Of a DNA stretch of 64,000 bases, positions 1 to 64,000 are shown piece after piece. The stretch lies in contig JACPKY010000002.1 in assembly GCA_016186795.1 (NCBI GenBank), positions 989,892 to 1,053,891 on the forward strand. Reading direction: 5' to 3'. Within the stretch, counting starts at the first letter, position 1. The number at the start of each line of letters is the position of its first letter. The notes beneath the pieces were generated by a model. It ran no database searches. It worked only from the letters and a program-made list of their open reading frames with translations, and was not told where the DNA came from. The translations under genes and the position numbers were made by a program. The DNA comes from Candidatus Gottesmanbacteria bacterium (lineage in GTDB: Bacteria > Patescibacteriota > Microgenomatia > 2-02-FULL-39-11).

Positions 1-119
1 ATTGGATCAATCATGTTTCTGACGCTTTCCTTTGGAGTAATATATACATACCAATTTTTCATAAGCCGTGTTTCTTACCAGCGTAACTCTCGTATTCGTT
101 TTCAATCGTCATAACTTCC

Positions 120-578
120 ATGAATCCTGCTCCTACCAATTCACAACAGACACAATCGACTCAATTACCCAAAGGAACCGCAAGTTCTTCACCGACAGTT
201 CACCCTGGGGGGAAGGAACGAACACCCCAGACTCTGAAACCTCCCGATAGTGTTTCGGAAGTATCACAGGAGGTTGAGCTTCCGAAGGATGTGGAACGAG
301 TAGGAGTGGTGAAATTTTCAGAAAAGGTGGAGATTCCTCCTGATGTTGCCAAGCTCGGAGTCACACAATCCGGACCGGCAACTCCTGTTCAAACCACTTC
401 TCAAGCGTCACAGGTGGTTGTACTTCCTATTACTGATGAACAGGTCATTTCCGGTCTTCATGCGCAGGTAACGTCTGCTTTGAAATGGCTTTCCGTTTGG
501 TGTCTGAAACAATTGCAAAGAGCACACATTACGCTGAAAGTTATCCACGGGAAGATTATGAGGGTATCGTCTGGGTAA
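120..578 (+). CDS. Hypothetical protein, low-complexity and S/T/P/Q-rich, immediately upstream of the coupling-protein-like ATPase
   Basis: 152-aa ORF with no recognizable motif. Called only on the ORF and its position. Confidence 0.3.
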   Translation: MNPAPTNSQQTQSTQLPKGTASSSPTVHPGGKERTPQTLKPPDSVSEVSQEVELPKDVERVGVVKFSEKVEIPPDVAKLGVTQSGPATPVQTTSQASQVVVLPITDEQVISGLHAQVTSALKWLSVWCLKQLQRAHITLKVIHGKIMRVSSG

Positions 579-614
579 ATCTTCTCAACACTTGATCATT
601 GATTACGCCAACGT

Positions 615-2960
615 ATGAATCCAGAAGTATCATTTTTCTTTCAGCAACTTGAGAATTTTGCTCTGAACCTTTTGTTTTTTCTTTTTTTTGGCATAGGGTT
701 GGGACTTTTCTGCTACTTCCTTTTCCTTTGGTGGAAGTACCGTAATCGGGAGAAACAGAGTCTTGAGATGGTACTTTTAAAAGTTTCCGTACCCAAAGAC
801 AACGAGGTAAAAATTGATGCCGCTGAGCAGTTTTTCTCTTCGCTTTCGTCTATTTCACACGGCGGCTTGTTTTCTTTTTTAACCCCACCTCCTCACGTTT
901 CTTTTGAAATTGTGGGAAAACCCGGAGACATCCGATTCTATGTATCAGTCCATCACCATCTGCGGGATCTTGTCGAGAAGCAAATTTACGGAATGTATTC
1001 AGGAGCAGAGATCAAAGAGGTCGATGAGTATAACATCTTTGATGAGAAGGGCAAGGTTGCCTTTTCTTCCTATGTCCTCAAACACGCGGATCATTACCCG
1101 ATGAAGGTATTTAAAGATCTTCCCGTTGATCCACTTTCCGCTCTAACCTCTGCGGTTGGCAAAATGCAAGCAGGGGAGGGTGCTGCAATCCAGATACTTG
1201 TAACTCCTGCCGGTGATAAATGGAAATCAGTTGGTAAAGGGTATATTGCAAGTGTCAAGAAAAATGAAGCAAATCCTGAAAAAGCACAGTATAAAGTTGA
1301 TCCGAAGGTCTTGGAATCAATTGAGAATAAAACATCGAAGTCCGGTTTTAAAACAGTCATTCGTGTTGTCGTCTCATCAACGAATATGGAAACGGCAAAA
1401 ATGCATCTGCATAACATCGAGTCGGTACTGTCCCAGTTTGCTACCAACCAGAATCACTTCGTTTCCGCAAAGCAGGTAGTGAAGAGTTCATTTATGATTG
1501 ACTTTATCTATCGGTACTTTCCTATCTTTAACTGGCCGAGACGGCAGTGGAGCGTCTTATCAAGTGAGGAGGTAGCAACACTTTTCCACTTTCCAAATAA
1601 ATCGATTGAGACACCCAATATTAACTGGGTCACCTCAAAGCGAGCACCCGCTCCTGCCGATATTCCTACTTCTGGGTTGTATCTTGGCAAAAGTATCTAT
1701 CGGGGTACGTCTCGGCCGATTTATATGCAGCTGGATGATAGGAGACGGCATACGTACATCATCGGGAAAACTGGGGTAGGGAAGTCAGTCCTTCTCAAAG
1801 ATATGATCTTGCAAGATATAAAAGCAGGCAATGGTGTTGCGGCAATTGATCCTCATGGAGATTTGATTGAGAGTATACTACCTCATATTCCACCAGAGAG
1901 AGCTGAGGATGTTATTTATTTTGATCCTTCAGAGGGAGAAAGACCAATGGGACTAAATATGCTCGAAGCCCATACAGAGGAACAGAAACACTTCGTCTGT
2001 TCCTCAATAATTGGTCTAATGTACAAACTGTATGATCCGCAAAAAACTGGTATTATCGGTCCTCGGTTTGAACATGCGATACGAAATGCGATGTTGACGG
2101 TCATGGTAGAACCAGGGTCATCGTTTGTTGAGGTAGTACGTGTCTTAACTGACGCTTCCTACGTCCAAGAGCTCCTTCCAAAAGTACAGGACCCGATTGT
2201 AAAAAGATACTGGACAGATCAGATTGCCCAAACATCTGATTTTCATAAATCAGAGGTGCTTGACTATATTGTTTCCAAATTTGGCCGGTTTGTCACCAAT
2301 AAACTGATGAGAAATATCATTGGTCAAAGTAAAAGTGCTTTTGATTTCCGCAAAGTTATGGATGAGGGGAAAATTCTTCTTGTCAATCTTGCGAAAGGAA
2401 AATTAGGCGAGGAAAACTCAAGTTTCTTAGGTCTTATCCTTGTCCCCAAAATTTTATTGGCAGCGATGAGCCGGGTTGATACTCCTGAGGATAAAAGGCG
2501 TGATTTTTTTCTCTATGTTGATGAATTCCAGAACTTTGCCACCCCTGATTTTGCCCAGATTCTCTCTGAAGCTCGGAAATTCCGTCTCAATCTTTGCGTT
2601 GCCAATCAATTCATTGGACAGATGGAGGAGGAAGTGAAGAATGCGGTATTTGGCAATGTTGGCACCATTCTTTCTTTCCGTATAGGGGTTACCGACGCAA
2701 ACTACCTCCAACACTGGTTTACGCCGACATTTTCCGAAAGCGATTTGATTAACGTTGATGTGTACAATGCGTATGTCAACACGATTGTAGGAAATAAACC
2801 CATGCCACCTTTCTCAGTTGATATGAAAAAAGATCTCTCAGAGCTGAAAAAAACAGGGAATCCCAAAGTTGCCGAAGCAATTCTCCAACTTTCTCGCCTT
2901 AAATACGGTAAACCTAGAGAACTGGTTGAGGCAGAGATATCGCAAAGAGCCAGGCTCTAA
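615..2960 (+). CDS. Type IV secretion coupling protein-like ATPase (TraG/TraD/VirD4 family, AAA-like DUF87) with an N-terminal transmembrane segment
   Basis: N-terminal hydrophobic stretch NLLFFLFFGIGLGLFCYFLFLWW. Walker A IIGKTGVGKSVLL. Walker B-like FFLYVDEFQNFATPDFAQIL followed by NQFIGQ, matching the lDEFxNlg...Q signature of T4CPs. Confidence 0.55.
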   Translation: MNPEVSFFFQQLENFALNLLFFLFFGIGLGLFCYFLFLWWKYRNREKQSLEMVLLKVSVPKDNEVKIDAAEQFFSSLSSISHGGLFSFLTPPPHVSFEIVGKPGDIRFYVSVHHHLRDLVEKQIYGMYSGAEIKEVDEYNIFDEKGKVAFSSYVLKHADHYPMKVFKDLPVDPLSALTSAVGKMQAGEGAAIQILVTPAGDKWKSVGKGYIASVKKNEANPEKAQYKVDPKVLESIENKTSKSGFKTVIRVVVSSTNMETAKMHLHNIESVLSQFATNQNHFVSAKQVVKSSFMIDFIYRYFPIFNWPRRQWSVLSSEEVATLFHFPNKSIETPNINWVTSKRAPAPADIPTSGLYLGKSIYRGTSRPIYMQLDDRRRHTYIIGKTGVGKSVLLKDMILQDIKAGNGVAAIDPHGDLIESILPHIPPERAEDVIYFDPSEGERPMGLNMLEAHTEEQKHFVCSSIIGLMYKLYDPQKTGIIGPRFEHAIRNAMLTVMVEPGSSFVEVVRVLTDASYVQELLPKVQDPIVKRYWTDQIAQTSDFHKSEVLDYIVSKFGRFVTNKLMRNIIGQSKSAFDFRKVMDEGKILLVNLAKGKLGEENSSFLGLILVPKILLAAMSRVDTPEDKRRDFFLYVDEFQNFATPDFAQILSEARKFRLNLCVANQFIGQMEEEVKNAVFGNVGTILSFRIGVTDANYLQHWFTPTFSESDLINVDVYNAYVNTIVGNKPMPPFSVDMKKDLSELKKTGNPKVAEAILQLSRLKYGKPRELVEAEISQRARL

Positions 2961-3012
2961 CAATTTTCATTTTGAAATTTTCAATTTTCAATTTATAATG
3001 GGGAACGCGTGC

Positions 3013-3085
3013 GGGCCTGTAGCTCAGCGGTAGTAGCGCCATTCTTATAAAATGGATGCCCTTGGTTCGAATCCAAGCAGGCCCA
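3013..3085 (+). tRNA. tRNA-Ile with anticodon UAU (TAT); no CCA encoded
   Basis: Cloverleaf read by hand. Acceptor GGGCCTG/CAGGCCC plus discriminator A. Anticodon stem CCATT/AATGG with loop CTTATAA. T-arm CTTGG-TTCGAAT-CCAAG. TATAAT -10 element about 15 bp upstream. Confidence 0.8.
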
Positions 3086-3094
3086 CTTTGACGA

Positions 3095-4003
3095 TTATAG
3101 CTCTTCTAACTTGACACTTTCTGCGGTTTTTTCAGCTACCATATCGAGGTACTTTTCCGTTGTAGCGAGCCTTTTGTGACCCACCAGTTTACTGATTACA
3201 GTTAATGGTGTTCCAGATGCCAGATGATGGGCAATGAAGGTATGACGAAGATCATTGACCTTGGCATTTTCGATTCCTGCGATTTTGAAATAGCGGTCGA
3301 TGGTGGTGCGGATGTTCCGAACAAGAAGCGGTCTTCCGGTTTTCGTGATAAAAAGAGACGGGTTTTCACTTTTTGGTCTAATAGAAATCCATTTATCTAA
3401 GGCCATTTTCGCCGCTTTATTCAAAGGAATTGTCCGTGGGGGGTGGTTTTCCTGAGGTCGAATGAGAAGCTCTTTTTCTTTGATATCATCAAGGGTCAAG
3501 CTTGCGAGTTCTCCGATACGAATTCCTGTTTGGAGAAATAGTTCTACAATGGCATAGGTTCGGACGTCAGTTCGACAGGCATCTCTTAGTGCTCTATATT
3601 CCATTTTGGAAAGAACTCGAGGAGGTTTTATATCGTACTTGGGGTGAGTGATCTCCCCAGCTGGATTGGTAGTTATAGATCCCTGATTTTTCAAAAACCG
3701 ATAGAACGTCTTAATAGAGTTAATTTTTCGTGAGAGTGATTTTGGCGTATAGCCATCGCTTGAAAGCTTTTTGAGAAACCCTTCCAAGTCGATTTTTTCT
3801 ACCTCTTGAATGGTCTTTTTCCCCATCGCTGAGAGGAACATCACAAGCTGCTCGATGTCTTTACTGTATGCTACAATGGTGGCATGAGCTCGATGAGCGT
3901 TGGTCAAATAAGAAACGAACTGTGCCCGGGCTTGGGACAGTTCGAGCGTATTTCCTGAATTCATAGAGCCTATAATACATCTAGGAAGGTTTTTTGTCAA
4001 CAC
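3095..4003 (-). CDS. Tyrosine recombinase / integrase (XerC/XerD-like)
   Basis: 302 aa. C-terminal catalytic motifs LRHTFIAHHLASG...VGHKRLATTEKYLDM (R-H-R-Y family). N-terminal SAM-like core-binding region. The 3' end abuts the 3' end of tRNA-Ile. Confidence 0.8.
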   Translation of the reverse strand: MLTKNLPRCIIGSMNSGNTLELSQARAQFVSYLTNAHRAHATIVAYSKDIEQLVMFLSAMGKKTIQEVEKIDLEGFLKKLSSDGYTPKSLSRKINSIKTFYRFLKNQGSITTNPAGEITHPKYDIKPPRVLSKMEYRALRDACRTDVRTYAIVELFLQTGIRIGELASLTLDDIKEKELLIRPQENHPPRTIPLNKAAKMALDKWISIRPKSENPSLFITKTGRPLLVRNIRTTIDRYFKIAGIENAKVNDLRHTFIAHHLASGTPLTVISKLVGHKRLATTEKYLDMVAEKTAESVKLEEL

Positions 4004-4347
4004 GCATGAGAAATCGAATAATTTACGGTATTACTTCCGTTCTTTTTATCATGTTAATTATTAATGTGGTACGTTCATCCGTTCACCTCTCGGAGAGAGG
4101 GAGTATTCTCCAAGAAGCCGAATTAGATCTTCAAAAGGCTAAAACACGAAATGAAACATTGAAACGAGAGCTAGCAAGAGTAGAAAGTCCTGATTATATT
4201 GAGAAGGAAGCTCGAGACAAGCTCAATTTAGCAAAAGAGGGAGAGGTCGTGGTTCTTTTACCTTCCATCTCGCCTCCAGTTCAGCCTACGCCAACTATAA
4301 TTGAAGATATACCAAATTGGGAGAAGTGGCGCAGGGTGTTTTTCTAA
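3994..4347 (+). CDS. Septum formation initiator family protein (FtsB/DivIC-like)
   Basis: Single N-terminal TM, then a coiled coil ending PDYIEKEARDKLNLAKEGEVVV, the FtsB/DivIC signature. Confidence 0.55.
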   Translation: MSTRMRNRIIYGITSVLFIMLIINVVRSSVHLSERGSILQEAELDLQKAKTRNETLKRELARVESPDYIEKEARDKLNLAKEGEVVVLLPSISPPVQPTPTIIEDIPNWEKWRRVFF

Positions 4348-4356
4348 ATTATTAAG

Positions 4357-4428
4357 TAGCAGGGGAGGGATTCGGACCCTCAACCGTTGCCTTATGAAGA
4401 CACCGCTCCACCGTTGAGCTACCCTGCC
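4357..4428 (-). tRNA. tRNA with CAU anticodon (Met elongator or lysidine-modified Ile2); atypical features
   Basis: Minus-strand cloverleaf. Acceptor GGCAGGG/CCCTGCT with a G1-U72 wobble. D-stem GCTC/GAGC. Anticodon loop TTCATAA on a 4-bp stem with a G27-A43 mismatch. T-loop TCCGAAT with C at position 55. Confidence 0.6.
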
Positions 4429-4452
4429 TCAAGTTTTCCCATTCTACGGTAG

Positions 4453-4481
4453 TTGAGAAAAAAATTCAATTTCGCTATAAT
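4453..4481 (+). promoter_or_regulatory. Sigma-70-type promoter: TTGAGA, 17-bp spacer, TATAAT
   Basis: Perfect -35/-10 consensus spacing read directly from the sequence, upstream of the orphan transcript. Confidence 0.5.
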
Positions 4482-4487
4482 GTGGGT

Positions 4488-4777
4488 CTTAATACCGCGG
4501 GGTAGTGTACAGTTGCACAGGAGGCTCAAAAATGGGCACGTCGAAGAGTAATTTTCGATGATTTCTTGGCTATATCGGTAGAATCCTTAATAACATATGG
4601 ACAATACCGAGGAAACTTTTCTTAAGCGTGAAGCATTGAAGAGGATCCGTAGAGACTACACGCCAAGCTCCCGATTAAAACGGGGTGAAGATATAGTCCG
4701 AACCTTCGAGTAATCGAAGTAACATAAGCATAATCTCCTAGGCCGGGTGCGACTCCCGGCTCCGCAACATAAGTAAA
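4488..4777 (+). ncRNA. Candidate ~300-nt structured RNA of unknown identity; only a 9-codon SD-led ORF inside; 3' end has a tRNA T-arm/acceptor-like hairpin
   Basis: Bounded by a consensus promoter and a strong intrinsic terminator. No long ORF on either strand. AGGAGG-N7-ATG followed by 9 codons at 4519-4561. CCGGG-TGCGACT-CCCGG-CTCCGCA-A at 4743-4767 resembles a tRNA/tmRNA 3' domain. Confidence 0.35.
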
Positions 4778-4805
4778 ATAGCGCCTCACAAGGCGCTATT
4801 TTTTA
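4778..4805 (+). terminator. Rho-independent terminator
   Basis: ATAGCGCCT-caca-AGGCGCTAT stem followed by TTTTTT. Confidence 0.6.
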
Positions 4806-4838
4806 TATCATCAAGAAGATTAATGTAAAATAAATTCA

Positions 4839-5705
4839 ATGGCCTATATACACAAGTTTTATTCCTCGCATCCGCTGAAAACAATAATTATTCATAATAA
4901 GAATTGGGAGTATATAGTTTGTGGGAGAGGAATTGGTACACTTCTTCTTTTTCCAGGAGGTGGTCAAACTGCTCAAAGTAATTTTCAGCTTATTGATGCT
5001 TTCAAAAATAAATATAAAGTAATTTCACCAACAATATATGATGTAGATTCTATCGATGAATTTTGTTATGCGATAAATAAAATATTAGAAAAAGAAAATA
5101 GTAGTAAAGTCATTATCTATGGATTATCAATTGGGGGTATGATGGCGCAATCGTACGTAAGAAGAAATAAAGATAACGTTATAAAACTTATTATCTCTCA
5201 TGCTCCCGCTCCTAAATCAAAGACATACAAAGAAAAGATTATCAGACCGATAACTTTTTTAAATACAATTCTTCCTTTTATTCCAAATTATTTTATACAA
5301 TTTATGTCAAAAAGATTTGCAGGGTGGTTTCAAGGAGTTTCCAGGAAAGATCATCTTCGGCTTAAACCAGAAATCAATAAAGTTACAGAAGAGTTACAGA
5401 CATATTTCATTGGCGAATTTTATAAGAAATATTTCAATAAAAAATTATTAAAAACGTGGATAAAGCTACATCTAAATTTTTATAATAACGAAAATTTTTT
5501 ACCGGATGACTTATCTGATTGGAAAGGAGAAATTTTAATTCTACGAACGGATAACGATCCTCTTGCTCAAGATGATGGAGAATTTAAAAGATTATATCCG
5601 AAAGCCCACGTCTATACCTTTCATAATACAGGGCATTTAACGTTCTACTATCAATTTGAAAACATGGTAGAGGTAATGAGAAAGTTTCTTGGTGATATAC
5701 ACTGA
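4839..5705 (+). CDS. Alpha/beta-hydrolase fold protein; gene is markedly AT-rich
   Basis: GxSxG nucleophile elbow in YGLSIGGMMAQ. C-terminal ...NTGHL with a His. Length 288 aa. GC content far below neighbouring genes. Confidence 0.55.
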   Translation: MAYIHKFYSSHPLKTIIIHNKNWEYIVCGRGIGTLLLFPGGGQTAQSNFQLIDAFKNKYKVISPTIYDVDSIDEFCYAINKILEKENSSKVIIYGLSIGGMMAQSYVRRNKDNVIKLIISHAPAPKSKTYKEKIIRPITFLNTILPFIPNYFIQFMSKRFAGWFQGVSRKDHLRLKPEINKVTEELQTYFIGEFYKKYFNKKLLKTWIKLHLNFYNNENFLPDDLSDWKGEILILRTDNDPLAQDDGEFKRLYPKAHVYTFHNTGHLTFYYQFENMVEVMRKFLGDIH

Positions 5706-5738
5706 AATAGCTCTAATTTCTATTTCCGCGGTCTTTTT

Positions 5739-6209
5739 TTATTGTCGGAAGCGAAGTCGCTTGGACCTATGACGTGTATCTCGATTTGGTGAAATATGCC
5801 AAGGTCGAGATAGGGAACCGCCGTAACCATTTTTCCAGAAAGCATAGTTACCAGAAAATAAATCTTTTAACCCTTGTATAAAAATATTTCTTATTCCCAT
5901 ATCTTGGTAGGTTGAGTAAATTATAGTGATTGAGCTTACGGCAATGGACCCTAAAAGAACATAGATGTATGATTCAAGCTTAACTCCTAGTGGAAACGTT
6001 GTGAACGTTTCGTTTACACCAAATTCCCATACTTGAAGATAAATACCCAAAGGTTCACTTATCGATACGATCAATAGTCCAAAAATTATACTTATTAAAA
6101 TTGGGAACGTATTTCTTTTTAAGATATGGTAGAAAAAAATCCACTCTGTAAGGATTATTGGTACCGCAAGAAAAATGGTTGAAAAAAAATAAGAAAAAAT
6201 TCCAAACAT
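5739..6209 (-). CDS. Lycopene cyclase domain-containing membrane protein (CrtYd-like half); start probably at Met15 of the track ORF
   Basis: Polytopic small membrane protein with a PLGVKLESYIY motif. Lies adjacent to a second such protein, as in heterodimeric CrtYc/CrtYd. AT-rich. Confidence 0.35.
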   Translation of the reverse strand: MFGIFSYFFSTIFLAVPIILTEWIFFYHILKRNTFPILISIIFGLLIVSISEPLGIYLQVWEFGVNETFTTFPLGVKLESYIYVLLGSIAVSSITIIYSTYQDMGIRNIFIQGLKDLFSGNYAFWKNGYGGSLSRPWHISPNRDTRHRSKRLRFRQ

Positions 6210-6213
6210 AAAA

Positions 6214-6534
6214 CTAATTTTTTCTTTTCTGAAGTTTGTATTTTGCAACAAGAGTGATGCTTGCTCCTAATAATGGAATAAAAGTTGTATAGAGATATTC
6301 TTCGAAAGGGAGGCTTAGAACATTGATTCCAAAATTTTTATTACTGGGAAAGGACCAAAGACCACTATTTACAGCATAAATGTCCCATGGGACATGAATG
6401 AATAGTGCCAATAAAACTACAAGTATTAATGTTAATCTATATCTCCAGAGTAAATTAAAATACATCACCCAGATTAAAATAAGTGGTATTCCTGAAGAGA
6501 CTAATAACCAGAAGATATATTCCATTCCATACAC
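6214..6534 (-). CDS. Lycopene cyclase domain-containing membrane protein (CrtYc-like half)
   Basis: 106 aa with 3 TM segments. Contains LSLPFEEYLYTTF, matching the hPhEE motif of the lycopene cyclase domain. Confidence 0.4.
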   Translation of the reverse strand: MYGMEYIFWLLVSSGIPLILIWVMYFNLLWRYRLTLILVVLLALFIHVPWDIYAVNSGLWSFPSNKNFGINVLSLPFEEYLYTTFIPLLGASITLVAKYKLQKRKN

Positions 6535-6645
6535 TATACCAAACTTGAAAAGATAGAGATTTCTATTTTGGAGATTTTCTCGTATTGCGCGGAATTCAAA
6601 AAGAACATATAAAGATAGTAGGGTATAAAGAAAGGAGGTGAGTCT

Positions 6646-7077
6646 ATGTTTCTTGTTCCGATAAATTACGTAGCTATACTTCTCTGCGGTGTTGCCGCAA
6701 TGGTAGTTGGCTTTGTCTGGTACGGGCCGCTTTTTGGCAAAGAGTGGATGGGACTTGTTGGTATGACGAAGGAGAAGATGGAGAAAGCCAAGGCAGATAT
6801 GACCAAGACGTACGGGTTAAGCTTTCTCTCATCTCTTATTATGGCCTATGCACTTGCTCATTTCGTCTGGTTTACCGCTCCCGGATCAGTTGATCTAACA
6901 GTAGGAGTAAAAACAGCTCTCTGGGCGTGGGTTGGGTTTGTGGCAACAACCGCTGTTTCGGGCTATCTCTATTCTCCTGAGAAAAAACCCATGAAGTTGT
7001 TTGTCATAGATACAGGATATTACCTGGCAACGCTTCTTGTTATGGGAGTTATTCTTGCTCTGATGCCATGGGGTTAA
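6646..7077 (+). CDS. DUF1761-like small membrane protein
   Basis: 143 aa with 4 predicted TM segments. Family assignment from memory only. Confidence 0.3.
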   Translation: MFLVPINYVAILLCGVAAMVVGFVWYGPLFGKEWMGLVGMTKEKMEKAKADMTKTYGLSFLSSLIMAYALAHFVWFTAPGSVDLTVGVKTALWAWVGFVATTAVSGYLYSPEKKPMKLFVIDTGYYLATLLVMGVILALMPWG

Positions 7078-7123
7078 AAGTCAAGAAGTAAGCCATAGAA
7101 TGATGGTATAATAGAAAATCTAG

Positions 7124-8107
7124 ATGGAGTTGTTACCGCTTCTTTTCCTCGGAGTAAGTATACTTGCTATTGGTAAAGGTTCTGATTGGTTGACGGATTC
7201 CCTTATTCCCATTGCTCATAAACTTGGTGTTTCTGGTTCCTCAGTTGGTCTTATCCTTGTCTCTATTGCTGTGAGTCTTCCCGAGATTCTTGTTGCGGTA
7301 TATGCCACAGTGCAAGGGTATCCTACGATAAGTCTTGGTGTTATATTGGGGTCAATCATTTGCAATATTGGCCTTATGACGGGTCTTTCTGCATTAGTGA
7401 GACCACTTCGGGTAAGTCGAACAATTATTCTTCGAGACGGTGTTTTTTCCATCGTTGTTCCTATTCTTGTCTTTGCAGTTAGTACTGGAGGTCAGATAAC
7501 ACGGATTGATGGAATTGCTCTTTTTCTTTTATTTATCCCCTACGTCATCAACGTATTCCTTCAGGAGAAAAGGATATCGTCTGAAGAGAAGGAAGCCCGT
7601 ATGAAAGAGGTAGAAATTGAACTTGAGCTCATCGGATTCGAGTTTGGAACATTGAAGTCGGGTTGGGCATCATTTGTGTTGGGTTTACTTCTCCTTCTTG
7701 GAGGGGCACAGCTTTTTGCAAATCAGCTGATTAGTATTGCTGCGCAGTTTGGTGTGAGTGAACTTCTTATTGGCCTTACAATTGGAGCTCTTGGTCCGTC
7801 TATTCCTAATATTATTGCAGCATATACCGCAACAAAAAAAGGCATGGGAGAGATTGCTGTGTCAGAAACATTGGGTTCGAATATCTTTACGCTTCTGGTG
7901 ACCTTGGGAATATCTGCAATGCTTTCTCCTATTGAGATTTCTTCTCAATGGTTAACATTTGATATTCCTGCGCTTATTGTGATGAGTTTCCTTCTCTTTG
8001 TATTCATTCTGACCAAAAAAACAATCTCAAAACATGAAGGGATTATCCTCCTTGGAGGGTATATCAGTATCCTCCTAATTCAAATTTTTATGAGTATTCA
8101 CCCATGA
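7124..8107 (+). CDS. Ca2+/Na+ antiporter (CaCA family, YrbG-like)
   Basis: Two alpha-repeat regions (GSSVGLILVSIAVSLPEI and GSNIFTLLVTLGISAM) separated by an acidic loop. Confidence 0.7.
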   Translation: MELLPLLFLGVSILAIGKGSDWLTDSLIPIAHKLGVSGSSVGLILVSIAVSLPEILVAVYATVQGYPTISLGVILGSIICNIGLMTGLSALVRPLRVSRTIILRDGVFSIVVPILVFAVSTGGQITRIDGIALFLLFIPYVINVFLQEKRISSEEKEARMKEVEIELELIGFEFGTLKSGWASFVLGLLLLLGGAQLFANQLISIAAQFGVSELLIGLTIGALGPSIPNIIAAYTATKKGMGEIAVSETLGSNIFTLLVTLGISAMLSPIEISSQWLTFDIPALIVMSFLLFVFILTKKTISKHEGIILLGGYISILLIQIFMSIHP

Positions 8108-8892
8108 AAATTTACCCTCTCGGGACAAATGGATTCTTCCCCAGTTTTGAAAGGCAAACAATGTGTTTTGCCGTGCCATTTGAAAATATTCTCATTCTTC
8201 TGGATGCTGGGAGTGGCTTTTTCCGTTTTGTTGAACCAGGAGGGAAAAAACTTCTTGACTCAGTAAAGGAAGTACATATTTACCTTTCTCATTACCACTT
8301 AGATCATACATTCGGATTTTATGGCGGATGGAAAATTTTGAAAGGCAAAAAGGTTACCGTTTTTGGAGCGGAGAAAGAGAAAGTGTTTTCCGCTTTTACT
8401 CGAAAGTATTTCCCAATTGATTATGAGAAGGAACATGCTCAATTTCACTGGGAAAAACTCTCTTTTGGTCAAAACAGCCTGAGTGGATATACCGTTAACG
8501 TGAGAATGCAATCCCATAATACTGCTGGAAGTCTTGCGTTCCGTTTTCGATTTCCTAACGGGGAGGATTTTTCCTATGTAACAGATAGTGAACCGACAAG
8601 GGAAAGTGTTTCCTTTGTCTTTGGAACAGATCTTCTTCTTCATGAACACTATCTCCTTGGCGAAGACATGCTCAAAAGGAAAGATGCAAGACTCGAGGAC
8701 CATTTCCTTAGTGGACACACAACAACAGTAGGTGCAACAATGGTGGCAAGAGAAGGGAAAGTAGGAAGACTTGTTCTTATTCATCACTACCCGTTTGCAG
8801 GATTGGCACGACTGATCAAGCAAGAAAAAGTGGCTCGATCGATCTTCCCTGCAACCACCCTCTCGCAAGACTTAATACCTATTCCTCTCTAG
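8104..8892 (+). CDS. MBL-fold metallo-hydrolase
   Basis: HxHxDH motif LSHYHLDHTFG plus downstream His and Asp ligands. Confidence 0.65.
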   Translation: MKIYPLGTNGFFPSFERQTMCFAVPFENILILLDAGSGFFRFVEPGGKKLLDSVKEVHIYLSHYHLDHTFGFYGGWKILKGKKVTVFGAEKEKVFSAFTRKYFPIDYEKEHAQFHWEKLSFGQNSLSGYTVNVRMQSHNTAGSLAFRFRFPNGEDFSYVTDSEPTRESVSFVFGTDLLLHEHYLLGEDMLKRKDARLEDHFLSGHTTTVGATMVAREGKVGRLVLIHHYPFAGLARLIKQEKVARSIFPATTLSQDLIPIPL

Positions 8893-8896
8893 TTTA

Positions 8897-11509
8897 TTAG
8901 TGTTGCGGGACCTGAGGTTCTTCGAAGAAGTTCCGAAAAAACTCAATGAGTCGATCTCGAACCCTTCCGAGGAATGATTCTGAAGGCTCTTGAGAAGTGA
9001 TTGGATGGATCTGACTTGGATGTTTGGCAGCTTGCGGTTGATACGGTTGGGGGAGATGTTCTGCCATGGTAATAGTCAAGTTTAATTTTCCCGATGCAAG
9101 GGCTCTTTCCAGATCTTTTTTGGATGCAATACCAAACGGTGCAAGATGTTCTCTATAGAATGCTTCGAGTTTCTGCTGATTGAAGTGGTCTGACGCATTT
9201 TGTCCCTCCCTTCGCCTCCAAGCGGCATTAATTTGATTGATCGTATAGATATTTTCGGCAACGATTGGTAACCGGATGCGGTTTGCAGCAAGAGCTTGTG
9301 CAAAGATTCCTACAGCACTTCTTATCTCAACGGGAACCTGCTCTTTTTGTTCAAGTTCGTAGGAAACTCTTCCGGAGAGTACGACTTGAATATTTTGGAT
9401 GACTGCATCGGGTTCCTCATCGTATCTGGCAAGGAGAGGAACCCTTTTTATATATTCCGGAGCAAGCTCTTCAATCGTATGCAAATCGACCTGGTGCACC
9501 TGTTGGGCTACATCTTGGTCGTTTTCATCGCCAACAAGAATGATTGGAGGAAGAAATCCTTCAAGAGCAGAAGTTTCCTTATCAATTCGTATGCCTTTCA
9601 TATATCCGTCAAGAGCTGCATACATACCATTTTTTTGGAGAACAAAGAGGCGATCCAAAAAGGTTTGCGTGATTGCCCGATGTATCGCTTGAGGATTAGA
9701 GGCAGTCACAAAAGGAATTTTGTTTTCTTGGAAAAATTTCAGAAGGTCATCTCGTATCTCTTCAATATCATCTAACGCATTTTGATTGAGGATTTTCCGG
9801 ATAGGCCACTCGATGTTGTTTTTATTTTTTTGGTACTCTTCCCAAAATGTGAGAATCGTTTGGAAATCTGATTTTGCACCTCGTTGAAACTCTTTCAGAA
9901 GGAGTGCGATTTCTTCTTTACTTCCAGTAAAAAGCGGTTTTGCTCTGGTTGCACTCAGATATGCCGCAATAGTTATTGCTTCTCCTATACACTTATTTTC
10001 AATCCCTTTTGCAACCAGATACGCATACCGGGGTTCAATGCCCATTTCAACCATTAAATCTCCTAAAGGAGTGAGTCGTTCCTGGGAATCAAGAGCCCCC
10101 CATTTTTTTAACATTCGTATGGCGTATGCGAGATTTTGTTCAGGAGGTCTGGCCATGAGTTTAATATCATCGAGGGAACTGATGCCATACTTTTTCAGTC
10201 GCATCACAAACGACATAGGATTTTTTCTTTCTATCTCTGAAACTTTTGCCTGCGGACGAGATTCAAAATTATCCTCGTTAAAGAGTGCAAAATAGTCTCC
10301 TTCCCTGACTCGTCCTGCGCGTCCCATTCTCTGAAGGAGTGAATTTTTGGAACAAGGAACAAGCTTTATTCGTTCAATTCCAGTCGATGGGTTGAACTCA
10401 GTCTGCCGTACCAGTCCGGAATCAATCACAAACTGGAGATTTTTCAGAGTCAGACCGGTTTCTGCAACATCAGTTGCGATGAGAATGGTTCTCTCCTCTG
10501 ATCCAGATAGAGCCTCATTGAGTTTTTCCTCGGAGAGCTGGGAATGGTAGGGGATGATTTTCAATGCAAAGCTTCCGGAATCATCTGCGATACCAGCTTC
10601 TTTTAACTGTCGAAGAGCAACTTCTTCTCCAAGCTCTTGAATCAGCTCGTTTTTGATTCTTTCAAATTCATCAATGATCGCCTTTTCTGTTGCCCGAATT
10701 TCTGCTTTCCCCGGCATGAAGGTGAGAATGTTTCCGCGTTCTTTTTTCCTTTCTTCATGACGGAGAATTTGAGAAAATAACGTCTCTGCTGCTTTTCTGG
10801 CCATGTCTTTCGGCTTTACATACTCTTTCTCTTTTAAAAAATGTGGTTCTACATGAAACATTCTTCCTTCAACAGGGACAACTTCTGAATTGGGAAAATA
10901 TTGTTTCAACGCCTCCAAGTTATTCGGAGTTGCAGTCATGGCAATCAGTTTTAAGGGGTTTGCGCCAGGGGTTTTTCTTCGTTTCTCCTGGACTTTTAAA
11001 AGAATTCCACCAAGAGCATTCAGGTCTTCAGTTTCTCCTTGAATTTCATCAAGAGCAACGTAGTCAAATCCAGAAAGAGTTGGGTTATGGAGGAGTATGC
11101 TCAAAAGAGTTCCTTCGGTCATAAACGTCATCTGAGCCTTATCAGATAGTCCTCTACCTGATCCACGATATTGGTAGGCGACTTCATCGCCAAGTCTTGT
11201 TCCACGAATTTGAGCAACAAATCTGGCGAGTCCTTCTGTGACTTTCCGTTTTGGCTCTGTAGTAATTCCGCGCCCTGGGACAATGAAGGGTATTGCTGTG
11301 GTTTTTCCTGATCCTGTTCCTCCTATGACAATGATACAGTCTTTATTTCCGTATGCTGCAAGAATATCTTCCCTGTGACCCCAGACCGGCGTACTTTCCA
11401 TTTTCTGCCTAGGAGATAGTCGGCGTTCTAATCTTCTCGCAGGTGATGTTTCCAGATCAGGATCTTGATTTACTGGAGAGTAATCTTCTCTATCCCGTTC
11501 AATTATCAT
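8897..11509 (-). CDS. DEAH/DExH-box ATP-dependent helicase (HrpA/HrpB-like)
   Basis: Walker A GGTGSGKTT. Motif II LDEIQ. TATPNN motif. HA2-like C-terminal region. The track ORF extends to 11707, but Met67 at 11509 avoids overlap with the trp leader hairpins. Confidence 0.6.
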   Translation of the reverse strand: MIIERDREDYSPVNQDPDLETSPARRLERRLSPRQKMESTPVWGHREDILAAYGNKDCIIVIGGTGSGKTTAIPFIVPGRGITTEPKRKVTEGLARFVAQIRGTRLGDEVAYQYRGSGRGLSDKAQMTFMTEGTLLSILLHNPTLSGFDYVALDEIQGETEDLNALGGILLKVQEKRRKTPGANPLKLIAMTATPNNLEALKQYFPNSEVVPVEGRMFHVEPHFLKEKEYVKPKDMARKAAETLFSQILRHEERKKERGNILTFMPGKAEIRATEKAIIDEFERIKNELIQELGEEVALRQLKEAGIADDSGSFALKIIPYHSQLSEEKLNEALSGSEERTILIATDVAETGLTLKNLQFVIDSGLVRQTEFNPSTGIERIKLVPCSKNSLLQRMGRAGRVREGDYFALFNEDNFESRPQAKVSEIERKNPMSFVMRLKKYGISSLDDIKLMARPPEQNLAYAIRMLKKWGALDSQERLTPLGDLMVEMGIEPRYAYLVAKGIENKCIGEAITIAAYLSATRAKPLFTGSKEEIALLLKEFQRGAKSDFQTILTFWEEYQKNKNNIEWPIRKILNQNALDDIEEIRDDLLKFFQENKIPFVTASNPQAIHRAITQTFLDRLFVLQKNGMYAALDGYMKGIRIDKETSALEGFLPPIILVGDENDQDVAQQVHQVDLHTIEELAPEYIKRVPLLARYDEEPDAVIQNIQVVLSGRVSYELEQKEQVPVEIRSAVGIFAQALAANRIRLPIVAENIYTINQINAAWRRREGQNASDHFNQQKLEAFYREHLAPFGIASKKDLERALASGKLNLTITMAEHLPQPYQPQAAKHPSQIHPITSQEPSESFLGRVRDRLIEFFRNFFEEPQVPQH

Positions 11510-11639
11510 AGTGTAAATGTATTGTATCTTTGTTTTTAGAGAAAAGCACGAATTGTGGAGTTGATCAGCGTCATTTGACATATGTGGTATGATAGAAAAA
11601 ATTAAATAAAAGCGTTGATCCGGCAGGTTGGAGCCGGGT

Positions 11640-11861
11640 CGTCCCGATAAAATCGGGACACGCTGCACAAAAGTATGTGACGGAGGCGAAACCGTTAAAG
11701 AAAGCAACGAGTGTCGTAAACAAAACGGAGCTCGTCTGAAATAAGGTTTCCTTATAAGACGTCCCGATTGTATCGGGATTTTTTATAGGCGATAAAACAA
11801 GGTGGCACCACGGTATTAACCGTCCTTGATCCCGATTCAATCGGGAGAGAGGACTTTTTTT
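11640..11861 (+). promoter_or_regulatory. trp operon leader: T-box-like antitermination element with terminator hairpin
   Basis: AAGGTGGCACCACGG at 11799-11813 resembles the T-box consensus AGGGUGGUACCGCGG. It is followed by an ACGGT/ACCGT helix and a terminator GTCCT..TCCCGATtcaATCGGGA..AGGAC plus T7 ending 8 bp before the trpE start. The same TCCCGAT/ATCGGGA stem occurs three times (11641-11659, 11761-11779 plus T6, 11830-11846). Confidence 0.4.
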
Positions 11862-13223
11862 ATGGATATTTTTCAAAAAATACATCTTGGCAAGTATCGA
11901 GAGGAAGAAATAGATATTCCACTTTCGGCTTTTGAAGCCTTTAAAAGGCTTTATGGAAATTTTCGCACGATGTTTCTTCTTGAATCTCTCGGTGAAGAGG
12001 GAAAATACAATCGGTACTCCTATGTGGGATTTGATCCAACTTTTCTAATTCATGCCCGAGGGAAAAATCTCACGATCAACGGAAAATCATACGAAGTGAC
12101 AAATCCTTATCGACAACTAAGCACTTTCACAAGATTAAACGATAATGCGCATGATTTCTCCGGAGGATTGGTAGGATATATTTCCTATGAAGGTACTCAA
12201 TATTTTGAAAAAGCATTTACTCCAAAATCAAATAGAGAATTTTCAGATTTCGCATTCGGATTCTATCCCGATGGATTGAAGTTTGATAAGAAAACGAGAC
12301 GGTGCATCTATTTTCATCATGGGCAATCGAGGCGTCGAATGGTTCTTGGTGTTCTCCATGGGTCCGGAGACCTGCAATCATTTTCATTCAAAACATTAGC
12401 ATCTCAATCGAGCCAAAAGCACCATTCTGCCATTGTTGCAAAGGCCAAACAAGAAATAAAAAAAGGGAATATCTTTCAAGTGGTTCTTTCAGTTCGGACG
12501 AATTATCACCTCTTTGGGGATACAAGAAGACTGTATGCAGCGATTAGATCGATTAATCCTTCTCCATACATGTCCTATCTCAAATTTGGTGAGCAAGAAA
12601 TTTTGTCGGCAAGTCCTGAGCTTCTTATACGAGTAAAAGGAAGATATATTGAACATTTTGGGACACTGGCAGGAACAATATCTCGGGGCGAGAGTGAAAA
12701 AGAAGATGAAAAACTAGCAGTACAGCTAAAAGCAGATGAAAAAGAGATGGCAGAGCACATGATGCTTGTCGATTTGGCGCGAAATGATGTAGGGAAAATC
12801 TGCAAATTTGGCAGTATTTCGATAGATAAATTAGCGTCTGTGAAGCCGTATAGTCATGTTCAACATTTGTATTCAGAAATTCGAGGAAGGCTTAGAGAGA
12901 ACGAAACTGTCTTTTCGGCATTAGCTGCATGCTTTCCAGCAGGGACTCTCACCGGTGCCCCAAAAATCGAAGCGATGAAAATTATCAATTCGTTAGAAAG
13001 TGAACCCCGCGGTCCCTATGGTGGAGTTATTGGGTATGCGTCATTAAACGGTGAAGCCATGTTCTCCATAGCCATACGGTCAATTTTTGCCCATGGTCAA
13101 TACGCATATACCCAGACAGGAAGCGGCATAGTTTTGGATTCGAAAGTAACACATGAGTATCAAGAAATAATAAATAAACAAAAAGCAATGGAGGAAGCCC
13201 TGAGACTCGCTCAAGGTGAGTAG
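11862..13223 (+). CDS. trpE: Anthranilate synthase component I
   Basis: Chorismate-binding enzyme motifs (LESLGEEG...; GxxGYxxYE; C-terminal PKIEAMKII...GPYGG). First gene of the trp cluster. The start was moved to the Met after the leader terminator. Confidence 0.85.
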   Translation: MDIFQKIHLGKYREEEIDIPLSAFEAFKRLYGNFRTMFLLESLGEEGKYNRYSYVGFDPTFLIHARGKNLTINGKSYEVTNPYRQLSTFTRLNDNAHDFSGGLVGYISYEGTQYFEKAFTPKSNREFSDFAFGFYPDGLKFDKKTRRCIYFHHGQSRRRMVLGVLHGSGDLQSFSFKTLASQSSQKHHSAIVAKAKQEIKKGNIFQVVLSVRTNYHLFGDTRRLYAAIRSINPSPYMSYLKFGEQEILSASPELLIRVKGRYIEHFGTLAGTISRGESEKEDEKLAVQLKADEKEMAEHMMLVDLARNDVGKICKFGSISIDKLASVKPYSHVQHLYSEIRGRLRENETVFSALAACFPAGTLTGAPKIEAMKIINSLESEPRGPYGGVIGYASLNGEAMFSIAIRSIFAHGQYAYTQTGSGIVLDSKVTHEYQEIINKQKAMEEALRLAQGE

Positions 13224-13806
13224 TACGATGAAAACTCTTATTATCGATAATTTTGATTCTTTTACCTACAACCTTTATCAATATCTGGGAGAGTTAGGAG
13301 GTAACCCTGACGTTAAACGAAATGATGAGATAAATCTTCAATATATTGAAAAAGGAAGTTTTACTCATCTTGTCATTTCGCCAGGCCCAGGATCACCCGA
13401 TGACGAAAAATATTTCGGTATTTGTAAAGAAGTAATACTTCGTTATGGAAAAAAGATTCCGCTCTTAGGAGTCTGCCTGGGACACCAAGGGATTATTTCC
13501 ACATTTGGCGGAAAAGTTACCCCGGCAAAGAAAATTATGCACGGGAAAAAGAGCAAGATTGTTCATGGTAGAAAGGGAATTTTTCATGGTGTTAAAAATC
13601 CTCTATCTGGTATGAGGTACCATTCCCTTGTCGGAGAGAAAGAATCGATTCCTTCATGTTTGGTTGTTACTGCACACACACAGGATAACGAAACTGTTAT
13701 GGCAGTGCGTCATAGGGCGTTTCCAATATACGGGGTGCAATTTCATCCGGAATCTATCGGAACTGAAGATGGCAAAAAAATTCTGGAAAATTTTCTGAAG
13801 ATGTAA
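13216..13806 (+). CDS. trpG: Anthranilate synthase component II (glutamine amidotransferase)
   Basis: Class I GATase triad context GVCLGHQ, and HPES near the C-terminus. Confidence 0.85.
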   Translation: MSSTMKTLIIDNFDSFTYNLYQYLGELGGNPDVKRNDEINLQYIEKGSFTHLVISPGPGSPDDEKYFGICKEVILRYGKKIPLLGVCLGHQGIISTFGGKVTPAKKIMHGKKSKIVHGRKGIFHGVKNPLSGMRYHSLVGEKESIPSCLVVTAHTQDNETVMAVRHRAFPIYGVQFHPESIGTEDGKKILENFLKM

Positions 13807-13810
13807 AAAT

Positions 13811-14806
13811 ATGGAGATCAAAACCATCATTTCAAAATTAGTTGAGAAAAAAGATTTAACACTCCTTGAGGCAGAAACTCTTATGGAAGAAATAGTCCGA
13901 GGAGAGGTACCATTCTCGCAAATCGCGTCAATTTTAACAGCGTTACATATGAAAGGGGAAAGTACTCAAGAAATTCTTGGATTTATAAAAGTTTTGAGGA
14001 AACATATGGTAACGGTCAAAACCGATGGAGTTGTCATCGATACCTGTGGAACGGGTGGGGACGGGTCTGGTACGTTTAATATCTCAACTGTCGTGGCATT
14101 CGTGGTCGCAGGAGCAGGAGTTGCAGTTGCCAAGCATGGGAATAGGTCAGCAAGTAGTCTATGCGGTAGCGCTGATGTCCTGGAAGCCTTAGGAGTTAAT
14201 ATTAATCGCACACCAGAACAGGCGGAGAAACTTCTTCAAGAGACGAATTTCACTTTTCTCTTTGCTCCTTTGTATCATCCGGCAATGAAGCATGTTGTAC
14301 CAGTACGGAAAGAGTTAGGAATACGGACAGTTTTCAATTTTCTTGGCCCATTTTTAAACCCTGCAAGTGTAAAAAAACAGATTGTCGGAGTGCCGAATAA
14401 AAATGTAGCAGAAAAATTAGCAAATGTTGCAATGTATATGGACTACGAACATCTTTTAATAGTCACAAGTTCCGATGGACTCGATGAAATAGGCACATAT
14501 GGGCAGACGTATGGATATGAGATTTGCGGAAAAACGATAAAGAAAATAATCATAAATCCCCAAACATTTGGTATTCCCAAGTCGAGTAAGCGAGCACTGG
14601 AAGGAGGGACAGCCAGTGAGAATGCAAAAATTATTCTCGATATTTTAAGAGGGGAAAAAAGTCCAAAACGAGATATCGTTATTCTCAATAGCGCCTTTGC
14701 TCTATGTATCTCCGGGAAGGTTGGGACTGTTGATGATGGTATTCGGCTGGCGTCTCAGTCAATAGACCTGGGGAAAGCCAAAGAAGTATTGGAGGAATCT
14801 ATATGA
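13811..14806 (+). CDS. trpD: Anthranilate phosphoribosyltransferase
   Basis: GTGGDG motif (DTCGTGGDGSGTFNIST) and KHGNRSASS. Confidence 0.85.
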   Translation: MEIKTIISKLVEKKDLTLLEAETLMEEIVRGEVPFSQIASILTALHMKGESTQEILGFIKVLRKHMVTVKTDGVVIDTCGTGGDGSGTFNISTVVAFVVAGAGVAVAKHGNRSASSLCGSADVLEALGVNINRTPEQAEKLLQETNFTFLFAPLYHPAMKHVVPVRKELGIRTVFNFLGPFLNPASVKKQIVGVPNKNVAEKLANVAMYMDYEHLLIVTSSDGLDEIGTYGQTYGYEICGKTIKKIIINPQTFGIPKSSKRALEGGTASENAKIILDILRGEKSPKRDIVILNSAFALCISGKVGTVDDGIRLASQSIDLGKAKEVLEESI

Positions 14807-15699
14807 AGATCACTTTGCAGGATATTATTCAAAATAAAAAGAGAGAGATCGGGAGAAAGCAACGTAGGTTTGATAAGGTTCAGGGTTTGTCGACACTTCT
14901 GCATGACGTTCGGCAACCTTATAAATACCCTCAAGGAACTCTCTCATCCTCACTAAATGAGCATCGACCGCCCAACTTTTTCTCTTCGTATATTCAACTC
15001 GCAGGTCGACGCTCAGTTCATGCACAAATGGACAAACCCTTCACCTCCAAACAAAATCTTGAGGATATTGCTCTCATCGCAGAGATCAAAATTGCATCTC
15101 CTACATCCGGAAGACTCGGAAATCTTGCCGATGTAAAAGAAAAAGTTTCATCGTACGAACTTGGAGGAGCGGACTCTCTGTCAGTTGTGGTTGACAAAAA
15201 ATATTTTGGGGGTAGTTTTGCGCTTCTTCAAAAAGTGAGATCATTTTCACAACTTCCTATCCTTTCAAAAGATTTTGTCATTGATAAATACCAAGTGTAT
15301 GAAGCTAAGTTTCATGGTGCAGATGCAGTACTTTTGATAGCAAAAATTGTATCCCAGGATAAATTAAAAATGTTAGTCAAACTGGTAAGAGAGTTGGAAA
15401 TGGAGCCTGTGGTTGAGGTGAATTCACTTGAAGAACTACGGCGTGTGTTAAGAGTAAATACCAGAATTATTGCTGTGAATGCGCGAAACCTTGATGATTT
15501 TTCTCTTGATCTTGATAAAGCATGTAGAATACTTAAAAGGATTCCGCAAAATATGGTAGCACTTGCATTCTCCGGAGTGTCTTCCCGAAATGAAATTGTG
15601 AAATACAAAGACGCAGGAGCAAAAGGAGTCTTAGTAGGAACGACTCTTATGAAATCAAAAGATCCGGCAAAAGTTATAAAGGAGTTAAAGGGTTTATGA
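14803..15699 (+). CDS. trpC: Indole-3-glycerol phosphate synthase
   Basis: IAEIKIASPTSG motif and operon position. Has an N-terminal extension of about 40 aa relative to typical IGPS. Confidence 0.75.
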   Translation: MKITLQDIIQNKKREIGRKQRRFDKVQGLSTLLHDVRQPYKYPQGTLSSSLNEHRPPNFFSSYIQLAGRRSVHAQMDKPFTSKQNLEDIALIAEIKIASPTSGRLGNLADVKEKVSSYELGGADSLSVVVDKKYFGGSFALLQKVRSFSQLPILSKDFVIDKYQVYEAKFHGADAVLLIAKIVSQDKLKMLVKLVRELEMEPVVEVNSLEELRRVLRVNTRIIAVNARNLDDFSLDLDKACRILKRIPQNMVALAFSGVSSRNEIVKYKDAGAKGVLVGTTLMKSKDPAKVIKELKGL

Positions 15700-16310
15700 A
15701 TACGAAAGCAAAAATTTGCGGTATAAGAACTATTGAAGCAGCCTTAGGCTGTGTGAAATTTGGTGCGGATTTTTTAGGTTTCAATTTTGTCTCAACATCA
15801 AGACGATTTATTCCTCCTCTGAAAGCCAGAGAGATCATTGAAGAATTGCCAAAAGAGATAAAAATTGTCGGTGTTTTTCAAAATGAATCGATGGAAGAAA
15901 TAAAAAAGGCTGTTGGCCTTTTACGACTTGATTTTGTACAACTTCATGGCAGGGAGGGGCGGGAGTACTCTTCACTTACGCAATATGCCGGGGTTATAAA
16001 AGCGTTTTCACTGGGTAGCGATTTTGATTCAACAAAACTTCTTGAGGAAATGGAAACGTATAATGTCGATTATTTTCTCCTTGATAGAAACGTTCAGGGG
16101 GAGGGAGTGCAACTTAACCTCCAGCGTGTAAAAGAGGTAACTGTTCATTACCCCATTTTCCTTGCAGGTGGGTTAACTTCCAAAAACATAGATATCATTG
16201 CACACGTTGCCCAACCGTATGCAGTAGATATCGCAGGTGGTGTCGAAACATATGGTGAAACTGATTTAGACAAGGTGAAAGAGGTTATTGGAAGGATAAA
16301 ACATGAATAG
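15696..16310 (+). CDS. trpF: Phosphoribosylanthranilate isomerase
   Basis: KICGIRT start, and QLHG and LAGGL motifs typical of PRAI. Confidence 0.8.
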   Translation: MNTKAKICGIRTIEAALGCVKFGADFLGFNFVSTSRRFIPPLKAREIIEELPKEIKIVGVFQNESMEEIKKAVGLLRLDFVQLHGREGREYSSLTQYAGVIKAFSLGSDFDSTKLLEEMETYNVDYFLLDRNVQGEGVQLNLQRVKEVTVHYPIFLAGGLTSKNIDIIAHVAQPYAVDIAGGVETYGETDLDKVKEVIGRIKHE

Positions 16311-17472
16311 AAGAGGGTATTTTGGTAAGTACGGAGGACAATTTGTACCGGAGTTTTTGTATCCGGCGCTTACTCAGTTGGAAAAAGTGTTTTGGGAGGC
16401 AAAAGAGGATAAGGAATTTCTAGAAGAATATGATCGATTACTTGCTGAGTATGCAGGGAGACCAACTCCGTTGTATTTTGCCCAAAATACTTCAAAGCTT
16501 ATGGGCTGCCGCGTTTATTTCAAGCGTGAAGATTTGGTCAGTGGCGGTTCTCATAAGTTAAATAATGCGTTAGGACAAGCACTCTTGACAAAATACATGG
16601 GGAAGAAACAAATAATTACAGAAACAGCTGCAGGTATGCATGGGGTGGCGACAAGTATGGCCGCCAATGTTATTGGCCTTTCCTGCAATGTCTTTATGGG
16701 AGTAAAAGATATTGAACGACAAAAAATCAATGCGGAGAAGATAAAGCTTTTAGGAGGAAATGTTATTGCAGTTACGCGGGGAAGCGGAGTGTTAAAAGAT
16801 GCGGTTTCCGAGGCGCTCGTATCTTGGATTCGAGATCTGCCAACGACACATTATCTTATTGGTTCTGCAGTTGGGCCTCATCCATATCCTACGATTGTTG
16901 CTTTTTTTCAAAAAATGATTGGGGACGAGGCAAGAAAACAGATTCTTAAAAAAACGGGAAAGCTTCCAAAGACAATTATTGCCTGTGGATCTGGAGGAAG
17001 TAATGCTCTTGGTATATATCAGGCGTTTGTAAAGGATAAAGACGTAGAGTTGGTATTTGTCGAGGGTGGAGGAACAAGTTTGAAAGGCACACATCATGCT
17101 GCAGCATTTAAAGAAGGATCGGTAGGTATCTTTCAAGGAGCCAAAACATATCTTGTTCAAGATGACTATGGTATGGATAGGAAAACAGAGTCTCGTAGCG
17201 CTGGTCTTAATTACCCGGCCCGGGGTCCGCAACTTTCCTATCTCTATAAGATGGGAAGACTGAAAGCATGTGTTGCATCTGACAAAGAAGTTCTTGAAGC
17301 ATTTGAGAAAATGGGGAAACTAGAAGGGCTTCTTCCTGCGTTTGAAACATGTCATGCAATCGCTGAGCTTATCAAACGAAGAGGGAAATATAAAAAAGAT
17401 GATATTGTTCTATTAAATTTCTCAGGGCGTGGAGATAAGGATATTGATACAGCAATCAAGTTGAGAATATGA
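16303..17472 (+). CDS. trpB: Tryptophan synthase beta chain
   Basis: PLP-lysine region GGSHKLNNALGQ and GSGGSNALG. Confidence 0.9.
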   Translation: MNRRGYFGKYGGQFVPEFLYPALTQLEKVFWEAKEDKEFLEEYDRLLAEYAGRPTPLYFAQNTSKLMGCRVYFKREDLVSGGSHKLNNALGQALLTKYMGKKQIITETAAGMHGVATSMAANVIGLSCNVFMGVKDIERQKINAEKIKLLGGNVIAVTRGSGVLKDAVSEALVSWIRDLPTTHYLIGSAVGPHPYPTIVAFFQKMIGDEARKQILKKTGKLPKTIIACGSGGSNALGIYQAFVKDKDVELVFVEGGGTSLKGTHHAAAFKEGSVGIFQGAKTYLVQDDYGMDRKTESRSAGLNYPARGPQLSYLYKMGRLKACVASDKEVLEAFEKMGKLEGLLPAFETCHAIAELIKRRGKYKKDDIVLLNFSGRGDKDIDTAIKLRI

Positions 17473-18233
17473 AATGTGTAATGACTCATTTGTACTACGG
17501 CGATCCAACGAAAGAGTTTTCGCAACAGCTTGCTAAAACTCTCGATGGAAGTGGCGCCGATATTCTTGAGATCGGCATTCCCTATACAGATCCGGTCTGC
17601 GATGGAGAAGTTTTTCAAAGGGCATGCAAACGGGCTTTGGAGTCTGGTACAAATCCGTTTGATGTCATCAACGGTATAAAAAAGTTACGAGCGGAAGGAG
17701 TACAAATACCAATCTATCTAACAAGTTACTATGGACCCATCTTTAAGATTGGAATTGAGAAATTTGTAGGACTAATAAACGAGGCTCAAGTAAATGGACT
17801 GATTATTCCGGATTTACTCCTTTCGGAGCAAGATGAATTAAGGACGGTTTGTGACAGATTCAAGATATCACTTATCCAATTTGCAACGGTGTACTCTTCA
17901 ACAGAAAGATTGCGACAGATCGTATCGGCTTCCACTGATTTTATCTACTGTATTTCAATTCCGGGAGTAACAGGAGATATATTTGATCAAAGGAGAAATC
18001 TTCTTTCGCAACTGACGGTTTTGAAAGAACTTACGACCCAAAAAATTCTGGTTGGTTTTGGTATACAAACTGCTCGTGATGCAAGAAAAATCATACGTAT
18101 GGGAGGAGATGGTGTCATTATTGGCAGTGCCATTGCAAAAATGTATGAAGAAAATATTGAATTCCCAAAAAAAAGTTTAGCTAAAATTTCTTCTTTTGTA
18201 AAAGAGATAAAAGGAAGTACAATATACAAATAA
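17469..18233 (+). CDS. trpA: Tryptophan synthase alpha chain
   Basis: LEIGIPYTDPVCDGEV and GFGI motifs. Confidence 0.85.
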   Translation: MKCVMTHLYYGDPTKEFSQQLAKTLDGSGADILEIGIPYTDPVCDGEVFQRACKRALESGTNPFDVINGIKKLRAEGVQIPIYLTSYYGPIFKIGIEKFVGLINEAQVNGLIIPDLLLSEQDELRTVCDRFKISLIQFATVYSSTERLRQIVSASTDFIYCISIPGVTGDIFDQRRNLLSQLTVLKELTTQKILVGFGIQTARDARKIIRMGGDGVIIGSAIAKMYEENIEFPKKSLAKISSFVKEIKGSTIYK

Positions 18234-18237
18234 AACT

Positions 18238-19257
18238 ATGAGAAAACGAATTCTTGCAGGTATTACACCATCAGGAGATGGAACACTCCATATAGGAAAC
18301 TATTTAGGGGCAGTACGACAGTTTATAGAGCTTACCAAAAGCCATGATTGTTTCCTTATGGTTGCTGATCTTCATGCATTGACAACGATTCAAGAGAGAG
18401 AAACACTTAGCAATAACACTGAAACTCTGATTCTTAACGAGTTAGCACTTTTGGGTGATCTTTCCCATATTGTGTTTTTCCGCCAGTCTGACGTGCCGAT
18501 GCATACAGAACTAACATGGATACTGAACAATATAACTCCTATGGGCCTTCTGAAACGTGCACATGCATATAAGGATAAGCTGCAAAAAGATATGACCTTA
18601 GATGATATCAACCTCGGCCTTTTTAACTATCCGATTCTTATGGCATCTGATATTCTCCTTTACAAACCAGACCTTGTACCCGTAGGAAGGGATCAAAAGC
18701 AGCATGTTGAGATTACAAGAGATATTGCAGAGCGGTTTAATAAAACGTTCAAAGCGAAGGTTTTCCCACTTCCTGACCCATTCATTCCTGAGGAAGTTGC
18801 CGTCATTATGGGGACAGATGGAAAGCGAAAAATGAGCAAATCATTGGGAAATATCATCAGTATCTTTGAATCGGAAGAAACGATCCGAAAACAAGTAATG
18901 AGCACCTATACGGATCCAACAAGAATTCATAAAACAGACCCAGGTCATATAGAAGGAAATATGGTTTTTCGCTACCTTGATTTTTTTGGAGAAAAAGGGA
19001 AAGTTGACCAGTTAAAAAAGCTCTATATAGAAGGAAATATCTCTGATATTGAGGTAAAAAATTATCTATACGATTCTTTGATGAAAATTTTTGCCCCAGC
19101 ACGAAAACGCTACCAAGACTTACGATCCAATCCGCAAAAAGTCCGTGAAATTTTGGAAACAGGGGCCGTGAAAGCACGGGGAGTGGCAGGGGCTACTATG
19201 ATGGAAGTGAGGGATGCAGTTGGACTTACCAACTCGTACTCATTTTTTTCTTATTAG
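18238..19257 (+). CDS. trpS: Tryptophan--tRNA ligase
   Basis: Class I aaRS motifs HIGN (TLHIGNYLG) and KMSKS. About 339 aa. Confidence 0.85.
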   Translation: MRKRILAGITPSGDGTLHIGNYLGAVRQFIELTKSHDCFLMVADLHALTTIQERETLSNNTETLILNELALLGDLSHIVFFRQSDVPMHTELTWILNNITPMGLLKRAHAYKDKLQKDMTLDDINLGLFNYPILMASDILLYKPDLVPVGRDQKQHVEITRDIAERFNKTFKAKVFPLPDPFIPEEVAVIMGTDGKRKMSKSLGNIISIFESEETIRKQVMSTYTDPTRIHKTDPGHIEGNMVFRYLDFFGEKGKVDQLKKLYIEGNISDIEVKNYLYDSLMKIFAPARKRYQDLRSNPQKVREILETGAVKARGVAGATMMEVRDAVGLTNSYSFFSY

Positions 19258-21125
19258 TAGCGTACGATACCTAACTCATCACGGGAGTTACTTGAAAAAT
19301 TGTTTTCCCATTCTTGCCATCTGCCTGCCATATAATAATTATTAGCAATTGGATCAACTAGAGCATCTCGAGGAATTTTCAGCTTATTCAGCGATCCCGG
19401 ATAAAGCTGTTCATACACTCGACTTATTTTTATCAAATCTGCCTGAGAACGTGTTCTTATCCAAGGAATTACTTCATTTCGTACAGATAAACGATTCATC
19501 TTTACTCCATTTTGACTTGTATATTCATCAATTTGGCCGTCAATTAAACCAAGATCTATTTTTCTACGCCAATCTTGTGCTTCCTCTGCATCAGGAGTTG
19601 TTTGATTAATCGGATATTTTATTTCGTCAACATCGCATGGAATTTCGGCTAAACCTGCAACCATTGCTCCCGCAACTCGATGTGTTCCATCGTTTACAAG
19701 ATATATAGGACCATCCGGACCTACGATTACCGTCATTTTTATTCGTTCATTTTTTTTATTTGCATGGAAGATATGTTCAGTATTTCTTCCATTTTCTCCG
19801 CTGGAAATTATTTCTTTTGCAAATTGTACTACGCGGCCTTTTCTTGATTCTATTTCAGAACTCCAACCTCCAGATCTTATTTGTGCCATCCCGACAATTT
19901 TATCTGTTTTTACCCATGCAAATGTTGATTGTTCACTAACTCCAACAACGGTATCTCGAAGTGTTGCTGAGCTCAAAATAGGTCTTTGAGTTAAAGCCCG
20001 TCTTCTTTTATCTAAATCTTCATCACTCATAGATCTAATTTCTCCAGTAGTTTGTTGTTGAATAGTCTGGTGTATTTCCTGATCTGAGGCAACAATCTTT
20101 AGTCTACGATCTTGATCTGCTTGATCGACTGTTGCATTTTTTGGATTTTCATTCACTTGCGAGACACTACTAGTAGTCTCTACTACTTGCGGATGTTCCA
20201 ATCTTATAAATGCATCATTAATTTCTTTATACTGTCTACGATAAACAAGAGCTTTTTCTGGGTTCTCTCGTAGGAACGTATCCCATATTTCTTCACTTAC
20301 GACTCTTTTCATGTGATCAAGACCATGATATCTCCAAGGATCATCAATTACAGTATGAACTTGATTTCTTTGATTTCTATTTTCATCGAGTCTGCGATAT
20401 GTTTCATCATACACAGCAGCCATAATGTGTTTAATGGCCGGATCTTGAGGTGGATCAGGTATACCATGATCATTGATATACACTCCATACCGCAAGTATC
20501 GTGCGTAATCGTCGGGACAGGATTTTTGAAATTGATCTTGAGCTTGAGTTCTTGCTATCAGCGTTTGTCTTTTCAATTGACTTTTCCAGTAATATAGTCT
20601 ATCTGTACTTTGACGATCATATATATTTGCTGTTGGTCTCGGATTTACTGCTATCCAGCTGCCAAGAATTTGCTGTTGAAGATCGACAAATCTTAGATCT
20701 TCGTGAGCATTTAACCCTTGTAGTCCATACTTTTCCTTTAGCATTTCTCGGATTTTTCCAACTGCTTCTACTGATGGATGCTCTCCCATTTGTTGATACA
20801 ACGGAGTGATTTCTGATGCAACGCCTTCTCCTCCCATAGCAGAAGTAGCAACTGACTCAGATTGTAGTTGTTTTGTTGTAGTATCATTTAATGCATCTAA
20901 TTCAGCATGCAATTGATCGAGTAACGTATTTTCTTGAGCAAGATCAACCGATGGATGATCAACGGATAAAACTGAAAAAGATTGAACAAACCCTACTGCC
21001 ACTTTAGTTCTTTGTGTAATCAACTGAGTTGGATCAGTCCCTTGTTCAGCAGCAAATCCGGGCGGCCGCACTTCCTGTGGAACTGGCATCTGTTTCAGCT
21101 CTAAATGTATTTCACCACCTTGCAT
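19254..21125 (-). CDS. Large hypothetical protein with a C-terminal ParB/Srx-like nuclease domain
   Basis: 623 aa. YLVNDGTHRVAGAMVAG matches the DGxHR signature of the ParB/sulfiredoxin fold. The N-terminal ~430 aa are Q/D-rich with no recognizable motifs. Confidence 0.4.
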   Translation of the reverse strand: MQGGEIHLELKQMPVPQEVRPPGFAAEQGTDPTQLITQRTKVAVGFVQSFSVLSVDHPSVDLAQENTLLDQLHAELDALNDTTTKQLQSESVATSAMGGEGVASEITPLYQQMGEHPSVEAVGKIREMLKEKYGLQGLNAHEDLRFVDLQQQILGSWIAVNPRPTANIYDRQSTDRLYYWKSQLKRQTLIARTQAQDQFQKSCPDDYARYLRYGVYINDHGIPDPPQDPAIKHIMAAVYDETYRRLDENRNQRNQVHTVIDDPWRYHGLDHMKRVVSEEIWDTFLRENPEKALVYRRQYKEINDAFIRLEHPQVVETTSSVSQVNENPKNATVDQADQDRRLKIVASDQEIHQTIQQQTTGEIRSMSDEDLDKRRRALTQRPILSSATLRDTVVGVSEQSTFAWVKTDKIVGMAQIRSGGWSSEIESRKGRVVQFAKEIISSGENGRNTEHIFHANKKNERIKMTVIVGPDGPIYLVNDGTHRVAGAMVAGLAEIPCDVDEIKYPINQTTPDAEEAQDWRRKIDLGLIDGQIDEYTSQNGVKMNRLSVRNEVIPWIRTRSQADLIKISRVYEQLYPGSLNKLKIPRDALVDPIANNYYMAGRWQEWENNFSSNSRDELGIVRY

Positions 21126-21126
21126 A

Positions 21127-21309
21127 TTATTTTGTCTTTACTTTCTTAACCCATTCTTGGTAGGCTGCTTGATCGATTTTTTTGTGAGTTTGCACAAGAA
21201 CTTGAAACATTTTACGAATAATCAAATCTGATTTTTCATTATATTCTTGAATAATTTTTTGCACATTTTGATCGTTTATTTTAATAGAATTGGTATTTGG
21301 AAAACTCAT
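21127..21309 (-). CDS. Small hypothetical protein (60 aa), translationally coupled upstream of the ParB-like protein
   Basis: ORF ends 1 bp before the downstream start. Lys-rich. No motif. Confidence 0.25.
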   Translation of the reverse strand: MSFPNTNSIKINDQNVQKIIQEYNEKSDLIIRKMFQVLVQTHKKIDQAAYQEWVKKVKTK

Positions 21310-21414
21310 ATAATTTCATTACACTTGTTTTAGTAACAGAAATCAAATAAAAGAGAACAAGCAAGCGGTTGTTACGTTGTTTTCCTTCACTACGTGAGGT
21401 ATAATTGTGCCTCT

Positions 21415-21753
21415 ATGGTGAAGGATGAAGTAACAGTTGCTGATTTCCAAAAAATTGATTTTCGTGTGGGCAAAGTTACCACCGCTGAAAAACTTGCGGG
21501 ATCTGATAATTTACTCCGACTAAATGTTGACTTTGGGACTGAGGTGGGGCAAAGGCAAATACTGACAGGAATCGCAAAGTGGTATACTCCAACGAAACTT
21601 TCCGGGAAAAAATTTGTTTTTGTTGTGAATATGTCTCCTAAGAAAATGATGGGTGAGGAAAGCCAGGGAATGATTCTTTGTGCAGATAGCGGGGATAAAG
21701 CAATACTTATTCCAGTGAATTCAAAAATACCTGAAGGGACAATTGTTCGATAA
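21415..21753 (+). CDS. tRNA-binding protein (CsaA/Trbp111/EMAP-like OB fold)
   Basis: DFRVGKV...GDKAILIPVN pattern typical of the myf-type tRNA-binding domain. Confidence 0.65.
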   Translation: MVKDEVTVADFQKIDFRVGKVTTAEKLAGSDNLLRLNVDFGTEVGQRQILTGIAKWYTPTKLSGKKFVFVVNMSPKKMMGEESQGMILCADSGDKAILIPVNSKIPEGTIVR

Positions 21754-21769
21754 TTGAATAAGCAGATTT

Positions 21770-23674
21770 ATGGTAGCTACCAAACAAAATCAAAACCATA
21801 CACAGAAAAACAGCAAAAAGTTAAACAAAATTTTCGAGTTTAAAATAAATTTTACCCCTCGGAATATTTTCCTCTGGCTTATAGCAGGGTCAATTCTTCT
21901 TCTCATGTTTGTTTCAGCCCGTGATGTGACGAGACTTTTTCCTGAAAAATCTCTTTCCAACCTCGTTTCTGATATTAAAAACGGAGAGGTAAAGAAGGTG
22001 GAAGTCGTTGATACCAAACTTCTTGCAACATACCAGGATGGGAAAATTTACTCTATTCACAAAGAGGCGCAGGAGTCTTTCTACAAAATTCTTACCGATT
22101 CGGGGATTAATCCGGCAACTGTCGAAATTGAAGTCAAAGATACATCCGGTGGTGCATTGTGGCTGAGTATTCTCTCAAATGTTTTGCCGCTTATCCTTAT
22201 GGTTGGATTTTTCCTTTTCCTCATTCGTCAAGCCCGAGGCGCCCAAGATTCACTTTTTTCTTTCGGTCAATCTCGGGCAAAACTTTTCTCCAAAGACACT
22301 CCCAAAGTGACATTTGCTGATGTTGCTGGTGTTGATGAGGCAAAGCAAGAGTTATCTGAAGTTGTCGATTTTTTGAAAAATCCCCAGAAATATCGGGCAC
22401 TGGGTGCGCGTACTCCCAAAGGGGTACTTCTGGTTGGTCCAAGTGGAACGGGTAAAACACTTCTGGCACGAGCTTTGGCTGGAGAGGCTGGAGCACCCTT
22501 TTTCTCCATGGCGGGATCTGAGTTTATGGAGATGCTCGTTGGAGTTGGAGCTTCTCGTGTGCGCGATCTATTTAATACCGCCAAGAAAAACTCACCCTCC
22601 ATTATATTCATTGACGAAATTGATGCCATCGGGAGAGTTCGTTCCGTTGGAGTTATGGGAGGCCATGACGAAAGGGAACAAACGCTCAATCAAATTTTAG
22701 TTGAAATGGATGGATTTACTCAAAATGAAAATGTAGTGGTAGTGGCAGCAACAAATAGAGGTGATCTTCTGGATCCTGCGCTTCTGCGCCCTGGGAGATT
22801 TGACAGGAGAGTTGTTTTGGAAAGCCCGGATCTGGAGGGAAGACTCGCTATACTTAAAATTCATATGAAAGGAAAGCCTATTGCACCCGGTGTGAATTGG
22901 GAGCGAGTTGCCAAAAGAACAGTTGGGTTTACTGGTGCTGATTTGGAGAATATGCTCAATGAAGCAGCCATTCTGGCTGCTCGAAAAAATAAAAAAGCCA
23001 TTGAAATGGATGATATTGAAGAAGCTGCAACCAAGGTGAAACTTGGTCCTGAGAAGCGCAGGCTCCAAAGTGACTTGGATCGGAAAATGACAGCATATCA
23101 CGAGGCGGGGCATGCAATTGTTACGTATATCTTACCAAATATGGATGTTGTTCATAGAATATCAATCGTTTCTCGAGGTATGGCACTTGGATATACACTC
23201 ATTCCTCCAGAACGCGATCGCATCCATGAAACAAAAACGCATCTTCTTGAGCAGGTTGCTGCGATGCTTGGGGGTAGGGCCGCAGAGAATCTTATTTTCA
23301 ATGAGATGACAACAGGTGCCTCTAACGATATTGATCAGGCAACATCTGTTGCCAGAAATATGGTGATTGAATACGGCATGTCAAATCTAGGACCAATCAA
23401 CTTCGGACCAAATCTTGATGTCACAGAGTGGGGCGGGCGCTACTTCCAGGAAACACATATCTCTCAGGATATGCAAAATAGAATAGATGAAGAAGTGAAG
23501 AAAATCCTCGACACAGGATATAAAACAGCTCTCTCTATCTTGAAAAAATATAAAGCAAAGTTAGACCTTATCGCATCGGAGCTTATTAAGAAAGAAACGT
23601 TGGAAGGTGATGAGTTTGAAAAACTCATGGGTGGTCCCAGGCGTGCTCTTGCCGTTGCAGTAAAACGTACGTAA
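21770..23674 (+). CDS. ftsH: ATP-dependent zinc metalloprotease FtsH
   Basis: N-terminal TM. AAA module [24 protein letters not shown] zinc-binding motif. Confidence 0.9.
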
Positions 23675-23726
23675 ATCTCACTACTTTTCCTCCTCAGAAA
23701 GTTTCCGTGCTACAATAAAAACCATT

Positions 23727-24674
23727 ATGCAGAGACTTCTTCTCATTGACGGCCATGCCATTTTGCACCGTGCGTTTCATGCGTTACCACCCCTTACCAC
23801 CTCAAAAGGGCAGCAGGTGAACGCGGTCTACGGGTTTATAACGATGCTTTTGAGGGTTTTAGAAGAGTATAAACCTACTCATGTTGCGGTTGCCTTTGAC
23901 CGTCCGAAACCAACATTCCGAAAGAAGCTTTTCGATGGATATCAGGCGAAAAGACCTAAGATGGATAAGGAACTGATTCCTCAAATTGCGGTAGTCCATA
24001 CGGTTTTGGAGACGATGAAGATCCCTGTATTTGAACTCGACGGGTATGAGGCAGATGATGTTTTGGGAACACTTGCCATGCAGGCAAAAAGGAAAAAGAT
24101 GGAAGCAATTATTGTGACGGGAGATAGGGATTTACTGCAACTTGTGAACAGTCACGTGAAAGTCGCGTTGCCGGTAAAAGGCATTTCCGAATCGAAACTC
24201 TATGATGAAGAGGAGGTCGTAAAAAAGTGGGAAATCCACCCTTTCCAGGTAGCAGATTTTAAAGCATTGACAGGGGATCAATCAGACAATTACCCAGGTG
24301 TTGCCGGTATTGGTCCGAAGACCGCTTCATCCCTTTTGACACAATTTAAAACTCTTGAGGGAATGTACAAACATCTTGAGAAGATAGGGAATGCTTCGCT
24401 TCGGGAAAAATTGGAGACACACAAAGAGTCTGCGGAACTTTCAAAAAAGCTCGCAACTATTGTCACCGATGTGCCAGTTCATTTCAACACTTCAGAGAGT
24501 AAGCTACATAATCTCAATACACTTGATACGCAACTCCTTCTCGACCACTTAGAGTTTCGAAGTTTAATACCGAGATTGTCATTGAAAAAGGAACCAGTAA
24601 ACAGTAAACAGAAAACAGTGAACAGCGAAAAGATAAAATCGGAAATAAAAGATCAACAGATAAAATTATTTTAA
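23727..24674 (+). CDS. 5'-3' exonuclease (Pol I N-terminal/FEN-like domain protein)
   Basis: LLIDGHAILHRAFHALP start and H3TH region. C-terminus carries a K/N/Q/S-rich tail encoded by NAAACAG repeats. Confidence 0.8.
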   Translation: MQRLLLIDGHAILHRAFHALPPLTTSKGQQVNAVYGFITMLLRVLEEYKPTHVAVAFDRPKPTFRKKLFDGYQAKRPKMDKELIPQIAVVHTVLETMKIPVFELDGYEADDVLGTLAMQAKRKKMEAIIVTGDRDLLQLVNSHVKVALPVKGISESKLYDEEEVVKKWEIHPFQVADFKALTGDQSDNYPGVAGIGPKTASSLLTQFKTLEGMYKHLEKIGNASLREKLETHKESAELSKKLATIVTDVPVHFNTSESKLHNLNTLDTQLLLDHLEFRSLIPRLSLKKEPVNSKQKTVNSEKIKSEIKDQQIKLF

Positions 24675-24677
24675 TTT

Positions 24678-25826
24678 ATGCGTGTAGCACTCGTTCACGA
24701 CTATATAAAAGAATACGGAGGAGCCGAAAGAGTATTGGAATCCCTCCATGAGATTTGGCCAGAAGCTCCGATCTATACAACTGTCTATTTACCAGAATTT
24801 TTAGGTCCACATAGGAAACGGTTTGTACGTTGGAAGATAATTCCCTCTCGTCTGAACGGAGTACCTTTTGCTGAAAAACTTATAAGTCCCATTCGAATTC
24901 TTACTCCGTGGATTTTTGAGAATTGGGATTTTACTTCCTATGATGTTGTTATCGTTTCTGCAACTGGTGCCTATTTTCCCAATCTGATTGTACGAAAACC
25001 CCACACACTTCACATCTGTTACTGCCATACACCTCCTCGGTACCTCTATGGATATCCAACCGCGAGAAACTGGCAAAAGAGCGTTTTTGGGAAAATTGTT
25101 GGTTCGATTATCAATCATTCTCTTCGACAGATTGATTTTCTAGCATCACAGCGGCCTGATTTTTTTATTGCCAATTCCAATGAAGTGAGAAAAAGAATTG
25201 AGAAGTTCTATAGAAGAGAAGCGGAAGTGATATACCCGCCAGTTGAAATATCAAAAATCAAATATCAAAAATCAATCCGCCAGCTGGCGGACAAAAATAA
25301 AAAAGAAGATTATTATTTAACTGGAGGAAGGTTAGCCAGGGCAAAACGGATTGAGCTTGCTATCGAAGCATGCAATAGACTGAAATTACCCCTTAAAGTC
25401 GTTGGGAAGTCATTTGCGGATTATGGGGAAGAGTTGAGAAAGATTGCAGGACCAACTGTTGAGTTTTTAGGAGAAGTTCCAGACAGTGAATTAGGAGAAC
25501 TTTTTAGTCAGTGTCAGGCATTTATTTATCCAGCAGAACTAGAAGATTTTGGGATTATGCCGGTTGAGGCAATGTCGTATGGAGCACCAGTTATTGCATC
25601 AAGGGATGGGGGAGTGGCAGAAAGTGTCGTTGACGGCAAAACAGGAATACTTTTTGATGAGTATTCTATAGAAGATCTTATTGCTGCAATAAAAAAAATA
25701 CAAAAGCTCAATATTAAACAAGAAGATTGCATAAAGCAAGCAAAGAAATTTAGTAAAGCAAGATTTAAGAAGGAAATACGGAATTTCGTTGAGACGAAAT
25801 TCAAGAAGCATGCCAGAACTTCCTGA
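24678..25826 (+). CDS. Glycosyltransferase family 4 (GT-B); carries an in-frame palindromic-repeat insertion
   Basis: EDFGIMPVEAMSYGAPVIASRDGG motif. The insert ISKIKYQKSIRQLADKNKK interrupts the conserved VIYPPVE...YYLTGGRL region. Confidence 0.7.
   Translation: MRVALVHDYIKEYGGAERVLESLHEIWPEAPIYTTVYLPEFLGPHRKRFVRWKIIPSRLNGVPFAEKLISPIRILTPWIFENWDFTSYDVVIVSATGAYFPNLIVRKPHTLHICYCHTPPRYLYGYPTARNWQKSVFGKIVGSIINHSLRQIDFLASQRPDFFIANSNEVRKRIEKFYRREAEVIYPPVEISKIKYQKSIRQLADKNKKEDYYLTGGRLARAKRIELAIEACNRLKLPLKVVGKSFADYGEELRKIAGPTVEFLGEVPDSELGELFSQCQAFIYPAELEDFGIMPVEAMSYGAPVIASRDGGVAESVVDGKTGILFDEYSIEDLIAAIKKIQKLNIKQEDCIKQAKKFSKARFKKEIRNFVETKFKKHARTS
25248..25297. repeat. Palindrome-centred repeat element, copy 1, in-frame inside the GT4 gene
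   Basis: Tandem ATATCAAAAATCAA x2, then the perfect 16-bp palindrome TCCGCCAGCTGGCGGA (25276-25291), then CAAAAA. The 34-mer at 25264-25297 is identical to copies at 29751-29784 and 44367-44400. Confidence 0.75.
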
Positions 25827-26661
25827 GGTAGAAACAATAAGACTCCAGTTACAAAAGGTATTGGTTGGAGAAAAGATCGCCGCGACTTATATTCTTTCCG
25901 ATAGGTCCTTTCAAGGGGATGCAAAGCATTTAGAGGGTACCACAATTAAGGGTGTCAGACGCTTTGGGAAAATGATAGCTATAGATTTTGAGAATGGGTA
26001 TGCTTTGGTGGTTCACTTAAAAATGACTGGGCAGCTACTATTTCAGATAACAGATAATAGTAAACAGAAAACAGATTTACCAAATAAACATACAAGAGTG
26101 ATTATTCAATTTCATTCTGGTGGTAAGTTATTTTTCAATGACCAGAGGAAATTTGGGTGGATGAGGATAGTATCAATAAACAAGGAACAAGGAACAAAAA
26201 ACGGATTAAATACGCTAGACAATCTGTTAGAAAATCTAGGGCCAGATCCGTTGCATGAGTTAAACGCTGAAAAGTTATATAAGATCCTTCAGACATCAAA
26301 AAGGCCGGTCAAATTAGTCCTTATGGATCAACGGAAGATTTCCGGAGTGGGAAATATTTATGCAAATGATGCTCTATACCTTTCCGGAATTCATCCGCGG
26401 ACTTTCGGTAACCAACTATCTCATAAACAAGGGAAAAACTTATACCGTAATTTAGTGAAAGTACTCAAAAGTGGCATCAAATGGAAAGGGGCATCAAGGC
26501 AGCATTTTCGCGACATTTATGGACAGAAAGGTCAAGTACAGGATCATTTTCTTGTTTACGAAAGAACTGGTCAGGTATGTCCTCAAGGCCACAAACATAT
26601 TCAAAAATTCCAACTCGGGGGTCGGGGTACGTATTTTTGTCCTCAATGTCAAATTCGATAG
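25810..26661 (+). CDS. mutM: Formamidopyrimidine-DNA glycosylase
   Basis: N-terminal MPELPEVE (catalytic Pro2 and Glu3). C-terminal C4 zinc finger CPQGHKH...CPQC. Confidence 0.85.
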   Translation: MPELPEVETIRLQLQKVLVGEKIAATYILSDRSFQGDAKHLEGTTIKGVRRFGKMIAIDFENGYALVVHLKMTGQLLFQITDNSKQKTDLPNKHTRVIIQFHSGGKLFFNDQRKFGWMRIVSINKEQGTKNGLNTLDNLLENLGPDPLHELNAEKLYKILQTSKRPVKLVLMDQRKISGVGNIYANDALYLSGIHPRTFGNQLSHKQGKNLYRNLVKVLKSGIKWKGASRQHFRDIYGQKGQVQDHFLVYERTGQVCPQGHKHIQKFQLGGRGTYFCPQCQIR

Positions 26662-26676
26662 TACGGGGTAGATATT

Positions 26677-26976
26677 TTATTTAATATCTTCTAGTTTCTT
26701 TTGAAGGGCTTTAATTCGTACGATCCGTTGGTCGAGGTCATTTGCTTTCACCTTTTGAGTGGCTTTGGAGAATTGATTATATATCTCTGCTTCTTGGGTG
26801 AGAAGCGAAACTTGTTGCATGAGCCAATCCGCTTGCAGATCGAGAATTTCCGAAATAGCTAAACAGAGTGGATTATCAATCTTCTGAGCACTATCAATAA
26901 GTTCATTCACAAGCGCTTCCAACTCTTTATCAAGATGAAGATTTTGAAGATGTGATTTTAGTTGAGGTTTCGTCAT
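26677..26976 (-). CDS. Hypothetical coiled-coil protein
   Basis: 99-aa ORF only. Confidence 0.25.
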   Translation of the reverse strand: MTKPQLKSHLQNLHLDKELEALVNELIDSAQKIDNPLCLAISEILDLQADWLMQQVSLLTQEAEIYNQFSKATQKVKANDLDQRIVRIKALQKKLEDIK

Positions 26977-26997
26977 AGGTCAATATTACACCTTCTC

Positions 26998-27621
26998 CTA
27001 AGGTACAGCACGCAACATAGGTTGTAGACCCCGTATTGAAAGAACATTCTCTAAACATGTGACTGCTATATCCAGCGCTCCAGAGTGGATAAATTTTGAC
27101 GCAACCTCTTGAGCTGGAATTGATTTTCTATACAGTTGTGCCTGCCATTCTAATGATCGATTGTTAATTTCTTTTTTCATTGAATTTGCTCCTGATTGAA
27201 AGTATTTTACGAAGCGGTTTCCCCATTCATGCGATACACGAAATGTCCCTTGGCATCGGTCTCCAAGTTCTTTTGCTCGTTCAATAATTGGTGTTGAGAC
27301 AGATGTCACTTTTTCTCGCAAAATTGCGACTGATCCTGCCGTTTGTCTGATTTCCTCTATGGGGGTCTGGATCTGTTGCTTTTGCTCCTTAGGTTCGGTA
27401 TGGATTTTTTCTCTTTCCAACTGTGCGCGAATGAGTGCCAGCTCATTTGCTTCTTCTTTTGCTAAAGCGACGGGATCGATCTGAGATAACGTGGAAGGAA
27501 TAGTAGGATTTTCAGTTGTAGGTGGTTTGTTAGGAAGAGGTGGTTTCAGTTCTGGCGCTGCTTCTATCATTGTGCATTTCTCATTGCACCAGATAGAGAA
27601 GCACATTGTCAAGGGAATCAC
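26998..27621 (-). CDS. Hypothetical protein
   Basis: 207-aa ORF with a P/T-rich N-terminus. No motif. Confidence 0.25.
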   Translation of the reverse strand: MIPLTMCFSIWCNEKCTMIEAAPELKPPLPNKPPTTENPTIPSTLSQIDPVALAKEEANELALIRAQLEREKIHTEPKEQKQQIQTPIEEIRQTAGSVAILREKVTSVSTPIIERAKELGDRCQGTFRVSHEWGNRFVKYFQSGANSMKKEINNRSLEWQAQLYRKSIPAQEVASKFIHSGALDIAVTCLENVLSIRGLQPMLRAVP

Positions 27622-27655
27622 ATGAAACGAATTGTTTTGTTATAATACTACTTGA

Positions 27656-28357
27656 ATGGATAAGTCCAAGCCAGTCATAATTTCTCTTGGTGGTTCTCTT
27701 GTCGTTCCCAATGGTGGGATTGACTCCACTTTTCTTTCTGCTTTCAGTGAATTTATCAGAATCAAGATAACGCTTGGTTGGAGATTTTTTATTGTTGTTG
27801 GAGGAGGAGCAACGGCTCGAATGTATATTGAGGGAGCACGTGCAATTGTTGGCTCGATAACTGACTGGGATTTAGACTGGTTGGGAATTCATACAACACG
27901 GCTGAACGCTCATCTTATCCGTACGATATTCCAGGACGTTGCCCATCCGAGAATTATTGAAAATTACGAAAAGAAAATTGAAGACTTGAAAGAACCGTTA
28001 GTTGTTGCGTCAGGATGGAAACCAGGAAGGTCAACAGATTATGATGCTATTATTTTGGCAAGAGATTATGGTGCCGGAGCAATTATTAACATGTCCAATA
28101 TCGTGAGCGTTTGTGATAAAGATCCGAACAGGTATCCAGATGCTAAACCTGTTCATCAGCTGACATGGGAAAAATTTCAGGAATTGATTGGAACCGAATG
28201 GCACCCAGGCAGTAATGTTCCATTTGATCCGATAGCAACGAAACTTGCCCACGAGCTTGGGTTGTCTGTATTTATCGTTGGTAGTGACCTTGAGAATCTG
28301 GAGCTGATATTTTCGGGAAAATCAGATTTTGTTGGGACTATCATTACTCCTGAATGA
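27656..28357 (+). CDS. pyrH: UMP kinase (archaeal-type amino-acid-kinase fold)
   Basis: ISLGGS start and FIVVGGGATARMY glycine-rich motifs of the carbamate/UMP kinase family. About 230 aa. Confidence 0.6.
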   Translation: MDKSKPVIISLGGSLVVPNGGIDSTFLSAFSEFIRIKITLGWRFFIVVGGGATARMYIEGARAIVGSITDWDLDWLGIHTTRLNAHLIRTIFQDVAHPRIIENYEKKIEDLKEPLVVASGWKPGRSTDYDAIILARDYGAGAIINMSNIVSVCDKDPNRYPDAKPVHQLTWEKFQELIGTEWHPGSNVPFDPIATKLAHELGLSVFIVGSDLENLELIFSGKSDFVGTIITPE

Positions 28358-29427
28358 TTCTAACGCGTCTTGCCCTTTCTAATTTTCGTCAGTATATAAA
28401 GCGAAATCTCTCTCTTTCTCCAAAGACCACAGTTCTTGTAGGGAGTAATGCTATTGGCAAAACAAACCTTCTGGAATCTATCTATCTACTTTCGTACGGG
28501 AAAAGTTTTCATACGAGTGATGAGCGTGAGATGATTTCCTTTACGAAGGAATTCGCCCGGGTGAAGGGTGAATTCCAAGAGGATGTTACTCTTGAGGTTT
28601 TTCTCACCCGTGGAGAAGTAGAGAAGATCCGGACTCCGTATAAAAAGTTTACAGTCAATGGGGTAGGAAAGCGCCTTGTTGATTTCACAGGGAATCTCAA
28701 GGTGGTTCTGTTCTGGCCATTGGATCTTGATTTGGTGACGGACTCTCCTTCACTTCGACGGAAATATCTCAGTAACGTATTAGTCCAAGTAGATCATGAG
28801 TATCGGAGGTGTCTTTTATCATACGAAAGGGGACTTAGGCAGCGCAATAAAATTCTTGAGAATATCCGGGAAGGGAAAGCATCACAGTCACAACTTCCTT
28901 TCTGGAATCAGTTACTTATTAAAACCGGTTCATACATTACCCAGAAAAGGAGACAGTACATTGACTTTGTGAATACGTTTCACCCTCCCCATGAGGCATT
29001 TCAAGGAATGAGGTATCGACTAGTCTATGATACAAGCGTTATATCCGATGATCGACTAGCAAAATACAAAGATGCAGAGATTGCTTCCGGAGTGACACTC
29101 GTTGGACCACATCGGGATGATGTTATTATCGAGATTACCCTGAAAGAAGCTTCCAATTCATTTAAAAATCTGTCACATTTTGGCAGTCGAGGAGAGCAAA
29201 GACTTGGAGTACTTTTCATAAAAATCGCCGAACTGCAATTTATTCAGGAGCAAACTGGTGTCACGCCTTTATTTCTCCTTGATGATATTTTATCCGAACT
29301 TGATCACAAACACCGACAAATTATCTTTGAGATGACGAAGAATCAACAAACAATCATGACGACAACAGATCTGCATTTTATCGATAAAAAACATCTCTCC
29401 CGTGTTGAGCTTGTTTCTCTTCCATAG
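28354..29427 (+). CDS. recF: DNA replication and repair protein RecF
   Basis: Walker A LVGSNAIGKTNLLES, signature and LLDDILSELD Walker B of an SMC-like ABC ATPase. Confidence 0.85.
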   Translation: MILTRLALSNFRQYIKRNLSLSPKTTVLVGSNAIGKTNLLESIYLLSYGKSFHTSDEREMISFTKEFARVKGEFQEDVTLEVFLTRGEVEKIRTPYKKFTVNGVGKRLVDFTGNLKVVLFWPLDLDLVTDSPSLRRKYLSNVLVQVDHEYRRCLLSYERGLRQRNKILENIREGKASQSQLPFWNQLLIKTGSYITQKRRQYIDFVNTFHPPHEAFQGMRYRLVYDTSVISDDRLAKYKDAEIASGVTLVGPHRDDVIIEITLKEASNSFKNLSHFGSRGEQRLGVLFIKIAELQFIQEQTGVTPLFLLDDILSELDHKHRQIIFEMTKNQQTIMTTTDLHFIDKKHLSRVELVSLP

Positions 29428-29442
29428 TATGATGGACGAATC

Positions 29443-30387
29443 ATGGAAAATTCTCTCTCAATCTATCTAAAAAGTATCAAAATTCCAGAGAAGTCTTCCC
29501 ATAAAGGTCAAAATGGGAGACTTCTCCTTGTTGGAGGATCTCATCTTTTTCATGCAGCGTCTCTTTGGTCTCTCACGACCGCTTCTCGTATTGTTGATCT
29601 TGTACATTATGCTTCGATAGAGGAGAATAATAAAATTGTTCAGAACCGAAAGGAAGAGTTCCGAAACGGGATTATCATACCTCGTTCGGAGATTGAAAGT
29701 TATATTGATGAAGATGATTGCATTTTAATCGGGCCGGGAATGGTACGTGAAGATCAAAAATCAATCCGCCAGCTGGCGGACAAAAAGCAAAAATACATAT
29801 CAAAAATTAAAAATTTAAAGGAAGTTAATCAGATTCAAGATGAAGGAGTACTAACTTATTACTTGACGAAATATTTGCTTGAGAAATATCCTCATAAAAA
29901 ATGGGTGATCGATGCCGGATCATTGCAGATGATGGAGCTTTCTTGGATTCCCAAAAACGCAATTTTGACCCCACACCGTAAAGAATTCGAGATGCTCAAG
30001 TTCAAAGTTCAAAGTGAAAAGTTAAAAGTCTTCCTTAAAACGAAAAAATTAGATGAGCAGTTAAAATTATTTGCAAAGGAATATAACTGCATTATTTTAT
30101 TGAAAGGCGAAGTTGATTACATAGCTTCACCGACACAATTTGAGAAAATAGAAGGTGGTAATGCCGGAATGACCAAAGGAGGGACAGGGGATGTTTTGGC
30201 TGGGCTTGTGGCAGCATTGTATTGTAAAAACGATGCATTTTCCTCCGCAGTGGTTGCTTCCTACATAAACAAAAAAGCCGGGGATGATCTATTCAAAACT
30301 CATGGGTATTGGTTTAATGCTTCGGACCTTTCAAATCAAATACCCAAAACAATGAAAGAGGTTTTTGAGAGGACGTCTCCTAAATAA
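29443..30387 (+). CDS. NAD(P)H-hydrate dehydratase (YjeF C-terminal/carbohydrate-kinase-like); carries an in-frame palindromic-repeat insertion
   Basis: GPG...DAGSL...GGTGDVLAG motifs. The insert QKSIRQLADKKQKYISKIKNLKE lies between conserved blocks. Confidence 0.6.
   Translation: MENSLSIYLKSIKIPEKSSHKGQNGRLLLVGGSHLFHAASLWSLTTASRIVDLVHYASIEENNKIVQNRKEEFRNGIIIPRSEIESYIDEDDCILIGPGMVREDQKSIRQLADKKQKYISKIKNLKEVNQIQDEGVLTYYLTKYLLEKYPHKKWVIDAGSLQMMELSWIPKNAILTPHRKEFEMLKFKVQSEKLKVFLKTKKLDEQLKLFAKEYNCIILLKGEVDYIASPTQFEKIEGGNAGMTKGGTGDVLAGLVAALYCKNDAFSSAVVASYINKKAGDDLFKTHGYWFNASDLSNQIPKTMKEVFERTSPK
29751..29784. repeat. Palindrome-centred repeat element, copy 2 (34-mer identical to copy 1; same reading frame as copy 1)
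   Basis: ATCAAAAATCAATCCGCCAGCTGGCGGACAAAAA, palindrome at 29763-29778. Confidence 0.75.
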
Positions 30388-31816
30388 CAATTTTTACCAT
30401 TCCTTTGGTTGCATCAACTTCAACCATTTGCCCGTTGTTAAGTACTTTTGTTGCATTACCTGTACCAACGATGCACGGAATCCCAAATTCTCGAGAAACA
30501 ATGGCAGCGTGACTGGTAATTCCTCCTTCATCGGTCACAATTGCCGCAGCTTTTCTCATAGCAGAAACGTAGTCGGGGTGAGTGGAGGGCGCAACGAGAA
30601 TATTTCCAGTTTTTACTTTCTTTATATCTTTTACCCCTTTCACAATTCGTACTACTCCCCGGGCAATACCGCTTGAAGCAACTTGCCCTTTTATTTCTTC
30701 CGTTTGGTCTGAATTATCGGTCAAGTGGAACATACTAAGAGCTATTTTTACGTCTTTGCCGGCAAGACAAACAAGATTTTTGTGCACATCGAGGTAAGAA
30801 ACGAACCCCTTCTTTCTATTTCGAACAAGTTTTTGTGATATTGTCCGGTGACCATCAAGAAATGTGCTGATATCTGAAATTTGGAGAAAGCTACTATCTT
30901 TTGGGTGTATTTTCATCCTCCGTGCTATTTCTCCGAAAAAGGAAAGAGCGTAGAAGACTCCTTGACGTCTGAAGTCGTCTCGGACATCTTTTATGTAGAC
31001 GAACCGTTTTGCGGCAAAAAGATAGGAGAGATCATTCTTTTTAATATGGAGTTTCTTGGCATAAAAAGAGAAAAGTTTAATTTTCTTTTTATTTATAGGC
31101 GGAAGTTGCACGATATATCTTTGAAATTCTGATCTCGTCCAAGGACTATTGTGAAGATCCAAACATGAGAGCCATTTATATTTCTCATAAAGAGTCGTAA
31201 ATACATTACTTTTGAAATTTCCCTGTAGTTTGTTTCCCGCATATTGAAGTCTGAGTGCAGTTGAGGGAAAGTCAGGTGTAAAAAGTGAATCGAGAATATC
31301 CTGACGGCTGTTTTGATTATTCTGTTTTTGATACCTATCGAGAATAGATGTAGCTTCCTCTGAGATGAAATTATTGATGATAAAAGATGTCCACGCATAG
31401 ACGGAATACTCAAAAAGCTTTGTTTGGTATTGTTGGTAAAGCCTTTTAAGCTGTTTATCTGTTTTAGATTTTAGATTGAGATTTGCTAGAGTTTTACAGA
31501 ATCGGACATATTCTTTTCCCAAGCGGATTAACTCTCTCTCATAACGAATAAGTTTTTTCAGATTTTTGGTGTATTTTGCATTTAAAGACTCAACGACATC
31601 ACGCCAGGCAGTTTCATCGATATAGAATGCAGTATTTGGTCCTTCTGGGATGACAACCTGGTCAATTGAAGGTTTTGGGATATGGGTTTTGATAAGGTTT
31701 GAAAGACAAAGAATTGCACCTTCCGAGTACTGCACGCCATAGTCTCTGACATATATTTTTTTCCAAGAGATTGAGGGAAGCTTCTTTTGGAAAATAGGTG
31801 TAGGAATATTTTTCAT
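30380..31816 (-). CDS. PEP-utilizing enzyme mobile (phosphohistidine swivel) domain protein with an unknown ~370-aa N-terminal region
   Basis: C-terminal VTDEGGITSHAAIVSREFGIPCIVGTG is the PEP-utilizers His-domain signature. No ATP-grasp domain was seen. Confidence 0.5.
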   Translation of the reverse strand: MKNIPTPIFQKKLPSISWKKIYVRDYGVQYSEGAILCLSNLIKTHIPKPSIDQVVIPEGPNTAFYIDETAWRDVVESLNAKYTKNLKKLIRYERELIRLGKEYVRFCKTLANLNLKSKTDKQLKRLYQQYQTKLFEYSVYAWTSFIINNFISEEATSILDRYQKQNNQNSRQDILDSLFTPDFPSTALRLQYAGNKLQGNFKSNVFTTLYEKYKWLSCLDLHNSPWTRSEFQRYIVQLPPINKKKIKLFSFYAKKLHIKKNDLSYLFAAKRFVYIKDVRDDFRRQGVFYALSFFGEIARRMKIHPKDSSFLQISDISTFLDGHRTISQKLVRNRKKGFVSYLDVHKNLVCLAGKDVKIALSMFHLTDNSDQTEEIKGQVASSGIARGVVRIVKGVKDIKKVKTGNILVAPSTHPDYVSAMRKAAAIVTDEGGITSHAAIVSREFGIPCIVGTGNATKVLNNGQMVEVDATKGMVKIVI

Positions 31817-31819
31817 TTC

Positions 31820-32398
31820 TTATTCCCTAAAAATTGGCTCTTTTGAGAGTCCGAGTTCCTTCCGGACATTTTTTATGCGATTGACGTATTCCCGAAAGAT
31901 CTCATCCTTCTTGTGAAGACGATAAAAACCCTCTGCACCTGCATAGAGAGAACATTCAAAGACGTCGGCATCTTTGGCAAGCTCAACATACGGTTTTTCC
32001 GTATATACCTGTTTGTCGCTGTGACTTGCTATTGCTTCGGTGATCGTTTGTATTTCATCGAATGGAAAAGAATGAGATTTTATTAGTATGTCTTTTGCCA
32101 TTTCAGCACCCAATCTAGCATGGTTAGCATATTTACCCGTCACGATAGCATAAATATCATGGAGAACGCAGATAATCTCAGTAATTTCCACGTCAAGACC
32201 GCGCTTAATAGCAAGGATTCGTCCTATTTGAACAGTTCCTGCATGATGTTTTAACTCCCAAACAACGGAGTTTTCTCTTTTGTCGTCCGGAATTTTACTC
32301 TCCAAGATCATTTTCGTAACCAGGCGTTGGATCTTTTCAGAACGAGAGAGAGTACTTCCTTTGAAGTGATGGTAGTCTTTGAGCATAGGGCTTTTCAA
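31820..32398 (-). CDS. HD-domain phosphohydrolase
   Basis: H...HD (ICVLHDIYA) metal-binding pattern. 192 aa. Confidence 0.5.
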   Translation of the reverse strand: MKSPMLKDYHHFKGSTLSRSEKIQRLVTKMILESKIPDDKRENSVVWELKHHAGTVQIGRILAIKRGLDVEITEIICVLHDIYAIVTGKYANHARLGAEMAKDILIKSHSFPFDEIQTITEAIASHSDKQVYTEKPYVELAKDADVFECSLYAGAEGFYRLHKKDEIFREYVNRIKNVRKELGLSKEPIFRE

Positions 32399-32844
32399 AG
32401 AAATATCTTATACCCTTCTGGCCCATAGAGTTCTTCATTGAAAAATTTTGTCCGAGACGGAGAAATGCGATAAATTTTACCTTTGATCTTACCGGTTTTC
32501 ATACTTTGGTAATTGATAACATTTTCAAATCCAGGATTTTTTGTATTCCAGAGCTTGAGGGCGTGTTTGATTTCTTTTTCCTCTGTAACTTCGTTGGCAT
32601 TTCCTTCGATTTGCACTCCCTTCTTTTTGTCTGCTACTCTTTGATGTGAGTCAAAAATTGCAACAGCAACAGATGTATTGCCAGAAATATTTTTGCAATG
32701 TTTCGACTTCGGTTCGCTGATAAAATATAAATCTCCTGAAGCATCTTCTGCATAAAATACAGTACAGATATATGGTTTTTTCGATACAGTCGCAAGATTT
32801 AATAGCCTCTGTGTTTTGAGGAAATTTAAAATATCTTTTTTCAT
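32395..32844 (-). CDS. Pyridoxamine 5'-phosphate oxidase-like FMN-binding split-barrel protein
   Basis: LLNLATVS...YFISEP pattern typical of the PNPOx-like fold. 149 aa. Confidence 0.45.
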   Translation of the reverse strand: MKKDILNFLKTQRLLNLATVSKKPYICTVFYAEDASGDLYFISEPKSKHCKNISGNTSVAVAIFDSHQRVADKKKGVQIEGNANEVTEEKEIKHALKLWNTKNPGFENVINYQSMKTGKIKGKIYRISPSRTKFFNEELYGPEGYKIFL

Positions 32845-33581
32845 ATAGTTGTCATATACCCGCCATCTACAACCAATATCTGTCCGGTAACATTTTTTGC
32901 TCCCGCAAGGTAGAGCATGACATCAGCAATTTCTCCTGGCATGATCCATCGCCTAGAAAGCGTTGTTGCCAGAAGATTTTTTTCTTCTTTTTGAGATTGT
33001 TTATCCCAGAAGCGCGTTTTCGTGAATCCAGGTGCAACGGCATTGACTGTAATATTTGGTGCGAGAATCTTAGCAAGTGCTTTCGTGAAACCCGTTACTG
33101 CAGAGCGAGCCGAGGTAAACGTAAGAATACTGGTACATCCAGTCAGTCCACAGATTGAAGAAACATTGATAATTGATCCTGATTTTCTTTTCTTCATTAA
33201 TTTTGCTGCTTCCTGACTGCAGTAAACCATACTGAAAAAATTTTCCTCAAATTCTTTGATCAAGTCTCTTCGGGTAATATCAAAAAATGGTTTTGGGGTA
33301 GCTAAACCCGCATTGTTAATAAGAATGTCAATCGTTCCAAAATATTCCTCTGACTCTTGGAATAACCGCTTTACTTGATTTGGATCAGAAACGTCTGCTT
33401 TTATACAGAGCGCATTTCGGCCCATTTGTTTTATCTGCTTTGCAACTTTTTCACCTTCACCGACGTCTGTTCTGCAGTTTATAACAACATTTGCACCTTC
33501 TATTGCAAATTTTATCGCTGCCTCTTTCCCGATTCCACTTGATGATCCAGTGATAAGAACAACGTGATCATTATATTTCAT
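32841..33581 (-). CDS. SDR-family oxidoreductase (FabG-like)
   Basis: TGSSSGIGK cofactor motif, NNAG, and a YxxxK catalytic region. Confidence 0.8.
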   Translation of the reverse strand: MKYNDHVVLITGSSSGIGKEAAIKFAIEGANVVINCRTDVGEGEKVAKQIKQMGRNALCIKADVSDPNQVKRLFQESEEYFGTIDILINNAGLATPKPFFDITRRDLIKEFEENFFSMVYCSQEAAKLMKKRKSGSIINVSSICGLTGCTSILTFTSARSAVTGFTKALAKILAPNITVNAVAPGFTKTRFWDKQSQKEEKNLLATTLSRRWIMPGEIADVMLYLAGAKNVTGQILVVDGGYMTTI

Positions 33582-33583
33582 GA

Positions 33584-33949
33584 TTAGTTATTCACTTTTT
33601 CAGCGATTTTGCTGAGTTGATAGGTAATGGTAACGGCAAGGACAGTAATAAGAATGGCATAGATAAAAAGTGAAATAATCCCGCTTCCTATTGAAAGATA
33701 CTCTTTTATGTAATTATTTACTAGTTCTTGAATGACATTATTCCACGCAAGAGCTGCAACAAGTCCAAAACCAGAAGTTGCCAGCGTGATCATTTGTTTA
33801 ATGACTGCTTTATGGAGAGCTTTTTTCTTTTTTTGTTGTAGCGACATATGGATAATAATAGCAACGTGAGGCTGAAAGTCAATCTCGGAGTGTTTGCTAA
33901 GGATGGGGAGTGTGAGATAATAATGCCATGTTTTCTCCAAAATATTCAA
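33584..33949 (-). CDS. Small hypothetical membrane protein
   Basis: 121 aa with 2 TM segments. Confidence 0.3.
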   Translation of the reverse strand: MNILEKTWHYYLTLPILSKHSEIDFQPHVAIIIHMSLQQKKKKALHKAVIKQMITLATSGFGLVAALAWNNVIQELVNNYIKEYLSIGSGIISLFIYAILITVLAVTITYQLSKIAEKVNN

Positions 33950-34977
33950 TAAGTAATAGAATTCTCAAAAACATTGGAGTCGTTGAAGCATCTCGTGAAG
34001 TTATTCTCAATGCTCCGCTTCTTCCTGCGTACGAGAAAAAATTCCGTGAGGAAGCAATTGTCCGAACCGTCCACCATGGCACGCATATCGAAGGGAATGA
34101 ACTAAATTTCACTGAGGCTGCTCAGGTTCTTAAAGGGAATGAAATTGTTGGAAGAGATAGAGACATTCAGGAGGTTCTAAACTACAGAAACGTATTGCGA
34201 TACCTCGATTTTATTGGACAAGGTGCGGAAACTGAAGGAAAAATTACAGAAAATGTGGTTGAAAAAGTTCACGCATTCGTTGTTGAAAAACTTTTGCCAA
34301 TCGAACAATGCGGTTCTTATCGGAAAACGCAAGTAGTTGTGAAAAATTCCATTACAGGAGAGATAACATTTCGTCCACCACCTGCAATTGAAGTTCCCTA
34401 TCAAGTAGAAGAGTTTTTATCTTGGTTAAATGCCCTGGAAAAAGATGAACTCCACCCAGTCTTAAAAGCAGGAATAACACACTATGAGCTCGTTCGTATC
34501 CATCCATTCGTTGACGGGAATGGCCGGATGGCAAGAGCTGTTGCAACACTTGTCCTATTCCTTGAAAACTATGACATCAAGAAGTTTTTTTCACTTGAGG
34601 AGTACTACGATCGAGATGCAGTTCATTACTACGATGCCCTCAAGTCAGCATCTGGTGGAGAGTTGACAAAGTGGCTTGAGTATTTCACCCAAGGACTTTC
34701 GATTGAATTGACTCGGATTAAAGAAAAAATCCTCAAACTTTCAACAGATGTGCAACTGAAAGAGAAGCTCGGTGGGAAACAGGTCTTTCTTACAGAGCGT
34801 CAGATTGGTATTATGGAGTATATTCAGCGTGTCGGGTACTTACAGAATCAAAGCTTTCCAGATTTATTTCCGAAAATTTCTGAAGACACCATCCTTCGGG
34901 ATCTCAAAGATCTGATGGACAAAGGGATTATCAAAAAAGTAGGAAAGACGAAGGCGGCACGGTATACGCTCGGATAA
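33928..34977 (+). CDS. Fic family protein (AMPylation/adenylyltransferase fold) with a C-terminal wHTH
   Basis: Canonical Fic motif HPFVDGNGRMARAV. N-terminal THIEGN segment resembles the inhibitory-helix motif. Confidence 0.85.
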   Translation: MFSPKYSISNRILKNIGVVEASREVILNAPLLPAYEKKFREEAIVRTVHHGTHIEGNELNFTEAAQVLKGNEIVGRDRDIQEVLNYRNVLRYLDFIGQGAETEGKITENVVEKVHAFVVEKLLPIEQCGSYRKTQVVVKNSITGEITFRPPPAIEVPYQVEEFLSWLNALEKDELHPVLKAGITHYELVRIHPFVDGNGRMARAVATLVLFLENYDIKKFFSLEEYYDRDAVHYYDALKSASGGELTKWLEYFTQGLSIELTRIKEKILKLSTDVQLKEKLGGKQVFLTERQIGIMEYIQRVGYLQNQSFPDLFPKISEDTILRDLKDLMDKGIIKKVGKTKAARYTLG

Positions 34978-34981
34978 TAGT

Positions 34982-35596
34982 ATGACGGCGAAACCATTTA
35001 CAGAAAGACATATCGATGAATTCGTGGGAAGGTTTTTCAATCCCGATGCGGTACCCACTCCAAGATCAGGATTTCAGTACGGACAAAATCCTTTTGCTTC
35101 TTACCTTCCGATGTTTGAAACATTTCAGCCAGAAACAGGAAGTTTTGTTTCCACAGGTAGTGATTTTTTACTAAGAAATGTTATGCCTCTTTCCATGATA
35201 CGTTTCAGCACCAATTCGGGAAGTATATATACCTCAAAAGTAATTGAAGTAGGAGAAAATGGTATTGGTGTTATTGGTGTGGTCCGGAACGATTTAATTC
35301 CCACTCACGGTTCCTCTTCCCAATTTTATGTAGGATGGCTTATCCACCTAACTGTAGGAGATCCTGCACATTGGAGTGAATATGCAGATGCTCCAGATTA
35401 TAAAGAATTTGGAAATGTTACCTATGTAAATCCACAGACAGTTCGGGAAAGGATTGAGAAAAAGATAGACGATCTCTATACCCAGTATGGGGAGTCATGG
35501 GTAGAAAAGAGTGCTACAGATATTCCGAATAATCCAATGAATTCTGAAGTGCATATTTTTGATACTCATCCGGTTTTACATATTGAGGTCGAATAA
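34982..35596 (+). CDS. Hypothetical protein, translationally coupled downstream of Fic
   Basis: 204-aa ORF starting 4 bp after the Fic stop. No motif. Confidence 0.3.
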   Translation: MTAKPFTERHIDEFVGRFFNPDAVPTPRSGFQYGQNPFASYLPMFETFQPETGSFVSTGSDFLLRNVMPLSMIRFSTNSGSIYTSKVIEVGENGIGVIGVVRNDLIPTHGSSSQFYVGWLIHLTVGDPAHWSEYADAPDYKEFGNVTYVNPQTVRERIEKKIDDLYTQYGESWVEKSATDIPNNPMNSEVHIFDTHPVLHIEVE

Positions 35597-35602
35597 GCAT
35601 TT

Positions 35603-37372
35603 ATGACGTTTAAACACTTATCAGAATATTTCCAACAACTTGAAAAGACAACTCTCCGAAACAAGATGGTGGAGATTTTAGCCTCTCTTTTTAAGGAAGC
35701 AAATCCTGCAGAAATTGGGAAACTTTGTTACTTGTTGCAAGGAAGAGTCGCAGCTTTGTATACAGCAGTTGAGTTTGGTGTTGCGGACAAAATGATGATT
35801 CGAGCTATATCTCAAGGTTTAGAGATTGATCAGAAAGATGTCGTTACCGAGTTTAAGAAGGAAGGAGATTTAGGAACGACTGCAGAGAAATTGAGAGTAA
35901 GGAACAAAAGAAAAGGAACACGAAATACCATTACGATTTCTGAAGTATTTACTGATTTATATAAAGTAGCTTCGTCAACAGGAGATGGGTCTCAGGAACA
36001 AAAAGTAACTATCCTTGCAGGTCTTATACGATCAGTTGACCCCTTGTCTGTTCGCTATGTTGTCAGGATTACTCTCGGGAAACTTCGCTTAGGCTTTTCG
36101 GATATGACAATGCTTGACGGATTTTCCTGGATGGAGAAGGGGGATAAGAGTGGAAAAGAGACAATTGAGAAAGCCTACAATGTCCGGCCAGATTTAGCAT
36201 ACATAGGAGAAACAATTAAGAAATATGGGATAAAAGGCCTTCATGGAGTTCCGAAACCGGGAATTCCTATTCTCATGGCAAGGGCAAACAGGCTTTCCTC
36301 TGCAGAGGATATACTTCTCAAAATTGGCAGGTGTGCTGTGGAATACAAATACGATGGATTGAGATTGCAAGTTCACAAAGATGGAAAAATGCTCAAAATG
36401 TTCTCCCGAAATCTAGAAGATGTAACGTCAAGTTTTCCCGATATTGCCAAAGCAGTTCGCGTTCAGGTACATGTTGACTCAATTATTTTTGAGGGTGAGG
36501 TAGTTGCGTACAATCCAAAAAATGGTGTATTTGTCCCATTTCAAGAGACGATGCAAAGGAAGAGAAAGTACGATATTGAGAAGAAGGCTCTTGAGATTCC
36601 AGTGAAACTTTTTGTCTTCGAGCTTCTTTTTTGCAACGGGAAAAGTTTTTTAGGCAGTCCTTATTTTGAACGGAAAAAGAAACTGAAGGAGGTAATCCAA
36701 AAAGGAAATACAATTGTATACGCCCAGGAACATATTGTTTCAAAAGAGGCACAAATTGATGAAATCTTTGACGATTCAGTGGAAAAGAATTTTGAAGGGA
36801 TTATAGCCAAAAAGTTAGAAGGTCTTTATGAAGCGGGAGTCCGCGGATGGAATTGGATAAAGTACAAAAAGGCAATGAATAAGAAACTTACCGATACCGT
36901 CGATGTACTTGTCATGGGATACACAAAAGGGGAGGGGAAACGGACGTCATTTGGAGTTGGACAATTTCTTGGAGGATTATACGATGAGAAGCGTGATATG
37001 TTTGTGACGGTTTCAAAAATAGGAACAGGACTAACAGATGAGCAATTCCGAGATTTTTTTACAAGAGTAAAAAAACTTCATGCAAAAGAAAAACCACCTC
37101 TTTACGATGTTGATAAGCTACTTGAACCAGACGTATGGTTGGAGCCATCTCTTGTTGTTGAAATCGCCTGTGATGAAATTACCCGTTCTGCCGTTCATAC
37201 AGCCGGAAGAGTAATGAAGCCCTCTAAATCGGGAAAAGCCTTCGCAGTAGATATTCCCGGGTATGCGCTTCGCTTCCCTCGATTGGTTAGGTTTCGTGAT
37301 GACAGAAGACCTCAAGATGCAACGACCGTTAAGGAAGTAATGAAAATGTATGGGGCGCAAGGAAAAAAATGA
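35603..37372 (+). CDS. ATP-dependent DNA ligase (archaeal/eukaryal Lig1-like)
   Basis: KxDGxR adenylation motif in VEYKYDGLRLQV. 589 aa with an N-terminal DNA-binding domain and an OB fold. Confidence 0.85.
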   Translation: MTFKHLSEYFQQLEKTTLRNKMVEILASLFKEANPAEIGKLCYLLQGRVAALYTAVEFGVADKMMIRAISQGLEIDQKDVVTEFKKEGDLGTTAEKLRVRNKRKGTRNTITISEVFTDLYKVASSTGDGSQEQKVTILAGLIRSVDPLSVRYVVRITLGKLRLGFSDMTMLDGFSWMEKGDKSGKETIEKAYNVRPDLAYIGETIKKYGIKGLHGVPKPGIPILMARANRLSSAEDILLKIGRCAVEYKYDGLRLQVHKDGKMLKMFSRNLEDVTSSFPDIAKAVRVQVHVDSIIFEGEVVAYNPKNGVFVPFQETMQRKRKYDIEKKALEIPVKLFVFELLFCNGKSFLGSPYFERKKKLKEVIQKGNTIVYAQEHIVSKEAQIDEIFDDSVEKNFEGIIAKKLEGLYEAGVRGWNWIKYKKAMNKKLTDTVDVLVMGYTKGEGKRTSFGVGQFLGGLYDEKRDMFVTVSKIGTGLTDEQFRDFFTRVKKLHAKEKPPLYDVDKLLEPDVWLEPSLVVEIACDEITRSAVHTAGRVMKPSKSGKAFAVDIPGYALRFPRLVRFRDDRRPQDATTVKEVMKMYGAQGKK

Positions 37373-38073
37373 AGGTTTCCATCATCATTCCAGCTTTCAA
37401 TGAGGAAAAGTATATCGGCAAAACTCTTACGTCGATAAGAAATCTCCGAAGAGACGGGTTGGACGTTGAAGTGGTCGTTGTCGATGCTCACTCGACGGAT
37501 AAAACGGCCGCTATCGCGAAAGAATTTGGAGCACGGATTGTCAATGAGCCACACCTGGGTATCGGGTTTGCCAGACAGCAGGGTATTCTCCATGCCGGAG
37601 GTGACATTGTTGCTTTCACCGACGCAGATACGACAGTCGGAAAAGATTGGCTCATGCAGCATGTTTCTGCACTCCAAAAACCCAATGTTGCATTGACATT
37701 TGGGATGTTCCGGGTCGTTGATGGAAGATTTCCCTATTACCACTATATTAATTACATCCAGCCCCTCATCTATGCATTTTTGTATTACTTTGCGAAAGTT
37801 CCAATTGCATCCGGACAAAATTTAGCATTTTGGCGAAAGAAAGCACTCTCTATTGGTGGGTTTAACGACCATATTGAAGTGATGGAAGATATTGATTTAG
37901 CAGTACGGATGACAAAAATTGGAAAAGTAGTATATTTACCACACTGTACAGTTTACTCATCCGGAAGACGGTCACATGAAGGATGGCAATTTTTTACCCG
38001 CGCAACACGTGCTTCAATTCTCTATTTTTTCTTCAAAAAGAGAAATCTCGAGAAATTTCCCACGTATCGTTAG
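37369..38073 (+). CDS. Glycosyltransferase family 2
   Basis: IIIPAFNEEKYI plus TDADTT (DxD region). Confidence 0.7.
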   Translation: MKVSIIIPAFNEEKYIGKTLTSIRNLRRDGLDVEVVVVDAHSTDKTAAIAKEFGARIVNEPHLGIGFARQQGILHAGGDIVAFTDADTTVGKDWLMQHVSALQKPNVALTFGMFRVVDGRFPYYHYINYIQPLIYAFLYYFAKVPIASGQNLAFWRKKALSIGGFNDHIEVMEDIDLAVRMTKIGKVVYLPHCTVYSSGRRSHEGWQFFTRATRASILYFFFKKRNLEKFPTYR

Positions 38074-38082
38074 TCTCCTTAG

Positions 38083-39297
38083 TTAAAAATCTACACGAAG
38101 ATCAAGTGCCTTTTTCCAAAGACGTTTGAGTTGTTGAATTGTAAACGTTGTGAGGAGTGGTTGCGGAGTAGAAAGCCGAGTTTTATCATATTGGGAGATT
38201 GTGTGTCGAAACGTATCGATGAGTTTGTCAAAAATAACTGTTTGAGTAAACTCTTCTAAGACTTTATTTCGAGCTTGTTTCCCAAGAATTTTTGTAAATG
38301 TTGGTTGTCGTAGAAGGATATCAAGGACAACGGGAAGTTGTTGTTTGATTTTTGAACTGGGAAGGACAATTCCAGCGTCACCTAGGGTTTCGCTGTTACT
38401 TCCGGCATCACTTACAACACACGCAAGTCCTGTTGACATTGCTTCAAGAAGGGCAAGTGGCATCCCCTCAAATCGTGATGGCAAGACGAATATCTGACAT
38501 GAGCGGATGATATCGACCTTCTTTTTCTCCGCGAGTATCGAACCGGTGAATATGACGTGTGGATCCTGATATTTTTCTCGAAGTGTTTCTTCCTCCTCGC
38601 CTTGTCCTACAAGAATAAGATGAGAATCTCGGATGGCGGAACTTCGGAGGAATGATTGGATAAGCACTTCTGGGTTTTTTTGAAGCGTGAGTCTCCCAAG
38701 AAATAGTATACCGCGCCTGACGGAGTGCTCTTTTGCAAAAAGTGAGGCTCCTGGCGCATAGACTTTCGGATTAACGCCATTTGGAATGACGGTAATTTTT
38801 TTGGGGTCAATGCCTTTCCGAATATAAAAATGCGCCATCTTTTGGGTAAAAACATGAAGAAGGTTGAGTTGTCGGCACACAGGAAGGAAGAGAAGAAAAA
38901 GAGATTTTGCAAGAATCTGATAGGCATTGTGCTCCTGATTGAAGTCCGCATGCCAGACACCGGCCAAGGGAATTCTCAGTTCAAAACAAAGCCTGGGAAG
39001 AAGAAAATCCAAAGGGGAAAGACCGATATTCGTGTAAACAATATCTGGTTTGAGTTTTTGGAGATATTTCCGAATAACCGTTAAGGTTTTTTCATGAGGC
39101 AGAATGATAAATGATCGTTTTTCAGCAAGGTAGTAAGGAAGGCGATAGATGTTTTTTTGTCGTATTGGCTTTTGTGCAAATCGAAGGATATGAACTTCGT
39201 GGCCCCGTAAGGACATGTGTTCCATGAGACGTTTATTAAACGTCACGATTCCTCCAACTTTCATTGCTTCTTCTTTATCGAGAATGACGACCTTCAT
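38083..39297 (-). CDS. Glycosyltransferase family 4
   Basis: EGMPLALLEAMSTGLACVVSDAGS. Confidence 0.7.
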   Translation of the reverse strand: MKVVILDKEEAMKVGGIVTFNKRLMEHMSLRGHEVHILRFAQKPIRQKNIYRLPYYLAEKRSFIILPHEKTLTVIRKYLQKLKPDIVYTNIGLSPLDFLLPRLCFELRIPLAGVWHADFNQEHNAYQILAKSLFLLFLPVCRQLNLLHVFTQKMAHFYIRKGIDPKKITVIPNGVNPKVYAPGASLFAKEHSVRRGILFLGRLTLQKNPEVLIQSFLRSSAIRDSHLILVGQGEEEETLREKYQDPHVIFTGSILAEKKKVDIIRSCQIFVLPSRFEGMPLALLEAMSTGLACVVSDAGSNSETLGDAGIVLPSSKIKQQLPVVLDILLRQPTFTKILGKQARNKVLEEFTQTVIFDKLIDTFRHTISQYDKTRLSTPQPLLTTFTIQQLKRLWKKALDLRVDF

Positions 39298-39356
39298 GAA
39301 AATGTATTATAGCAGATCATAGTAGTCTTCTCTTTCCTTTCGTATGCTACAATGAG

Positions 39357-40562
39357 TTGGTGAGAATTGCCTTTTTCACTGATGCTTTTTTGCCACAGAT
39401 CAATGGGGTGGTAAGTTATGTTGTGGATGTTACTACGTGGCTTACAAAGAAAGGTCATACTGTTATCGTCTATGCACCAAAACCGCGAAGAAATTTTCAT
39501 ATTGACGTGAGTCAGTTTCCATTTCGACTTGTACTTTTGCCCTCCCTTCCATCGCCGATTTATCCGGATATTCGTATAACGATTCCATCACTTCCCAAAA
39601 TATTGCGCGACCTAAAAAGATCTCATATCGATGTTGTCCACATCAATGATCCTTGGACGGTGTGTATGGATGGAGTTGAGGCTGCAAAGTTACTTCGGAT
39701 ACCAATTGTTATGACGTATCATACTTTTTTCCTTGATACTGATATGCTAAAAAATATTCGATTTGGAAAAATATTAACAGCTCTTAGAAAACCCTTATCA
39801 CGTCTCATTACCTTTTTTCACAACTACGCAGATGTTGTTATTTGCCCTTCTTTTACAGCGCAGAAGGAACTTGAGAAATACGGGTTGAAAACTGCAACAG
39901 TTGTACTTCCCAACGGAATTGATCTTTCAAGGATACGAAGGTTGAAGAGTGCAGAAATAGTACAAAGGAGAGCCGAATTTGGCTTATCCTCCAAAGATTT
40001 TGTCGGATTGTACGTCGGCAGACTCTCAGCTGATAAGAGTGTTGATTTTTTAATTCGTGCCTGGAAGAACGTAGTCAGATCTCATCCATCGGCAAAACTT
40101 CTTCTTGTAGGGACTGGGCCAAAGGAGAAAGACATGAAAAAATTAGTTAGGATGCAAAAACTACAGTCTGCAGTCTTTTTTGCTGGATCAATTGAAAGGG
40201 ATAGTTTACTAAGTTCCGGTCTGTATAGTATGGCAGACATATTTATTACAGCAAGTAAGATTGAAAATCAGTCAATCGCCATGATTGAGGCCATGGCTCA
40301 TGGGTTGCCAATTGTTGCGGTTGATATGCGAGGCTCAAAAGAATTAGTCGATAGCACCAATGGATATCTCGTTCCACCTGATAGTATGGATGCGATGTCT
40401 CATGCTATACTTACTCTTATGAAAAGTAGCAAAAAAAGACAACTTCTTAGAAATGGTTCATTGTTCCGTGCAAAGGAATTTTCGAGTTCAACAGTTGTAA
40501 GTAAACTTGAAGGAACGTACTTCGCTTTGAGTCGCGGGAAAAAATACATTCCGTCTTCATGA
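39357..40562 (+). CDS. Glycosyltransferase family 4
   Basis: ENQSIAMIEAMAHGLPIVAVD. Confidence 0.7.
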   Translation: MVRIAFFTDAFLPQINGVVSYVVDVTTWLTKKGHTVIVYAPKPRRNFHIDVSQFPFRLVLLPSLPSPIYPDIRITIPSLPKILRDLKRSHIDVVHINDPWTVCMDGVEAAKLLRIPIVMTYHTFFLDTDMLKNIRFGKILTALRKPLSRLITFFHNYADVVICPSFTAQKELEKYGLKTATVVLPNGIDLSRIRRLKSAEIVQRRAEFGLSSKDFVGLYVGRLSADKSVDFLIRAWKNVVRSHPSAKLLLVGTGPKEKDMKKLVRMQKLQSAVFFAGSIERDSLLSSGLYSMADIFITASKIENQSIAMIEAMAHGLPIVAVDMRGSKELVDSTNGYLVPPDSMDAMSHAILTLMKSSKKRQLLRNGSLFRAKEFSSSTVVSKLEGTYFALSRGKKYIPSS

Positions 40563-41002
40563 CTATAACACCAAATCAGATCGTTCTTATCGTTCTTATC
40601 ATCCTTTTTGCTATGGTTGGCGGAATGGTTGATACCTACGCCTCATACAAATTTTTTCCTCCCAAAAGGAAACCGCCTCTTTGGTTTTCCCACTTTTTTT
40701 TGGTGTGGTGGCTTATTATCTTCGTCATTTCCTTTCCGTTTCTCTTCGCGTATGTAGCAAGCGGGTACTCTCCAACTATTATCAAAATGTTTGTGACATT
40801 TGGTATTCTTGCTTCTGTTGTCTGGGATCTCATTTTTTCCAAGATGTGGGCAGGAAAGTGGATCTCTGATTCGTGTAAAACATGGTTCTGGGTCGGAAAA
40901 CGCAATCTCGGGTTCACTAAAAAAACAGTGATTTGGCTCCATACGGTGAGAATACTTGTATTTGCAGTGTTGTTTTACACGTTTTTTATCCGCGTATCGT
41001 AA
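40559..41002 (+). CDS. Hypothetical membrane protein
   Basis: 147 aa with 4 TM segments. Confidence 0.3.
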   Translation: MTITPNQIVLIVLIILFAMVGGMVDTYASYKFFPPKRKPPLWFSHFFLVWWLIIFVISFPFLFAYVASGYSPTIIKMFVTFGILASVVWDLIFSKMWAGKWISDSCKTWFWVGKRNLGFTKKTVIWLHTVRILVFAVLFYTFFIRVS

Positions 41003-41022
41003 AATCAGGAAAAATTTCAAGA

Positions 41023-41889
41023 ATGCCGGAATATTTTTTTTCTGTCATCATACCGATTCTAAACGAGGAAAAGTTTCTTCCCTTTTTACTCACCGACCTT
41101 TCTAGGCAAGTATTTCACCAATTTGAAGTCATTATTATCGATGCCTATTCCGATGATGATTCAACTGTTCTGGCAGAGAAGTTTCGAAAGAAATTACCCC
41201 ATTTAACTATTGTACAAAGCAAAAAAAGAAATTCACGGTATCAGAGGAATAAAGGTGTCCGTTTTGCGAAAGGGAACTATCTTGTTCTATTTGAGGCAGA
41301 CGTTCGAGTTTCTCCGACGTTTCTGAAAGAGGTCTATGCTGCGATACAAGAAAAACCTGCAGATTGTTATGCTACGTTTCTTGAAATTAGAAGTGATTCG
41401 CCCATTGAGCAATTATTGATTTGTCTCTCAAATATGGCGCTGGTAGGCCTTCAATATATCAGAAAACCATTTGGAGGAGGATTTAATACGATTGTATTGA
41501 AAGATGCATATCGTAAATTAAAAGGGTATCGTGAAGATGCTTGCATTTCAGACGATCATGATTTTGTAACACGACTTTATCAGGCAGGCTATCAGTATCG
41601 AGTATTAACAAGGCCAAAGGTAATCTACTCCTTACGCCGTTTTTATAAACAAGGGACAATACCTGTCATGTGGCTCTATATTAGTGCGGCAATCTATTTT
41701 ATTCTAAAGGGAGAACCGCAGAAAGCGGAAAATTTCTCGTATCCTATGGGAGGTCATCTCTATGACAAGCCTTCTCGGTATAGGTATAGTTTCCTCATCA
41801 ATCAGGTAAATTATTATTCTGATAGGATTTACCGCCACGCTCAGAATGTAAACATGAAGATTAATTCATGGTATCGGAGATATTTTTAA
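41023..41889 (+). CDS. Glycosyltransferase family 2 (start moved to MPEYFFSVIIP)
   Basis: SVIIPILNEEKFL and IIIDAYSDD. Confidence 0.65.
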   Translation: MPEYFFSVIIPILNEEKFLPFLLTDLSRQVFHQFEVIIIDAYSDDDSTVLAEKFRKKLPHLTIVQSKKRNSRYQRNKGVRFAKGNYLVLFEADVRVSPTFLKEVYAAIQEKPADCYATFLEIRSDSPIEQLLICLSNMALVGLQYIRKPFGGGFNTIVLKDAYRKLKGYREDACISDDHDFVTRLYQAGYQYRVLTRPKVIYSLRRFYKQGTIPVMWLYISAAIYFILKGEPQKAENFSYPMGGHLYDKPSRYRYSFLINQVNYYSDRIYRHAQNVNMKINSWYRRYF

Positions 41890-41897
41890 AAAAAATC

Positions 41898-43259
41898 ATG
41901 AATATCATTGCCGATCTTCAACTCCATTCCAAATACGCAAGAGCAGTTTCTCAAGAGATGGTCATTCCCAAAATGTGGGAGTGGGGGAAGCGAAAAGGAA
42001 TTGGCATCTTAGCAACTGGCGATTGGACACATCCACTTTGGATGAGAGAGATAAAAACGTACTGCGAAGAGATGGGGAATGGACTACTGAAGCTCAAAAA
42101 TCATCCGCCAGTTGGCGGATCAAATATCAAAAATGAAGAGGATGGGCCGTATTTTTTATTAGAATCAGAAGTCTCGTGCATATACTCTCAAGGAGGAAAA
42201 GCAAGACGGATTCATACGCTCATTTGGGCTCCAACAGTTGAGAGCGCGGAAAAAATAAATAAAGAATTGACAAGACAGGGAGCAAACCTCATGTCAGATG
42301 GTAGACCTATCATCGGCCTTACCAGTATTGAGGTTTGTGATATCGTTTTTTCTATTGACCCGAAGTGTTTGATCATACCCGCTCATATTTGGACACCGTG
42401 GTTTTCCCTTTACGGATCGGAATCTGGTTTCGATTCAATATCTGAGGCATATGGGCGGTTTGCGAAAGATATTTATGCTGTGGAGACGGGCCTTTCAAGT
42501 GATCCAGCGATGAACTGGCGAATCAAGGAGCTGGATACACGCGCTATCGTCTCTTTTTCTGATGCTCATTCAGGACCAAAGTTGGGGAGAGAAGCGACAG
42601 TATTTGATTTACACACACTTAGTTTCGACTCAATACGAGAAGCGTTAAAGCAAAACAGTGAGGCCGAAAATCGAATAGCGTATACTATCGAGTTTTATCC
42701 CGAGGAGGGAAAATACCACTATACAGGTCATAGAAACTGTGATGTGAAGCAGACGCCTTCTCAAACACGGGAGAAAGGAACACTTTGCCCTGTCTGTGGA
42801 CGCAAACTTACTGTTGGAGTTATGCATAGAGTAGAAGAATTGGCAGGAAGAACCGAAGAAGAGTTGAAAATCATAAAAAGAGAATTAGGTGGTACGAAGA
42901 TGGAAGGGATATATTCAGAAACCTTTCCCAACAGGCCTTCGTATGTGATGATGGTTCCACTTCAGGAGATTTTATCCGAAGCAATTGGTACCGTCCCAAC
43001 AAGTGTCACTACTCAAAATGAATACAAAAAATTGACTGATCATTTAGGGGGAGAGTTTCACATTCTTTTACAAAAAGATCTTGCGGATATTGCCAAAGTT
43101 TCTGGGGAGCGCGTTGCCCAGTCAATTGAAAAGGTACGGAAGGGTAATATTGTTGTTGATCCGGGGTATGATGGAGTATTTGGTATTGTGAAAATTTGGG
43201 GAAATGAAAAGGAAAAAGAAGAGAAAGATGAGAAAGAGCAGTTGAGTTTGTTTGGATAA
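41898..43259 (+). CDS. PHP-domain protein, endonuclease Q-like (TIGR00375-type); carries an in-frame palindromic-repeat insertion
   Basis: N-terminal ADLQLHSKYA PHP start. Later His/Asp ligands. C-terminal Cys cluster C..CPVCGRKLTVGVMHRV. The insert KNHPPVGGSNIKNEEDG is present. Confidence 0.45.
   Translation: MNIIADLQLHSKYARAVSQEMVIPKMWEWGKRKGIGILATGDWTHPLWMREIKTYCEEMGNGLLKLKNHPPVGGSNIKNEEDGPYFLLESEVSCIYSQGGKARRIHTLIWAPTVESAEKINKELTRQGANLMSDGRPIIGLTSIEVCDIVFSIDPKCLIIPAHIWTPWFSLYGSESGFDSISEAYGRFAKDIYAVETGLSSDPAMNWRIKELDTRAIVSFSDAHSGPKLGREATVFDLHTLSFDSIREALKQNSEAENRIAYTIEFYPEEGKYHYTGHRNCDVKQTPSQTREKGTLCPVCGRKLTVGVMHRVEELAGRTEEELKIIKRELGGTKMEGIYSETFPNRPSYVMMVPLQEILSEAIGTVPTSVTTQNEYKKLTDHLGGEFHILLQKDLADIAKVSGERVAQSIEKVRKGNIVVDPGYDGVFGIVKIWGNEKEKEEKDEKEQLSLFG
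42094..42134. repeat. Palindrome-centred repeat element, copy 3 (one substitution in the core: TCCGCCAGTTGGCGGA; third reading frame)
   Basis: TCAAAAATCA-TCCGCCAGTTGGCGGA-TCAAATATCAAAAAT, core at 42104-42119. Confidence 0.65.
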
Positions 43260-44217
43260 GATGCTTACTTGCCGCCAAATTGGTCTTGATGATCGTCATT
43301 ACTGGGATGATCTAATAAGTAAGAGTTCTACCGCATCCTTTTTCCAAACCCGCGAGTGGATTTCTCTTTGGATGAAACATTTTAAAGGAAATCCATATAT
43401 CGTAGGAGTTTTTGAAGAGGAAGATTGTATCGGAATTGGTCCATTTGAAAAAAAGGGTACTACATTTGAATTATTGGGAAGTTCTGAAGTGTTAGGGAAG
43501 GAACTTATTAGTGATTACGGCGATATTATTGCACAATCTGGGAGAGAAGAAGAAGTTTGGAAGTCTCTTTTGGCATATAGAGAAAAAGAATATCAAGGAT
43601 TGGTTCTTCGATTTCGATTCATTCAAGCTGATTCCCCAAGCTCTTCGATTCTTGCGAGCCTTGGCTTTGTGAAGGAAAAAAAAGATATTTCTCCGCAACT
43701 TTCCCTTCCAGGTTCATGGGATGAGTATCTTTTATTGCTTGATCGGCATAACCGTCATGAGCTTCGGAGAAAAATGAAACGGCTGGGAGTCTCTTTGAGA
43801 AATCTTGTGGTATCAGAGTGTACAAGTTCCGATATTGATATTTTCTTCCATCTTATGGGGGAAAGTTCACCTCAGAAAGCGGCCTTTTTAACTCCTCTCA
43901 TGAAAGCATTTTTCCAAGATATGATCAAGTTCTACTACGAGCAAAGTCTGCTTGAGCTAATTTTTCTTAACTTCGAGGGCAAATCTGTTGCAGGAGCACT
44001 CGTGTTTTTGTATAAGAATGATGTGCTATTATATAACTCCGGATTTGATAGGACGGTCTATAATCTATCGCCGGGATTTATCTTGTCTGCTCTTCTTATT
44101 CAAAAAGCAATCGAAGAGAAACGACGTCGATTTGATTTCCTCCGGGGAGAGGAGCGGTATAAATTCGATCTTGGTGCACAAGCTCGAGACGTTTATACAT
44201 TTTCAAAGAAACTATGA
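43252..44217 (+). CDS. GNAT-fold acyltransferase (FemAB/CelD/BioF2-like)
   Basis: About 320 aa with a duplicated acyl-CoA N-acyltransferase-like pattern. Position in a glycan cluster. Weak. Confidence 0.35.
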   Translation: MDKMLTCRQIGLDDRHYWDDLISKSSTASFFQTREWISLWMKHFKGNPYIVGVFEEEDCIGIGPFEKKGTTFELLGSSEVLGKELISDYGDIIAQSGREEEVWKSLLAYREKEYQGLVLRFRFIQADSPSSSILASLGFVKEKKDISPQLSLPGSWDEYLLLLDRHNRHELRRKMKRLGVSLRNLVVSECTSSDIDIFFHLMGESSPQKAAFLTPLMKAFFQDMIKFYYEQSLLELIFLNFEGKSVAGALVFLYKNDVLLYNSGFDRTVYNLSPGFILSALLIQKAIEEKRRRFDFLRGEERYKFDLGAQARDVYTFSKKL

Positions 44218-45005
44218 GAGAGAGACGCTTACTTGCGGTTTTTGCTCATCCTGACGACGAAGCATTTGGTCCGGCTGGGGCAATTGCAAAATATGCACAT
44301 GAAGGAGTCGAGGTACATGTGTTGACAGCAACAAAAGGTGAAAAAGGCGAGTGGCAACAAGAGAAAATCAAAAATCAATCCGCCAGCTGGCGGACAAAAA
44401 TCAAAAGTGAGGAAGTAATTAAAATTACAGAAAAAGTGAAGATTGAACATGTAAGAGAAAAAGAATTATTGGCATCTGCAAAGATATTGGAGGTTGCGAA
44501 AGTAGAGTTCTTAGATTTTATAGACGGGACACTCTGTAATGCGGTATATCATAAGCTCGCTAATAAAGTTATTCAAAAGATCAATGCTTTTCAACCTCAT
44601 GTTGTTATAACATTGGATCGGCTAGGTGTTTCTGGGCATCTTGACCATATTGCGGTGTCTCTCACGACTACGTATGCATTTCAAAAAACAACATTTCCAA
44701 AGAAGTTGTACTATGAGTGTCTCCCTCAAAAAATCAGGAAAAACGATCCGGTGATGGATACCTATTTTATCTATTTTCCCGAAGGATTTCGTGATGAAGA
44801 AATAACCACCCGTATTGATTATTCTGCATATTGGGACAAAAAAGTTGCAGCGATGAGGGCACATAAAAGTCAGAGTAAAGACGTCGGCAATATCCTAACG
44901 AGACTTTCCAAATGGCCGAAGGTAGACTATTTCATACTCCAGATGCATCGGGGTGTTCCTGTAAAGTTACCGGAAACAGATTTGTTTGCAGGAGTAAAGA
45001 TTTAA
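44214..45005 (+). CDS. PIG-L/LmbE family deacetylase; carries an in-frame palindromic-repeat insertion
   Basis: AVFAHPDDEAFG zinc-binding motif. The insert EKIKNQSASWRTKIKSEEVIK is present. Confidence 0.8.
   Translation: MRERRLLAVFAHPDDEAFGPAGAIAKYAHEGVEVHVLTATKGEKGEWQQEKIKNQSASWRTKIKSEEVIKITEKVKIEHVREKELLASAKILEVAKVEFLDFIDGTLCNAVYHKLANKVIQKINAFQPHVVITLDRLGVSGHLDHIAVSLTTTYAFQKTTFPKKLYYECLPQKIRKNDPVMDTYFIYFPEGFRDEEITTRIDYSAYWDKKVAAMRAHKSQSKDVGNILTRLSKWPKVDYFILQMHRGVPVKLPETDLFAGVKI
44364..44400. repeat. Palindrome-centred repeat element, copy 4 (34-mer identical to copies 1 and 2; second reading frame)
   Basis: AAAATCAAAAATCAA-TCCGCCAGCTGGCGGA-CAAAAA, core at 44379-44394. Confidence 0.75.
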
Positions 45006-45051
45006 TTTCGCATTGCAGTTTTGGAAAAATGTGGTAGGCTAAAGACGAGAA

Positions 45052-45462
45052 ATGTTTCTTATGGCACGTCAGTCAATCTCTCATGAAAGACTTCTTGGAC
45101 TTGCTGCCTATGTACTTGCTCCTCTTGTATTCTACAGTCGAGTTGGAAGTTATGGACTCTATCTAGGGCTTTTGGGGCTTGTGCCTCCTTTTTTCCTTCT
45201 CTACAAAGAAAAGAAAAATGCGTTCGTGAGATTCCATGCAATGCAATCACTTGTATTTTTTGGCGCAGTGTATCTTCTGATTCTCGTTCTTGATTTCATT
45301 CCAATTTTGGGTTGGATTATTGGTTTATTACTCTCACCTGTCATTACACTCGTCAGTTTTATCGTGTGGTTACTGCTTCTATGGAGGACATATCTCGGTG
45401 AGAAATATTACTTACCATATTTCGGTGAGCTAGCCCAAAGGCAGGTAGAAAAACTAAAGTAG
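45052..45462 (+). CDS. DUF4870-like small membrane protein
   Basis: FHAMQS motif plus 3 TM segments. Confidence 0.35.
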   Translation: MFLMARQSISHERLLGLAAYVLAPLVFYSRVGSYGLYLGLLGLVPPFFLLYKEKKNAFVRFHAMQSLVFFGAVYLLILVLDFIPILGWIIGLLLSPVITLVSFIVWLLLLWRTYLGEKYYLPYFGELAQRQVEKLK

Positions 45463-45464
45463 AT

Positions 45465-46064
45465 ATGAAACTCATTGTTGGTCTGGGAAATCCTGGCGGA
45501 AAGTTTGAATACACGCGTCATAATATCGGATTTATGGTTGTCGATAAATTCTTACGTCATAAACTGCCACTTCTGCCATCCCTCAAAGCTTGGAAGAGGG
45601 ATGAATCGTTTAAATCAGAAATCTATAAGCATGATGATCTTGTTATTGCAAAACCACAGACATATATGAATTTATCTGGGGTATCGGTCTCTTCAATTGC
45701 CCGATTTTACAAAATCACCCCTGAAAATGTTTGGGTTATCCATGATGATATAGATCTTCCCATTGGGAAAATCCGGATTAGGAAAGGTGGGGCAACAGCA
45801 GGCCATCATGGGATTGAATCAATTCTGAAAGAACTGGGGACAAGTGAATTTGTACGGTTTCGACTTGGGATTGGAAAAGGGAAACTTGAAAAGATTGGAT
45901 CAGCCGATCAGAATCTTCATCGGCAGGATGTAGAGAAATTTGTTGTGTCGAAGTTTCGCGATAGTGAGGGTGGAGAAGTGAAAAAACTAATAAAGCATGC
46001 GGTTAATGCTCTTGAAATTGCCTTGAAGGATGGGTTAGAGAAGGCGATGAATAGGTTTAATTAA
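45465..46064 (+). CDS. pth: Peptidyl-tRNA hydrolase
   Basis: MKLIVGLGNPG...TRHNIGF start and HHG region, with an insertion. Confidence 0.85.
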   Translation: MKLIVGLGNPGGKFEYTRHNIGFMVVDKFLRHKLPLLPSLKAWKRDESFKSEIYKHDDLVIAKPQTYMNLSGVSVSSIARFYKITPENVWVIHDDIDLPIGKIRIRKGGATAGHHGIESILKELGTSEFVRFRLGIGKGKLEKIGSADQNLHRQDVEKFVVSKFRDSEGGEVKKLIKHAVNALEIALKDGLEKAMNRFN

Positions 46065-46115
46065 TATTCCTTTCTTTGGTTGTTCAAAGAAAGTGACCAA
46101 AGAAAAACTACGAAA

Positions 46116-46745
46116 TCATCCAGCGGGGGAATTAGGAGGTTGGTGTGCATTTTTGTACGCCTGATTTTCAAACGTTACTTTATTTTCCTCAAAACTTCGA
46201 TCATCGACCATGACTGGAAACGGTATTTGACCAAATACGCGTTCCAAATCAGCTAGCATCGATTGCACCGTTGGTGTATCAAAGTTCTCTGAAAAAAGAA
46301 TCAAATCTGGTTTTACGAAATATCGTAGCTCCGTAAAACCACGTAACCTTTTTTTATCATATCCTGTGGCAGCTTTGGCTTCAGGGGTATATACAGCCCA
46401 TGATAATTGGTGTGGGTCCGTTTCAGTGAGAAGGAATTCTTTTGCCAACCTTAATTTGCCATTTGTTGCTTCGTTTCGTATTCTTTCTAGTAATTGAGTA
46501 CTTGTGTACGTTAAATCCCAATATATCTCACTCACCTCACCATTTCTTACTTGCTCTTCTTGCGCCATATTGATAAGGATTTGATACATGGCCGCGGCAC
46601 TTTCTCCAAGTTCGGTTCTAACTTTTTGTTCGACTTGAGAGTTTAACAAAGAAATATCTTGTTGAGGTGGAATAACGTGTTGCGGATCTACAGTTTCTTC
46701 TGACATGAGATTATTATGCCAAGCCAATCCAGAAAATTCAATCAA
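46116..46745 (-). CDS. Hypothetical protein
   Basis: 209-aa ORF. No motif. Confidence 0.25.
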   Translation of the reverse strand: MIEFSGLAWHNNLMSEETVDPQHVIPPQQDISLLNSQVEQKVRTELGESAAAMYQILINMAQEEQVRNGEVSEIYWDLTYTSTQLLERIRNEATNGKLRLAKEFLLTETDPHQLSWAVYTPEAKAATGYDKKRLRGFTELRYFVKPDLILFSENFDTPTVQSMLADLERVFGQIPFPVMVDDRSFEENKVTFENQAYKNAHQPPNSPAG

Positions 46746-46760
46746 GGAGAAAAAGCAAAA

Positions 46761-47414
46761 TTACTTTCGTAAATACTGTTTTTCGAGATGGAGTGAAGGG
46801 ATCAGTTTCTTCTTTTCGGCAAGACTCAGAAGGTTTGTTATAACCACATACGAGATTGAAATCCCAGCTGCAAAAAGAGTTCTCTCCATAAGAGTTTGAG
46901 GAATAAGAGCAAGCCAGATCGTTTTTGAAAGACCAAAAGCCCACACCCAGAGGAGTCCACCAACAGCGTGTGCTGTAAATGTTGCTCCTAAGCTTCTGAC
47001 AAACAGATTTTTCCTATAAAAGTGTGCGGCAACTGGAATAAGCCACAAAAGGGAATATTGCCATGCAGATCGTCCAATTGGATGAAGATTAAATCCGGCA
47101 ATTGCAACAAGAGGGATTAAAATGTTCACGGAGCGCTTTTTGGAAAAATAAAATACAGCAAAGAGAACGGGAAATAGTCGAATGATGCTACCAAGAGTAA
47201 TACTTTGTGACCCGTGGAGGAAAATATTTATTATTTGGGTCAGAAATACGGCAACAATTCCCGGGGTTGTACCAGTGAACGCACCAATTGATGGGGCAAG
47301 GAAGTCATAGAGGGTGAAATTGACGCTTGCTCCAAGGAGCTGTGTGAAAGGAATTTGAAGCGCAATAAGCCCAAGGATACTAAAAGCAGCAATAAAAATG
47401 AGATTTTTCTTCAT
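46761..47414 (-). CDS. Hypothetical polytopic membrane protein
   Basis: 217 aa with about 6 TM segments. Confidence 0.3.
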   Translation of the reverse strand: MKKNLIFIAAFSILGLIALQIPFTQLLGASVNFTLYDFLAPSIGAFTGTTPGIVAVFLTQIINIFLHGSQSITLGSIIRLFPVLFAVFYFSKKRSVNILIPLVAIAGFNLHPIGRSAWQYSLLWLIPVAAHFYRKNLFVRSLGATFTAHAVGGLLWVWAFGLSKTIWLALIPQTLMERTLFAAGISISYVVITNLLSLAEKKKLIPSLHLEKQYLRK

Positions 47415-47444
47415 ACAATTATTGTACCATTCCTTAGCTTCAAA

Positions 47445-48200
47445 TCAAGATGACGAACCAGATCCTACTGTATCGGCAAGTCCCGGTCTCCAGCCGCCGG
47501 AAACTTCTAGATTTGCTCCATTGATATAGCCCGATTCTTCTTTCAAAAGAAAATTGATTGCATTGATAATATCTTCAAACTGGGCATATTTCCCTGTTGG
47601 GGTTTTTGCTTTGGCGACACTTGTTTTTAAAATTCCCGGCGAAATACTATTAATTGTGATTCCATATTTAGCGTATTCGAAAGCCAAGACTTTGGTAAGG
47701 AGAATTACTCCAGTTTTCGCAATATAGTAGGGAGTCGTATTTTTCCGGACAGTCAAAGTATCTGCGGCAACGCAACCGAAATTGATTATTCGCCCCCAGT
47801 TTTTCTTCATCATTGAAGGAAGAGCTTTCTGGCAGCAAAGAAATGAAGAGTAGAGGTTACTTTCAATAACATCCTGGAATTTTTCAAATGTGGTTGTCGT
47901 GATAGGTTCAAAGATAAAGTTACCGACAAGATTTACGAGAATATCAATTCCCCCCTTTTCCTTTTCAATGGTTTGGAAAAGATGGTTAATCTCATTTTTC
48001 TTTGTTACATCAGCCTGAACAAGGAAGCCCGAAGAGTATTTTTTAACCTCTTTTAGAGTTTCAAAAGATGCACTTTCGCTTTTGTGGCAGTTAATAAAGA
48101 CGGTTACACCTTGTCTCGCAAGGTTAACGGCAATTGCTCGTCCCAGATTCTTTGCAGAACCTGTGATAAGAGCGGTTTTTTCTCTTAAAACTTGTGGCAT
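47445..48200 (-). CDS. SDR-family oxidoreductase (start at the second Met)
   Basis: ALITGSAKNLGRAIA, and a YxxxK region. Confidence 0.7.
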   Translation of the reverse strand: MPQVLREKTALITGSAKNLGRAIAVNLARQGVTVFINCHKSESASFETLKEVKKYSSGFLVQADVTKKNEINHLFQTIEKEKGGIDILVNLVGNFIFEPITTTTFEKFQDVIESNLYSSFLCCQKALPSMMKKNWGRIINFGCVAADTLTVRKNTTPYYIAKTGVILLTKVLAFEYAKYGITINSISPGILKTSVAKAKTPTGKYAQFEDIINAINFLLKEESGYINGANLEVSGGWRPGLADTVGSGSSS

Positions 48201-48253
48201 ATCAAAAATACTCAAACAATCCTCAGTTTTTTGGGTATAATGCAGTGGCAATG

Positions 48254-49609
48254 ATAGATTCATTTCCTGCCGCAGTCAAGTTTCTAGAAAATTATATTCC
48301 AGATCCAACAAAAAAATTCCCGGGAGAGCTGGGGTTACTCCGGATGAGGACACTGATGGAATTTTTAGGAAACCCCCAAGATTCGTACCCCACCATTCAT
48401 GTCGGAGGAACATCAGGAAAGGGCTCTGCAGCAACTCTTATTGCCTCAATACTCTCACAGAAGTATATCGTGGGACTTCATACCTCGCCGCATTTGGTGA
48501 GTATTAGAGAGAGGATCAAAATCTTTTCAAAAAATAAACAACAGGTAACAGATAACAATAAAAATAATATATCTGAGGAAAAGTTTGTTCATATCTTACA
48601 GGAAGTTATTTCTGCAATACAGAAGTTGGAGAAGAGTGAATTGGGAAAACCTAGTTACTTTGAGGTTGTGACTGCGATGGCATTTTTGGCCTTTCAAAGA
48701 GAAGAGATGGATATGGCAGTTATCGAGGTGGGAATGGGAGGCAAATTCGATGCGACTAATGTAGTAAAAAAACCTCTCGTTGCCGTTTTAACAAACATAG
48801 GACTTGACCATACTGAAGTTTTAGGAGATACGGTGGAAAAGATTGCGGTCGATAAGTCTGGAATCATCAAATCCGCAGTTGAAGTAGTGTCAGGAGTGAC
48901 TCAGCCATCAGTTATTAAGATTATTGAAACGTCCTGCAGAGAAAAAGGGGCACATTTATCACTTTTGGGAAGAGATTTTTCGTACTCTTTGCAATCTATC
49001 AGTGAGGGGGGGAGTGTATTTGATTATCAAGGGAAACATTCATATGCGAATTTGAATCTTACTTTACAAGGAAGTTATCAAATTGAAAATGCAGCAATTG
49101 GCATCAGATGTATTGAAGTCCTTCCTGAAAAATTCTCACTTTCTGAATCACAGATAAGAAATGGATTAAAAAACGCAACAATTGCAGGTAGATTTGAGAT
49201 TCTTTCTAAAAAACCTCTTATTATTCTTGATGGGGCACATAATGAAGATAAAATAAGAGCATTGATGTCTTCTCTTCGAACTATGTATCCGAAAAAAACT
49301 ATTACAACTCTTCTTGCAATTAAAAATGATAAAAGACAAGAAGCAATGTTACGAGTACTTCTTTTGTATTGTAAAAAAATTATTCTCACAAAATTTTCTC
49401 TTACAACAGATATGGGGGAAACTCTTTCATTCCCCCCTGAAGAGTTGAAAAAAACAATTCTTACTATCGATCCAACTGCAGAAGTTCAAGTCCTTCCCGA
49501 TGTCTCTATTGCCTTGCAACAGGCTAAGCGAGAAATAAAAAGAGATTTGCTTCTTATTACCGGTTCGTTATACTTGGTGGGAGAAGTGAAGAAAGTATTA
49601 AGTATCTAG
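48254..49609 (+). CDS. folC: Folylpolyglutamate synthase / dihydrofolate synthase (Mur ligase family)
   Basis: P-loop HVGGTSGKGS. Mur ligase middle and C-terminal domains. An in-frame low-complexity tract KNKQQVTDNNKNN. Confidence 0.7.
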   Translation: MDSFPAAVKFLENYIPDPTKKFPGELGLLRMRTLMEFLGNPQDSYPTIHVGGTSGKGSAATLIASILSQKYIVGLHTSPHLVSIRERIKIFSKNKQQVTDNNKNNISEEKFVHILQEVISAIQKLEKSELGKPSYFEVVTAMAFLAFQREEMDMAVIEVGMGGKFDATNVVKKPLVAVLTNIGLDHTEVLGDTVEKIAVDKSGIIKSAVEVVSGVTQPSVIKIIETSCREKGAHLSLLGRDFSYSLQSISEGGSVFDYQGKHSYANLNLTLQGSYQIENAAIGIRCIEVLPEKFSLSESQIRNGLKNATIAGRFEILSKKPLIILDGAHNEDKIRALMSSLRTMYPKKTITTLLAIKNDKRQEAMLRVLLLYCKKIILTKFSLTTDMGETLSFPPEELKKTILTIDPTAEVQVLPDVSIALQQAKREIKRDLLLITGSLYLVGEVKKVLSI

Positions 49610-49624
49610 TATAAATAAGAAAGT

Positions 49625-49960
49625 ATGAAAAAAAACGGTAAATCTTCTGCTATGCAATCAGTAGGAGATATATTGACTAAATTCAATCCTCTCGAGGATA
49701 AGTACATTTCTCGGGAATTCCAAGCTTATGGATATTATTTAGCGGAATCACTCAATGATCTTAAGCATAGGGGAATCTACATGAAACTTGCCAAAACCAT
49801 GCCTCGAGCCCTTTTGGAAAAAGCACTATCATATGTAAAGGACGCCAAAGTAAAGAGGAAGGGCGCACTTTTTATGTGGAAACTGAAAGAGCTTGGAGCA
49901 TGGCCGAAAAAGGAAAAAGTTGAACAGAAACGGAAAAAGATGAAAGATATTCCTTTTTAA
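49625..49960 (+). CDS. Hypothetical protein
   Basis: 111 aa, basic. Confidence 0.25.
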   Translation: MKKNGKSSAMQSVGDILTKFNPLEDKYISREFQAYGYYLAESLNDLKHRGIYMKLAKTMPRALLEKALSYVKDAKVKRKGALFMWKLKELGAWPKKEKVEQKRKKMKDIPF

Positions 49961-50886
49961 GAAACAACGTTTTTTGGTTTTTCCGCTATAAATGCTTTGA
50001 TATTCTCAACAACTCCATCACAGAGTCTTTTGTATGATTCCCGCGTGTTATAGGCAATGTGAGGAGTTGCAACGACATTGGACATTTTTAAGAGAGGATT
50101 TCCGGCAGGGAGAGGCTCCTTCTCAAACACGTCAAGACCTGCACCTGCCAGATGTCCATTCTGGAGATATTTGATGAGGGCTTTTTCACTAATGACTTTC
50201 CCTCGAGATGTATTGATAATGACGGTTCCTTTTTGTGTGAGAGAAAGCTCTTTCTCACTCAAAAGATGAAATGTTTTTGGAGTTAAGGGAGTGTTAACCG
50301 AAATGATTTCACTTTTTCTGAGAAGTTTATGAAATTCCTCTTTCGATGATGTGGAGTTGATAGAGAAAACATTCATGCCACATACTTTGGCGAGTTCTTC
50401 AATACGACTCCCAATATGACCGCGGCCAATAATTCCGAGTGTTTTTCCTTTTAACTCAAATCCCTGAAGAGACTTCTCTTTTGGGTTAAAAATACCGCTT
50501 TGGATCTGTTTTGATGCGTGAGGAAGTCGTCGTGCAACTGTGAGCATGAGAAGGAGAGCATGTTCGGCAACAGCTTCTGTTGAAAATGCCGGGACGTTTG
50601 AGACAAGTAATTTTCGTTTTTTGATCGCCTCCATATCCACCCAGTCTTGGTATCCAGTCATTGCCATAACCACGTATTGGAGGTGTGGAGCGTTTGCAAG
50701 TATAGTTTCTGATATATACACCCATTTACTAACAATAATTGTGGCATTGGAAACGAGTTGAAGCACTTCATCCTGTTTTGGCCAATCTGACGGAGACTGT
50801 ATAACCGATCCGAAGTGTTGTAATTGAGTAATATGTTCCTCCATAATCTTAAGATTATCCAGAAAGGCAATTATTGGTTTTTCCAT
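49957..50886 (-). CDS. D-isomer-specific 2-hydroxyacid dehydrogenase
   Basis: NAD-binding GIIGRGHIGSRI, and a catalytic His near the C-terminus. Confidence 0.8.
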   Translation of the reverse strand: MEKPIIAFLDNLKIMEEHITQLQHFGSVIQSPSDWPKQDEVLQLVSNATIIVSKWVYISETILANAPHLQYVVMAMTGYQDWVDMEAIKKRKLLVSNVPAFSTEAVAEHALLLMLTVARRLPHASKQIQSGIFNPKEKSLQGFELKGKTLGIIGRGHIGSRIEELAKVCGMNVFSINSTSSKEEFHKLLRKSEIISVNTPLTPKTFHLLSEKELSLTQKGTVIINTSRGKVISEKALIKYLQNGHLAGAGLDVFEKEPLPAGNPLLKMSNVVATPHIAYNTRESYKRLCDGVVENIKAFIAEKPKNVVS

Positions 50887-51479
50887 ATGGTATGATTATA
50901 AGAGAAATGCGAAGGAAAGCAAAAAAAATCTACCAGAAGAGAAAGCAAATTCGGCAGCGGTATCTTCGTATCGGAGTACTTCTCCTTACAATACTCACCC
51001 TTTTTCTTATCGTTGGTCGTAAAAGAGATTTCTATCAGTTTGAAAATCTTGGCTACTTGGGATTATTTCTTATTAATGTGTTCTCCAATGCAACAGTTCT
51101 TATCCCACTTCCTTCCTTCATTGCCGTATTTATCGGCGGTGCACTCTGGAATCCTTTCCTTGTTGGAGTAATCAGCGGACTAGGGAATGCTGTAGGAGAA
51201 TTGGTAGGATTTTTCTTAGGATACGGGGGTCGGGGGATTATTAACCACTTGGAGGGGAGTCAAAAAACGTGGTTCAAAAAAGTAGAAGCATGGTTTCGGA
51301 AAAGCGGCTTTGTCACGATATTTATCACCTCTGCTATTCCACTGCCTTTTTTTGATATTGTAGGAATAGTTTCTGGGACACTCAATTATCCGCTGTGGAA
51401 GTTTTTTATCGCGACCGCGTTAGGAAGAATCCTCAGAAACATTATTCTGGCCTGGTCAGGAGCGAAGATTATTCCTTAA
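50874..51479 (+). CDS. DedA/VTT-domain membrane protein
   Basis: Glycine-rich GxxxG reentrant pattern typical of DedA/TVP38. Confidence 0.4.
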   Translation: MVFPYGMIIREMRRKAKKIYQKRKQIRQRYLRIGVLLLTILTLFLIVGRKRDFYQFENLGYLGLFLINVFSNATVLIPLPSFIAVFIGGALWNPFLVGVISGLGNAVGELVGFFLGYGGRGIINHLEGSQKTWFKKVEAWFRKSGFVTIFITSAIPLPFFDIVGIVSGTLNYPLWKFFIATALGRILRNIILAWSGAKIIP

Positions 51480-51533
51480 TTTTTCTTATTTTTTTGTTCG
51501 CTCAAAGAAATAGGAAAAGAAAGAGCATCCCGA

Positions 51534-51812
51534 ATGGATAGTAAACGCGTGCATATTTTTATCAAAGGTGATGTCATAGGGGTTGGATTTAGAACATGGA
51601 CTGTAAGGAAAGCTGTGGAGTTAGGAGTAACAGGTTGGGTACGGAATAAAGATCATGAAATGGTAGAGGCTGTGTTTGAAGGGAAAAAGAAAGATGTCGA
51701 TAAAATGGTAGCGGCTTGCCGCAAAGGACCAGAGGTGTCATATGTTGAGACTCTTGTAATTCAAAACGAAGCGGTACCTTTTGAATTTTCGGATTTCCAA
51801 ATTCATTTCTAA
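51534..51812 (+). CDS. Acylphosphatase
   Basis: VxGxVQGVxFR-like IKGDVIGVGFRTWT and GWVRN motifs. 92 aa. Confidence 0.8.
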   Translation: MDSKRVHIFIKGDVIGVGFRTWTVRKAVELGVTGWVRNKDHEMVEAVFEGKKKDVDKMVAACRKGPEVSYVETLVIQNEAVPFEFSDFQIHF

Positions 51813-51856
51813 CCCTTCCCTTGCCAAACTATAATTAGTGTGCATACAATGGAAGT

Positions 51857-52507
51857 ATGCGAAAGCACGAAATTTTCCTCGTCTGGTTTGGGATATTCCT
51901 CATCTGGTCACTTTTTCGGGCGAGCTTCGTTTTTCCAGAATGGGTTGATGAACTCCTTGTAAAACCACTTGTCTTTGTTGTTCCGGTACTTATCGTTGTC
52001 CATTTCATTGAAAAGAGAGGTATTGGAAGTCTTGGGTTAGTACAAAAACCAGCTGCTTTTTTACAAGACTTGTATCTGGGAGTTGCAATCGGAGCACTTT
52101 TTGCAATTGAAGGGATGGTAGCAAACTATCTCAAGTACGGAACTGTTTCTTTTGGGCCCATTCTTGCCGTCAAACTTACCGGAGGGCTTGGGACATTTCT
52201 TGTATTGAACTTTTTTACGTCAGTGTGGGAAGAAATCCTCGGGCGCGGATACCTCTATAAACGGATGAATGAGTTTTCAAAGAATCAGTTTTGGGCGGCA
52301 GTTTCTTCTAGTTTCCTTTTCCTTCTTCTTCACATTCCCATTGTATTTACGAGACTTCATTTAACTGGTGTTGCTCTTGTTGTGTATCCGATATCAATTC
52401 TGCTTTTGGGGATTACAAATAGTTACCTTTACTCTTTCCGGAAATCTCTTACTCTTCCAATTCTTGTCCACACATTTTGGAATCTGACGGTTGCACTTTT
52501 TCTTTAA
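51857..52507 (+). CDS. CPBP-family intramembrane metalloprotease (CAAX protease-like)
   Basis: EEILGRGYL (EExxxR), FxxxH, and a terminal HTFWN. Confidence 0.65.
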   Translation: MRKHEIFLVWFGIFLIWSLFRASFVFPEWVDELLVKPLVFVVPVLIVVHFIEKRGIGSLGLVQKPAAFLQDLYLGVAIGALFAIEGMVANYLKYGTVSFGPILAVKLTGGLGTFLVLNFFTSVWEEILGRGYLYKRMNEFSKNQFWAAVSSSFLFLLLHIPIVFTRLHLTGVALVVYPISILLLGITNSYLYSFRKSLTLPILVHTFWNLTVALFL

Positions 52508-52719
52508 CCCTCTTGTGCAACATCATAGTCAAGAGTTTTGATGATGGTAATAAGTTTCTCCGGTGATATTTTTCCTTCCTCATACGTAACTGTTGTTTCT
52601 GCTTTGGCGTAATTGGTATTTGCTTCCGTTACTCCATCAGTATCTTCAAGCTCTCCATCAATATTAATGGCACAACTTGAGCAGTGCATTCCAACGATTT
52701 TCAAAGTAATCGTTTTCAT
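52504..52719 (-). CDS. copZ: Copper chaperone CopZ (HMA domain)
   Basis: GMHCSSC metal-binding motif. 71 aa. Confidence 0.8.
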   Translation of the reverse strand: MKTITLKIVGMHCSSCAINIDGELEDTDGVTEANTNYAKAETTVTYEEGKISPEKLITIIKTLDYDVAQEG

Positions 52720-53765
52720 ATCACATGAATAATCCCACTGTACATTCCCATGCTGCAGGTAAAGCGGATATCTTGAGGATTATCTGGTGCCTGAAACTGA
52801 ACGAGCTCAGTTCTTCCCTCCCGGACAATTTTTTGCACGTTCATCTTGGGTATCGTAAATGCTTGAACACATCCTGCTCCTCCTTGGTTAACTAACTTAA
52901 GAGTGACTTTTGAACTGGTAGGCACTGAGATCGATTGGGGACTATACCCGGAACTACTTATATAGATGGTATGTTCTGCTGAAGGAATCGTTTGTGACCC
53001 TTTCACATTCCCTGCTGCATACAATTTTGACCCTTCGCAGATAATAATAAATGAGCAGCTTAGTTTTGATACGAATCTATCAAGAGTCATGGTACTTCCA
53101 GAGAGGATGAGCGCTGCGTTGATATTAAATACTGCCAGAAGAAGAATAGCAAATGCGGCAAAACGCATAAATGTTTTTTGGAAAACTTCGGAAAGTTTTC
53201 CTGCAAGATAACTTAAAATGAAAAAAAGTGGTGAAGTGCCTACGATGAATGCAAACATTATGGCAGCACCAAGGAGTGGACTTCCAGAAGCAATTGCAAG
53301 AGCCATCATGGCTTGAGTTGTTCCACAGGGGATGAAAATAGTAAAAGCTCCTAAAATTGCCGGTGCAAATAAATCTCCACTTTTGGACTGATTTCTCACC
53401 ATTCTTCGTACAAATTTTGGCGGTTGGATAATAAAGTAACGAAATATGGGGTGCACGTCCAAGATATTTAAAGCAGTTCCAATCATAAATATACTAACCG
53501 CTATTTGGAGAATAACCTGTGTAGTAATGGAAAGTTGAAAGAACGATCCCAAAAGCCCAAGGAATGCTCCTAAAATCGTATAGGCAATAAGTTTGGTAGT
53601 TAAAAATGAGAGAATAGGGAGGGCGTGGCCAGACTTTTCAGCATCATTTTTTAGTTTTTCCTCAGCCCGTTGGGCAATTGTTGCCGCAAGAAGGCCTCCT
53701 TGGACTGCAAGGCATGTTAGACCTCCAGTAAAAAGACCAGTTGCAAAAACGGCAAAAAGGTTCAT
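52716..53765 (-). CDS. DsbD/CcdA-like polytopic permease fused to a C-terminal cupredoxin-like domain
   Basis: TM Cys residues (GLTCLAV, IPCGTT). C-terminal ...FTCSMGMYSGIIHVI shares the C.M.MY.G motif with the ORF at 60589-60948. Confidence 0.4.
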   Translation of the reverse strand: MNLFAVFATGLFTGGLTCLAVQGGLLAATIAQRAEEKLKNDAEKSGHALPILSFLTTKLIAYTILGAFLGLLGSFFQLSITTQVILQIAVSIFMIGTALNILDVHPIFRYFIIQPPKFVRRMVRNQSKSGDLFAPAILGAFTIFIPCGTTQAMMALAIASGSPLLGAAIMFAFIVGTSPLFFILSYLAGKLSEVFQKTFMRFAAFAILLLAVFNINAALILSGSTMTLDRFVSKLSCSFIIICEGSKLYAAGNVKGSQTIPSAEHTIYISSSGYSPQSISVPTSSKVTLKLVNQGGAGCVQAFTIPKMNVQKIVREGRTELVQFQAPDNPQDIRFTCSMGMYSGIIHVI

Positions 53766-53795
53766 AGGGTCTATTGTATCAAGAAGCTAGAAAGA

Positions 53796-54248
53796 TTAAT
53801 ACTCCCATGCATTCTGCCACATTTTCATCTGATCAATCTCACGCATTTGAGCGGAAATGATATCCTCTGCAAGTTTCTTGATCTCATCGTGCTTCGCGCT
53901 TATTTTTGCCTCTTTGGCCATATCGATTGCGCCTTGATGATGGATAATCATCGAAGAAATAAATGCGCGATCAAATTCATCTCCTGTTTTTCCCCTCATC
54001 GACCCCATCATATCGTCCATACTTGAATTCATACCCATCATGTTTTGGAAATTCTCTCCCTCGTTTTGTTTGTTCATCATTGAAGATTGTTCTTGATTTG
54101 TGAAGCGCATTCCCATCATTTGCATCATGCCGGTCATATTATTGTTCACAACACTCGTTGCCATAAACCAGACGATAATGCCGCCTAAAAGCACCCCAAT
54201 GACTCCATATACTAACGGATCTCTTTTCATTTTTTCACCTCCCTTCAT
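53796..54248 (-). CDS. DUF305 family protein with a Met-rich segment
   Basis: HHQGAIDMA motif of DUF305. MTGMMQMMGM...MMGMNSSMDDMMGSM Met-rich copper-binding-like run. Confidence 0.7.
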   Translation of the reverse strand: MKGGEKMKRDPLVYGVIGVLLGGIIVWFMATSVVNNNMTGMMQMMGMRFTNQEQSSMMNKQNEGENFQNMMGMNSSMDDMMGSMRGKTGDEFDRAFISSMIIHHQGAIDMAKEAKISAKHDEIKKLAEDIISAQMREIDQMKMWQNAWEY

Positions 54249-54315
54249 AAGAAAGTTCTATCTTATTCCTTTCCATACGATATGCTCATTCACATTCATT
54301 ATTTTATCAATGTAT

Positions 54316-54747
54316 TCATCGATTGGAAATACTTCTGATGTGGCGTACGAGGAGAAAAATTCCAAAAACATTTGAAACAATCCCAATAATGAGAATAGGC
54401 TTTTGAAACTGAATAAGAAGGGTTGAAAAGATGGCGATACCAAGGAAGGGGAGGATGTCGGTAAGGTGGTGAGCACAGCAGGCAACCATCGATACCGTCG
54501 AGGTTGTAGAGGAAAATGTCATCATTCGTTTGTTGCTGGTTCTGAGATGTTCTCTGAGATGTCTATATAACCCAACTTGGATACCGAATCCTACAATAAG
54601 TGGAATCATAAAATACCAAAGCGTCGTAAATTGGGTCCAGGAAGCATCAAAAGAACCGGTAAGAACACGCATGAGAAGAAGGTAGAATCCGAAGAGCACA
54701 GTTGCTGCTCCTATTCCTGTCAAGGTCGATACAACGTATTTTCTCAT
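54316..54747 (-). CDS. Hypothetical membrane protein with a CCAHH motif
   Basis: 143 aa with 4 TM segments and VACCAHHLTD. Confidence 0.3.
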   Translation of the reverse strand: MRKYVVSTLTGIGAATVLFGFYLLLMRVLTGSFDASWTQFTTLWYFMIPLIVGFGIQVGLYRHLREHLRTSNKRMMTFSSTTSTVSMVACCAHHLTDILPFLGIAIFSTLLIQFQKPILIIGIVSNVFGIFLLVRHIRSISNR

Positions 54748-55016
54748 TTATTCTTCAAAAGAGCGTTGTAGACAAAAGCAAATATATACCCTGTAACGTA
54801 GGCGGCAAGGGTAAACGTAATAAATCCCCACACAAAGGTGCCAATGTCAGACGGGGATTGCCTCCAGACTTTCTCTGCATCAATTCCATGCATCCATGAC
54901 GCTGCAACGCTTTTGTAAAGATCAGGCGCTATAGAAACTATGAGTGTGCAAAGAAGGTAATACCCTCCGGAAACAATGGCCAGTGCCAAAGATAGAGTTT
55001 TTTCAGGTATTTTCAT
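54744..55016 (-). CDS. Small hypothetical membrane protein (start at the internal Met; the track start overlaps the palindromic element)
   Basis: 2 TM segments. The ORF start was shortened so it does not begin inside the 19-bp inverted-repeat arm. Confidence 0.3.
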   Translation of the reverse strand: MKIPEKTLSLALAIVSGGYYLLCTLIVSIAPDLYKSVAASWMHGIDAEKVWRQSPSDIGTFVWGFITFTLAAYVTGYIFAFVYNALLKNK

Positions 55017-55032
55017 CTGTCTCACCCCCTTT

Positions 55033-55196
55033 AGAGCCTGTTTGAAAAGTCGCATTCTACTGCAAGTCTGCAGGATTTGGCTGCAAAGCGCTTATCGCTC
55101 CTAGAAGTATCCTTCGTATACTCCGTCGTCACGATGCGTGCTTTTCGCTCAAACCTGCAGCCTTTCGCGACGTATGGGACTTTTCAAACAGGCTCT
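55033..55196. repeat. 164-bp imperfect palindrome with perfect 19-bp terminal inverted repeats (MITE-like or long RNA hairpin)
   Basis: AGAGCCTGTTTGAAAAGTC at 55033-55051 and its exact reverse complement at 55178-55196. Internal halves are about 80% self-complementary (the CTGCAGGATTTGGCTGCAAAGCGC region and its mirror). Confidence 0.6.
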
Positions 55197-55353
55197 TAAT
55201 GTTTATGATCTTTCATCATAAAAATCATCATGAGCGGACAAATAAGTACAAGAGCGTATGGTGCAAGACTTGAAATACTATTTCCGCCAAAAAGAAAAGA
55301 TCCCGAGATAAATGCAAGAATAATGCCAATGATCCATAAAAAATTAGGTTTCA
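55196..55353 (-). CDS. Unannotated small membrane protein (52 aa) ending ...CPLMMIFMMKDHKH
   Basis: ATG...TAA ORF below the track's 60-aa cutoff. A single TM segment plus a Cys/His/Met tail typical of small metal-related peptides (DUF2933-like, from memory). Confidence 0.3.
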
Positions 55354-55368
55354 TACGTATCACCTCCC

Positions 55369-55836
55369 TTACAGGGAAAAAGGGAATGTTCGACGGTTTA
55401 CCCCCGCAAGATCTGAAATAATAAGACTATAGGGAAGATCACGCTTTGGGAAAAAGATCTCGGCTTTTCTGTGATGACCGCTTCCGCTTTCCGATACCGA
55501 TGTAGTTGGGAGAATCTCTCCATTTTTTTCTAAGGTTACTCCGGTTTGGAAACGAAATGCATCAAAATTCACATCGTGCGTATCCAGAGAAATTGAAAAG
55601 ACGTTTGATGAAATTGATTTTTCCGGAATAAAAATTACTGTCGCTGTAACACCCGCTTCCTCTTTTGTTTGCTCCATATTCTTTGGGAGAGTTTCTTGCA
55701 AGGTTTGGGAAGGGGAATCGGCACCCCATTTTTTCCCGCGTTCAACCGGTTTGGGATTTGCCAGTTGGTAGATTGCAATAATCCCAATCAGAATGATTAC
55801 GATTCCTAACAATTTATACACCGCAACCTCCACCAC
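55369..55836 (-). CDS. Hypothetical membrane-anchored protein
   Basis: 155 aa with an N-terminal TM segment. Confidence 0.3.
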   Translation of the reverse strand: MVEVAVYKLLGIVIILIGIIAIYQLANPKPVERGKKWGADSPSQTLQETLPKNMEQTKEEAGVTATVIFIPEKSISSNVFSISLDTHDVNFDAFRFQTGVTLEKNGEILPTTSVSESGSGHHRKAEIFFPKRDLPYSLIISDLAGVNRRTFPFSL

Positions 55837-56779
55837 CAGTTACTTTTGGCAAAAGTCCTTCATCTTGGAGGAGCTTACTTATTTTTCTGTATCCTTGTCC
55901 ACTTGAGTACTCACTTCCAAGTACCTCTTTTGCATCGACACTCTTCCATGGCGTATTTTTCTTCTTCTGGAAATATACAGCCAGATCTGCGTACGTTTGC
56001 GGGAACCAGTAGGAGTTAAGTGCAAGAGCTTTCTGGTAGATTTTCTCCTTTGGTAACCCTTGGGACACTGCAAGTTCCAAAAAGCCGAGCATGGCAGCCC
56101 CATGGTTGCAATCTGGGAAGTACGTACTATTGCCGCAACATGAGCGGAAGATACTTTCGGCAAGTTCTTTCACCAGAGTTTCTTGTTCCCTCGATAGCGG
56201 AAGAATCGGAAAACGGTTGAAAAGGGTTCCTCCCGGCTCTTTCCCAAGTGTCCATCCACCGGTTGAAGCAAAACTTCCGACATCTTTGGCATACTCTTTT
56301 CCCATTGGTCCATCGGCAAGTACATTTGTTTTATTGGCAATTCCCAGAGGCCAGAGAAGGTTAAGAAAAAGATTGGCATTCTCTGCCGTGATCACAAGCT
56401 TTTCGTCGGATGGTTTGTCAAGAAGTGCTTGTTCTTGGGGAGTAAGTCCTCCTCTTGCCTGGTAGAGAGAAATGAATTTTTCTTTATCTATTGCACCTAC
56501 TTCTACAAGCCGGACTATTGTATCTTTCAATGTTACCTCCAGGGGAACAGATTCAGGAAGTACGTCCTTTGTTATTTCTTCAAGTTGCTTTTCCAAAGAA
56601 GGAGTAGGGGTTGGGGAAGCGTTGAATAAACGAGTAAGTGTTACAAGATTTGATCTTGTTTTTGCAACTGCAAGAGGGGCAATATTGAGAAGAAAGGCTG
56701 CAAATAAAAATCCTGTTATCAGTCCTATGAAATACTGTTTATTTTTCTTTATGTTTTTTTTCCATGAGTTTACTTTCAT
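55814..56779 (-). CDS. Hypothetical membrane-anchored protein with a Cys cluster (CCGNSTYFPDCNHG)
   Basis: 321 aa with an N-terminal TM segment. Confidence 0.3.
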   Translation of the reverse strand: MKVNSWKKNIKKNKQYFIGLITGFLFAAFLLNIAPLAVAKTRSNLVTLTRLFNASPTPTPSLEKQLEEITKDVLPESVPLEVTLKDTIVRLVEVGAIDKEKFISLYQARGGLTPQEQALLDKPSDEKLVITAENANLFLNLLWPLGIANKTNVLADGPMGKEYAKDVGSFASTGGWTLGKEPGGTLFNRFPILPLSREQETLVKELAESIFRSCCGNSTYFPDCNHGAAMLGFLELAVSQGLPKEKIYQKALALNSYWFPQTYADLAVYFQKKKNTPWKSVDAKEVLGSEYSSGQGYRKISKLLQDEGLLPKVTGGGGCGV

Positions 56780-57587
56780 GACGGGCCTCCTTTATGAGAA
56801 TAGTGATAAATAATATAAGTGCGATAGCAATAAGAAGGTCAAGGAACGGGTTTTGTAACCTTCCCGAAAGAGTGTAAATGAATTGTTGGAGACTTGCTCC
56901 GTATGCCATGTTTGAATCCATCTCAATTTGTCCGGAAAGAGCTAAGTAGGCAATACCGATAGCAGATACCATAAATGTTATCGCAGCAATAATTTTGAGA
57001 GGCTTTTCGATTGCTGATTTCACTTTGTATAAATACTGGTTTGTTACTTTTTCATAAAAAAGGGAGAGGAAAAAAAGTGGGAAGACGATTCCTAAGACAT
57101 AGACACTGGCAACGATAAGTGCTGTAAGAATTGATGGGGAAAGTGAGGAAAGGGTGATTGCGGCAAAAAGAACTGGTGCACAACATGAGGATGTAATTCC
57201 AGAAAATACTCCCAACAAAAACGTAGAGATAACAGTTGTTTCTTTGGGCATAGTAAAGTAGGGAAGTGGGAGCATGAGTTTGACTTCAAACAGAGTAAAA
57301 AGCCCCATGAGGAACATAAACAGGGCTCCCAATAAATACGTTGTGGTATGGAACTGATCGAAAAGAGAAACGATAATTTTCATACCCAGAGCAACAGGGA
57401 CAAGAATTGATCCAAGACCAAGTGCAAAGACAAGTGTGAGGAGCACAACTCGTGATCGTTCCTTAAATATCGTTCCCAGGTAGGAAGGAAAAAGAAATGT
57501 AATGCAACATGGAGCAAAAAGTGCGACCATGCCTCCTAAAAATGAAGCAGTGAGAGAGACGCCAAAAAAGAGATTTGAATCGATCAT
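56739..57587 (-). CDS. CcdA/DsbD_2-like membrane protein
   Basis: Polytopic, with paired Cys motifs APCC and SSCCAP inside TM segments. Confidence 0.4.
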   Translation of the reverse strand: MIDSNLFFGVSLTASFLGGMVALFAPCCITFLFPSYLGTIFKERSRVVLLTLVFALGLGSILVPVALGMKIIVSLFDQFHTTTYLLGALFMFLMGLFTLFEVKLMLPLPYFTMPKETTVISTFLLGVFSGITSSCCAPVLFAAITLSSLSPSILTALIVASVYVLGIVFPLFFLSLFYEKVTNQYLYKVKSAIEKPLKIIAAITFMVSAIGIAYLALSGQIEMDSNMAYGASLQQFIYTLSGRLQNPFLDLLIAIALILFITILIKEARHESKLMEKKHKEK

Positions 57588-57762
57588 TGTATTACGCGTT
57601 GTATTTCTCGCAAAATGGGTTCTTGAAAAGAATTTGTAGGTTCCATTACTCGGGAAGCCTTCGGGAATTTCAGTTCCCGCTTTCCTTCTCGTAATGGAAC
57701 AACAAATTCTAATTCAACTGCACAAATTTTGCTCAAAATACGACGCTTCATAGAAAAAAATT

Positions 57763-58296
57763 TCACTCAACATATGCTTTTACCGTAAATGTCAGTTTTG
57801 GATTTTCGGGATCGTTTGTCTGTACATACACATCTCGGGTAACTGGTCCCTTCACTGGCATGATTGATGGACGGTAGGTAACAGTAAGTGTTGCCTTTTC
57901 ACCTGGCTCTAATGAGGTAGACCACGTACTTTTTGAGTGCATACCAAATTCTGGGCTTTTTGTTCCGTTGACAGTTATTTGACCAAACGTGCAGTCACAA
58001 GATGAGGAGATTTTAAAAAGATCCAATGGTTTGTTGCCGGTATTTTCGAGTAAGAACTCTGCCTGTTTTTCATCTTGGACTTTCATTGTTCCAAGATCTG
58101 AGGAAGACGATGAAACTTTTACTCGTGGACGATTTTCGTCGTTGACCTTGTACGATGCCGATACCTCTGGTTTTCCTTGTTTACTTTCATTAACAGAGAA
58201 GATGAAAATTACGACAAGTGCCAGAAGAGTTACCCCTCCAATGATGCTCAGAATAATTTTTTCAGAAGAAATTGCAGACGCATGTCTGTCTTTCAT
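57763..58296 (-). CDS. DUF1573-domain protein
   Basis: N-terminal TM segment plus an Ig-like domain with the SSCDCT motif. Confidence 0.45.
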   Translation of the reverse strand: MKDRHASAISSEKIILSIIGGVTLLALVVIFIFSVNESKQGKPEVSASYKVNDENRPRVKVSSSSSDLGTMKVQDEKQAEFLLENTGNKPLDLFKISSSCDCTFGQITVNGTKSPEFGMHSKSTWSTSLEPGEKATLTVTYRPSIMPVKGPVTRDVYVQTNDPENPKLTFTVKAYVE

Positions 58297-58306
58297 ATTT
58301 TCTCCT

Positions 58307-60592
58307 TCATAGTTTTGCTCTCTTTAAAAGAAGAGAATTTGTAACAACTGATATTGAACTTGTGGCCATTGCCAAAGAGGCGAGGATGGGATTTAATAGT
58401 AATCCGAAAAAGGGATAGAGGACTCCCATTGCAACAGGAATTAAGATGACGTTGTATCCAAATGCCCAAAAGAGATTGAGTTTAATTGTCCGCATGGTTT
58501 TTTTAGAAAGACGAATAGCTGTTACAACAGATCTGAGATCTTTATTCATAAGCGTTATATTTGCAGCTTCTATTGCAACATCTGTTCCTGTCCCCATGGC
58601 AATTCCTACGTTGGCTGATGCTAGAGCCGGAGCGTCATTTATTCCATCTCCAACAAAGGCTAGAGTTTTCCTTCCTTTTCCATTTCCTTCTTTGAATTCT
58701 CGGACAATTTTTTCTTTCTCTTGCGGGAGAACTTCAGCAATGACATTTTCATTTGGAATTCCAGCTTGATCGGCAATTGCTTTTGCTGTTTGTTTGTTGT
58801 CACCAGTGATCATATAGGAGGAAATACCTATTTTGAGAAGCTCCGAGATTGTTTCCCGTGCTGAATCTTTCAGGGTATCAGCTATGGCAAATAGGGCAAC
58901 GTGCTTTCCATTGACTGCAATGTATGCCAGTGTTTTTGCTTCTTGGGCAAAAAGTTGCGCCTTTTTCTCAAGTTCACTACAAAGAATAATCTTTTCCTTC
59001 TCCATGAGTTTCTTTGTTCCAATGATTACCTTTTCATGATTTACAGTCCCGACAATTCCAAGACCGGCGATTGCTCTTGCTCCTTCGACCGGTAACTCTT
59101 TTGTCTTTTCTTGGAGGTAGGAAGTAATAGCTGTCGAAAGAGCATGTTCCGAATGCTTTTCAAGAGAAAAGATGAGAGAAAAAATGTACTGTTCTAAGGG
59201 AGTTTGGGGAGTGATATGTAATGTAAGTGTTTTGGCAACTTCATCAATATTTTCCATGACGGAAGAATCTGTAACTTTTGGTTTCCCGAGAGTCAAGGTG
59301 CCGGTTTTATCAAATACAATGGTTGTAATCTTATGGGCAATTTCAAGGCTCTCTGCGTCTTTTATTAAAATACCGTGTTCTGCGCCTTTTCCGGTACCTA
59401 CCATGATTGCAGTTGGAGTTGCAAGGCCCATAGCACACGGACAGGCGATGATAAGGACCGCAACGGTATTGAGCATGGCAAACAGAAATGCAGGAGTTGG
59501 TCCAAAGACGTACCATACGACAAAGGTTGCGATTGCCAGCATAAGAACAACAGGGACAAAGTATGACGAGATAGTATCGGCAAGTCTTTGGATTGGCGCT
59601 TTGCTCCCTTGCGCTTTTTCAACAAGGGCAATAATCTGGGATAGTACAGTTTCACTTCCGACCTTCGTCGCTTGCATGGTAAATGTACCAGTGGAGTTGA
59701 TTGTTGCACCAACGACTAAGTCACCGGGATATTTTTCTACCGGAATACTTTCACCTGTGACCATTGATTCATCAACTGCTGATTCTCCTTTCAAAACTTT
59801 TCCATCGACAGGGATTTTTTCTCCTGGCCGGACAAGGATTTGGTCTCCTACAATGACTTGATTAATTGGAATATCCATCTCTTTTCCATCTCTTACGACA
59901 CGAGCAGTTTTGGCTTGAAGGCTTAGAAGTTTCTTGATGGCATCAGATGTGCCAAGTTTGGCCTTGGCTTCTAAGAATCTTCCCAAAAGAATAAGACCAA
60001 TAATAACAACTGCAGTGTCAAAGTATGGCAGGGGATCGATACCTAAGCCCTGGATAATTTCAGGATAAAGTGTGACAAATGCCGAATAGCCAAAGGCCAC
60101 AGTTGTGCCAATAACGACAAGGGTATCCATGTTGGCATTGCGGTTTTTCAAAGATGAGAATGCTGCCTGATAAAATGAAAAACCTGCCCAGAATTGAATT
60201 GGTGTTGCCAGTAGAAGCTGAATAAGAGAGTCTTTTAACAAAGATGGAGCAGTCTCCATAAGAGTCGGGAAACTTGCCCAAAAAAGAAGGCCGCCAATTG
60301 CAAGACTTACCAACACTTTTATCCCTAGCTCCTTCAATTCCTTCTTTTTCCTGATATCTTTTTCATCACTGTGTCCATTTTCGCCAAGAAGAGCTTTGTA
60401 CCCAACTTTTGCAACTGCTTCTTTCAAGTTATCATCGTTTACTTGTGATTCGTCATATGTGACGTGAGCTTTCTCTGTGGCAAGATTGACCGTTGCACTA
60501 TCTACTCCGGCAACTTTTGACAGTGCACGTTCTAACACTCGTACACAGGAAGCGCAATGCATACCAGAAATTGCAAAAGATTTGGTTTTCAT
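58307..60592 (-). CDS. copA: Copper-translocating P1B-type ATPase
   Basis: N-terminal HMA GMHCASC. TM CPC. DKTGTLT phosphorylation site. GDGINDAP. Confidence 0.9.
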
Positions 60593-60948
60593 ATCACAGA
60601 AATTTTGCCAAAGTACATATTCATCCCACAGGAGTATGGAAACTCCCCTTTTTTCTTGGGAGTAATTACAATTGGTACGTTTTCGTTTAATGGCAGAAAT
60701 TTTTTGATGCCAAAATCAGGGATATTAACCTCTTCAAGACAAGGGTTAGGATCCTTTCTCAAGAAATTAAGAGTTGTTGTGGCATCTTTTTTTATAATAA
60801 TGTACGAAGGGGAGTAGCCACCCTCGACTTTGATATCAATTGACCCTTTTGCCTCAACCTTTTCTTCTTTTTTGCCAAAGAAGAACCAGTAGGTGGTTAT
60901 GACTCCGAAAAAGCCAAGGAGAATAACGAATATTTTATCGAGTGTCAT
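60589..60948 (-). CDS. Membrane-anchored cupredoxin-like domain protein
   Basis: N-terminal TM segment. C-terminal ...[15 protein letters not shown], the same motif as the C-terminus of the ORF at 52716-53765. Confidence 0.45.
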
Positions 60949-61211
60949 TTTTGGTTTCTTTTAAATACTGCCATGACTTCTTCAATGACCTCGTTTGATC
61001 TTCCCTTTTTAATAGCATCGACAACGCATGTATTGAGGTGATTTTTTAAAATAAGAGAGTCAATTTCTCGAAGGGCTGCTTCAACTGCTTGAGATTGATG
61101 AAGCGTATCAATGCAGTAAGAATCATTCTCGACCATTTCCCGGACTTTCTTCAGATGTCCCTCAGCAATCTTCAGACGTGCAACAAGAGATATTTTTGAT
61201 TCGCTTTGCAT
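60945..61211 (-). CDS. csoR: Copper-sensing transcriptional repressor CsoR (RcnR/CsoR family)
   Basis: 88 aa with W-X-Y-Z ligand residues: YCIDTLHQ...LKNHLNTC. Confidence 0.85.
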   Translation of the reverse strand: MQSESKISLVARLKIAEGHLKKVREMVENDSYCIDTLHQSQAVEAALREIDSLILKNHLNTCVVDAIKKGRSNEVIEEVMAVFKRNQK

Positions 61212-61237
61212 AGAAGCCTCCTTGATAACCTTTCTAA

Positions 61238-61256
61238 TATCCCCTAGGGGGGGATA
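61238..61256. promoter_or_regulatory. Candidate CsoR operator: GC-tract pseudo-palindrome TATCCCCTAGGGGGGGATA in the csoR promoter region
   Basis: TATCCCC / GGGGATA inverted repeat flanking a G/C tract, about 30 bp upstream of the csoR start. Resembles known CsoR boxes (ATACCC...GGGTAT-type). Confidence 0.4.
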
Positions 61257-61308
61257 GGGATACTATACTATATCAAAAATAAAAAATCAAATATCAAAAA
61301 AAGATGGG

Positions 61309-61773
61309 GTGTTCTATACTAGAAATATGCTCTATACTCCTCATTTTTTAACCGGAGCTGCAATTTTAAAAATAGTACCTGATCCGCTTCTAGGGTTACT
61401 CCTAAGTTTTCTTTCACATTTTATTCTTGATTTAACGCCGCATAATGATTTTGATCTCCGACCAGGAATAACCTTGAGAGAATTTTTTCGGATGGAGAAG
61501 AGACGTCGAAATATAATTTTGCTTGTTATGGGAATTGACTATTTCTTTATGGTGGTTAGTTTCTTGTGGATATTGGTTACAAAGAGCAATTATTGGCTCC
61601 TTGTTGGAGGAGGAGTAGGGATACTTCCTGATGCATTTGAACAATTCATCATGCTTTTTGGCAAAAAGCTTCCCGGTTGGCAGGATAGACTACAGTGGAG
61701 AGTATCTGCAAAATACGGGTTTATTTCCTATCCGATTGTAAGTTTAATCGCATTATATATTCTTTTTAATTAG
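61309..61773 (+). CDS. Hypothetical membrane protein
   Basis: 154 aa with 4 TM segments. Confidence 0.3.
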   Translation: MFYTRNMLYTPHFLTGAAILKIVPDPLLGLLLSFLSHFILDLTPHNDFDLRPGITLREFFRMEKRRRNIILLVMGIDYFFMVVSFLWILVTKSNYWLLVGGGVGILPDAFEQFIMLFGKKLPGWQDRLQWRVSAKYGFISYPIVSLIALYILFN

Positions 61774-62704
61774 CGATGCATTTCCCTCCGGCATCGGGAT
61801 AATCTCCCTCTAGTTTGCAAGAATACCCGGTTGGACAATCTAGTCCAGCAATCCCACCACAAAGTTGTTCCCGCTTACTTTCTTCTCTGACGCATTCTCT
61901 TATATGATCAACGTAAGAGAGTTTACTTATAGTTTCATGAAGATCCAGACATTTTTCATAAGGTAGGTTTTTGAAAAGTCCATATGGCGGGTTTGTTTCA
62001 TACTTAACAGTGAGTATTCCAAAAGGTGCAAGCAATCGTTTTACTTCTCGTTCATTATCTGCGGTAATTGCCGGTGAATAGGTAACATAAAGGTCGTAGG
62101 TGGGATTTCCTGTAAAAGTAAATGTTCGAAGAATATTTTCAAATAAATCCTCATCCTCTTTTGTAATCTCTCGATCCACAACATCGAGGGTTAATGCAAA
62201 TATGATGTCGTCTTTTTTAATCAGGCCCATTATTTTTTCAATTTTACGCTCATATGACGGAGGTGAAGCGATGATAAGCTTGTATCCTGAAATACCTGCA
62301 ATTGTCATGCGTGTTTTTTTCTTCGCACTTTGATAGAGATCTTTATTGGTGGAACTCTCCATAAATTCCTCGACAGTTTTTTCTGATAACGCGGAAATAG
62401 GAATCAGAGTAAATCCAACATTCTCGATTTTGTTGTTATCCTCATTAGGGATTAGGTAAAGCTGACCTTCAATAGAATTTGTTTCCTGGAAATATTCATC
62501 CGGATATTTGATTTCATAAAAAAATTTAGTACTTTTGAATATTTTCCAACTGATGGTTTGATCAGGAGTGTAAGAAGAGGATAGTTTATATAGGAAAAAT
62601 GCACCTATTCCAAGAAGAAAAACAGCAACAGAGCCAGTAACTATGAGTAGTATTTTCGATGAATTTCTATTTCCCAGTGGAAATATTTGGTGTATATCCA
62701 TCAT
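61766..62704 (-). CDS. Hypothetical membrane-anchored protein with a Cys-rich C-terminus
   Basis: 312 aa, ending CGGIAGLDCPTGYSCKLEGDYPDAGGKCIAN. Confidence 0.3.
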   Translation of the reverse strand: MMDIHQIFPLGNRNSSKILLIVTGSVAVFLLGIGAFFLYKLSSSYTPDQTISWKIFKSTKFFYEIKYPDEYFQETNSIEGQLYLIPNEDNNKIENVGFTLIPISALSEKTVEEFMESSTNKDLYQSAKKKTRMTIAGISGYKLIIASPPSYERKIEKIMGLIKKDDIIFALTLDVVDREITKEDEDLFENILRTFTFTGNPTYDLYVTYSPAITADNEREVKRLLAPFGILTVKYETNPPYGLFKNLPYEKCLDLHETISKLSYVDHIRECVREESKREQLCGGIAGLDCPTGYSCKLEGDYPDAGGKCIAN

Positions 62705-62825
62705 GAAGAGTATACATGAAGAAAAAGAGCGAGAGAATGGTTACGAAAACAATAAAAAGTATCAGCCAAATATGGCTTTCTCTCCTATTCGATTATATCA
62801 GGTATGGCGTTTTTCTCGTTCTTCG

Positions 62826-63371
62826 TTAGGGCATCCGGATAAACAGCGTCTCTCCGCTTACCTCAGTATTGAAATAGAGACCAAATCTGGGAACGAGGAG
62901 AGTTACTCCTTCTTCTGATCCCGCTGGGACATTGCCAATAAGACAGGTTACCCAAAGAAGACCATCAGTTTCAATTGATCCATCTGTTGAGCGAAGGTGA
63001 ACTCCGATGAGTGCTCGGCCTCCTTCAAAGGTAGATGGAAGATCTGGTGATGTACCCCATGATTGGTACCTCCACATGCGTGTTGCTGTCCAAGTGCCTG
63101 TATTAATAATATTTCCATCTTTGTCTTTGTGGACAATGTCTCCTCCTCCCGTAACTGTATGTGGATTTAGGGAGAATGTGCCTGCTCCTGTTAGTTCTAT
63201 CCGATCACCGTGAAAGTCCATGGCAACGACCGGTCCATCGACTGGATCTACCCCGAGTTTATACTCGTAAAACGTGGGGCCTATTGCTGATGTTGTGTTG
63301 AACGGTGCAAGGAGGAGTAATCCAAAGCCTAGGATAAGTAAAGAAAAAATTGCTTTGCGTACAATCTTCAA
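62826..63371 (-). CDS. Hypothetical secreted protein
   Basis: 181 aa with an N-terminal signal-like segment. Confidence 0.3.
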   Translation of the reverse strand: MKIVRKAIFSLLILGFGLLLLAPFNTTSAIGPTFYEYKLGVDPVDGPVVAMDFHGDRIELTGAGTFSLNPHTVTGGGDIVHKDKDGNIINTGTWTATRMWRYQSWGTSPDLPSTFEGGRALIGVHLRSTDGSIETDGLLWVTCLIGNVPAGSEEGVTLLVPRFGLYFNTEVSGETLFIRMP

Positions 63372-63589
63372 TTTTTATCACCTCCTTTCACGAGTGAGTG
63401 TATTGGCCAAAAGGCAAGAAAAAAAGCAACCCTTGGATAAATTCAGGATTGCTTCCGTTTGCGGTGGCAATATATTTCACTGTAGAGGAGAAGTATTCAA
63501 CTGTCAAGTATCTACGATGAAACGAAAAGGGGAGTAGTATCGAAAAATGAATCTAGCAATATTTTGGGAATCCATGGTATTGTTGAAGT

Positions 63590-64000
63590 ATGCGCTCCAT
63601 TTTGCAGGCTATTTGTATCATCATTTTCCTTTTTGCCTGTTCTTCTTCCGTATACGCAGGTGAAATTATTACCGATCAAAAACTCATTACCGTTGATCTA
63701 GGAAAGCAAATGCTCTATGCGTGGGAGAAAGGTCAAGTTGTTCACCAGACGAAAGTTTCTACCGGACTTCCCAAGACGCCCACTGTGAAGGGTAGTTTTG
63801 CAGTGAAATGGAAAGTTCCTTCTCAAACCATGCGTGGTGGGTCAAAAGCATATGGTACATATGAATATAAAAACGTCCCTCATGTGATGTACTTTTACCA
63901 AGGTTACGCAATTCACGGGGCATACTGGCATAATCGTTTTGGTCGTCCTAATAGCCACGGATGCGTCAATGTTCCTTTGACATCTGCCGAGTGGCTTTAT
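63590..64000 (+). CDS. L,D-transpeptidase (YkuD domain), 3'-truncated by the window end
   Basis: Signal peptide, then ...YAIHGAYWHNRFGRPNSHGCVNV catalytic His/Cys motif. Runs off the window. Confidence 0.75.
   Translation, partial: MRSILQAICIIIFLFACSSSVYAGEIITDQKLITVDLGKQMLYAWEKGQVVHQTKVSTGLPKTPTVKGSFAVKWKVPSQTMRGGSKAYGTYEYKNVPHVMYFYQGYAIHGAYWHNRFGRPNSHGCVNVPLTSAEWLY

Follow-up and report, generated by a model that had tools for sequence, protein, structure and literature searches.

Four copies of a palindromic repeat

The window, that is, the whole 64,000-nucleotide stretch of a Candidatus Gottesmanbacteria genome (candidate phyla radiation, CPR) analysed here, contains four copies of a short palindromic repeat, all on the plus strand and all within long ORFs. 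The first host (24678-25826, +) is a GT4 glycosyltransferase with Glycos_transf_1 and Glyco_transf_4 matches; copy 1 lies in its inter-domain linker, between VIYPPVE and YYLTGGRL. The second (29443-30387, +) is the NAD(P)HX dehydratase NnrD (Carb_kinase, TIGR00196), in which copy 2 follows the conserved GPGMVR motif. The third (41868-43259, +) is a homologue of endonuclease Q (E = 3e-45 to PfuEndoQ, 5zb8), and the fourth (44214-45005, +) is a PIG-L/LmbE-type deacetylase with copy 4 in a hypervariable loop between GEKG and REKELL. These matches bear out the host identities given in a preliminary description of the region.

Copy 1 (25246-25310, +) has four heptamers on its left (ATATCAA AAATCAA ATATCAA AAATCAA; 25246-25275), followed by the 16-nt core TCCGCCAGCTGGCGGA (25276-25291) and an A-rich right flank; its frame is ISKIKYQKS-IRQLAD-KNKK. 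Copy 2 (29751-29826, +) has its core at 29765-29780 and A-rich repeats which run on to approximately 29826; its frame is EDQKS-IRQLAD-KKQKYISKIKNLK. Copy 3 (42094-42137, +) belongs to a different flank subfamily; it contains the 18-nt palindrome ATCCGCCAGTTGGCGGAT (42103-42120) and the right flank CAAATATCAAAAATGAAGAG, in the frame LKN-HPPVGG-SNIKNEE. Copy 4 (44358-44406, +) consists of AAAATCA AAAATCA A, the core (44379-44394) and then CAAAAATCAAAAGT, and is read as KIKNQ-SASWR-TKIKS.

The copies in the GT4, NnrD and PIG-L genes share the core and identical A-rich flanks. The 34-mer ATCAAAAATCAATCCGCCAGCTGGCGGACAAAAA is identical at 25264-25297, 29753-29786 and 44367-44400; it has no match in 100 shuffles. 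The core occurs four times in the window, including one loop variant (CAGTTG, 42104-42119), against a shuffle mean of 0.1. All three exact 34-mers of the preliminary description were found, the second 2 nt away from the position given there (29751-29784). The fourth copy had been described as a one-substitution variant. This is correct for the core, which has one substitution in the loop, and incorrect for the whole 34-mer: the copy in the endonuclease Q homologue has no match to the 34-mer even at <=3 mismatches, and alignment shows an indel on either side of the core.

The translated segments are QKSIRQLADK in copies 1 and 2, NHPPVGGSN in copy 3 and NQSASWRTK in copy 4; translation within the host ORFs in three frames is confirmed. 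Since identical DNA is read in three frames in unrelated hosts, the repeat is a nucleotide-level element rather than a shared domain, as had been proposed.

The insertion sites are variable or loop-like, again in agreement with the preliminary description. Across 120 orthologues, the GT4 linker is between 13 and 46 residues long. NnrD has approximately 31 residues more than structure 3bgk at the element site, and the endonuclease Q homologue is approximately 15 residues longer than PfuEndoQ at copy 3. The PIG-L loop has a model pLDDT of approximately 50, and the insert is predicted by AlphaFold, at low confidence, to be a protruding loop. In-frame insertion at permissive sites of unrelated housekeeping genes, as known from Rickettsia palindromic elements (RPEs), is therefore found here.

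No more hairpins are found in the 8.7 kb past the right end of the window (contig 100% identical). Copy density is four in approximately 73 kb (window plus these 8.7 kb), or approximately one per 16-18 kb.

Anatomy of the element

The element is a GC-rich hairpin core, with a 6-7 bp stem (TCCGCC/GGCGGA) and a short loop, which interrupts an array of A-rich heptanucleotides (NTCAAAR). From end to end the unit measures approximately 35-55 nt, of which the core makes up 16-18 nt; the flank consensus is TCAA before the core and CAAA after it. Mismatches among cores cluster in the loop, with compensatory changes in a few cases; in the copies behind GIY-YIG genes the loop can be anything from 2 to 8 nt long. 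All three frames are open on the A-rich strand; two are closed by stops on the T-rich strand.

In 19 of 21 clean copies the left and right flanks are in register at a 26-nt period, as would be seen if 19 nt broke up a 7-nt array. A 16-bp insert with a 10-bp target-site duplication was considered for this period and rejected: the 19-nt gap describes the period better, and the arrays exist without cores. They are present at orthologous sites in relatives which do not have the core, and core-less arrays are common in this genome, where they account for 11 of 29 TRF rows, mostly within genes. Examples are CAGTAAA x4.4 (24595-24625, +) within a 5'-3' exonuclease ORF (23727-24674) and CAGATAA x4.7 (26044-26076, +) within the Fpg ORF (25789-26661). 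A third (29998-30029, +) is within NnrD itself, in the frame KFKVQSEKLKV; its AAGTTCA-type unit flanks the core in other genomes. A fourth (61272-61304, +), with the ATCAAAA unit of copies 1, 2 and 4, lies either immediately before ORF 61309-61773 or at its start. We know of no transposition chemistry which explains 7-nt arrays that exist without cores. A stricter pattern scan for array plus hairpin gave just two matches.

Distribution, orientation and frame use

In one pattern scan across species-representative genomes there were at least 118 loci, where chance would account for approximately one. Most are in Patescibacteria, and Bacteroidota are also confirmed; taxa are as labelled in MAG records, and several 'Gammaproteobacteria' records have orthologues and gene order in common with Microgenomates. 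Other hosts include CysRS, ValRS, TsaD, RseP, a MiaB-like protein and a T9SS protein. Flank subfamilies are common to different genes and genomes, including those of Bacteroidales and CPR.

Copies which are overwhelmingly intergenic would have spoken against an in-gene element; instead, about half are inside long open frames. Among polar copies within ORFs, 39 are sense and 8 antisense. Intergenic copies show a similar bias, with the A-rich strand co-directional with neighbouring genes in 15 cases against 6. All three frames are also used outside the window (PPAGG 26, SASWR 9, IRQLAD 10). The core is found in non-coding DNA and tRNA remnants as well.

These counts bear on a simpler explanation, in which low-complexity linkers expand by ordinary replication slippage and the palindrome is a product of chance or convergence, or a shared protein motif. 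Core-less heptamer arrays are indeed common, both in this genome and at orthologous linkers, and slippage may account for the arrays alone. For the core it is already refuted: an exact 16-mer is repeated four times here and never in shuffles, it recurs at far more loci than expected, it is read in three frames, and it occurs outside coding DNA. The same GC-rich palindrome cannot arise repeatedly by slippage. As an account of the whole element, this explanation has next to no probability.

A second alternative is a DNA uptake-type or protein-binding signal, comparable to USS/DUS, which accumulates by molecular drive (biased uptake plus recombination) in competent CPR. CPR bacteria carry competence machinery, and the core is conserved across lineages and frames, has AT-rich flanks and is placed preferentially in variable protein segments. 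The USS/DUS of Pasteurellaceae and Neisseria likewise sit in all frames and in poorly conserved parts of proteins, but they occur approximately once per kb, compared to once per 16-18 kb here. In addition, variable loop length implies recognition of a hairpin rather than a duplex, the element is found in unrelated phyla including Bacteroidota, and it is tightly linked to the GIY-YIG/tRNA cassettes described below. An uptake signal is therefore quite improbable.

Several searches for a partner or a previous description were negative. Clustering of ORFs of >=120 aa at the 118 listed loci identified no gene family enriched beside dispersed copies. A pattern scan of 2.9 million viral contigs gave no match, and hence no obvious sign of carriage by phages. 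In Rfam, neither the hairpin nor the GIY-YIG cassettes have a family; only the tRNAs are recognised. The element is not described in the literature searched, and the same applies to the GIY-YIG/UPF0213/YhbQ literature.

The same sites in orthologues

At the PIG-L site, an orthologue which is 72% identical (L120) is without a hairpin and 36 nt shorter. In one which is 80% identical (L119), another hairpin, TCCCGATTTGATCGGGA, with other heptamers (GAAATTT), occupies the same place at equal length. At the GT4 site, the core is present in 5 of 120 orthologues, with all three frames among them; the remainder have mostly heptamer-type K/N/Q/S linkers, with none in the shortest. The DNA of a 75% identical GT4 orthologue (L121) has eight heptamers without a core, while that of a 64% identical one (L124) has the same flank and core in a different frame. 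At the NnrD site, the array TCAAATG TCAAAGC is common to L010 and L123, and the core is in L010 only. Since the same linker may, in orthologues, be free of hairpins, contain this one in a different frame or contain another one, the repeat is not a protein module.

Comparison of orthologues had been put forward as a check that the segments are lineage-specific insertions. Core-less relatives exist for GT4, NnrD and PIG-L, but the same core is also found in divergent genomes. It is already there, in other frames, at the same sites in genomes where the host protein is merely 64-69% identical; the insertion sites are consequently old or recurrently re-used. This qualifies the proposal of recent spread, for which the one argument is the identity of the flanks within this genome. 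Near-identical strains yielded no insertion event, so insertion, deletion and gene conversion are indistinguishable at these sites. Perfect conservation of the core at sites common to genomes with 64% protein identity could mean function, not selfish copying.

A functional hairpin as an alternative

The hairpin could be a functional cis-element under selection, with the in-frame peptides as a tolerated by-product. It might be an antisense terminator (GC hairpin plus T run), or an mRNA hairpin between A-rich single strands which binds a protein or sets decay or processing. Among the terminator-like sites of a 20-kb region, the four copies rank highest, in every case on the minus strand. The sense hairpin folds at -10.8 to -11.9 kcal/mol (z-scores as low as -4). 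Its stem is constrained, with a few compensatory changes, while the loop is free, the core is kept at orthologous sites whatever the frame, and intergenic orientation also follows transcription (the 15 to 6 bias above).

A second hairpin species points in the same direction, as it is found at the tips of stems and of the terminator in a T-box leader upstream of trpE (11863-13223). It occurs as TCCCGAT-AAA-ATCGGGA in the stem I region (11642-11658, +), in the same leader as TCCCGAT-TGT-ATCGGGA with a T run after it (11762-11778, +) and as TCCCGAT-TCA-ATCGGGA at the apex of the T-box terminator (11830-11846, +).

Against a cis-element, a terminator or RNA hairpin needs structure but not one exact stem across phyla. 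Close relatives do not have the core at the same sites, a different hairpin can fill the same site (PIG-L in L119), and density is low, at four copies in approximately 73 kb. Orientation is wrong for termination of the sense transcript. A sense-strand intrinsic terminator was excluded as a candidate: the hairpin with a T run is found only on the antisense strand of the hosts, and intergenic copies mostly have the A-rich strand co-directional. A functional cis-element is thus unlikely, although it is a more serious contender than an uptake signal.

GIY-YIG nuclease genes and tRNA remnants

The stem TCCGCC/GGCGGA, with a variable loop, is found 10-40 nt after small GIY-YIG nuclease genes beside tRNA genes at a minimum of 43 of 78 metagenomic loci (>=43/78). 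The association was also approached from the protein side. Among 80 loci retrieved solely by GIY-YIG protein similarity (with a two-sequence protein alignment), 15 contain the core at <=2 mismatches; there are 23 occurrences, compared to 0.07 expected by chance.

The order in these cassettes is an intact tRNA, the GIY-YIG gene and a duplicated tRNA copy in which the hairpin takes the place of positions 38-48. The same GIY-YIG/tRNA arrangement is found in L020, L097 and L017. The encoded proteins consist of a catalytic domain of approximately 85 residues, with PF01541 only. The idea that the core is a tRNA variable arm was rejected, as ARAGORN and alignment place it instead of positions 38-48 of the duplicated copies. 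The second and third hairpin species of in-gene elements are also found within those tRNA remnants.

GIY-YIG-only genes are common in Patescibacteria, and one CPR genome (JBDRCJ01) has both contexts, in-gene and GIY-YIG/tRNA. Readable CPR cassettes contain other hairpins (CCnnGTCATYCGACnnGG and others), not the core of the window. The window and the 8.7 kb beyond it contain no GIY-YIG gene, transposase or core-bearing tRNA remnant; its four copies are solo hairpins with no adjoining tRNA fragment. Judged by gene order, related loci thus appear to have the arrangement of a free-standing GIY-YIG homing cassette, and the window does not.

Proposed origin and spread

On balance, we lean towards the view that the four copies belong to a REP/RPE-like family of tiny, non-autonomous, DNA-level hairpin elements, copied between permissive sites, filtered by selection and possibly serviced by GIY-YIG nucleases. 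The whole unit of approximately 35-55 nt would be copied between sites and between genomes, and would survive only at harmless places such as intergenic DNA, flexible linkers and protein surface loops. Survival in genes would also require the A-rich strand to be the coding strand. This strand has no stops and encodes hydrophilic K/N/Q/S/I residues plus PPAGG, SASWR or IRQLAD. As it is stop-free in every frame, the same DNA can be translated in whichever frame it landed; later indels in the flanking arrays could shift the core to another frame. Such an element may well be selfish.

The core is preserved as a nucleotide sequence, apart from a freely varying loop, and this suggests that a trans-acting factor recognises it as a folded hairpin. 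Candidates for this factor are the GIY-YIG-only nucleases, since the same hairpin species mark cassettes of nuclease gene plus duplicated tRNA copy. The nucleases would make breaks, and repair or gene conversion from another copy would write the hairpin unit into sites similar in sequence to tRNA loops.

A bolder version of this proposal is put forward tentatively. The fixed-stem hairpins (TCCGCC/GGCGGA, TCCCGAT/ATCGGGA, CCTGCC/GGCAGG and others) might be the cognate DNA or RNA substrates of the widespread 85-residue GIY-YIG-only nucleases. Hairpins and nucleases would then make up a mobile system of a kind not described before, which homes into tRNA genes and leaves behind a tRNA copy disrupted by a hairpin. 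In addition to homing, it would write 16-19-nt hairpins into tRNA-loop-like sequences (A-rich 7-nt arrays in essential protein genes, riboswitch stems and intergenic DNA) across Patescibacteria and Bacteroidota.

If these proposals are correct, a nuclease-driven process continuously remodels protein linkers in the smallest bacterial genomes. Housekeeping proteins of CPR, such as aminoacyl-tRNA synthetases, TsaD and DNA repair enzymes, would be peppered with DNA-level insertions translated in any landing frame, with consequences for annotation, alignment-based phylogeny and structure prediction in these lineages. Conservation of a 16-nt stem from Patescibacteria to Bacteroidota would imply a specific, so far uncharacterised hairpin-recognising factor. 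To our knowledge, it has been debatable ever since the first description of REPs which enzyme disperses them, and RAYTs account for the GTAG class only; the GIY-YIG/tRNA cassettes would provide a concrete, testable enzyme candidate for a REP-like element. The 7-nt repeat arrays within ORFs would be unexpected for coding DNA and would call for an explanation of their own.

Comparison with known systems

RPEs are palindromic repeats found in frame in unrelated housekeeping genes of a reduced genome, where they are tolerated at fold-compatible positions (PMC10969869). The element described here shares all of these features, and the preliminary description was right to call its behaviour RPE-like. 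Membership of the RPEs is a different matter, given the 16-nt core and the lack of a conserved element-encoded peptide. RPEs are approximately 100-150 bp with long palindromic arms, compared to a core of 16-18 nt in a unit of approximately 35-55 nt. Each of the ten RPE families has one conserved peptide in a fixed frame, in contrast to three frames and no single peptide here. RPEs are known from Rickettsia, while this element is found in Patescibacteria and Bacteroidota and has 7-nt arrays; the two would not be expected to be related in sequence.

Like the present element, REPs are GC-rich multi-copy hairpins, likely to be recognised as folded single strands; they are 20-40 nt long, and the palindrome here is slightly shorter. 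REPs lie on either side of the gene for their presumed enzyme, a Y1/HUH transposase, which is comparable to the position of the hairpin beside GIY-YIG nuclease genes at the loci analysed here. The flank consensus has no GTAG or CGTC tag, copies are singletons rather than inverted dimers, and the same stem is found across phyla. We know of no parallel among REPs for the flanking heptamer arrays. REPs are predominantly extragenic, in contrast to about half of the copies within ORFs here, although PMC3733652 describes some intragenic REPs, many of which are in genes for replication and repair.

MITEs are also short, non-autonomous and dispersed, and at times form in-frame fusions (PMC10969869). 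A 16-nt palindrome is far shorter and cannot accommodate both terminal inverted repeats and an internal segment. The direct repeats on either side form a 7-nt array with a 19-nt interruption instead of a clean target-site duplication, and no related autonomous IS or transposase was found at the 118 listed loci or in the window.

USS/DUS and the HIP1 of cyanobacteria are short DNA-level motifs which occur in every frame in tolerant protein parts. The element differs from both in its far lower density, its variable hairpin loop and its association with nuclease/tRNA cassettes. USS/DUS are fixed-length duplex motifs, each restricted to one family of competent bacteria; the element is found in several phyla.

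Dispersed in-gene hairpins have, as far as we know, not been linked to Seg-type genes. The cassettes nevertheless resemble such genes in that the GIY-YIG gene adjoins tRNA genes or lies among them, and homing into a tRNA gene would leave just such a pattern of an intact tRNA to one side and a disrupted duplicate to the other. PMC2330249 describes SegB of phage T4 as a GIY-YIG nuclease gene in a tRNA gene cluster which promotes inheritance of its own region. The cassettes differ from this in encoding just a catalytic domain of approximately 85 residues, in being chromosomal in bacteria of several phyla, and in carrying a conserved hairpin which replaces tRNA positions 38-48.

Yeast mitochondrial GC clusters and 'byp' elements are short GC-rich hairpins which spread in AT-rich reduced genomes and land in protein genes. 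Coding palindromes in mitochondrial protein genes are described for Nematomorpha in PMC6649704. All of these resemble the present element as short GC-rich hairpins within protein genes of AT-rich reduced genomes. They are organellar, and byps are skipped by the ribosome while GC clusters are mostly intergenic; in contrast, the element described here is in frame, stop-free and presumably translated.

Copies in the window and their host genes

The 34-mer ATCAAAAATCAATCCGCCAGCTGGCGGACAAAAA is found as an exact match at three places on the plus strand, starting at 25264, 29753 and 44367; no match was obtained in 100 shuffles. The search and the shuffles confirm the three identical copies claimed in the preliminary description. 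Its coordinates hold for the first and third copies; the second had been placed 2 nt away from its correct start, 29753. The core of the repeat, the 16-nt palindrome TCCGCCAGCTGGCGGA, was recovered four times by pattern search, the additional plus-strand copy lying at 42104 and having a CAGTTG centre. This copy had been taken for a one-substitution variant of the 34-mer; it differs by more, since there are also indels beside its core.

All four copies are on the plus strand within long ORFs; the source contig of Candidatus Gottesmanbacteria is 1.118 Mb long. The hosts encode a GT4 glycosyltransferase (copy 1), a NAD(P)HX dehydratase, NnrD (copy 2), an endonuclease Q (EndoQ) homologue (copy 3; E = 3e-45 against 5zb8) and a PIG-L deacetylase (copy 4). 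The core is read as IRQLAD in copies 1 and 2, PPVGG in copy 3 and SASWR in copy 4.

Structure of the repeat unit

The unit is a hairpin core within a heptamer array, and it is defined at the DNA level. Its flanks are tandem heptanucleotides and not random A-rich DNA; core 1, for example, is preceded by ATATCAA AAATCAA ATATCAA AAATCAA. Across 142 copies from many genomes, A runs recur in the flanks with a 7-nt period, and the flanks on the two sides of the core agree best with each other at a period of 26 or 33 nt; the period is 26 in 19 of 21 clean copies. A period of 26 means that a 7-nt array, regular elsewhere, is broken by the core (16 nt) plus 3 nt. A relative has a second hairpin species at its PIG-L site, and this too is a 19-nt interruption (17 nt plus 2).

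Period-7 tandem repeats are over-represented in the window generally (11 of 29 TRF rows), and most are within ORFs though the period is not divisible by 3. They include 24595-24625, 26044-26076, 29998-30029, 31462-31477, 48540-48561 and 2961-2994, in hosts such as 5'-3' exonuclease, Fpg and NnrD.

No frame of the A-rich strand contains a stop codon; on the T-rich strand two frames have stops, and its peptides would be rich in F, L and I. For the hairpin in the sense RNA, the folding energy is about -11 kcal/mol. Read antisense, every copy is a GC hairpin followed by a T run, and the four best terminator-like matches in 20 kb are the four copies on this strand. The main alternative explanation is that the hairpin persists because it has a function, for instance antisense termination or a role as an RNA or protein-binding hairpin; we consider this unlikely as the principal account. 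Orthologous sites differ in whether they have the unit, which is interchangeable with other hairpin species. On the whole, a selfish or neutral hairpin element is the somewhat more probable reading; the selfish or neutral and the functional readings are not mutually exclusive.

Variation at orthologous sites

Among 26 PIG-L orthologues, anything from no residues to more than 40 separates GEAG from REKELL, and SASWR is confined to the window protein. At the DNA level, one relative (L120, 72% identical) lacks 36 nt here; another (L119, 80% identical) has TCCCGAT-TTG-ATCGGGA within GAAATTT heptamers at the same place and of the same length. The AlphaFold model of PIG-L has a mean pLDDT of 87, falling to about 50 over residues 50-70, a protruding loop.

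In GT4, the linker between VIYPPV(D/E) and YYL(T/A)GGRL is 13-46 residues long in 120 orthologues. The core is present in five of these, read as IRQLAD once, as PPAGG or PPVGG three times and as SASWR once; most other linkers are rich in K, N, Q, S and I, as encoded by heptamer repeats. Eight heptamers without a core are present in the closest relative (L121, 75% identical). L124 (64% identical) shares the ATATCAA flank and the core with the window, in the SASWR frame instead, while L066 and L016 have the core with different flanks and in different frames. A different hairpin element of about 40 nt is found inside the conserved YPPV motif of the GT4 orthologue P0162 (L125, 10550-10690) and also in P0184. 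The P0162 element has the host CCGCC duplicated on both sides and is read YPPA-SAMLKALRAG-PPVD; this is a cleaner target duplication than at the window copies.

At the NnrD site, the array TCAAATG TCAAAGC is common to L010 and L123, and only L010 has the core; L124 has a different array again. Compared with solved structures, the NnrD host has about 31 extra residues at the element (3bgk) and the EndoQ host about 15 (PfuEndoQ). Taken together, the arrays are themselves inherited at these linkers, with the core gained or lost inside them and its frame differing at one site.

Distribution, orientation and reading frames

The pattern ATCCGCCAGYTGGCGGA(N)CAAA matches at least 118 loci in species-representative genomes (596 Gb), against about 1 expected by chance on our own estimate; it has no match in 2.9 million viral contigs. 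Among the matches listed, most belong by record title to Patescibacteria of many classes (Gottesman-, Davies-, Shapiro-, Roizman-, Moran-, Kuenen-, Terry- and Wildermuthbacteria, Saccharibacteria and Parcubacteria); Bacteroidales, other Bacteroidota, Cloacimonadota and Elusimicrobia are also represented. These labels require caution, as orthologues, and even an insertion site, are common to several 'uncultured Gammaproteobacteria' records and Microgenomates. Labels of TPA MAGs as 'uncultured Gammaproteobacteria/Pseudomonadales' look unreliable for L015, L016, L049, L101, L110, L118 and others; these six are low-GC contigs sharing orthologues, gene order and insertion sites with Microgenomates. 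Despite the doubts over labels, Bacteroidota hosts are real: the element lies within a Por_Secre_tail (T9SS) domain on a 647-kb contig (L005) and within CysRS in a Bacteroidales record (L080).

Further hosts are ValRS, TsaD, RseP, a MiaB-like enzyme, Memo-AMMECR1 and GNAT. In the L080 CysRS ORF, more short tandem repeats, encoding NLEPGTWNLEPGTWNPEPGT, follow the element directly (about 300-420). The RseP-like protease ORF of L015 (2579) has a second, slightly altered copy, TCCGCCAGCCGGCGGA (QSASRRTK), some 250 nt upstream of the intact copy; a single gene can thus hold two.

About half of the copies are within long open frames, and copies are biased to the stop-free orientation, in permissive loops: 39 clearly polar copies are sense and 8 antisense. 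Fifteen intergenic copies are co-directional with both neighbouring genes, versus six. Outside the window the frames are PPAGG (26), IRQLAD (10) and SASWR (9).

The unit, flanks included, is common to different genes and genomes. The window flank type ATCAAAAATCAA/core/CAAAAATCAAAA is also found in L004, L013 and L030; TTCAAAGTTCA/core/TCAAAGTTCAAA is found in two Bacteroidales MAGs and in records of the candidate phyla radiation (CPR); the right flank of copy 3 is shared by L015 and L101. As these subfamilies are shared by different genomes and unrelated genes, the flanks belong to the copied unit.

Association with GIY-YIG nuclease genes and tRNA copies

At three loci from different phyla, the core lies at the breakpoint of a partial tRNA copy beside a small ORF: L020 (Cyclobacteriaceae, tRNA-Met), L097 (Cloacimonadota) and L017 (tRNA-Asn, in the D-loop). 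The small ORF encodes a GIY-YIG catalytic domain alone, of about 85 residues. In 80 metagenomic loci collected solely by similarity to this protein, the core, with up to 2 mismatches allowed, was present 23 times, in 15 loci, where our own calculation gives 0.07 by chance. Of 78 usable loci, at least 43 have the stem TCCGCC/GGCGGA, with a 2-8 nt loop, 10-40 nt 3' of the GIY-YIG gene. The association with these cassettes is strong outside the window; the 64-kb window itself has no GIY-YIG gene.

Upstream of the GIY-YIG gene is an intact tRNA-Met or tRNA-Asn. Ahead of the cassette stem are the first six bases of the tRNA anticodon loop (YTCATA or CTGTTA), and behind it the same tRNA continues with its variable region, T arm and acceptor end; aligned with the intact copy, the hairpin takes the place of positions 38-48. 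Some remnants carry extra T-loop hairpins, TCCCGAT-N-ATCGGGA and CCTGCCTGCCGGCAGGCAGG, species also found within CPR genes. The stem sequence is kept across phyla and the loop is not, which argues for recognition as a folded hairpin and not as duplex DNA.

GIY-YIG-only genes are common in Patescibacteria. The CPR cassettes L030, L206, L209 and L210 follow the same logic, with other covarying hairpins in the T loop, and a CPR MAG (JBDRCJ01) has tRNA-Asp fragments with the window core and heptamer-flanked copies. In these four cassettes, the T loop of a duplicated Gln, Tyr or Ser tRNA is occupied by two adjacent hairpins, CCnnGTCATYCGACnnGG and CGCCAnnTnGRATnAnnTGGCG, whose base changes from locus to locus are compensatory. 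In L020 (JAYVBH01, 6720-7640), tRNA-Met is followed by three tandem units of about 115 nt, the GIY-YIG gene and a fourth unit. Each comprises a terminator-like hairpin, the core and the 3' part of tRNA-Met, and the series resembles the outcome of repeated events at a single tRNA gene.

Other structured RNAs in the window

The T-box leader 5' of trpE (11606-11861; RF00230, E = 2e-8, 43 bits, below the gathering score) contains three copies of TCCCGAT-NNN-ATCGGGA, at 11642, 11762 and 11830, which cap stems and the terminator (one copy is on the terminator). Fixed-stem hairpins thus occupy loop positions in structured RNA as well as protein linkers.

At 4470-4780, a tRNA-(f)Met-like gene appears to be interrupted in its anticodon loop, after CTCA, by a group I intron (RF00028, 72.6 bits, 4517-4720); ARAGORN made no tRNA call here. 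The hairpin in the tRNA-Met remnants of L020 has the same anticodon-loop position.

Possible mode of spread

The element may multiply by copy-and-paste, another copy serving as template for gene conversion or break repair. Selection would purge copies unless they are in-frame, hydrophilic and loop-located, and indels in the array could move the frame of the core over time. GIY-YIG nucleases might supply breaks or recognition; that they are the engine of the element is a tentative suggestion, and rather doubtful. NTCAAAR heptamers resemble the anticodon loop YTCATAA found 5' of the cassette hairpin; this is a resemblance only, which may account for target choice.

Comparison with known systems

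No description of the core, of heptamer arrays in ORFs or of the cassettes was found in the literature searched, whose coverage did not extend to subscription journals. Rickettsia palindromic elements (RPEs) are palindromic repeats lying in-frame within housekeeping genes (PMC10969869), and this is the likeness to the element here; it differs from RPEs in length and in lacking a conserved peptide. The preliminary view of an RPE-like copied DNA element was right in kind and incomplete as to the unit, the age of the sites and the breadth of distribution.

The cassettes resemble, by analogy, free-standing GIY-YIG homing endonuclease genes such as T4 segB, which PMC2330249 places among tRNA genes. 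In size and logic, REPs are the closest known system, and some are intragenic according to PMC3733652. Unlike REPs, the element has neither the REP tag nor dimer organisation; it is half intragenic, is common to several phyla, and adjoins a GIY-YIG gene where REPs have a RAYT gene.

Follow-up and report, generated by a model that had tools for sequence, protein, structure and literature searches.

Among the closest described systems are the RPEs of Rickettsia and the in-frame MITEs of Coxiella burnetii, which are intragenic palindromic repeats in reduced genomes, and the STRR of cyanobacteria, which are short tandemly repeated heptanucleotide sequences. The Rickettsia and Coxiella elements have been reviewed (PMC10969869, PMC5896051), and a bacterial excess of heptameric repeats has been described (PMC4692102). 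The repeat considered here resembles the RPEs and the Coxiella MITEs in that all are intragenic palindromic repeats that keep the reading frame and place an extra peptide at tolerant (surface) positions in reduced genomes. It is set apart by its size (∼45 nt, versus ∼100-150 nt for an RPE) and its Patescibacteria host, and its range spans several candidate phyla or classes, whereas RPEs occur in one genus. Its architecture also differs, since there are no terminal inverted repeats of the MITE kind: inverted repetition is limited to a perfect 16-bp palindrome at the centre, and the arms are direct repeats of AAAAATC-type heptamers. Furthermore, three reading frames are used, and placement is in heptamer-array hot spots that are shared with other hairpin families. 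Period 7 is the dominant short tandem-repeat period (12/29 TRF rows) in the window, by which we mean the whole stretch of 64,000 nt that was analysed. This is a likeness to STRR-type repeats, but in the present case the arrays are found within essential coding genes, have an A-rich coding strand, are length-constrained and form the setting for palindromic inserts. Full-text literature searches returned no description of the sequence, of its peptides or of in-frame palindromes in CPR.

The product of the host gene has 100% identity to a Candidatus Gottesmanbacteria protein at NCBI. The features of this gene, and the other copies of the repeat module in the window, are as follows:

29443..30387, plus strand: host gene, NAD(P)H-hydrate dehydratase (YjeF_C / Carb_kinase; Pfam 2.3e-34)
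29750..29794, plus strand: copy 2 of the ∼45-nt module (left arm, core, right arm), in the YjeF_C gene
29750-29764, plus strand: left arm of copy 2, an A-rich heptamer arm, AAGATCAAAAATCAA
29765-29780, no strand assigned: core of copy 2, a perfect 16-bp palindrome, TCCGCCAGCTGGCGGA; a single strand folds into a 6-bp stem with a 4-nt loop
29781-29794, plus strand: right arm of copy 2, an A-rich heptamer arm, CAAAAAGCAAAAAT
29795..29814, plus strand: rest of the heptanucleotide array 3' of the module, ACATATCAAAAATTAAAAAT, one base off ortholog P0003
29998..30029, plus strand: the other hypervariable heptamer array of this gene (GTTCAAA GTTCAAA GTGAAAA GTTAAAA), peptide FKVQSEKLKV
25261..25305, plus strand: copy 1 (core 25276-25291; 34-mer 25262-25295), in a GT4 glycosyltransferase gene (24678-25826), frame KSIRQLADK
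44364..44408, plus strand: copy 3 (core 44379-44394; 34-mer 44365-44398), in a PIG-L/LmbE-type deacetylase gene (44214-45005), frame KIKNQSASWRTKIKS
42093..42134, plus strand: copy 4, a variant, in an ORF (41868-43259) with a weak PHP_C match, frame KNHPPVGGSNIKN

A scan of the window places the 34-mer AGATCAAAAATCAATCCGCCAGCTGGCGGACAAA at 29751-29784 on the plus strand. The initial annotation had described this 34-mer as identical to copy 1, which holds for the last 32 bases; these are the same in copies 1-3, but the second base varies (AGATC in copy 2 versus ATATC / AAATC in copies 1 and 3). It had also placed the two copies in the same frame, correctly, as both translate as KSIRQLADK, with the full peptide of copy 2 being (E)DQKSIRQLADKKQK. 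Copy 4 is diverged (ATCCGCCAGTTGGCGGAT at 42103-42120), its centre being CAGTTG (C>T) and its junctions and flanks shifted by 1 nt. In total, the window contains three copies and this one variant, every one on the coding strand of an ORF that runs through it uninterrupted. The peptides differ (KSIRQLADK for copies 1 and 2, QSASWRTK for copy 3, HPPVGGS for copy 4), so all three frames are in use. Dinucleotide-preserving shuffles gave zero matches to the 34-mer, and matches to the 16-mer with three or fewer mismatches number four, against a shuffle mean of 0.1. A chance origin of the window repeats is thus excluded, and the 34-mer is confirmed as a genuine copy of a dispersed palindromic repeat, in frame within the YjeF_C gene.

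The module is built from an (AAAAATC)2-type arm, the palindrome and a second (AAAAATC)2-type arm. Its arm limits were set by positional conservation across 39 canonical copies, in which the arms are conserved as far as positions -15 and +14; the flanks have a lag-7 autocorrelation of 0.424, versus 0.272 in controls. At copy 1, the heptamer array reaches upstream to 25246. The RNA fold of the palindrome at 29765-29780 has an energy of -10.8 kcal/mol (z -2.8), and the GC-rich hairpins of all four window copies have stems of 6-7 bp, loops of 4 nt and energies of -10.8 to -11.9 kcal/mol. No Rfam family matches any of the window copies.

Within YjeF_C, the element lies 3' of GPGMVR and 5' of VIDAGSL, that is, between the GPG and DAGSL regions as first described, and the A-rich DNA reported to follow it does adjoin copy 2 and has period-7 structure. 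ACATATCAAAAATTAAAAAT together with the preceding CAAAAAT matches ortholog P0003 at 26/27 positions. The initial annotation further envisaged about 30 extra residues at this site. Query residues 106-151 align with only ∼15 residues of the solved homologue 3bgk, so that ∼31 residues are extra relative to that structure, but they are not a single insert: ∼25 of them (NLxEIxKIxDEGxQTYYLTKYLL) are conserved throughout the Gottesmanbacteria/Microgenomates family, and the variable part is limited to the first 21 residues, EDQKSIRQLADKKQKYISKIK. In an AlphaFold2 model of the protein (pLDDT 90.9 overall), the weakest stretch is 101-120, with a helix predicted at 105-119. The continuous ORF, the extra residues versus 3bgk and the low model confidence here, the lowest of any stretch, suggest that the element occupies a structurally tolerant position, and the host site would be a surface loop, itself a heptanucleotide array of fast turnover.

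The variability of this site is evident from a survey of 120 YjeF_C orthologs. Site 1 is hypervariable in all of them, being built from heptanucleotide arrays, and measures 3-32 aa, while site 2, the second array, ranges from 2 to 48 aa. YjeF_C proteins that are 88% identical outside both sites have unrelated sequences at the sites. The core is present at one or the other site in 8/120 orthologs, in differing frames; for example, P0007/8/10 have it at site 1 in another frame, and P0035, P0039, P0058 and P0104 have it at the second site. In other orthologs, different GC-rich hairpin families are found at both sites. P0003, the closest of the array-only versions, has a net difference of 12 nt from the window, with flanks matching at 16/16 and 26/27 nt. 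A comparison with orthologs lacking the repeat had been proposed at the outset, to see whether they hold a segment of the same length: palindrome-free orthologs are not empty here, and have heptamer-array segments of 3-32 aa, most often of 13-14 or 18 aa. This makes the site a hot spot for the whole family, at which orthologs bear the TCCGCCAGCTGGCGGA palindrome, other palindromes or none.

Outside the window, the flanked ∼45-nt module was found at 52 further loci in representative genomes, nearly all of them Patescibacteria from several classes. Their record titles name Gottesman-, Roizman-, Shapiro-, Nealson-, Nomura-, Yanofsky- and Falkowbacteria and Saccharibacteria, and include one single-cell genome. 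Only ∼45 genomes carry the module, as a rule in 1-3 copies and on different contigs. Some 45 of the 56 copies are inside long ORFs, where the three reading frames are about equally used and the A-rich strand is always the coding (sense) strand; the antisense strand contains TGA stops and looks like an intrinsic terminator. If orientation were random, with selection against stop codons only, one quarter of the surviving copies would be antisense; none of the 45 is, which has a probability of ∼2e-6 by chance. Near-identical copies thus occur in unrelated genes of several Patescibacteria classes, exclusively in sense orientation and in three frames. The open frames and the sense-only orientation are indirect indications that the inserted segment is translated. 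An assembly artefact is unlikely, given that the module is in frame and sense-only across independent NCBI, JGI and ENA assemblies and in the single-cell genome.

The identical sequence and the patchy distribution across classes fit horizontal spread. We lean towards reading the 34-mer as belonging to one copy of an interspersed repeat that is small, turns over quickly and spreads horizontally; this repeat would be non-coding in origin and tolerated as an in-frame loop segment. The YjeF_C copy would persist because its length preserves the reading frame, because its A-rich strand is free of stops in three frames and specifies hydrophilic, loop-type peptides (KSIRQLADK, NQSASWRTK, INPPAGGQ), and because it is in sense orientation. 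The most likely route of spread would be recombination or templated repair between the module arms and resident A-rich heptamer arrays; the module probably enters the arrays by recombination with its arms, which would also dictate sense orientation. Against this reading, the repeat has no linked transposase, recombinase or autonomous parent element, ∼1.2 Mb of fetched loci showed no related autonomous insertion sequence sharing its ends, and there are fewer copies per genome than expected of a repeat that proliferates. A benefit to the host, such as blocking of antisense transcription, would be hypothetical and secondary.

GltX alleles constrain the route. Where a GltX ortholog has the core, it stands in place of heptamer array of equal length: with core or with array, the allele is 33 nt long and has the same ends (CAAA.. 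and ..GATCAAAT). This equality makes an insertion of 16, 19 or 20 nt followed by 7-nt slippage impossible, while conversion from a donor with homologous arms is possible. Two transposition schemes are not supported as they stand. A 7-bp target-site duplication (a 26-nt unit plus 7, giving 33 nt) was hinted at by three loci (L005, L007, L037), but among the 39 canonical copies co-deviation at an offset of 33 is 16/71, which is the base rate. A 16-bp mini-transposon that makes a 3-4-bp duplication in heptamer arrays is incompatible with the equal-length replacement, and an immediate 3-nt direct repeat flanks only 10/95 low-GC core sites (∼2 expected); in about ten cases the array phase is recovered once the core and a further 3-4 nt are taken out, and we keep this scheme as a partial description only. 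A more speculative and less probable variant dispenses with a transposase altogether. The (AAAAATC)2 arms would be portable homology to surface-loop heptanucleotide arrays, spread would occur by recombination or uptake-biased allele replacement, and the exactness of the sequence would come from a trans-acting factor. The targets would be loops in essential proteins (YjeF_C, GltX, ProRS, IscS, PolI), with movement within and between genomes, even across classes, and together with the other hairpin families the loops would become a general, fast engine of protein-length variation.

Alternatively, the repeat could be moved by a trans-acting HUH/RAYT-like single-strand transposase. That is, it could be a REP/REPIN-like hairpin mobilised on single-stranded DNA by a RAYT (IS200-like Y1) transposase, with room only in the tolerant coding loops of compact genomes. 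REP/REPIN systems with RAYT (PMC3733652) have a similar short GC-rich hairpin that is terminator-like one way, several families per genome and, in some genomes, Y1 genes. The module matches this in part: several families of short GC-rich hairpin repeats share the same hot-spot loops, some element-bearing genomes have Y1_Tnp genes (L045, L034, L103), that of L045 with a different hairpin family inside and beside it, and the four window copies are on one strand, which is the G-rich strand by GC skew. REPs, however, are extragenic, usually imperfect palindromes with a GTAG/CGTC head, tens to hundreds of copies and a flanking RAYT (PMC3733652), none of which was seen for the module. Its flanks are ..AAATCAA and CAAAAATC.., with no GTAG/CGTC head, it is intragenic (4/4 copies in the window), and its copy number is low. 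A Y1_Tnp gene is found at 3 of ∼180 loci, about the chance frequency and with no spatial association with the module, and none is in the window. As strand-transfer insertion also does not predict the equal-length GltX replacement, we consider RAYT mobilisation improbable.

The terminator-like form of the antisense strand raises a different alternative, selection by the host on the hairpin. On this strand only, the GC-rich stem-loop is followed by a T/U-rich tract as in an intrinsic terminator, whereas the sense hairpin is followed by an A-rich tract. The copies could then be kept as useful cis-elements, either terminating intragenic antisense transcription in an AT-rich genome or, as a sense RNA hairpin, tuning mRNA decay or translation. 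Ranked by likeness to a terminator, the four window copies take the first four places in 25000-44800, always on the antisense strand (7 pairs and a loop of 4 nt, followed by TGATTTTTGA). Four Roizmanbacteria GltX genes share an unchanged 32-nt block, although the adjacent third codon positions nearly all differ, and this block is exactly the hairpin plus a 10-nt tract (the would-be antisense U-tract). Near-core variants mostly have changes in the 4-nt centre (13/21 in the loop); stem changes are mostly G.T-compatible, and one is compensatory. The invariant block and the pattern of variants would also fit selection on a hairpin or on a binding site. On the other hand, a terminator needs pairing and a U-tract but no exact 16-mer, so the identical stems and arms across classes are unexplained. 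The element is also absent from most genes and genomes, its sites turn over very fast, and it is patchy among close orthologs (8/120 YjeF_C; 4/99 GltX, among ones that are 75-100% identical). Host selection of this type would therefore be rather unlikely as the main explanation.

The repeat could instead be the binding site of a dimeric DNA-binding protein, that is, a centromere-like or nucleoid-organising palindrome (cf. parS, Noc- and RacA-binding sites) embedded wherever coding tolerates it. Such palindromes, like the DNA uptake sequences of Neisseria and Haemophilus, are likewise short, exact, often intragenic motifs conserved across related lineages. The perfect 16-bp palindrome has the length of parS, its copy number is low, and its conservation is exact across classes. 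Four copies lie within 19 kb, adjoining recF, and the variation is concentrated at the dyad centre. Further, a metagenome scan for the 16-mer core found it in many low-GC contexts without the heptamer arms, which the 45-nt module leaves unexplained. But there is no match beyond chance to the parS consensus TGTTNCACGTGAAACA in the window, and the core shares with parS only its length and dyad symmetry. Arms that are conserved, asymmetric, A-rich and identical in unrelated genes are not a feature of parS-type motifs, and would be unexpected in sites that evolved in place. In other genomes the copies are on different contigs, GC skew shows no origin within the window, and no candidate protein was identified. 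A binding site has little probability.

The settings of the core in low-GC contigs (coding in all frames, tRNA-adjacent and intergenic) are also compatible with a DNA-uptake-type signal, whereby competent Patescibacteria would preferentially take up DNA with the motif and spread it by homologous allele replacement. Exact conservation of the motif with diverged flanks, the equal-length alleles and the patchy distribution in related GltX genes are all in keeping with this. The density, however, is four copies in 64 kb in the window and 1-3 flanked copies per genome, far below the ∼1 per kb of known uptake sequences, and the conserved arms are unexplained, so we regard an uptake signal as very improbable. 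Two other origins of the core were dismissed. Carriage by phage is not favoured, since the 55 viral contigs that have the core show it in GC-rich or terminator-like surroundings and always without the arms; for a tRNA intron, ARAGORN predicts no tRNA spanning the core where the context is tRNA-like.

If the reading of a spreading interspersed repeat is true, essential enzymes of ultra-small bacteria hold hot-spot loops of 7-nt tandem arrays, and tiny GC-rich hairpin repeats keep rewriting and invading these loops with the frame intact. Protein evolution of this kind would be unusual, and it is open to test. Remodelling of essential proteins by tiny repeats in small Patescibacteria genomes would account for the puzzling low-complexity K/N/Q/S inserts of CPR proteins, and would caution annotators and structure predictors that such segments are non-homologous. 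The presence or absence of blocks would also provide strain-level markers. For the exact TCCGCCAGCTGGCGGA family, no filled/empty pair was found (nearest homologs: YjeF_C, 68% identical; IscS, 57%), and the 90% clusters of ten core-bearing proteins contain no array-only members. A sister hairpin family does provide such a case, in which a hairpin-plus-heptamer block was gained or lost as one in-frame piece between near-identical strains; the event may have been a deletion and not an insertion. Here L178/L179 differ from L180 by 5 SNPs in 3.6 kb and by a single 51-bp block, which consists of two AAAACTC units, a 29-nt hairpin and CAAAACTT, with AAAACT repeats at its bounds.

The copy 2 element is a real feature that was correctly spotted in the initial annotation, and its 34-mer, AGATCAAAAATCAATCCGCCAGCTGGCGGACAAA, is centred on a perfect 16-bp palindrome, TCCGCCAGCTGGCGGA (29765-29780). 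All four window copies are on the + strand and lie in + strand ORFs, and their peptide readings show that all three frames are used:

Copy 1, 25262-25295 (+), 33/34 match to the 34-mer, in a GT4 glycosyltransferase ORF, reading KSIRQLADK
Copy 2, 29751-29784 (+), the 34-mer itself, in the YjeF_C / NAD(P)HX dehydratase ORF, reading KSIRQLADK
Copy 3, 44365-44398 (+), 33/34 match to the 34-mer, in a PIG-L-type deacetylase ORF, reading QSASWRTK
Copy 4, 42103-42120 (+), centre CAGTTG with junctions shifted by 1 base, in an ORF with a weak PHP_C hit, reading HPPVGGS

Copies 1 and 2 do share one frame, as had been claimed, but their stated identity holds only for the last 32 bases, since the second base differs. 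The 34-mer was never matched in window shuffles, and a relaxed 16-mer search gave four matches against a mean of 0.1 in the shuffles.

The pattern AATC(N)ATCCGCCAGYTGGCGGA(N)CAAA, searched in one genome per species, matches 52 loci in ~45 genomes, nearly all of them labelled as Patescibacteria from several classes (Gottesman-, Roizman-, Shapiro-, Nealson-, Nomura-, Yanofsky- and Falkowbacteria, Saccharibacteria, and one single-cell genome). A genome usually has 1-3 flanked copies, which lie on different contigs. The module consensus is AAAATCAAAAATCAA-core-CAAAAATCAAAAAT, with arm conservation extending to at least -15 and +14, so that the module is ~45 nt, or 15 codons, long; a period of 7 is strong in the flanks (lag-7 identity 0.424 vs 0.272 at control positions). 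Long ORFs host ~45 of 56 copies, with the A-rich strand coding in every such case and the three frames (KINPPAGGQK, NQSASWRTK and KSIRQLADK) about equally used. The A-rich strand is stop-free in all three frames, and two frames of its complement contain TGA. With random orientation and selection against stop codons alone, one quarter of the surviving copies would be antisense, and the observed 0/45 has a probability of ~2e-6.

Two MAGs labelled Bacteroidota also have the flanked core, at fetched loci L002 (4153-4179, Bacteroidales) and L011 (Saprospiraceae), and the element family may therefore not be strictly limited to Patescibacteria. Both cores have short-ORF, apparently intergenic settings, that of L002 amid CAAATTC/AAAATTA heptamers. 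Other element-bearing MAGs are titled ‘uncultured Gammaproteobacteria’ (L007, L020, L021, L022, L026, L042 and L052), and these labels are probably wrong; L022 and L005, the latter titled Patescibacteria, have only 6 differences over 100 nt of sequence flanking the element. In L133 (2184-2241), two cores 42 nt apart within one ORF give a tandem 14-residue protein repeat (EANPPAGGEEPKTE EANPPAGGEEVK).

An NCBI protein from Candidatus Gottesmanbacteria matches the window YjeF_C protein at 100% identity. The AlphaFold2 model of the window protein, with 120 orthologs as input, is confident (pLDDT 90.9, pTM 0.92), and its structural matches are NAD(P)HX dehydratases (TM 0.66-0.75); residues 101-120 are the weakest stretch, with a helix predicted at 105-119. 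Residues 10-105 and 152-308 align with residues 44-140 and 156-310 of 3bgk, which leaves ~31 residues extra at the copy 2 position. These extra residues are not a single insert: NLxEIxKIxDEGxQTYYLTKYLL is kept across the whole family, and the variable part is only 21 residues, EDQKSIRQLADKKQKYISKIK.

Among the 120 orthologs, this variable loop (site 1) is 3-32 residues long, with modes at 13-14 and 18, and a second variable array (site 2; FKVQSEKLKV in the window, 29998-30029) is 2-48 residues long. In the DNA of five orthologs both are heptanucleotide arrays (RATCAAA, GTTCAAA, AATTCCA and others). The nearest array-only version, in homolog P0003, matches the window flanks at 16/16 and 26/27 nt and differs only in the middle (AGATCAAAGAT vs core+CAAAAAG in the window, net 12 nt). 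The core is found at site 1 with a different frame and offset in P0007/8/10, at site 2 in P0035, P0039, P0058 and P0104, and at a third position in a further homolog, L146. Different GC-rich palindromes, some read in two frames, occupy sites 1 and 2 in other orthologs (for example SRFNRD / IPIQSG, TCCCGATTCAATCGGGA-type as back-translated from protein), and the site sequences are unrelated even between proteins 88% identical elsewhere. Equal length in repeat-less orthologs had been named as the observation that would count against an insert; here the outcome is mixed, because palindrome-less orthologs are usually 3-8 residues shorter, yet not empty.

Turnover can be seen directly in P0060 and P0065, which are identical apart from 17 residues at site 1; between their contigs there are 5 SNPs over 3.6 kb, plus a single 51-bp block. 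The block (two AAAACTC units, an imperfect hairpin of 29 nt and CAAAACTT, in this order) is in frame, has AAAACT repeats at its bounds, and is a sister hairpin family of the same architecture, a GC-rich hairpin within heptamer arms. This shows that hairpin-plus-heptamer blocks are gained or lost as a single in-frame piece between near-identical strains. A similar 18-residue block separates IscS P0261/P0305 from P0262, and among 120 homologs the IscS loop with the canonical element in L037 is a hot spot too. A loop further upstream in the L037 IscS gene (3396-4724, -) holds another low-complexity insert, SKSEILNSKQIQNSDVQNSKLNSMFQNSES, so several array hot spots are possible in one protein. The 29-nt hairpin (CCGCCTCCGCCGAGGCTTCGGCGGGCAGG) has one exact match, far beyond chance, at L181 3593-3621 (a GC-rich viral contig, IMG/VR UViG).

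In glutamyl-tRNA synthetase (GltX), five loci share one position of the element, which is read as KSIRQLAD in four Roizmanbacteria and NQSASWR in one Gottesmanbacteria. The four Roizmanbacteria genes have an invariant 32-nt block, CAAAAATCAA-core-TCAAAT, next to which nearly all third codon positions differ. In the 99 of the 120 closest orthologs with both anchor motifs located, the segment is 27, 28 or 30 residues, of equal length with or without the core, and the core occurs in only 4/99, scattered among relatives of 75-100% identity. At the DNA level, the array allele CAAAGTCAAAAGTCAAAAGTCAAAGATCAAATT and the core allele CAAAAATCAATCCGCCAGCTGGCGGATCAAATA are both 33 nt with ends in common. 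Insertion of 16, 19 or 20 nt with 7-nt slippage cannot produce alleles of one length; a donor whose arms are similar can do so by replacement.

On balance, the evidence points to a small repeat of high turnover that spreads horizontally and is tolerated in frame as a segment of a loop, because identical modules occur in unrelated genes and classes with a patchy distribution, because the hot spots are common to other hairpin families and a block indel is seen directly, and because orientation is sense-only and the sense frames are stop-free. Recombination of the element arms with resident A-rich arrays would be the most economical route of spread, and would give both the fixed orientation and the equal-length replacement. 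Mobilization by a Y1 (IS200/RAYT-like) transposase is possible; Y1_Tnp genes are present in three loci (Pfam Y1_Tnp 8e-13 for L045), but these genes show no association with the element. The IS200-like Y1 gene of L045 (4009-4878, -) occurs with another hairpin family that reads RSTPGVE (back-translated, ~TCAACTCCTGGAGTTGA), with one copy just upstream and one in frame within the gene.

The element most resembles, in behaviour, the Rickettsia palindromic elements and the in-frame MITEs of Coxiella. Unlike MITEs, it has neither terminal inverted repeats nor consistent duplication; unlike REPs, it is intragenic and of low copy number, without a GTAG/CGTC head or flanked RAYT. Full-text literature searches found nothing on the sequence, its peptides, or CPR in-frame palindromes.

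The invariant GltX block and the bias of variation to the loop would also fit three functional readings, namely an antisense terminator, a hairpin in RNA or DNA, and a protein-binding site. Thirteen of 21 near-core variants in ~1 Mb of low-GC DNA change the central four bases only, and stem changes are mostly C>T with G.T pairing retained, plus one compensatory pair. The sense-strand RNA folds into a stem of 6 bp closed by a 4-nt loop (-10.8 kcal/mol); the antisense strand has the hairpin followed by TTGATTTTTGA, and the four window copies rank as the top four terminator-like sites of 25000-44800, each of them on the minus strand. No Rfam family matches the element. A parS identity is excluded by sequence, and the density is far below that required of an uptake signal.

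A metagenome scan with the 16-mer alone gave at least 121 sites. Among the matches listed, 95/121 are in contigs of <50% GC, although from base composition the 16-mer would be over ten times likelier in GC-rich DNA, and most lack the canonical arms. At least ~10 are in heptamer arrays of other sequence, which come back into phase once the core and 3-4 nt are removed. Others, again among the matches listed, are at tips of longer hairpins, in coding loops (most commonly in the PPAGG frame) or beside tRNA fragments. The 45-nt module gives no explanation of these arm-less sites. In L080, L074, L105, L139 and L171 the core lies beside tRNA-like sequence or interrupts it. In L080 (reverse strand, ~1430-1580), the 5' half of a tRNA-Met breaks off in its anticodon loop, immediately at the core, and downstream a second tRNA-Met 5' start follows, with at least its 5' part running to the end of the fetched locus; the arrangement looks like a rearrangement or integration junction.

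Elsewhere in the window there are a full-length group I intron and tRNAs noted with it; neither ARAGORN nor Rfam called a tRNA around the intron on the + strand:

4517-4720 (+), group I intron (Rfam 72.6 bits, E 1.7e-16)
4356-4428 (-), tRNA-Met
3013-3086 (+), tRNA-Ile(tat)

Tandem repeats in the window most often have a period of 7 (12/29 TRF rows), with TRF tracts as follows:

2961-2994, period-7 tract
24595-24625, period-7 tract
26044-26076, period-7 tract
26179-26197, period-7 tract
31462-31477, period-7 tract
48540-48561, period-7 tract
61272-61300, period-7 tract, a palindrome-free (ATCAAAA)n array between genes

Two 24-nt heptamer tracts 1.45 kb apart, 24595-24618 and 26051-26074, are 88% identical (CAGTAAACAGTAAACAGAAAACAG / CAGATAATAGTAAACAGAAAACAG) and flank the GT4 gene of copy 1, one at the 3' end of a 5'-3' exonuclease ORF and one within an Fpg ORF.
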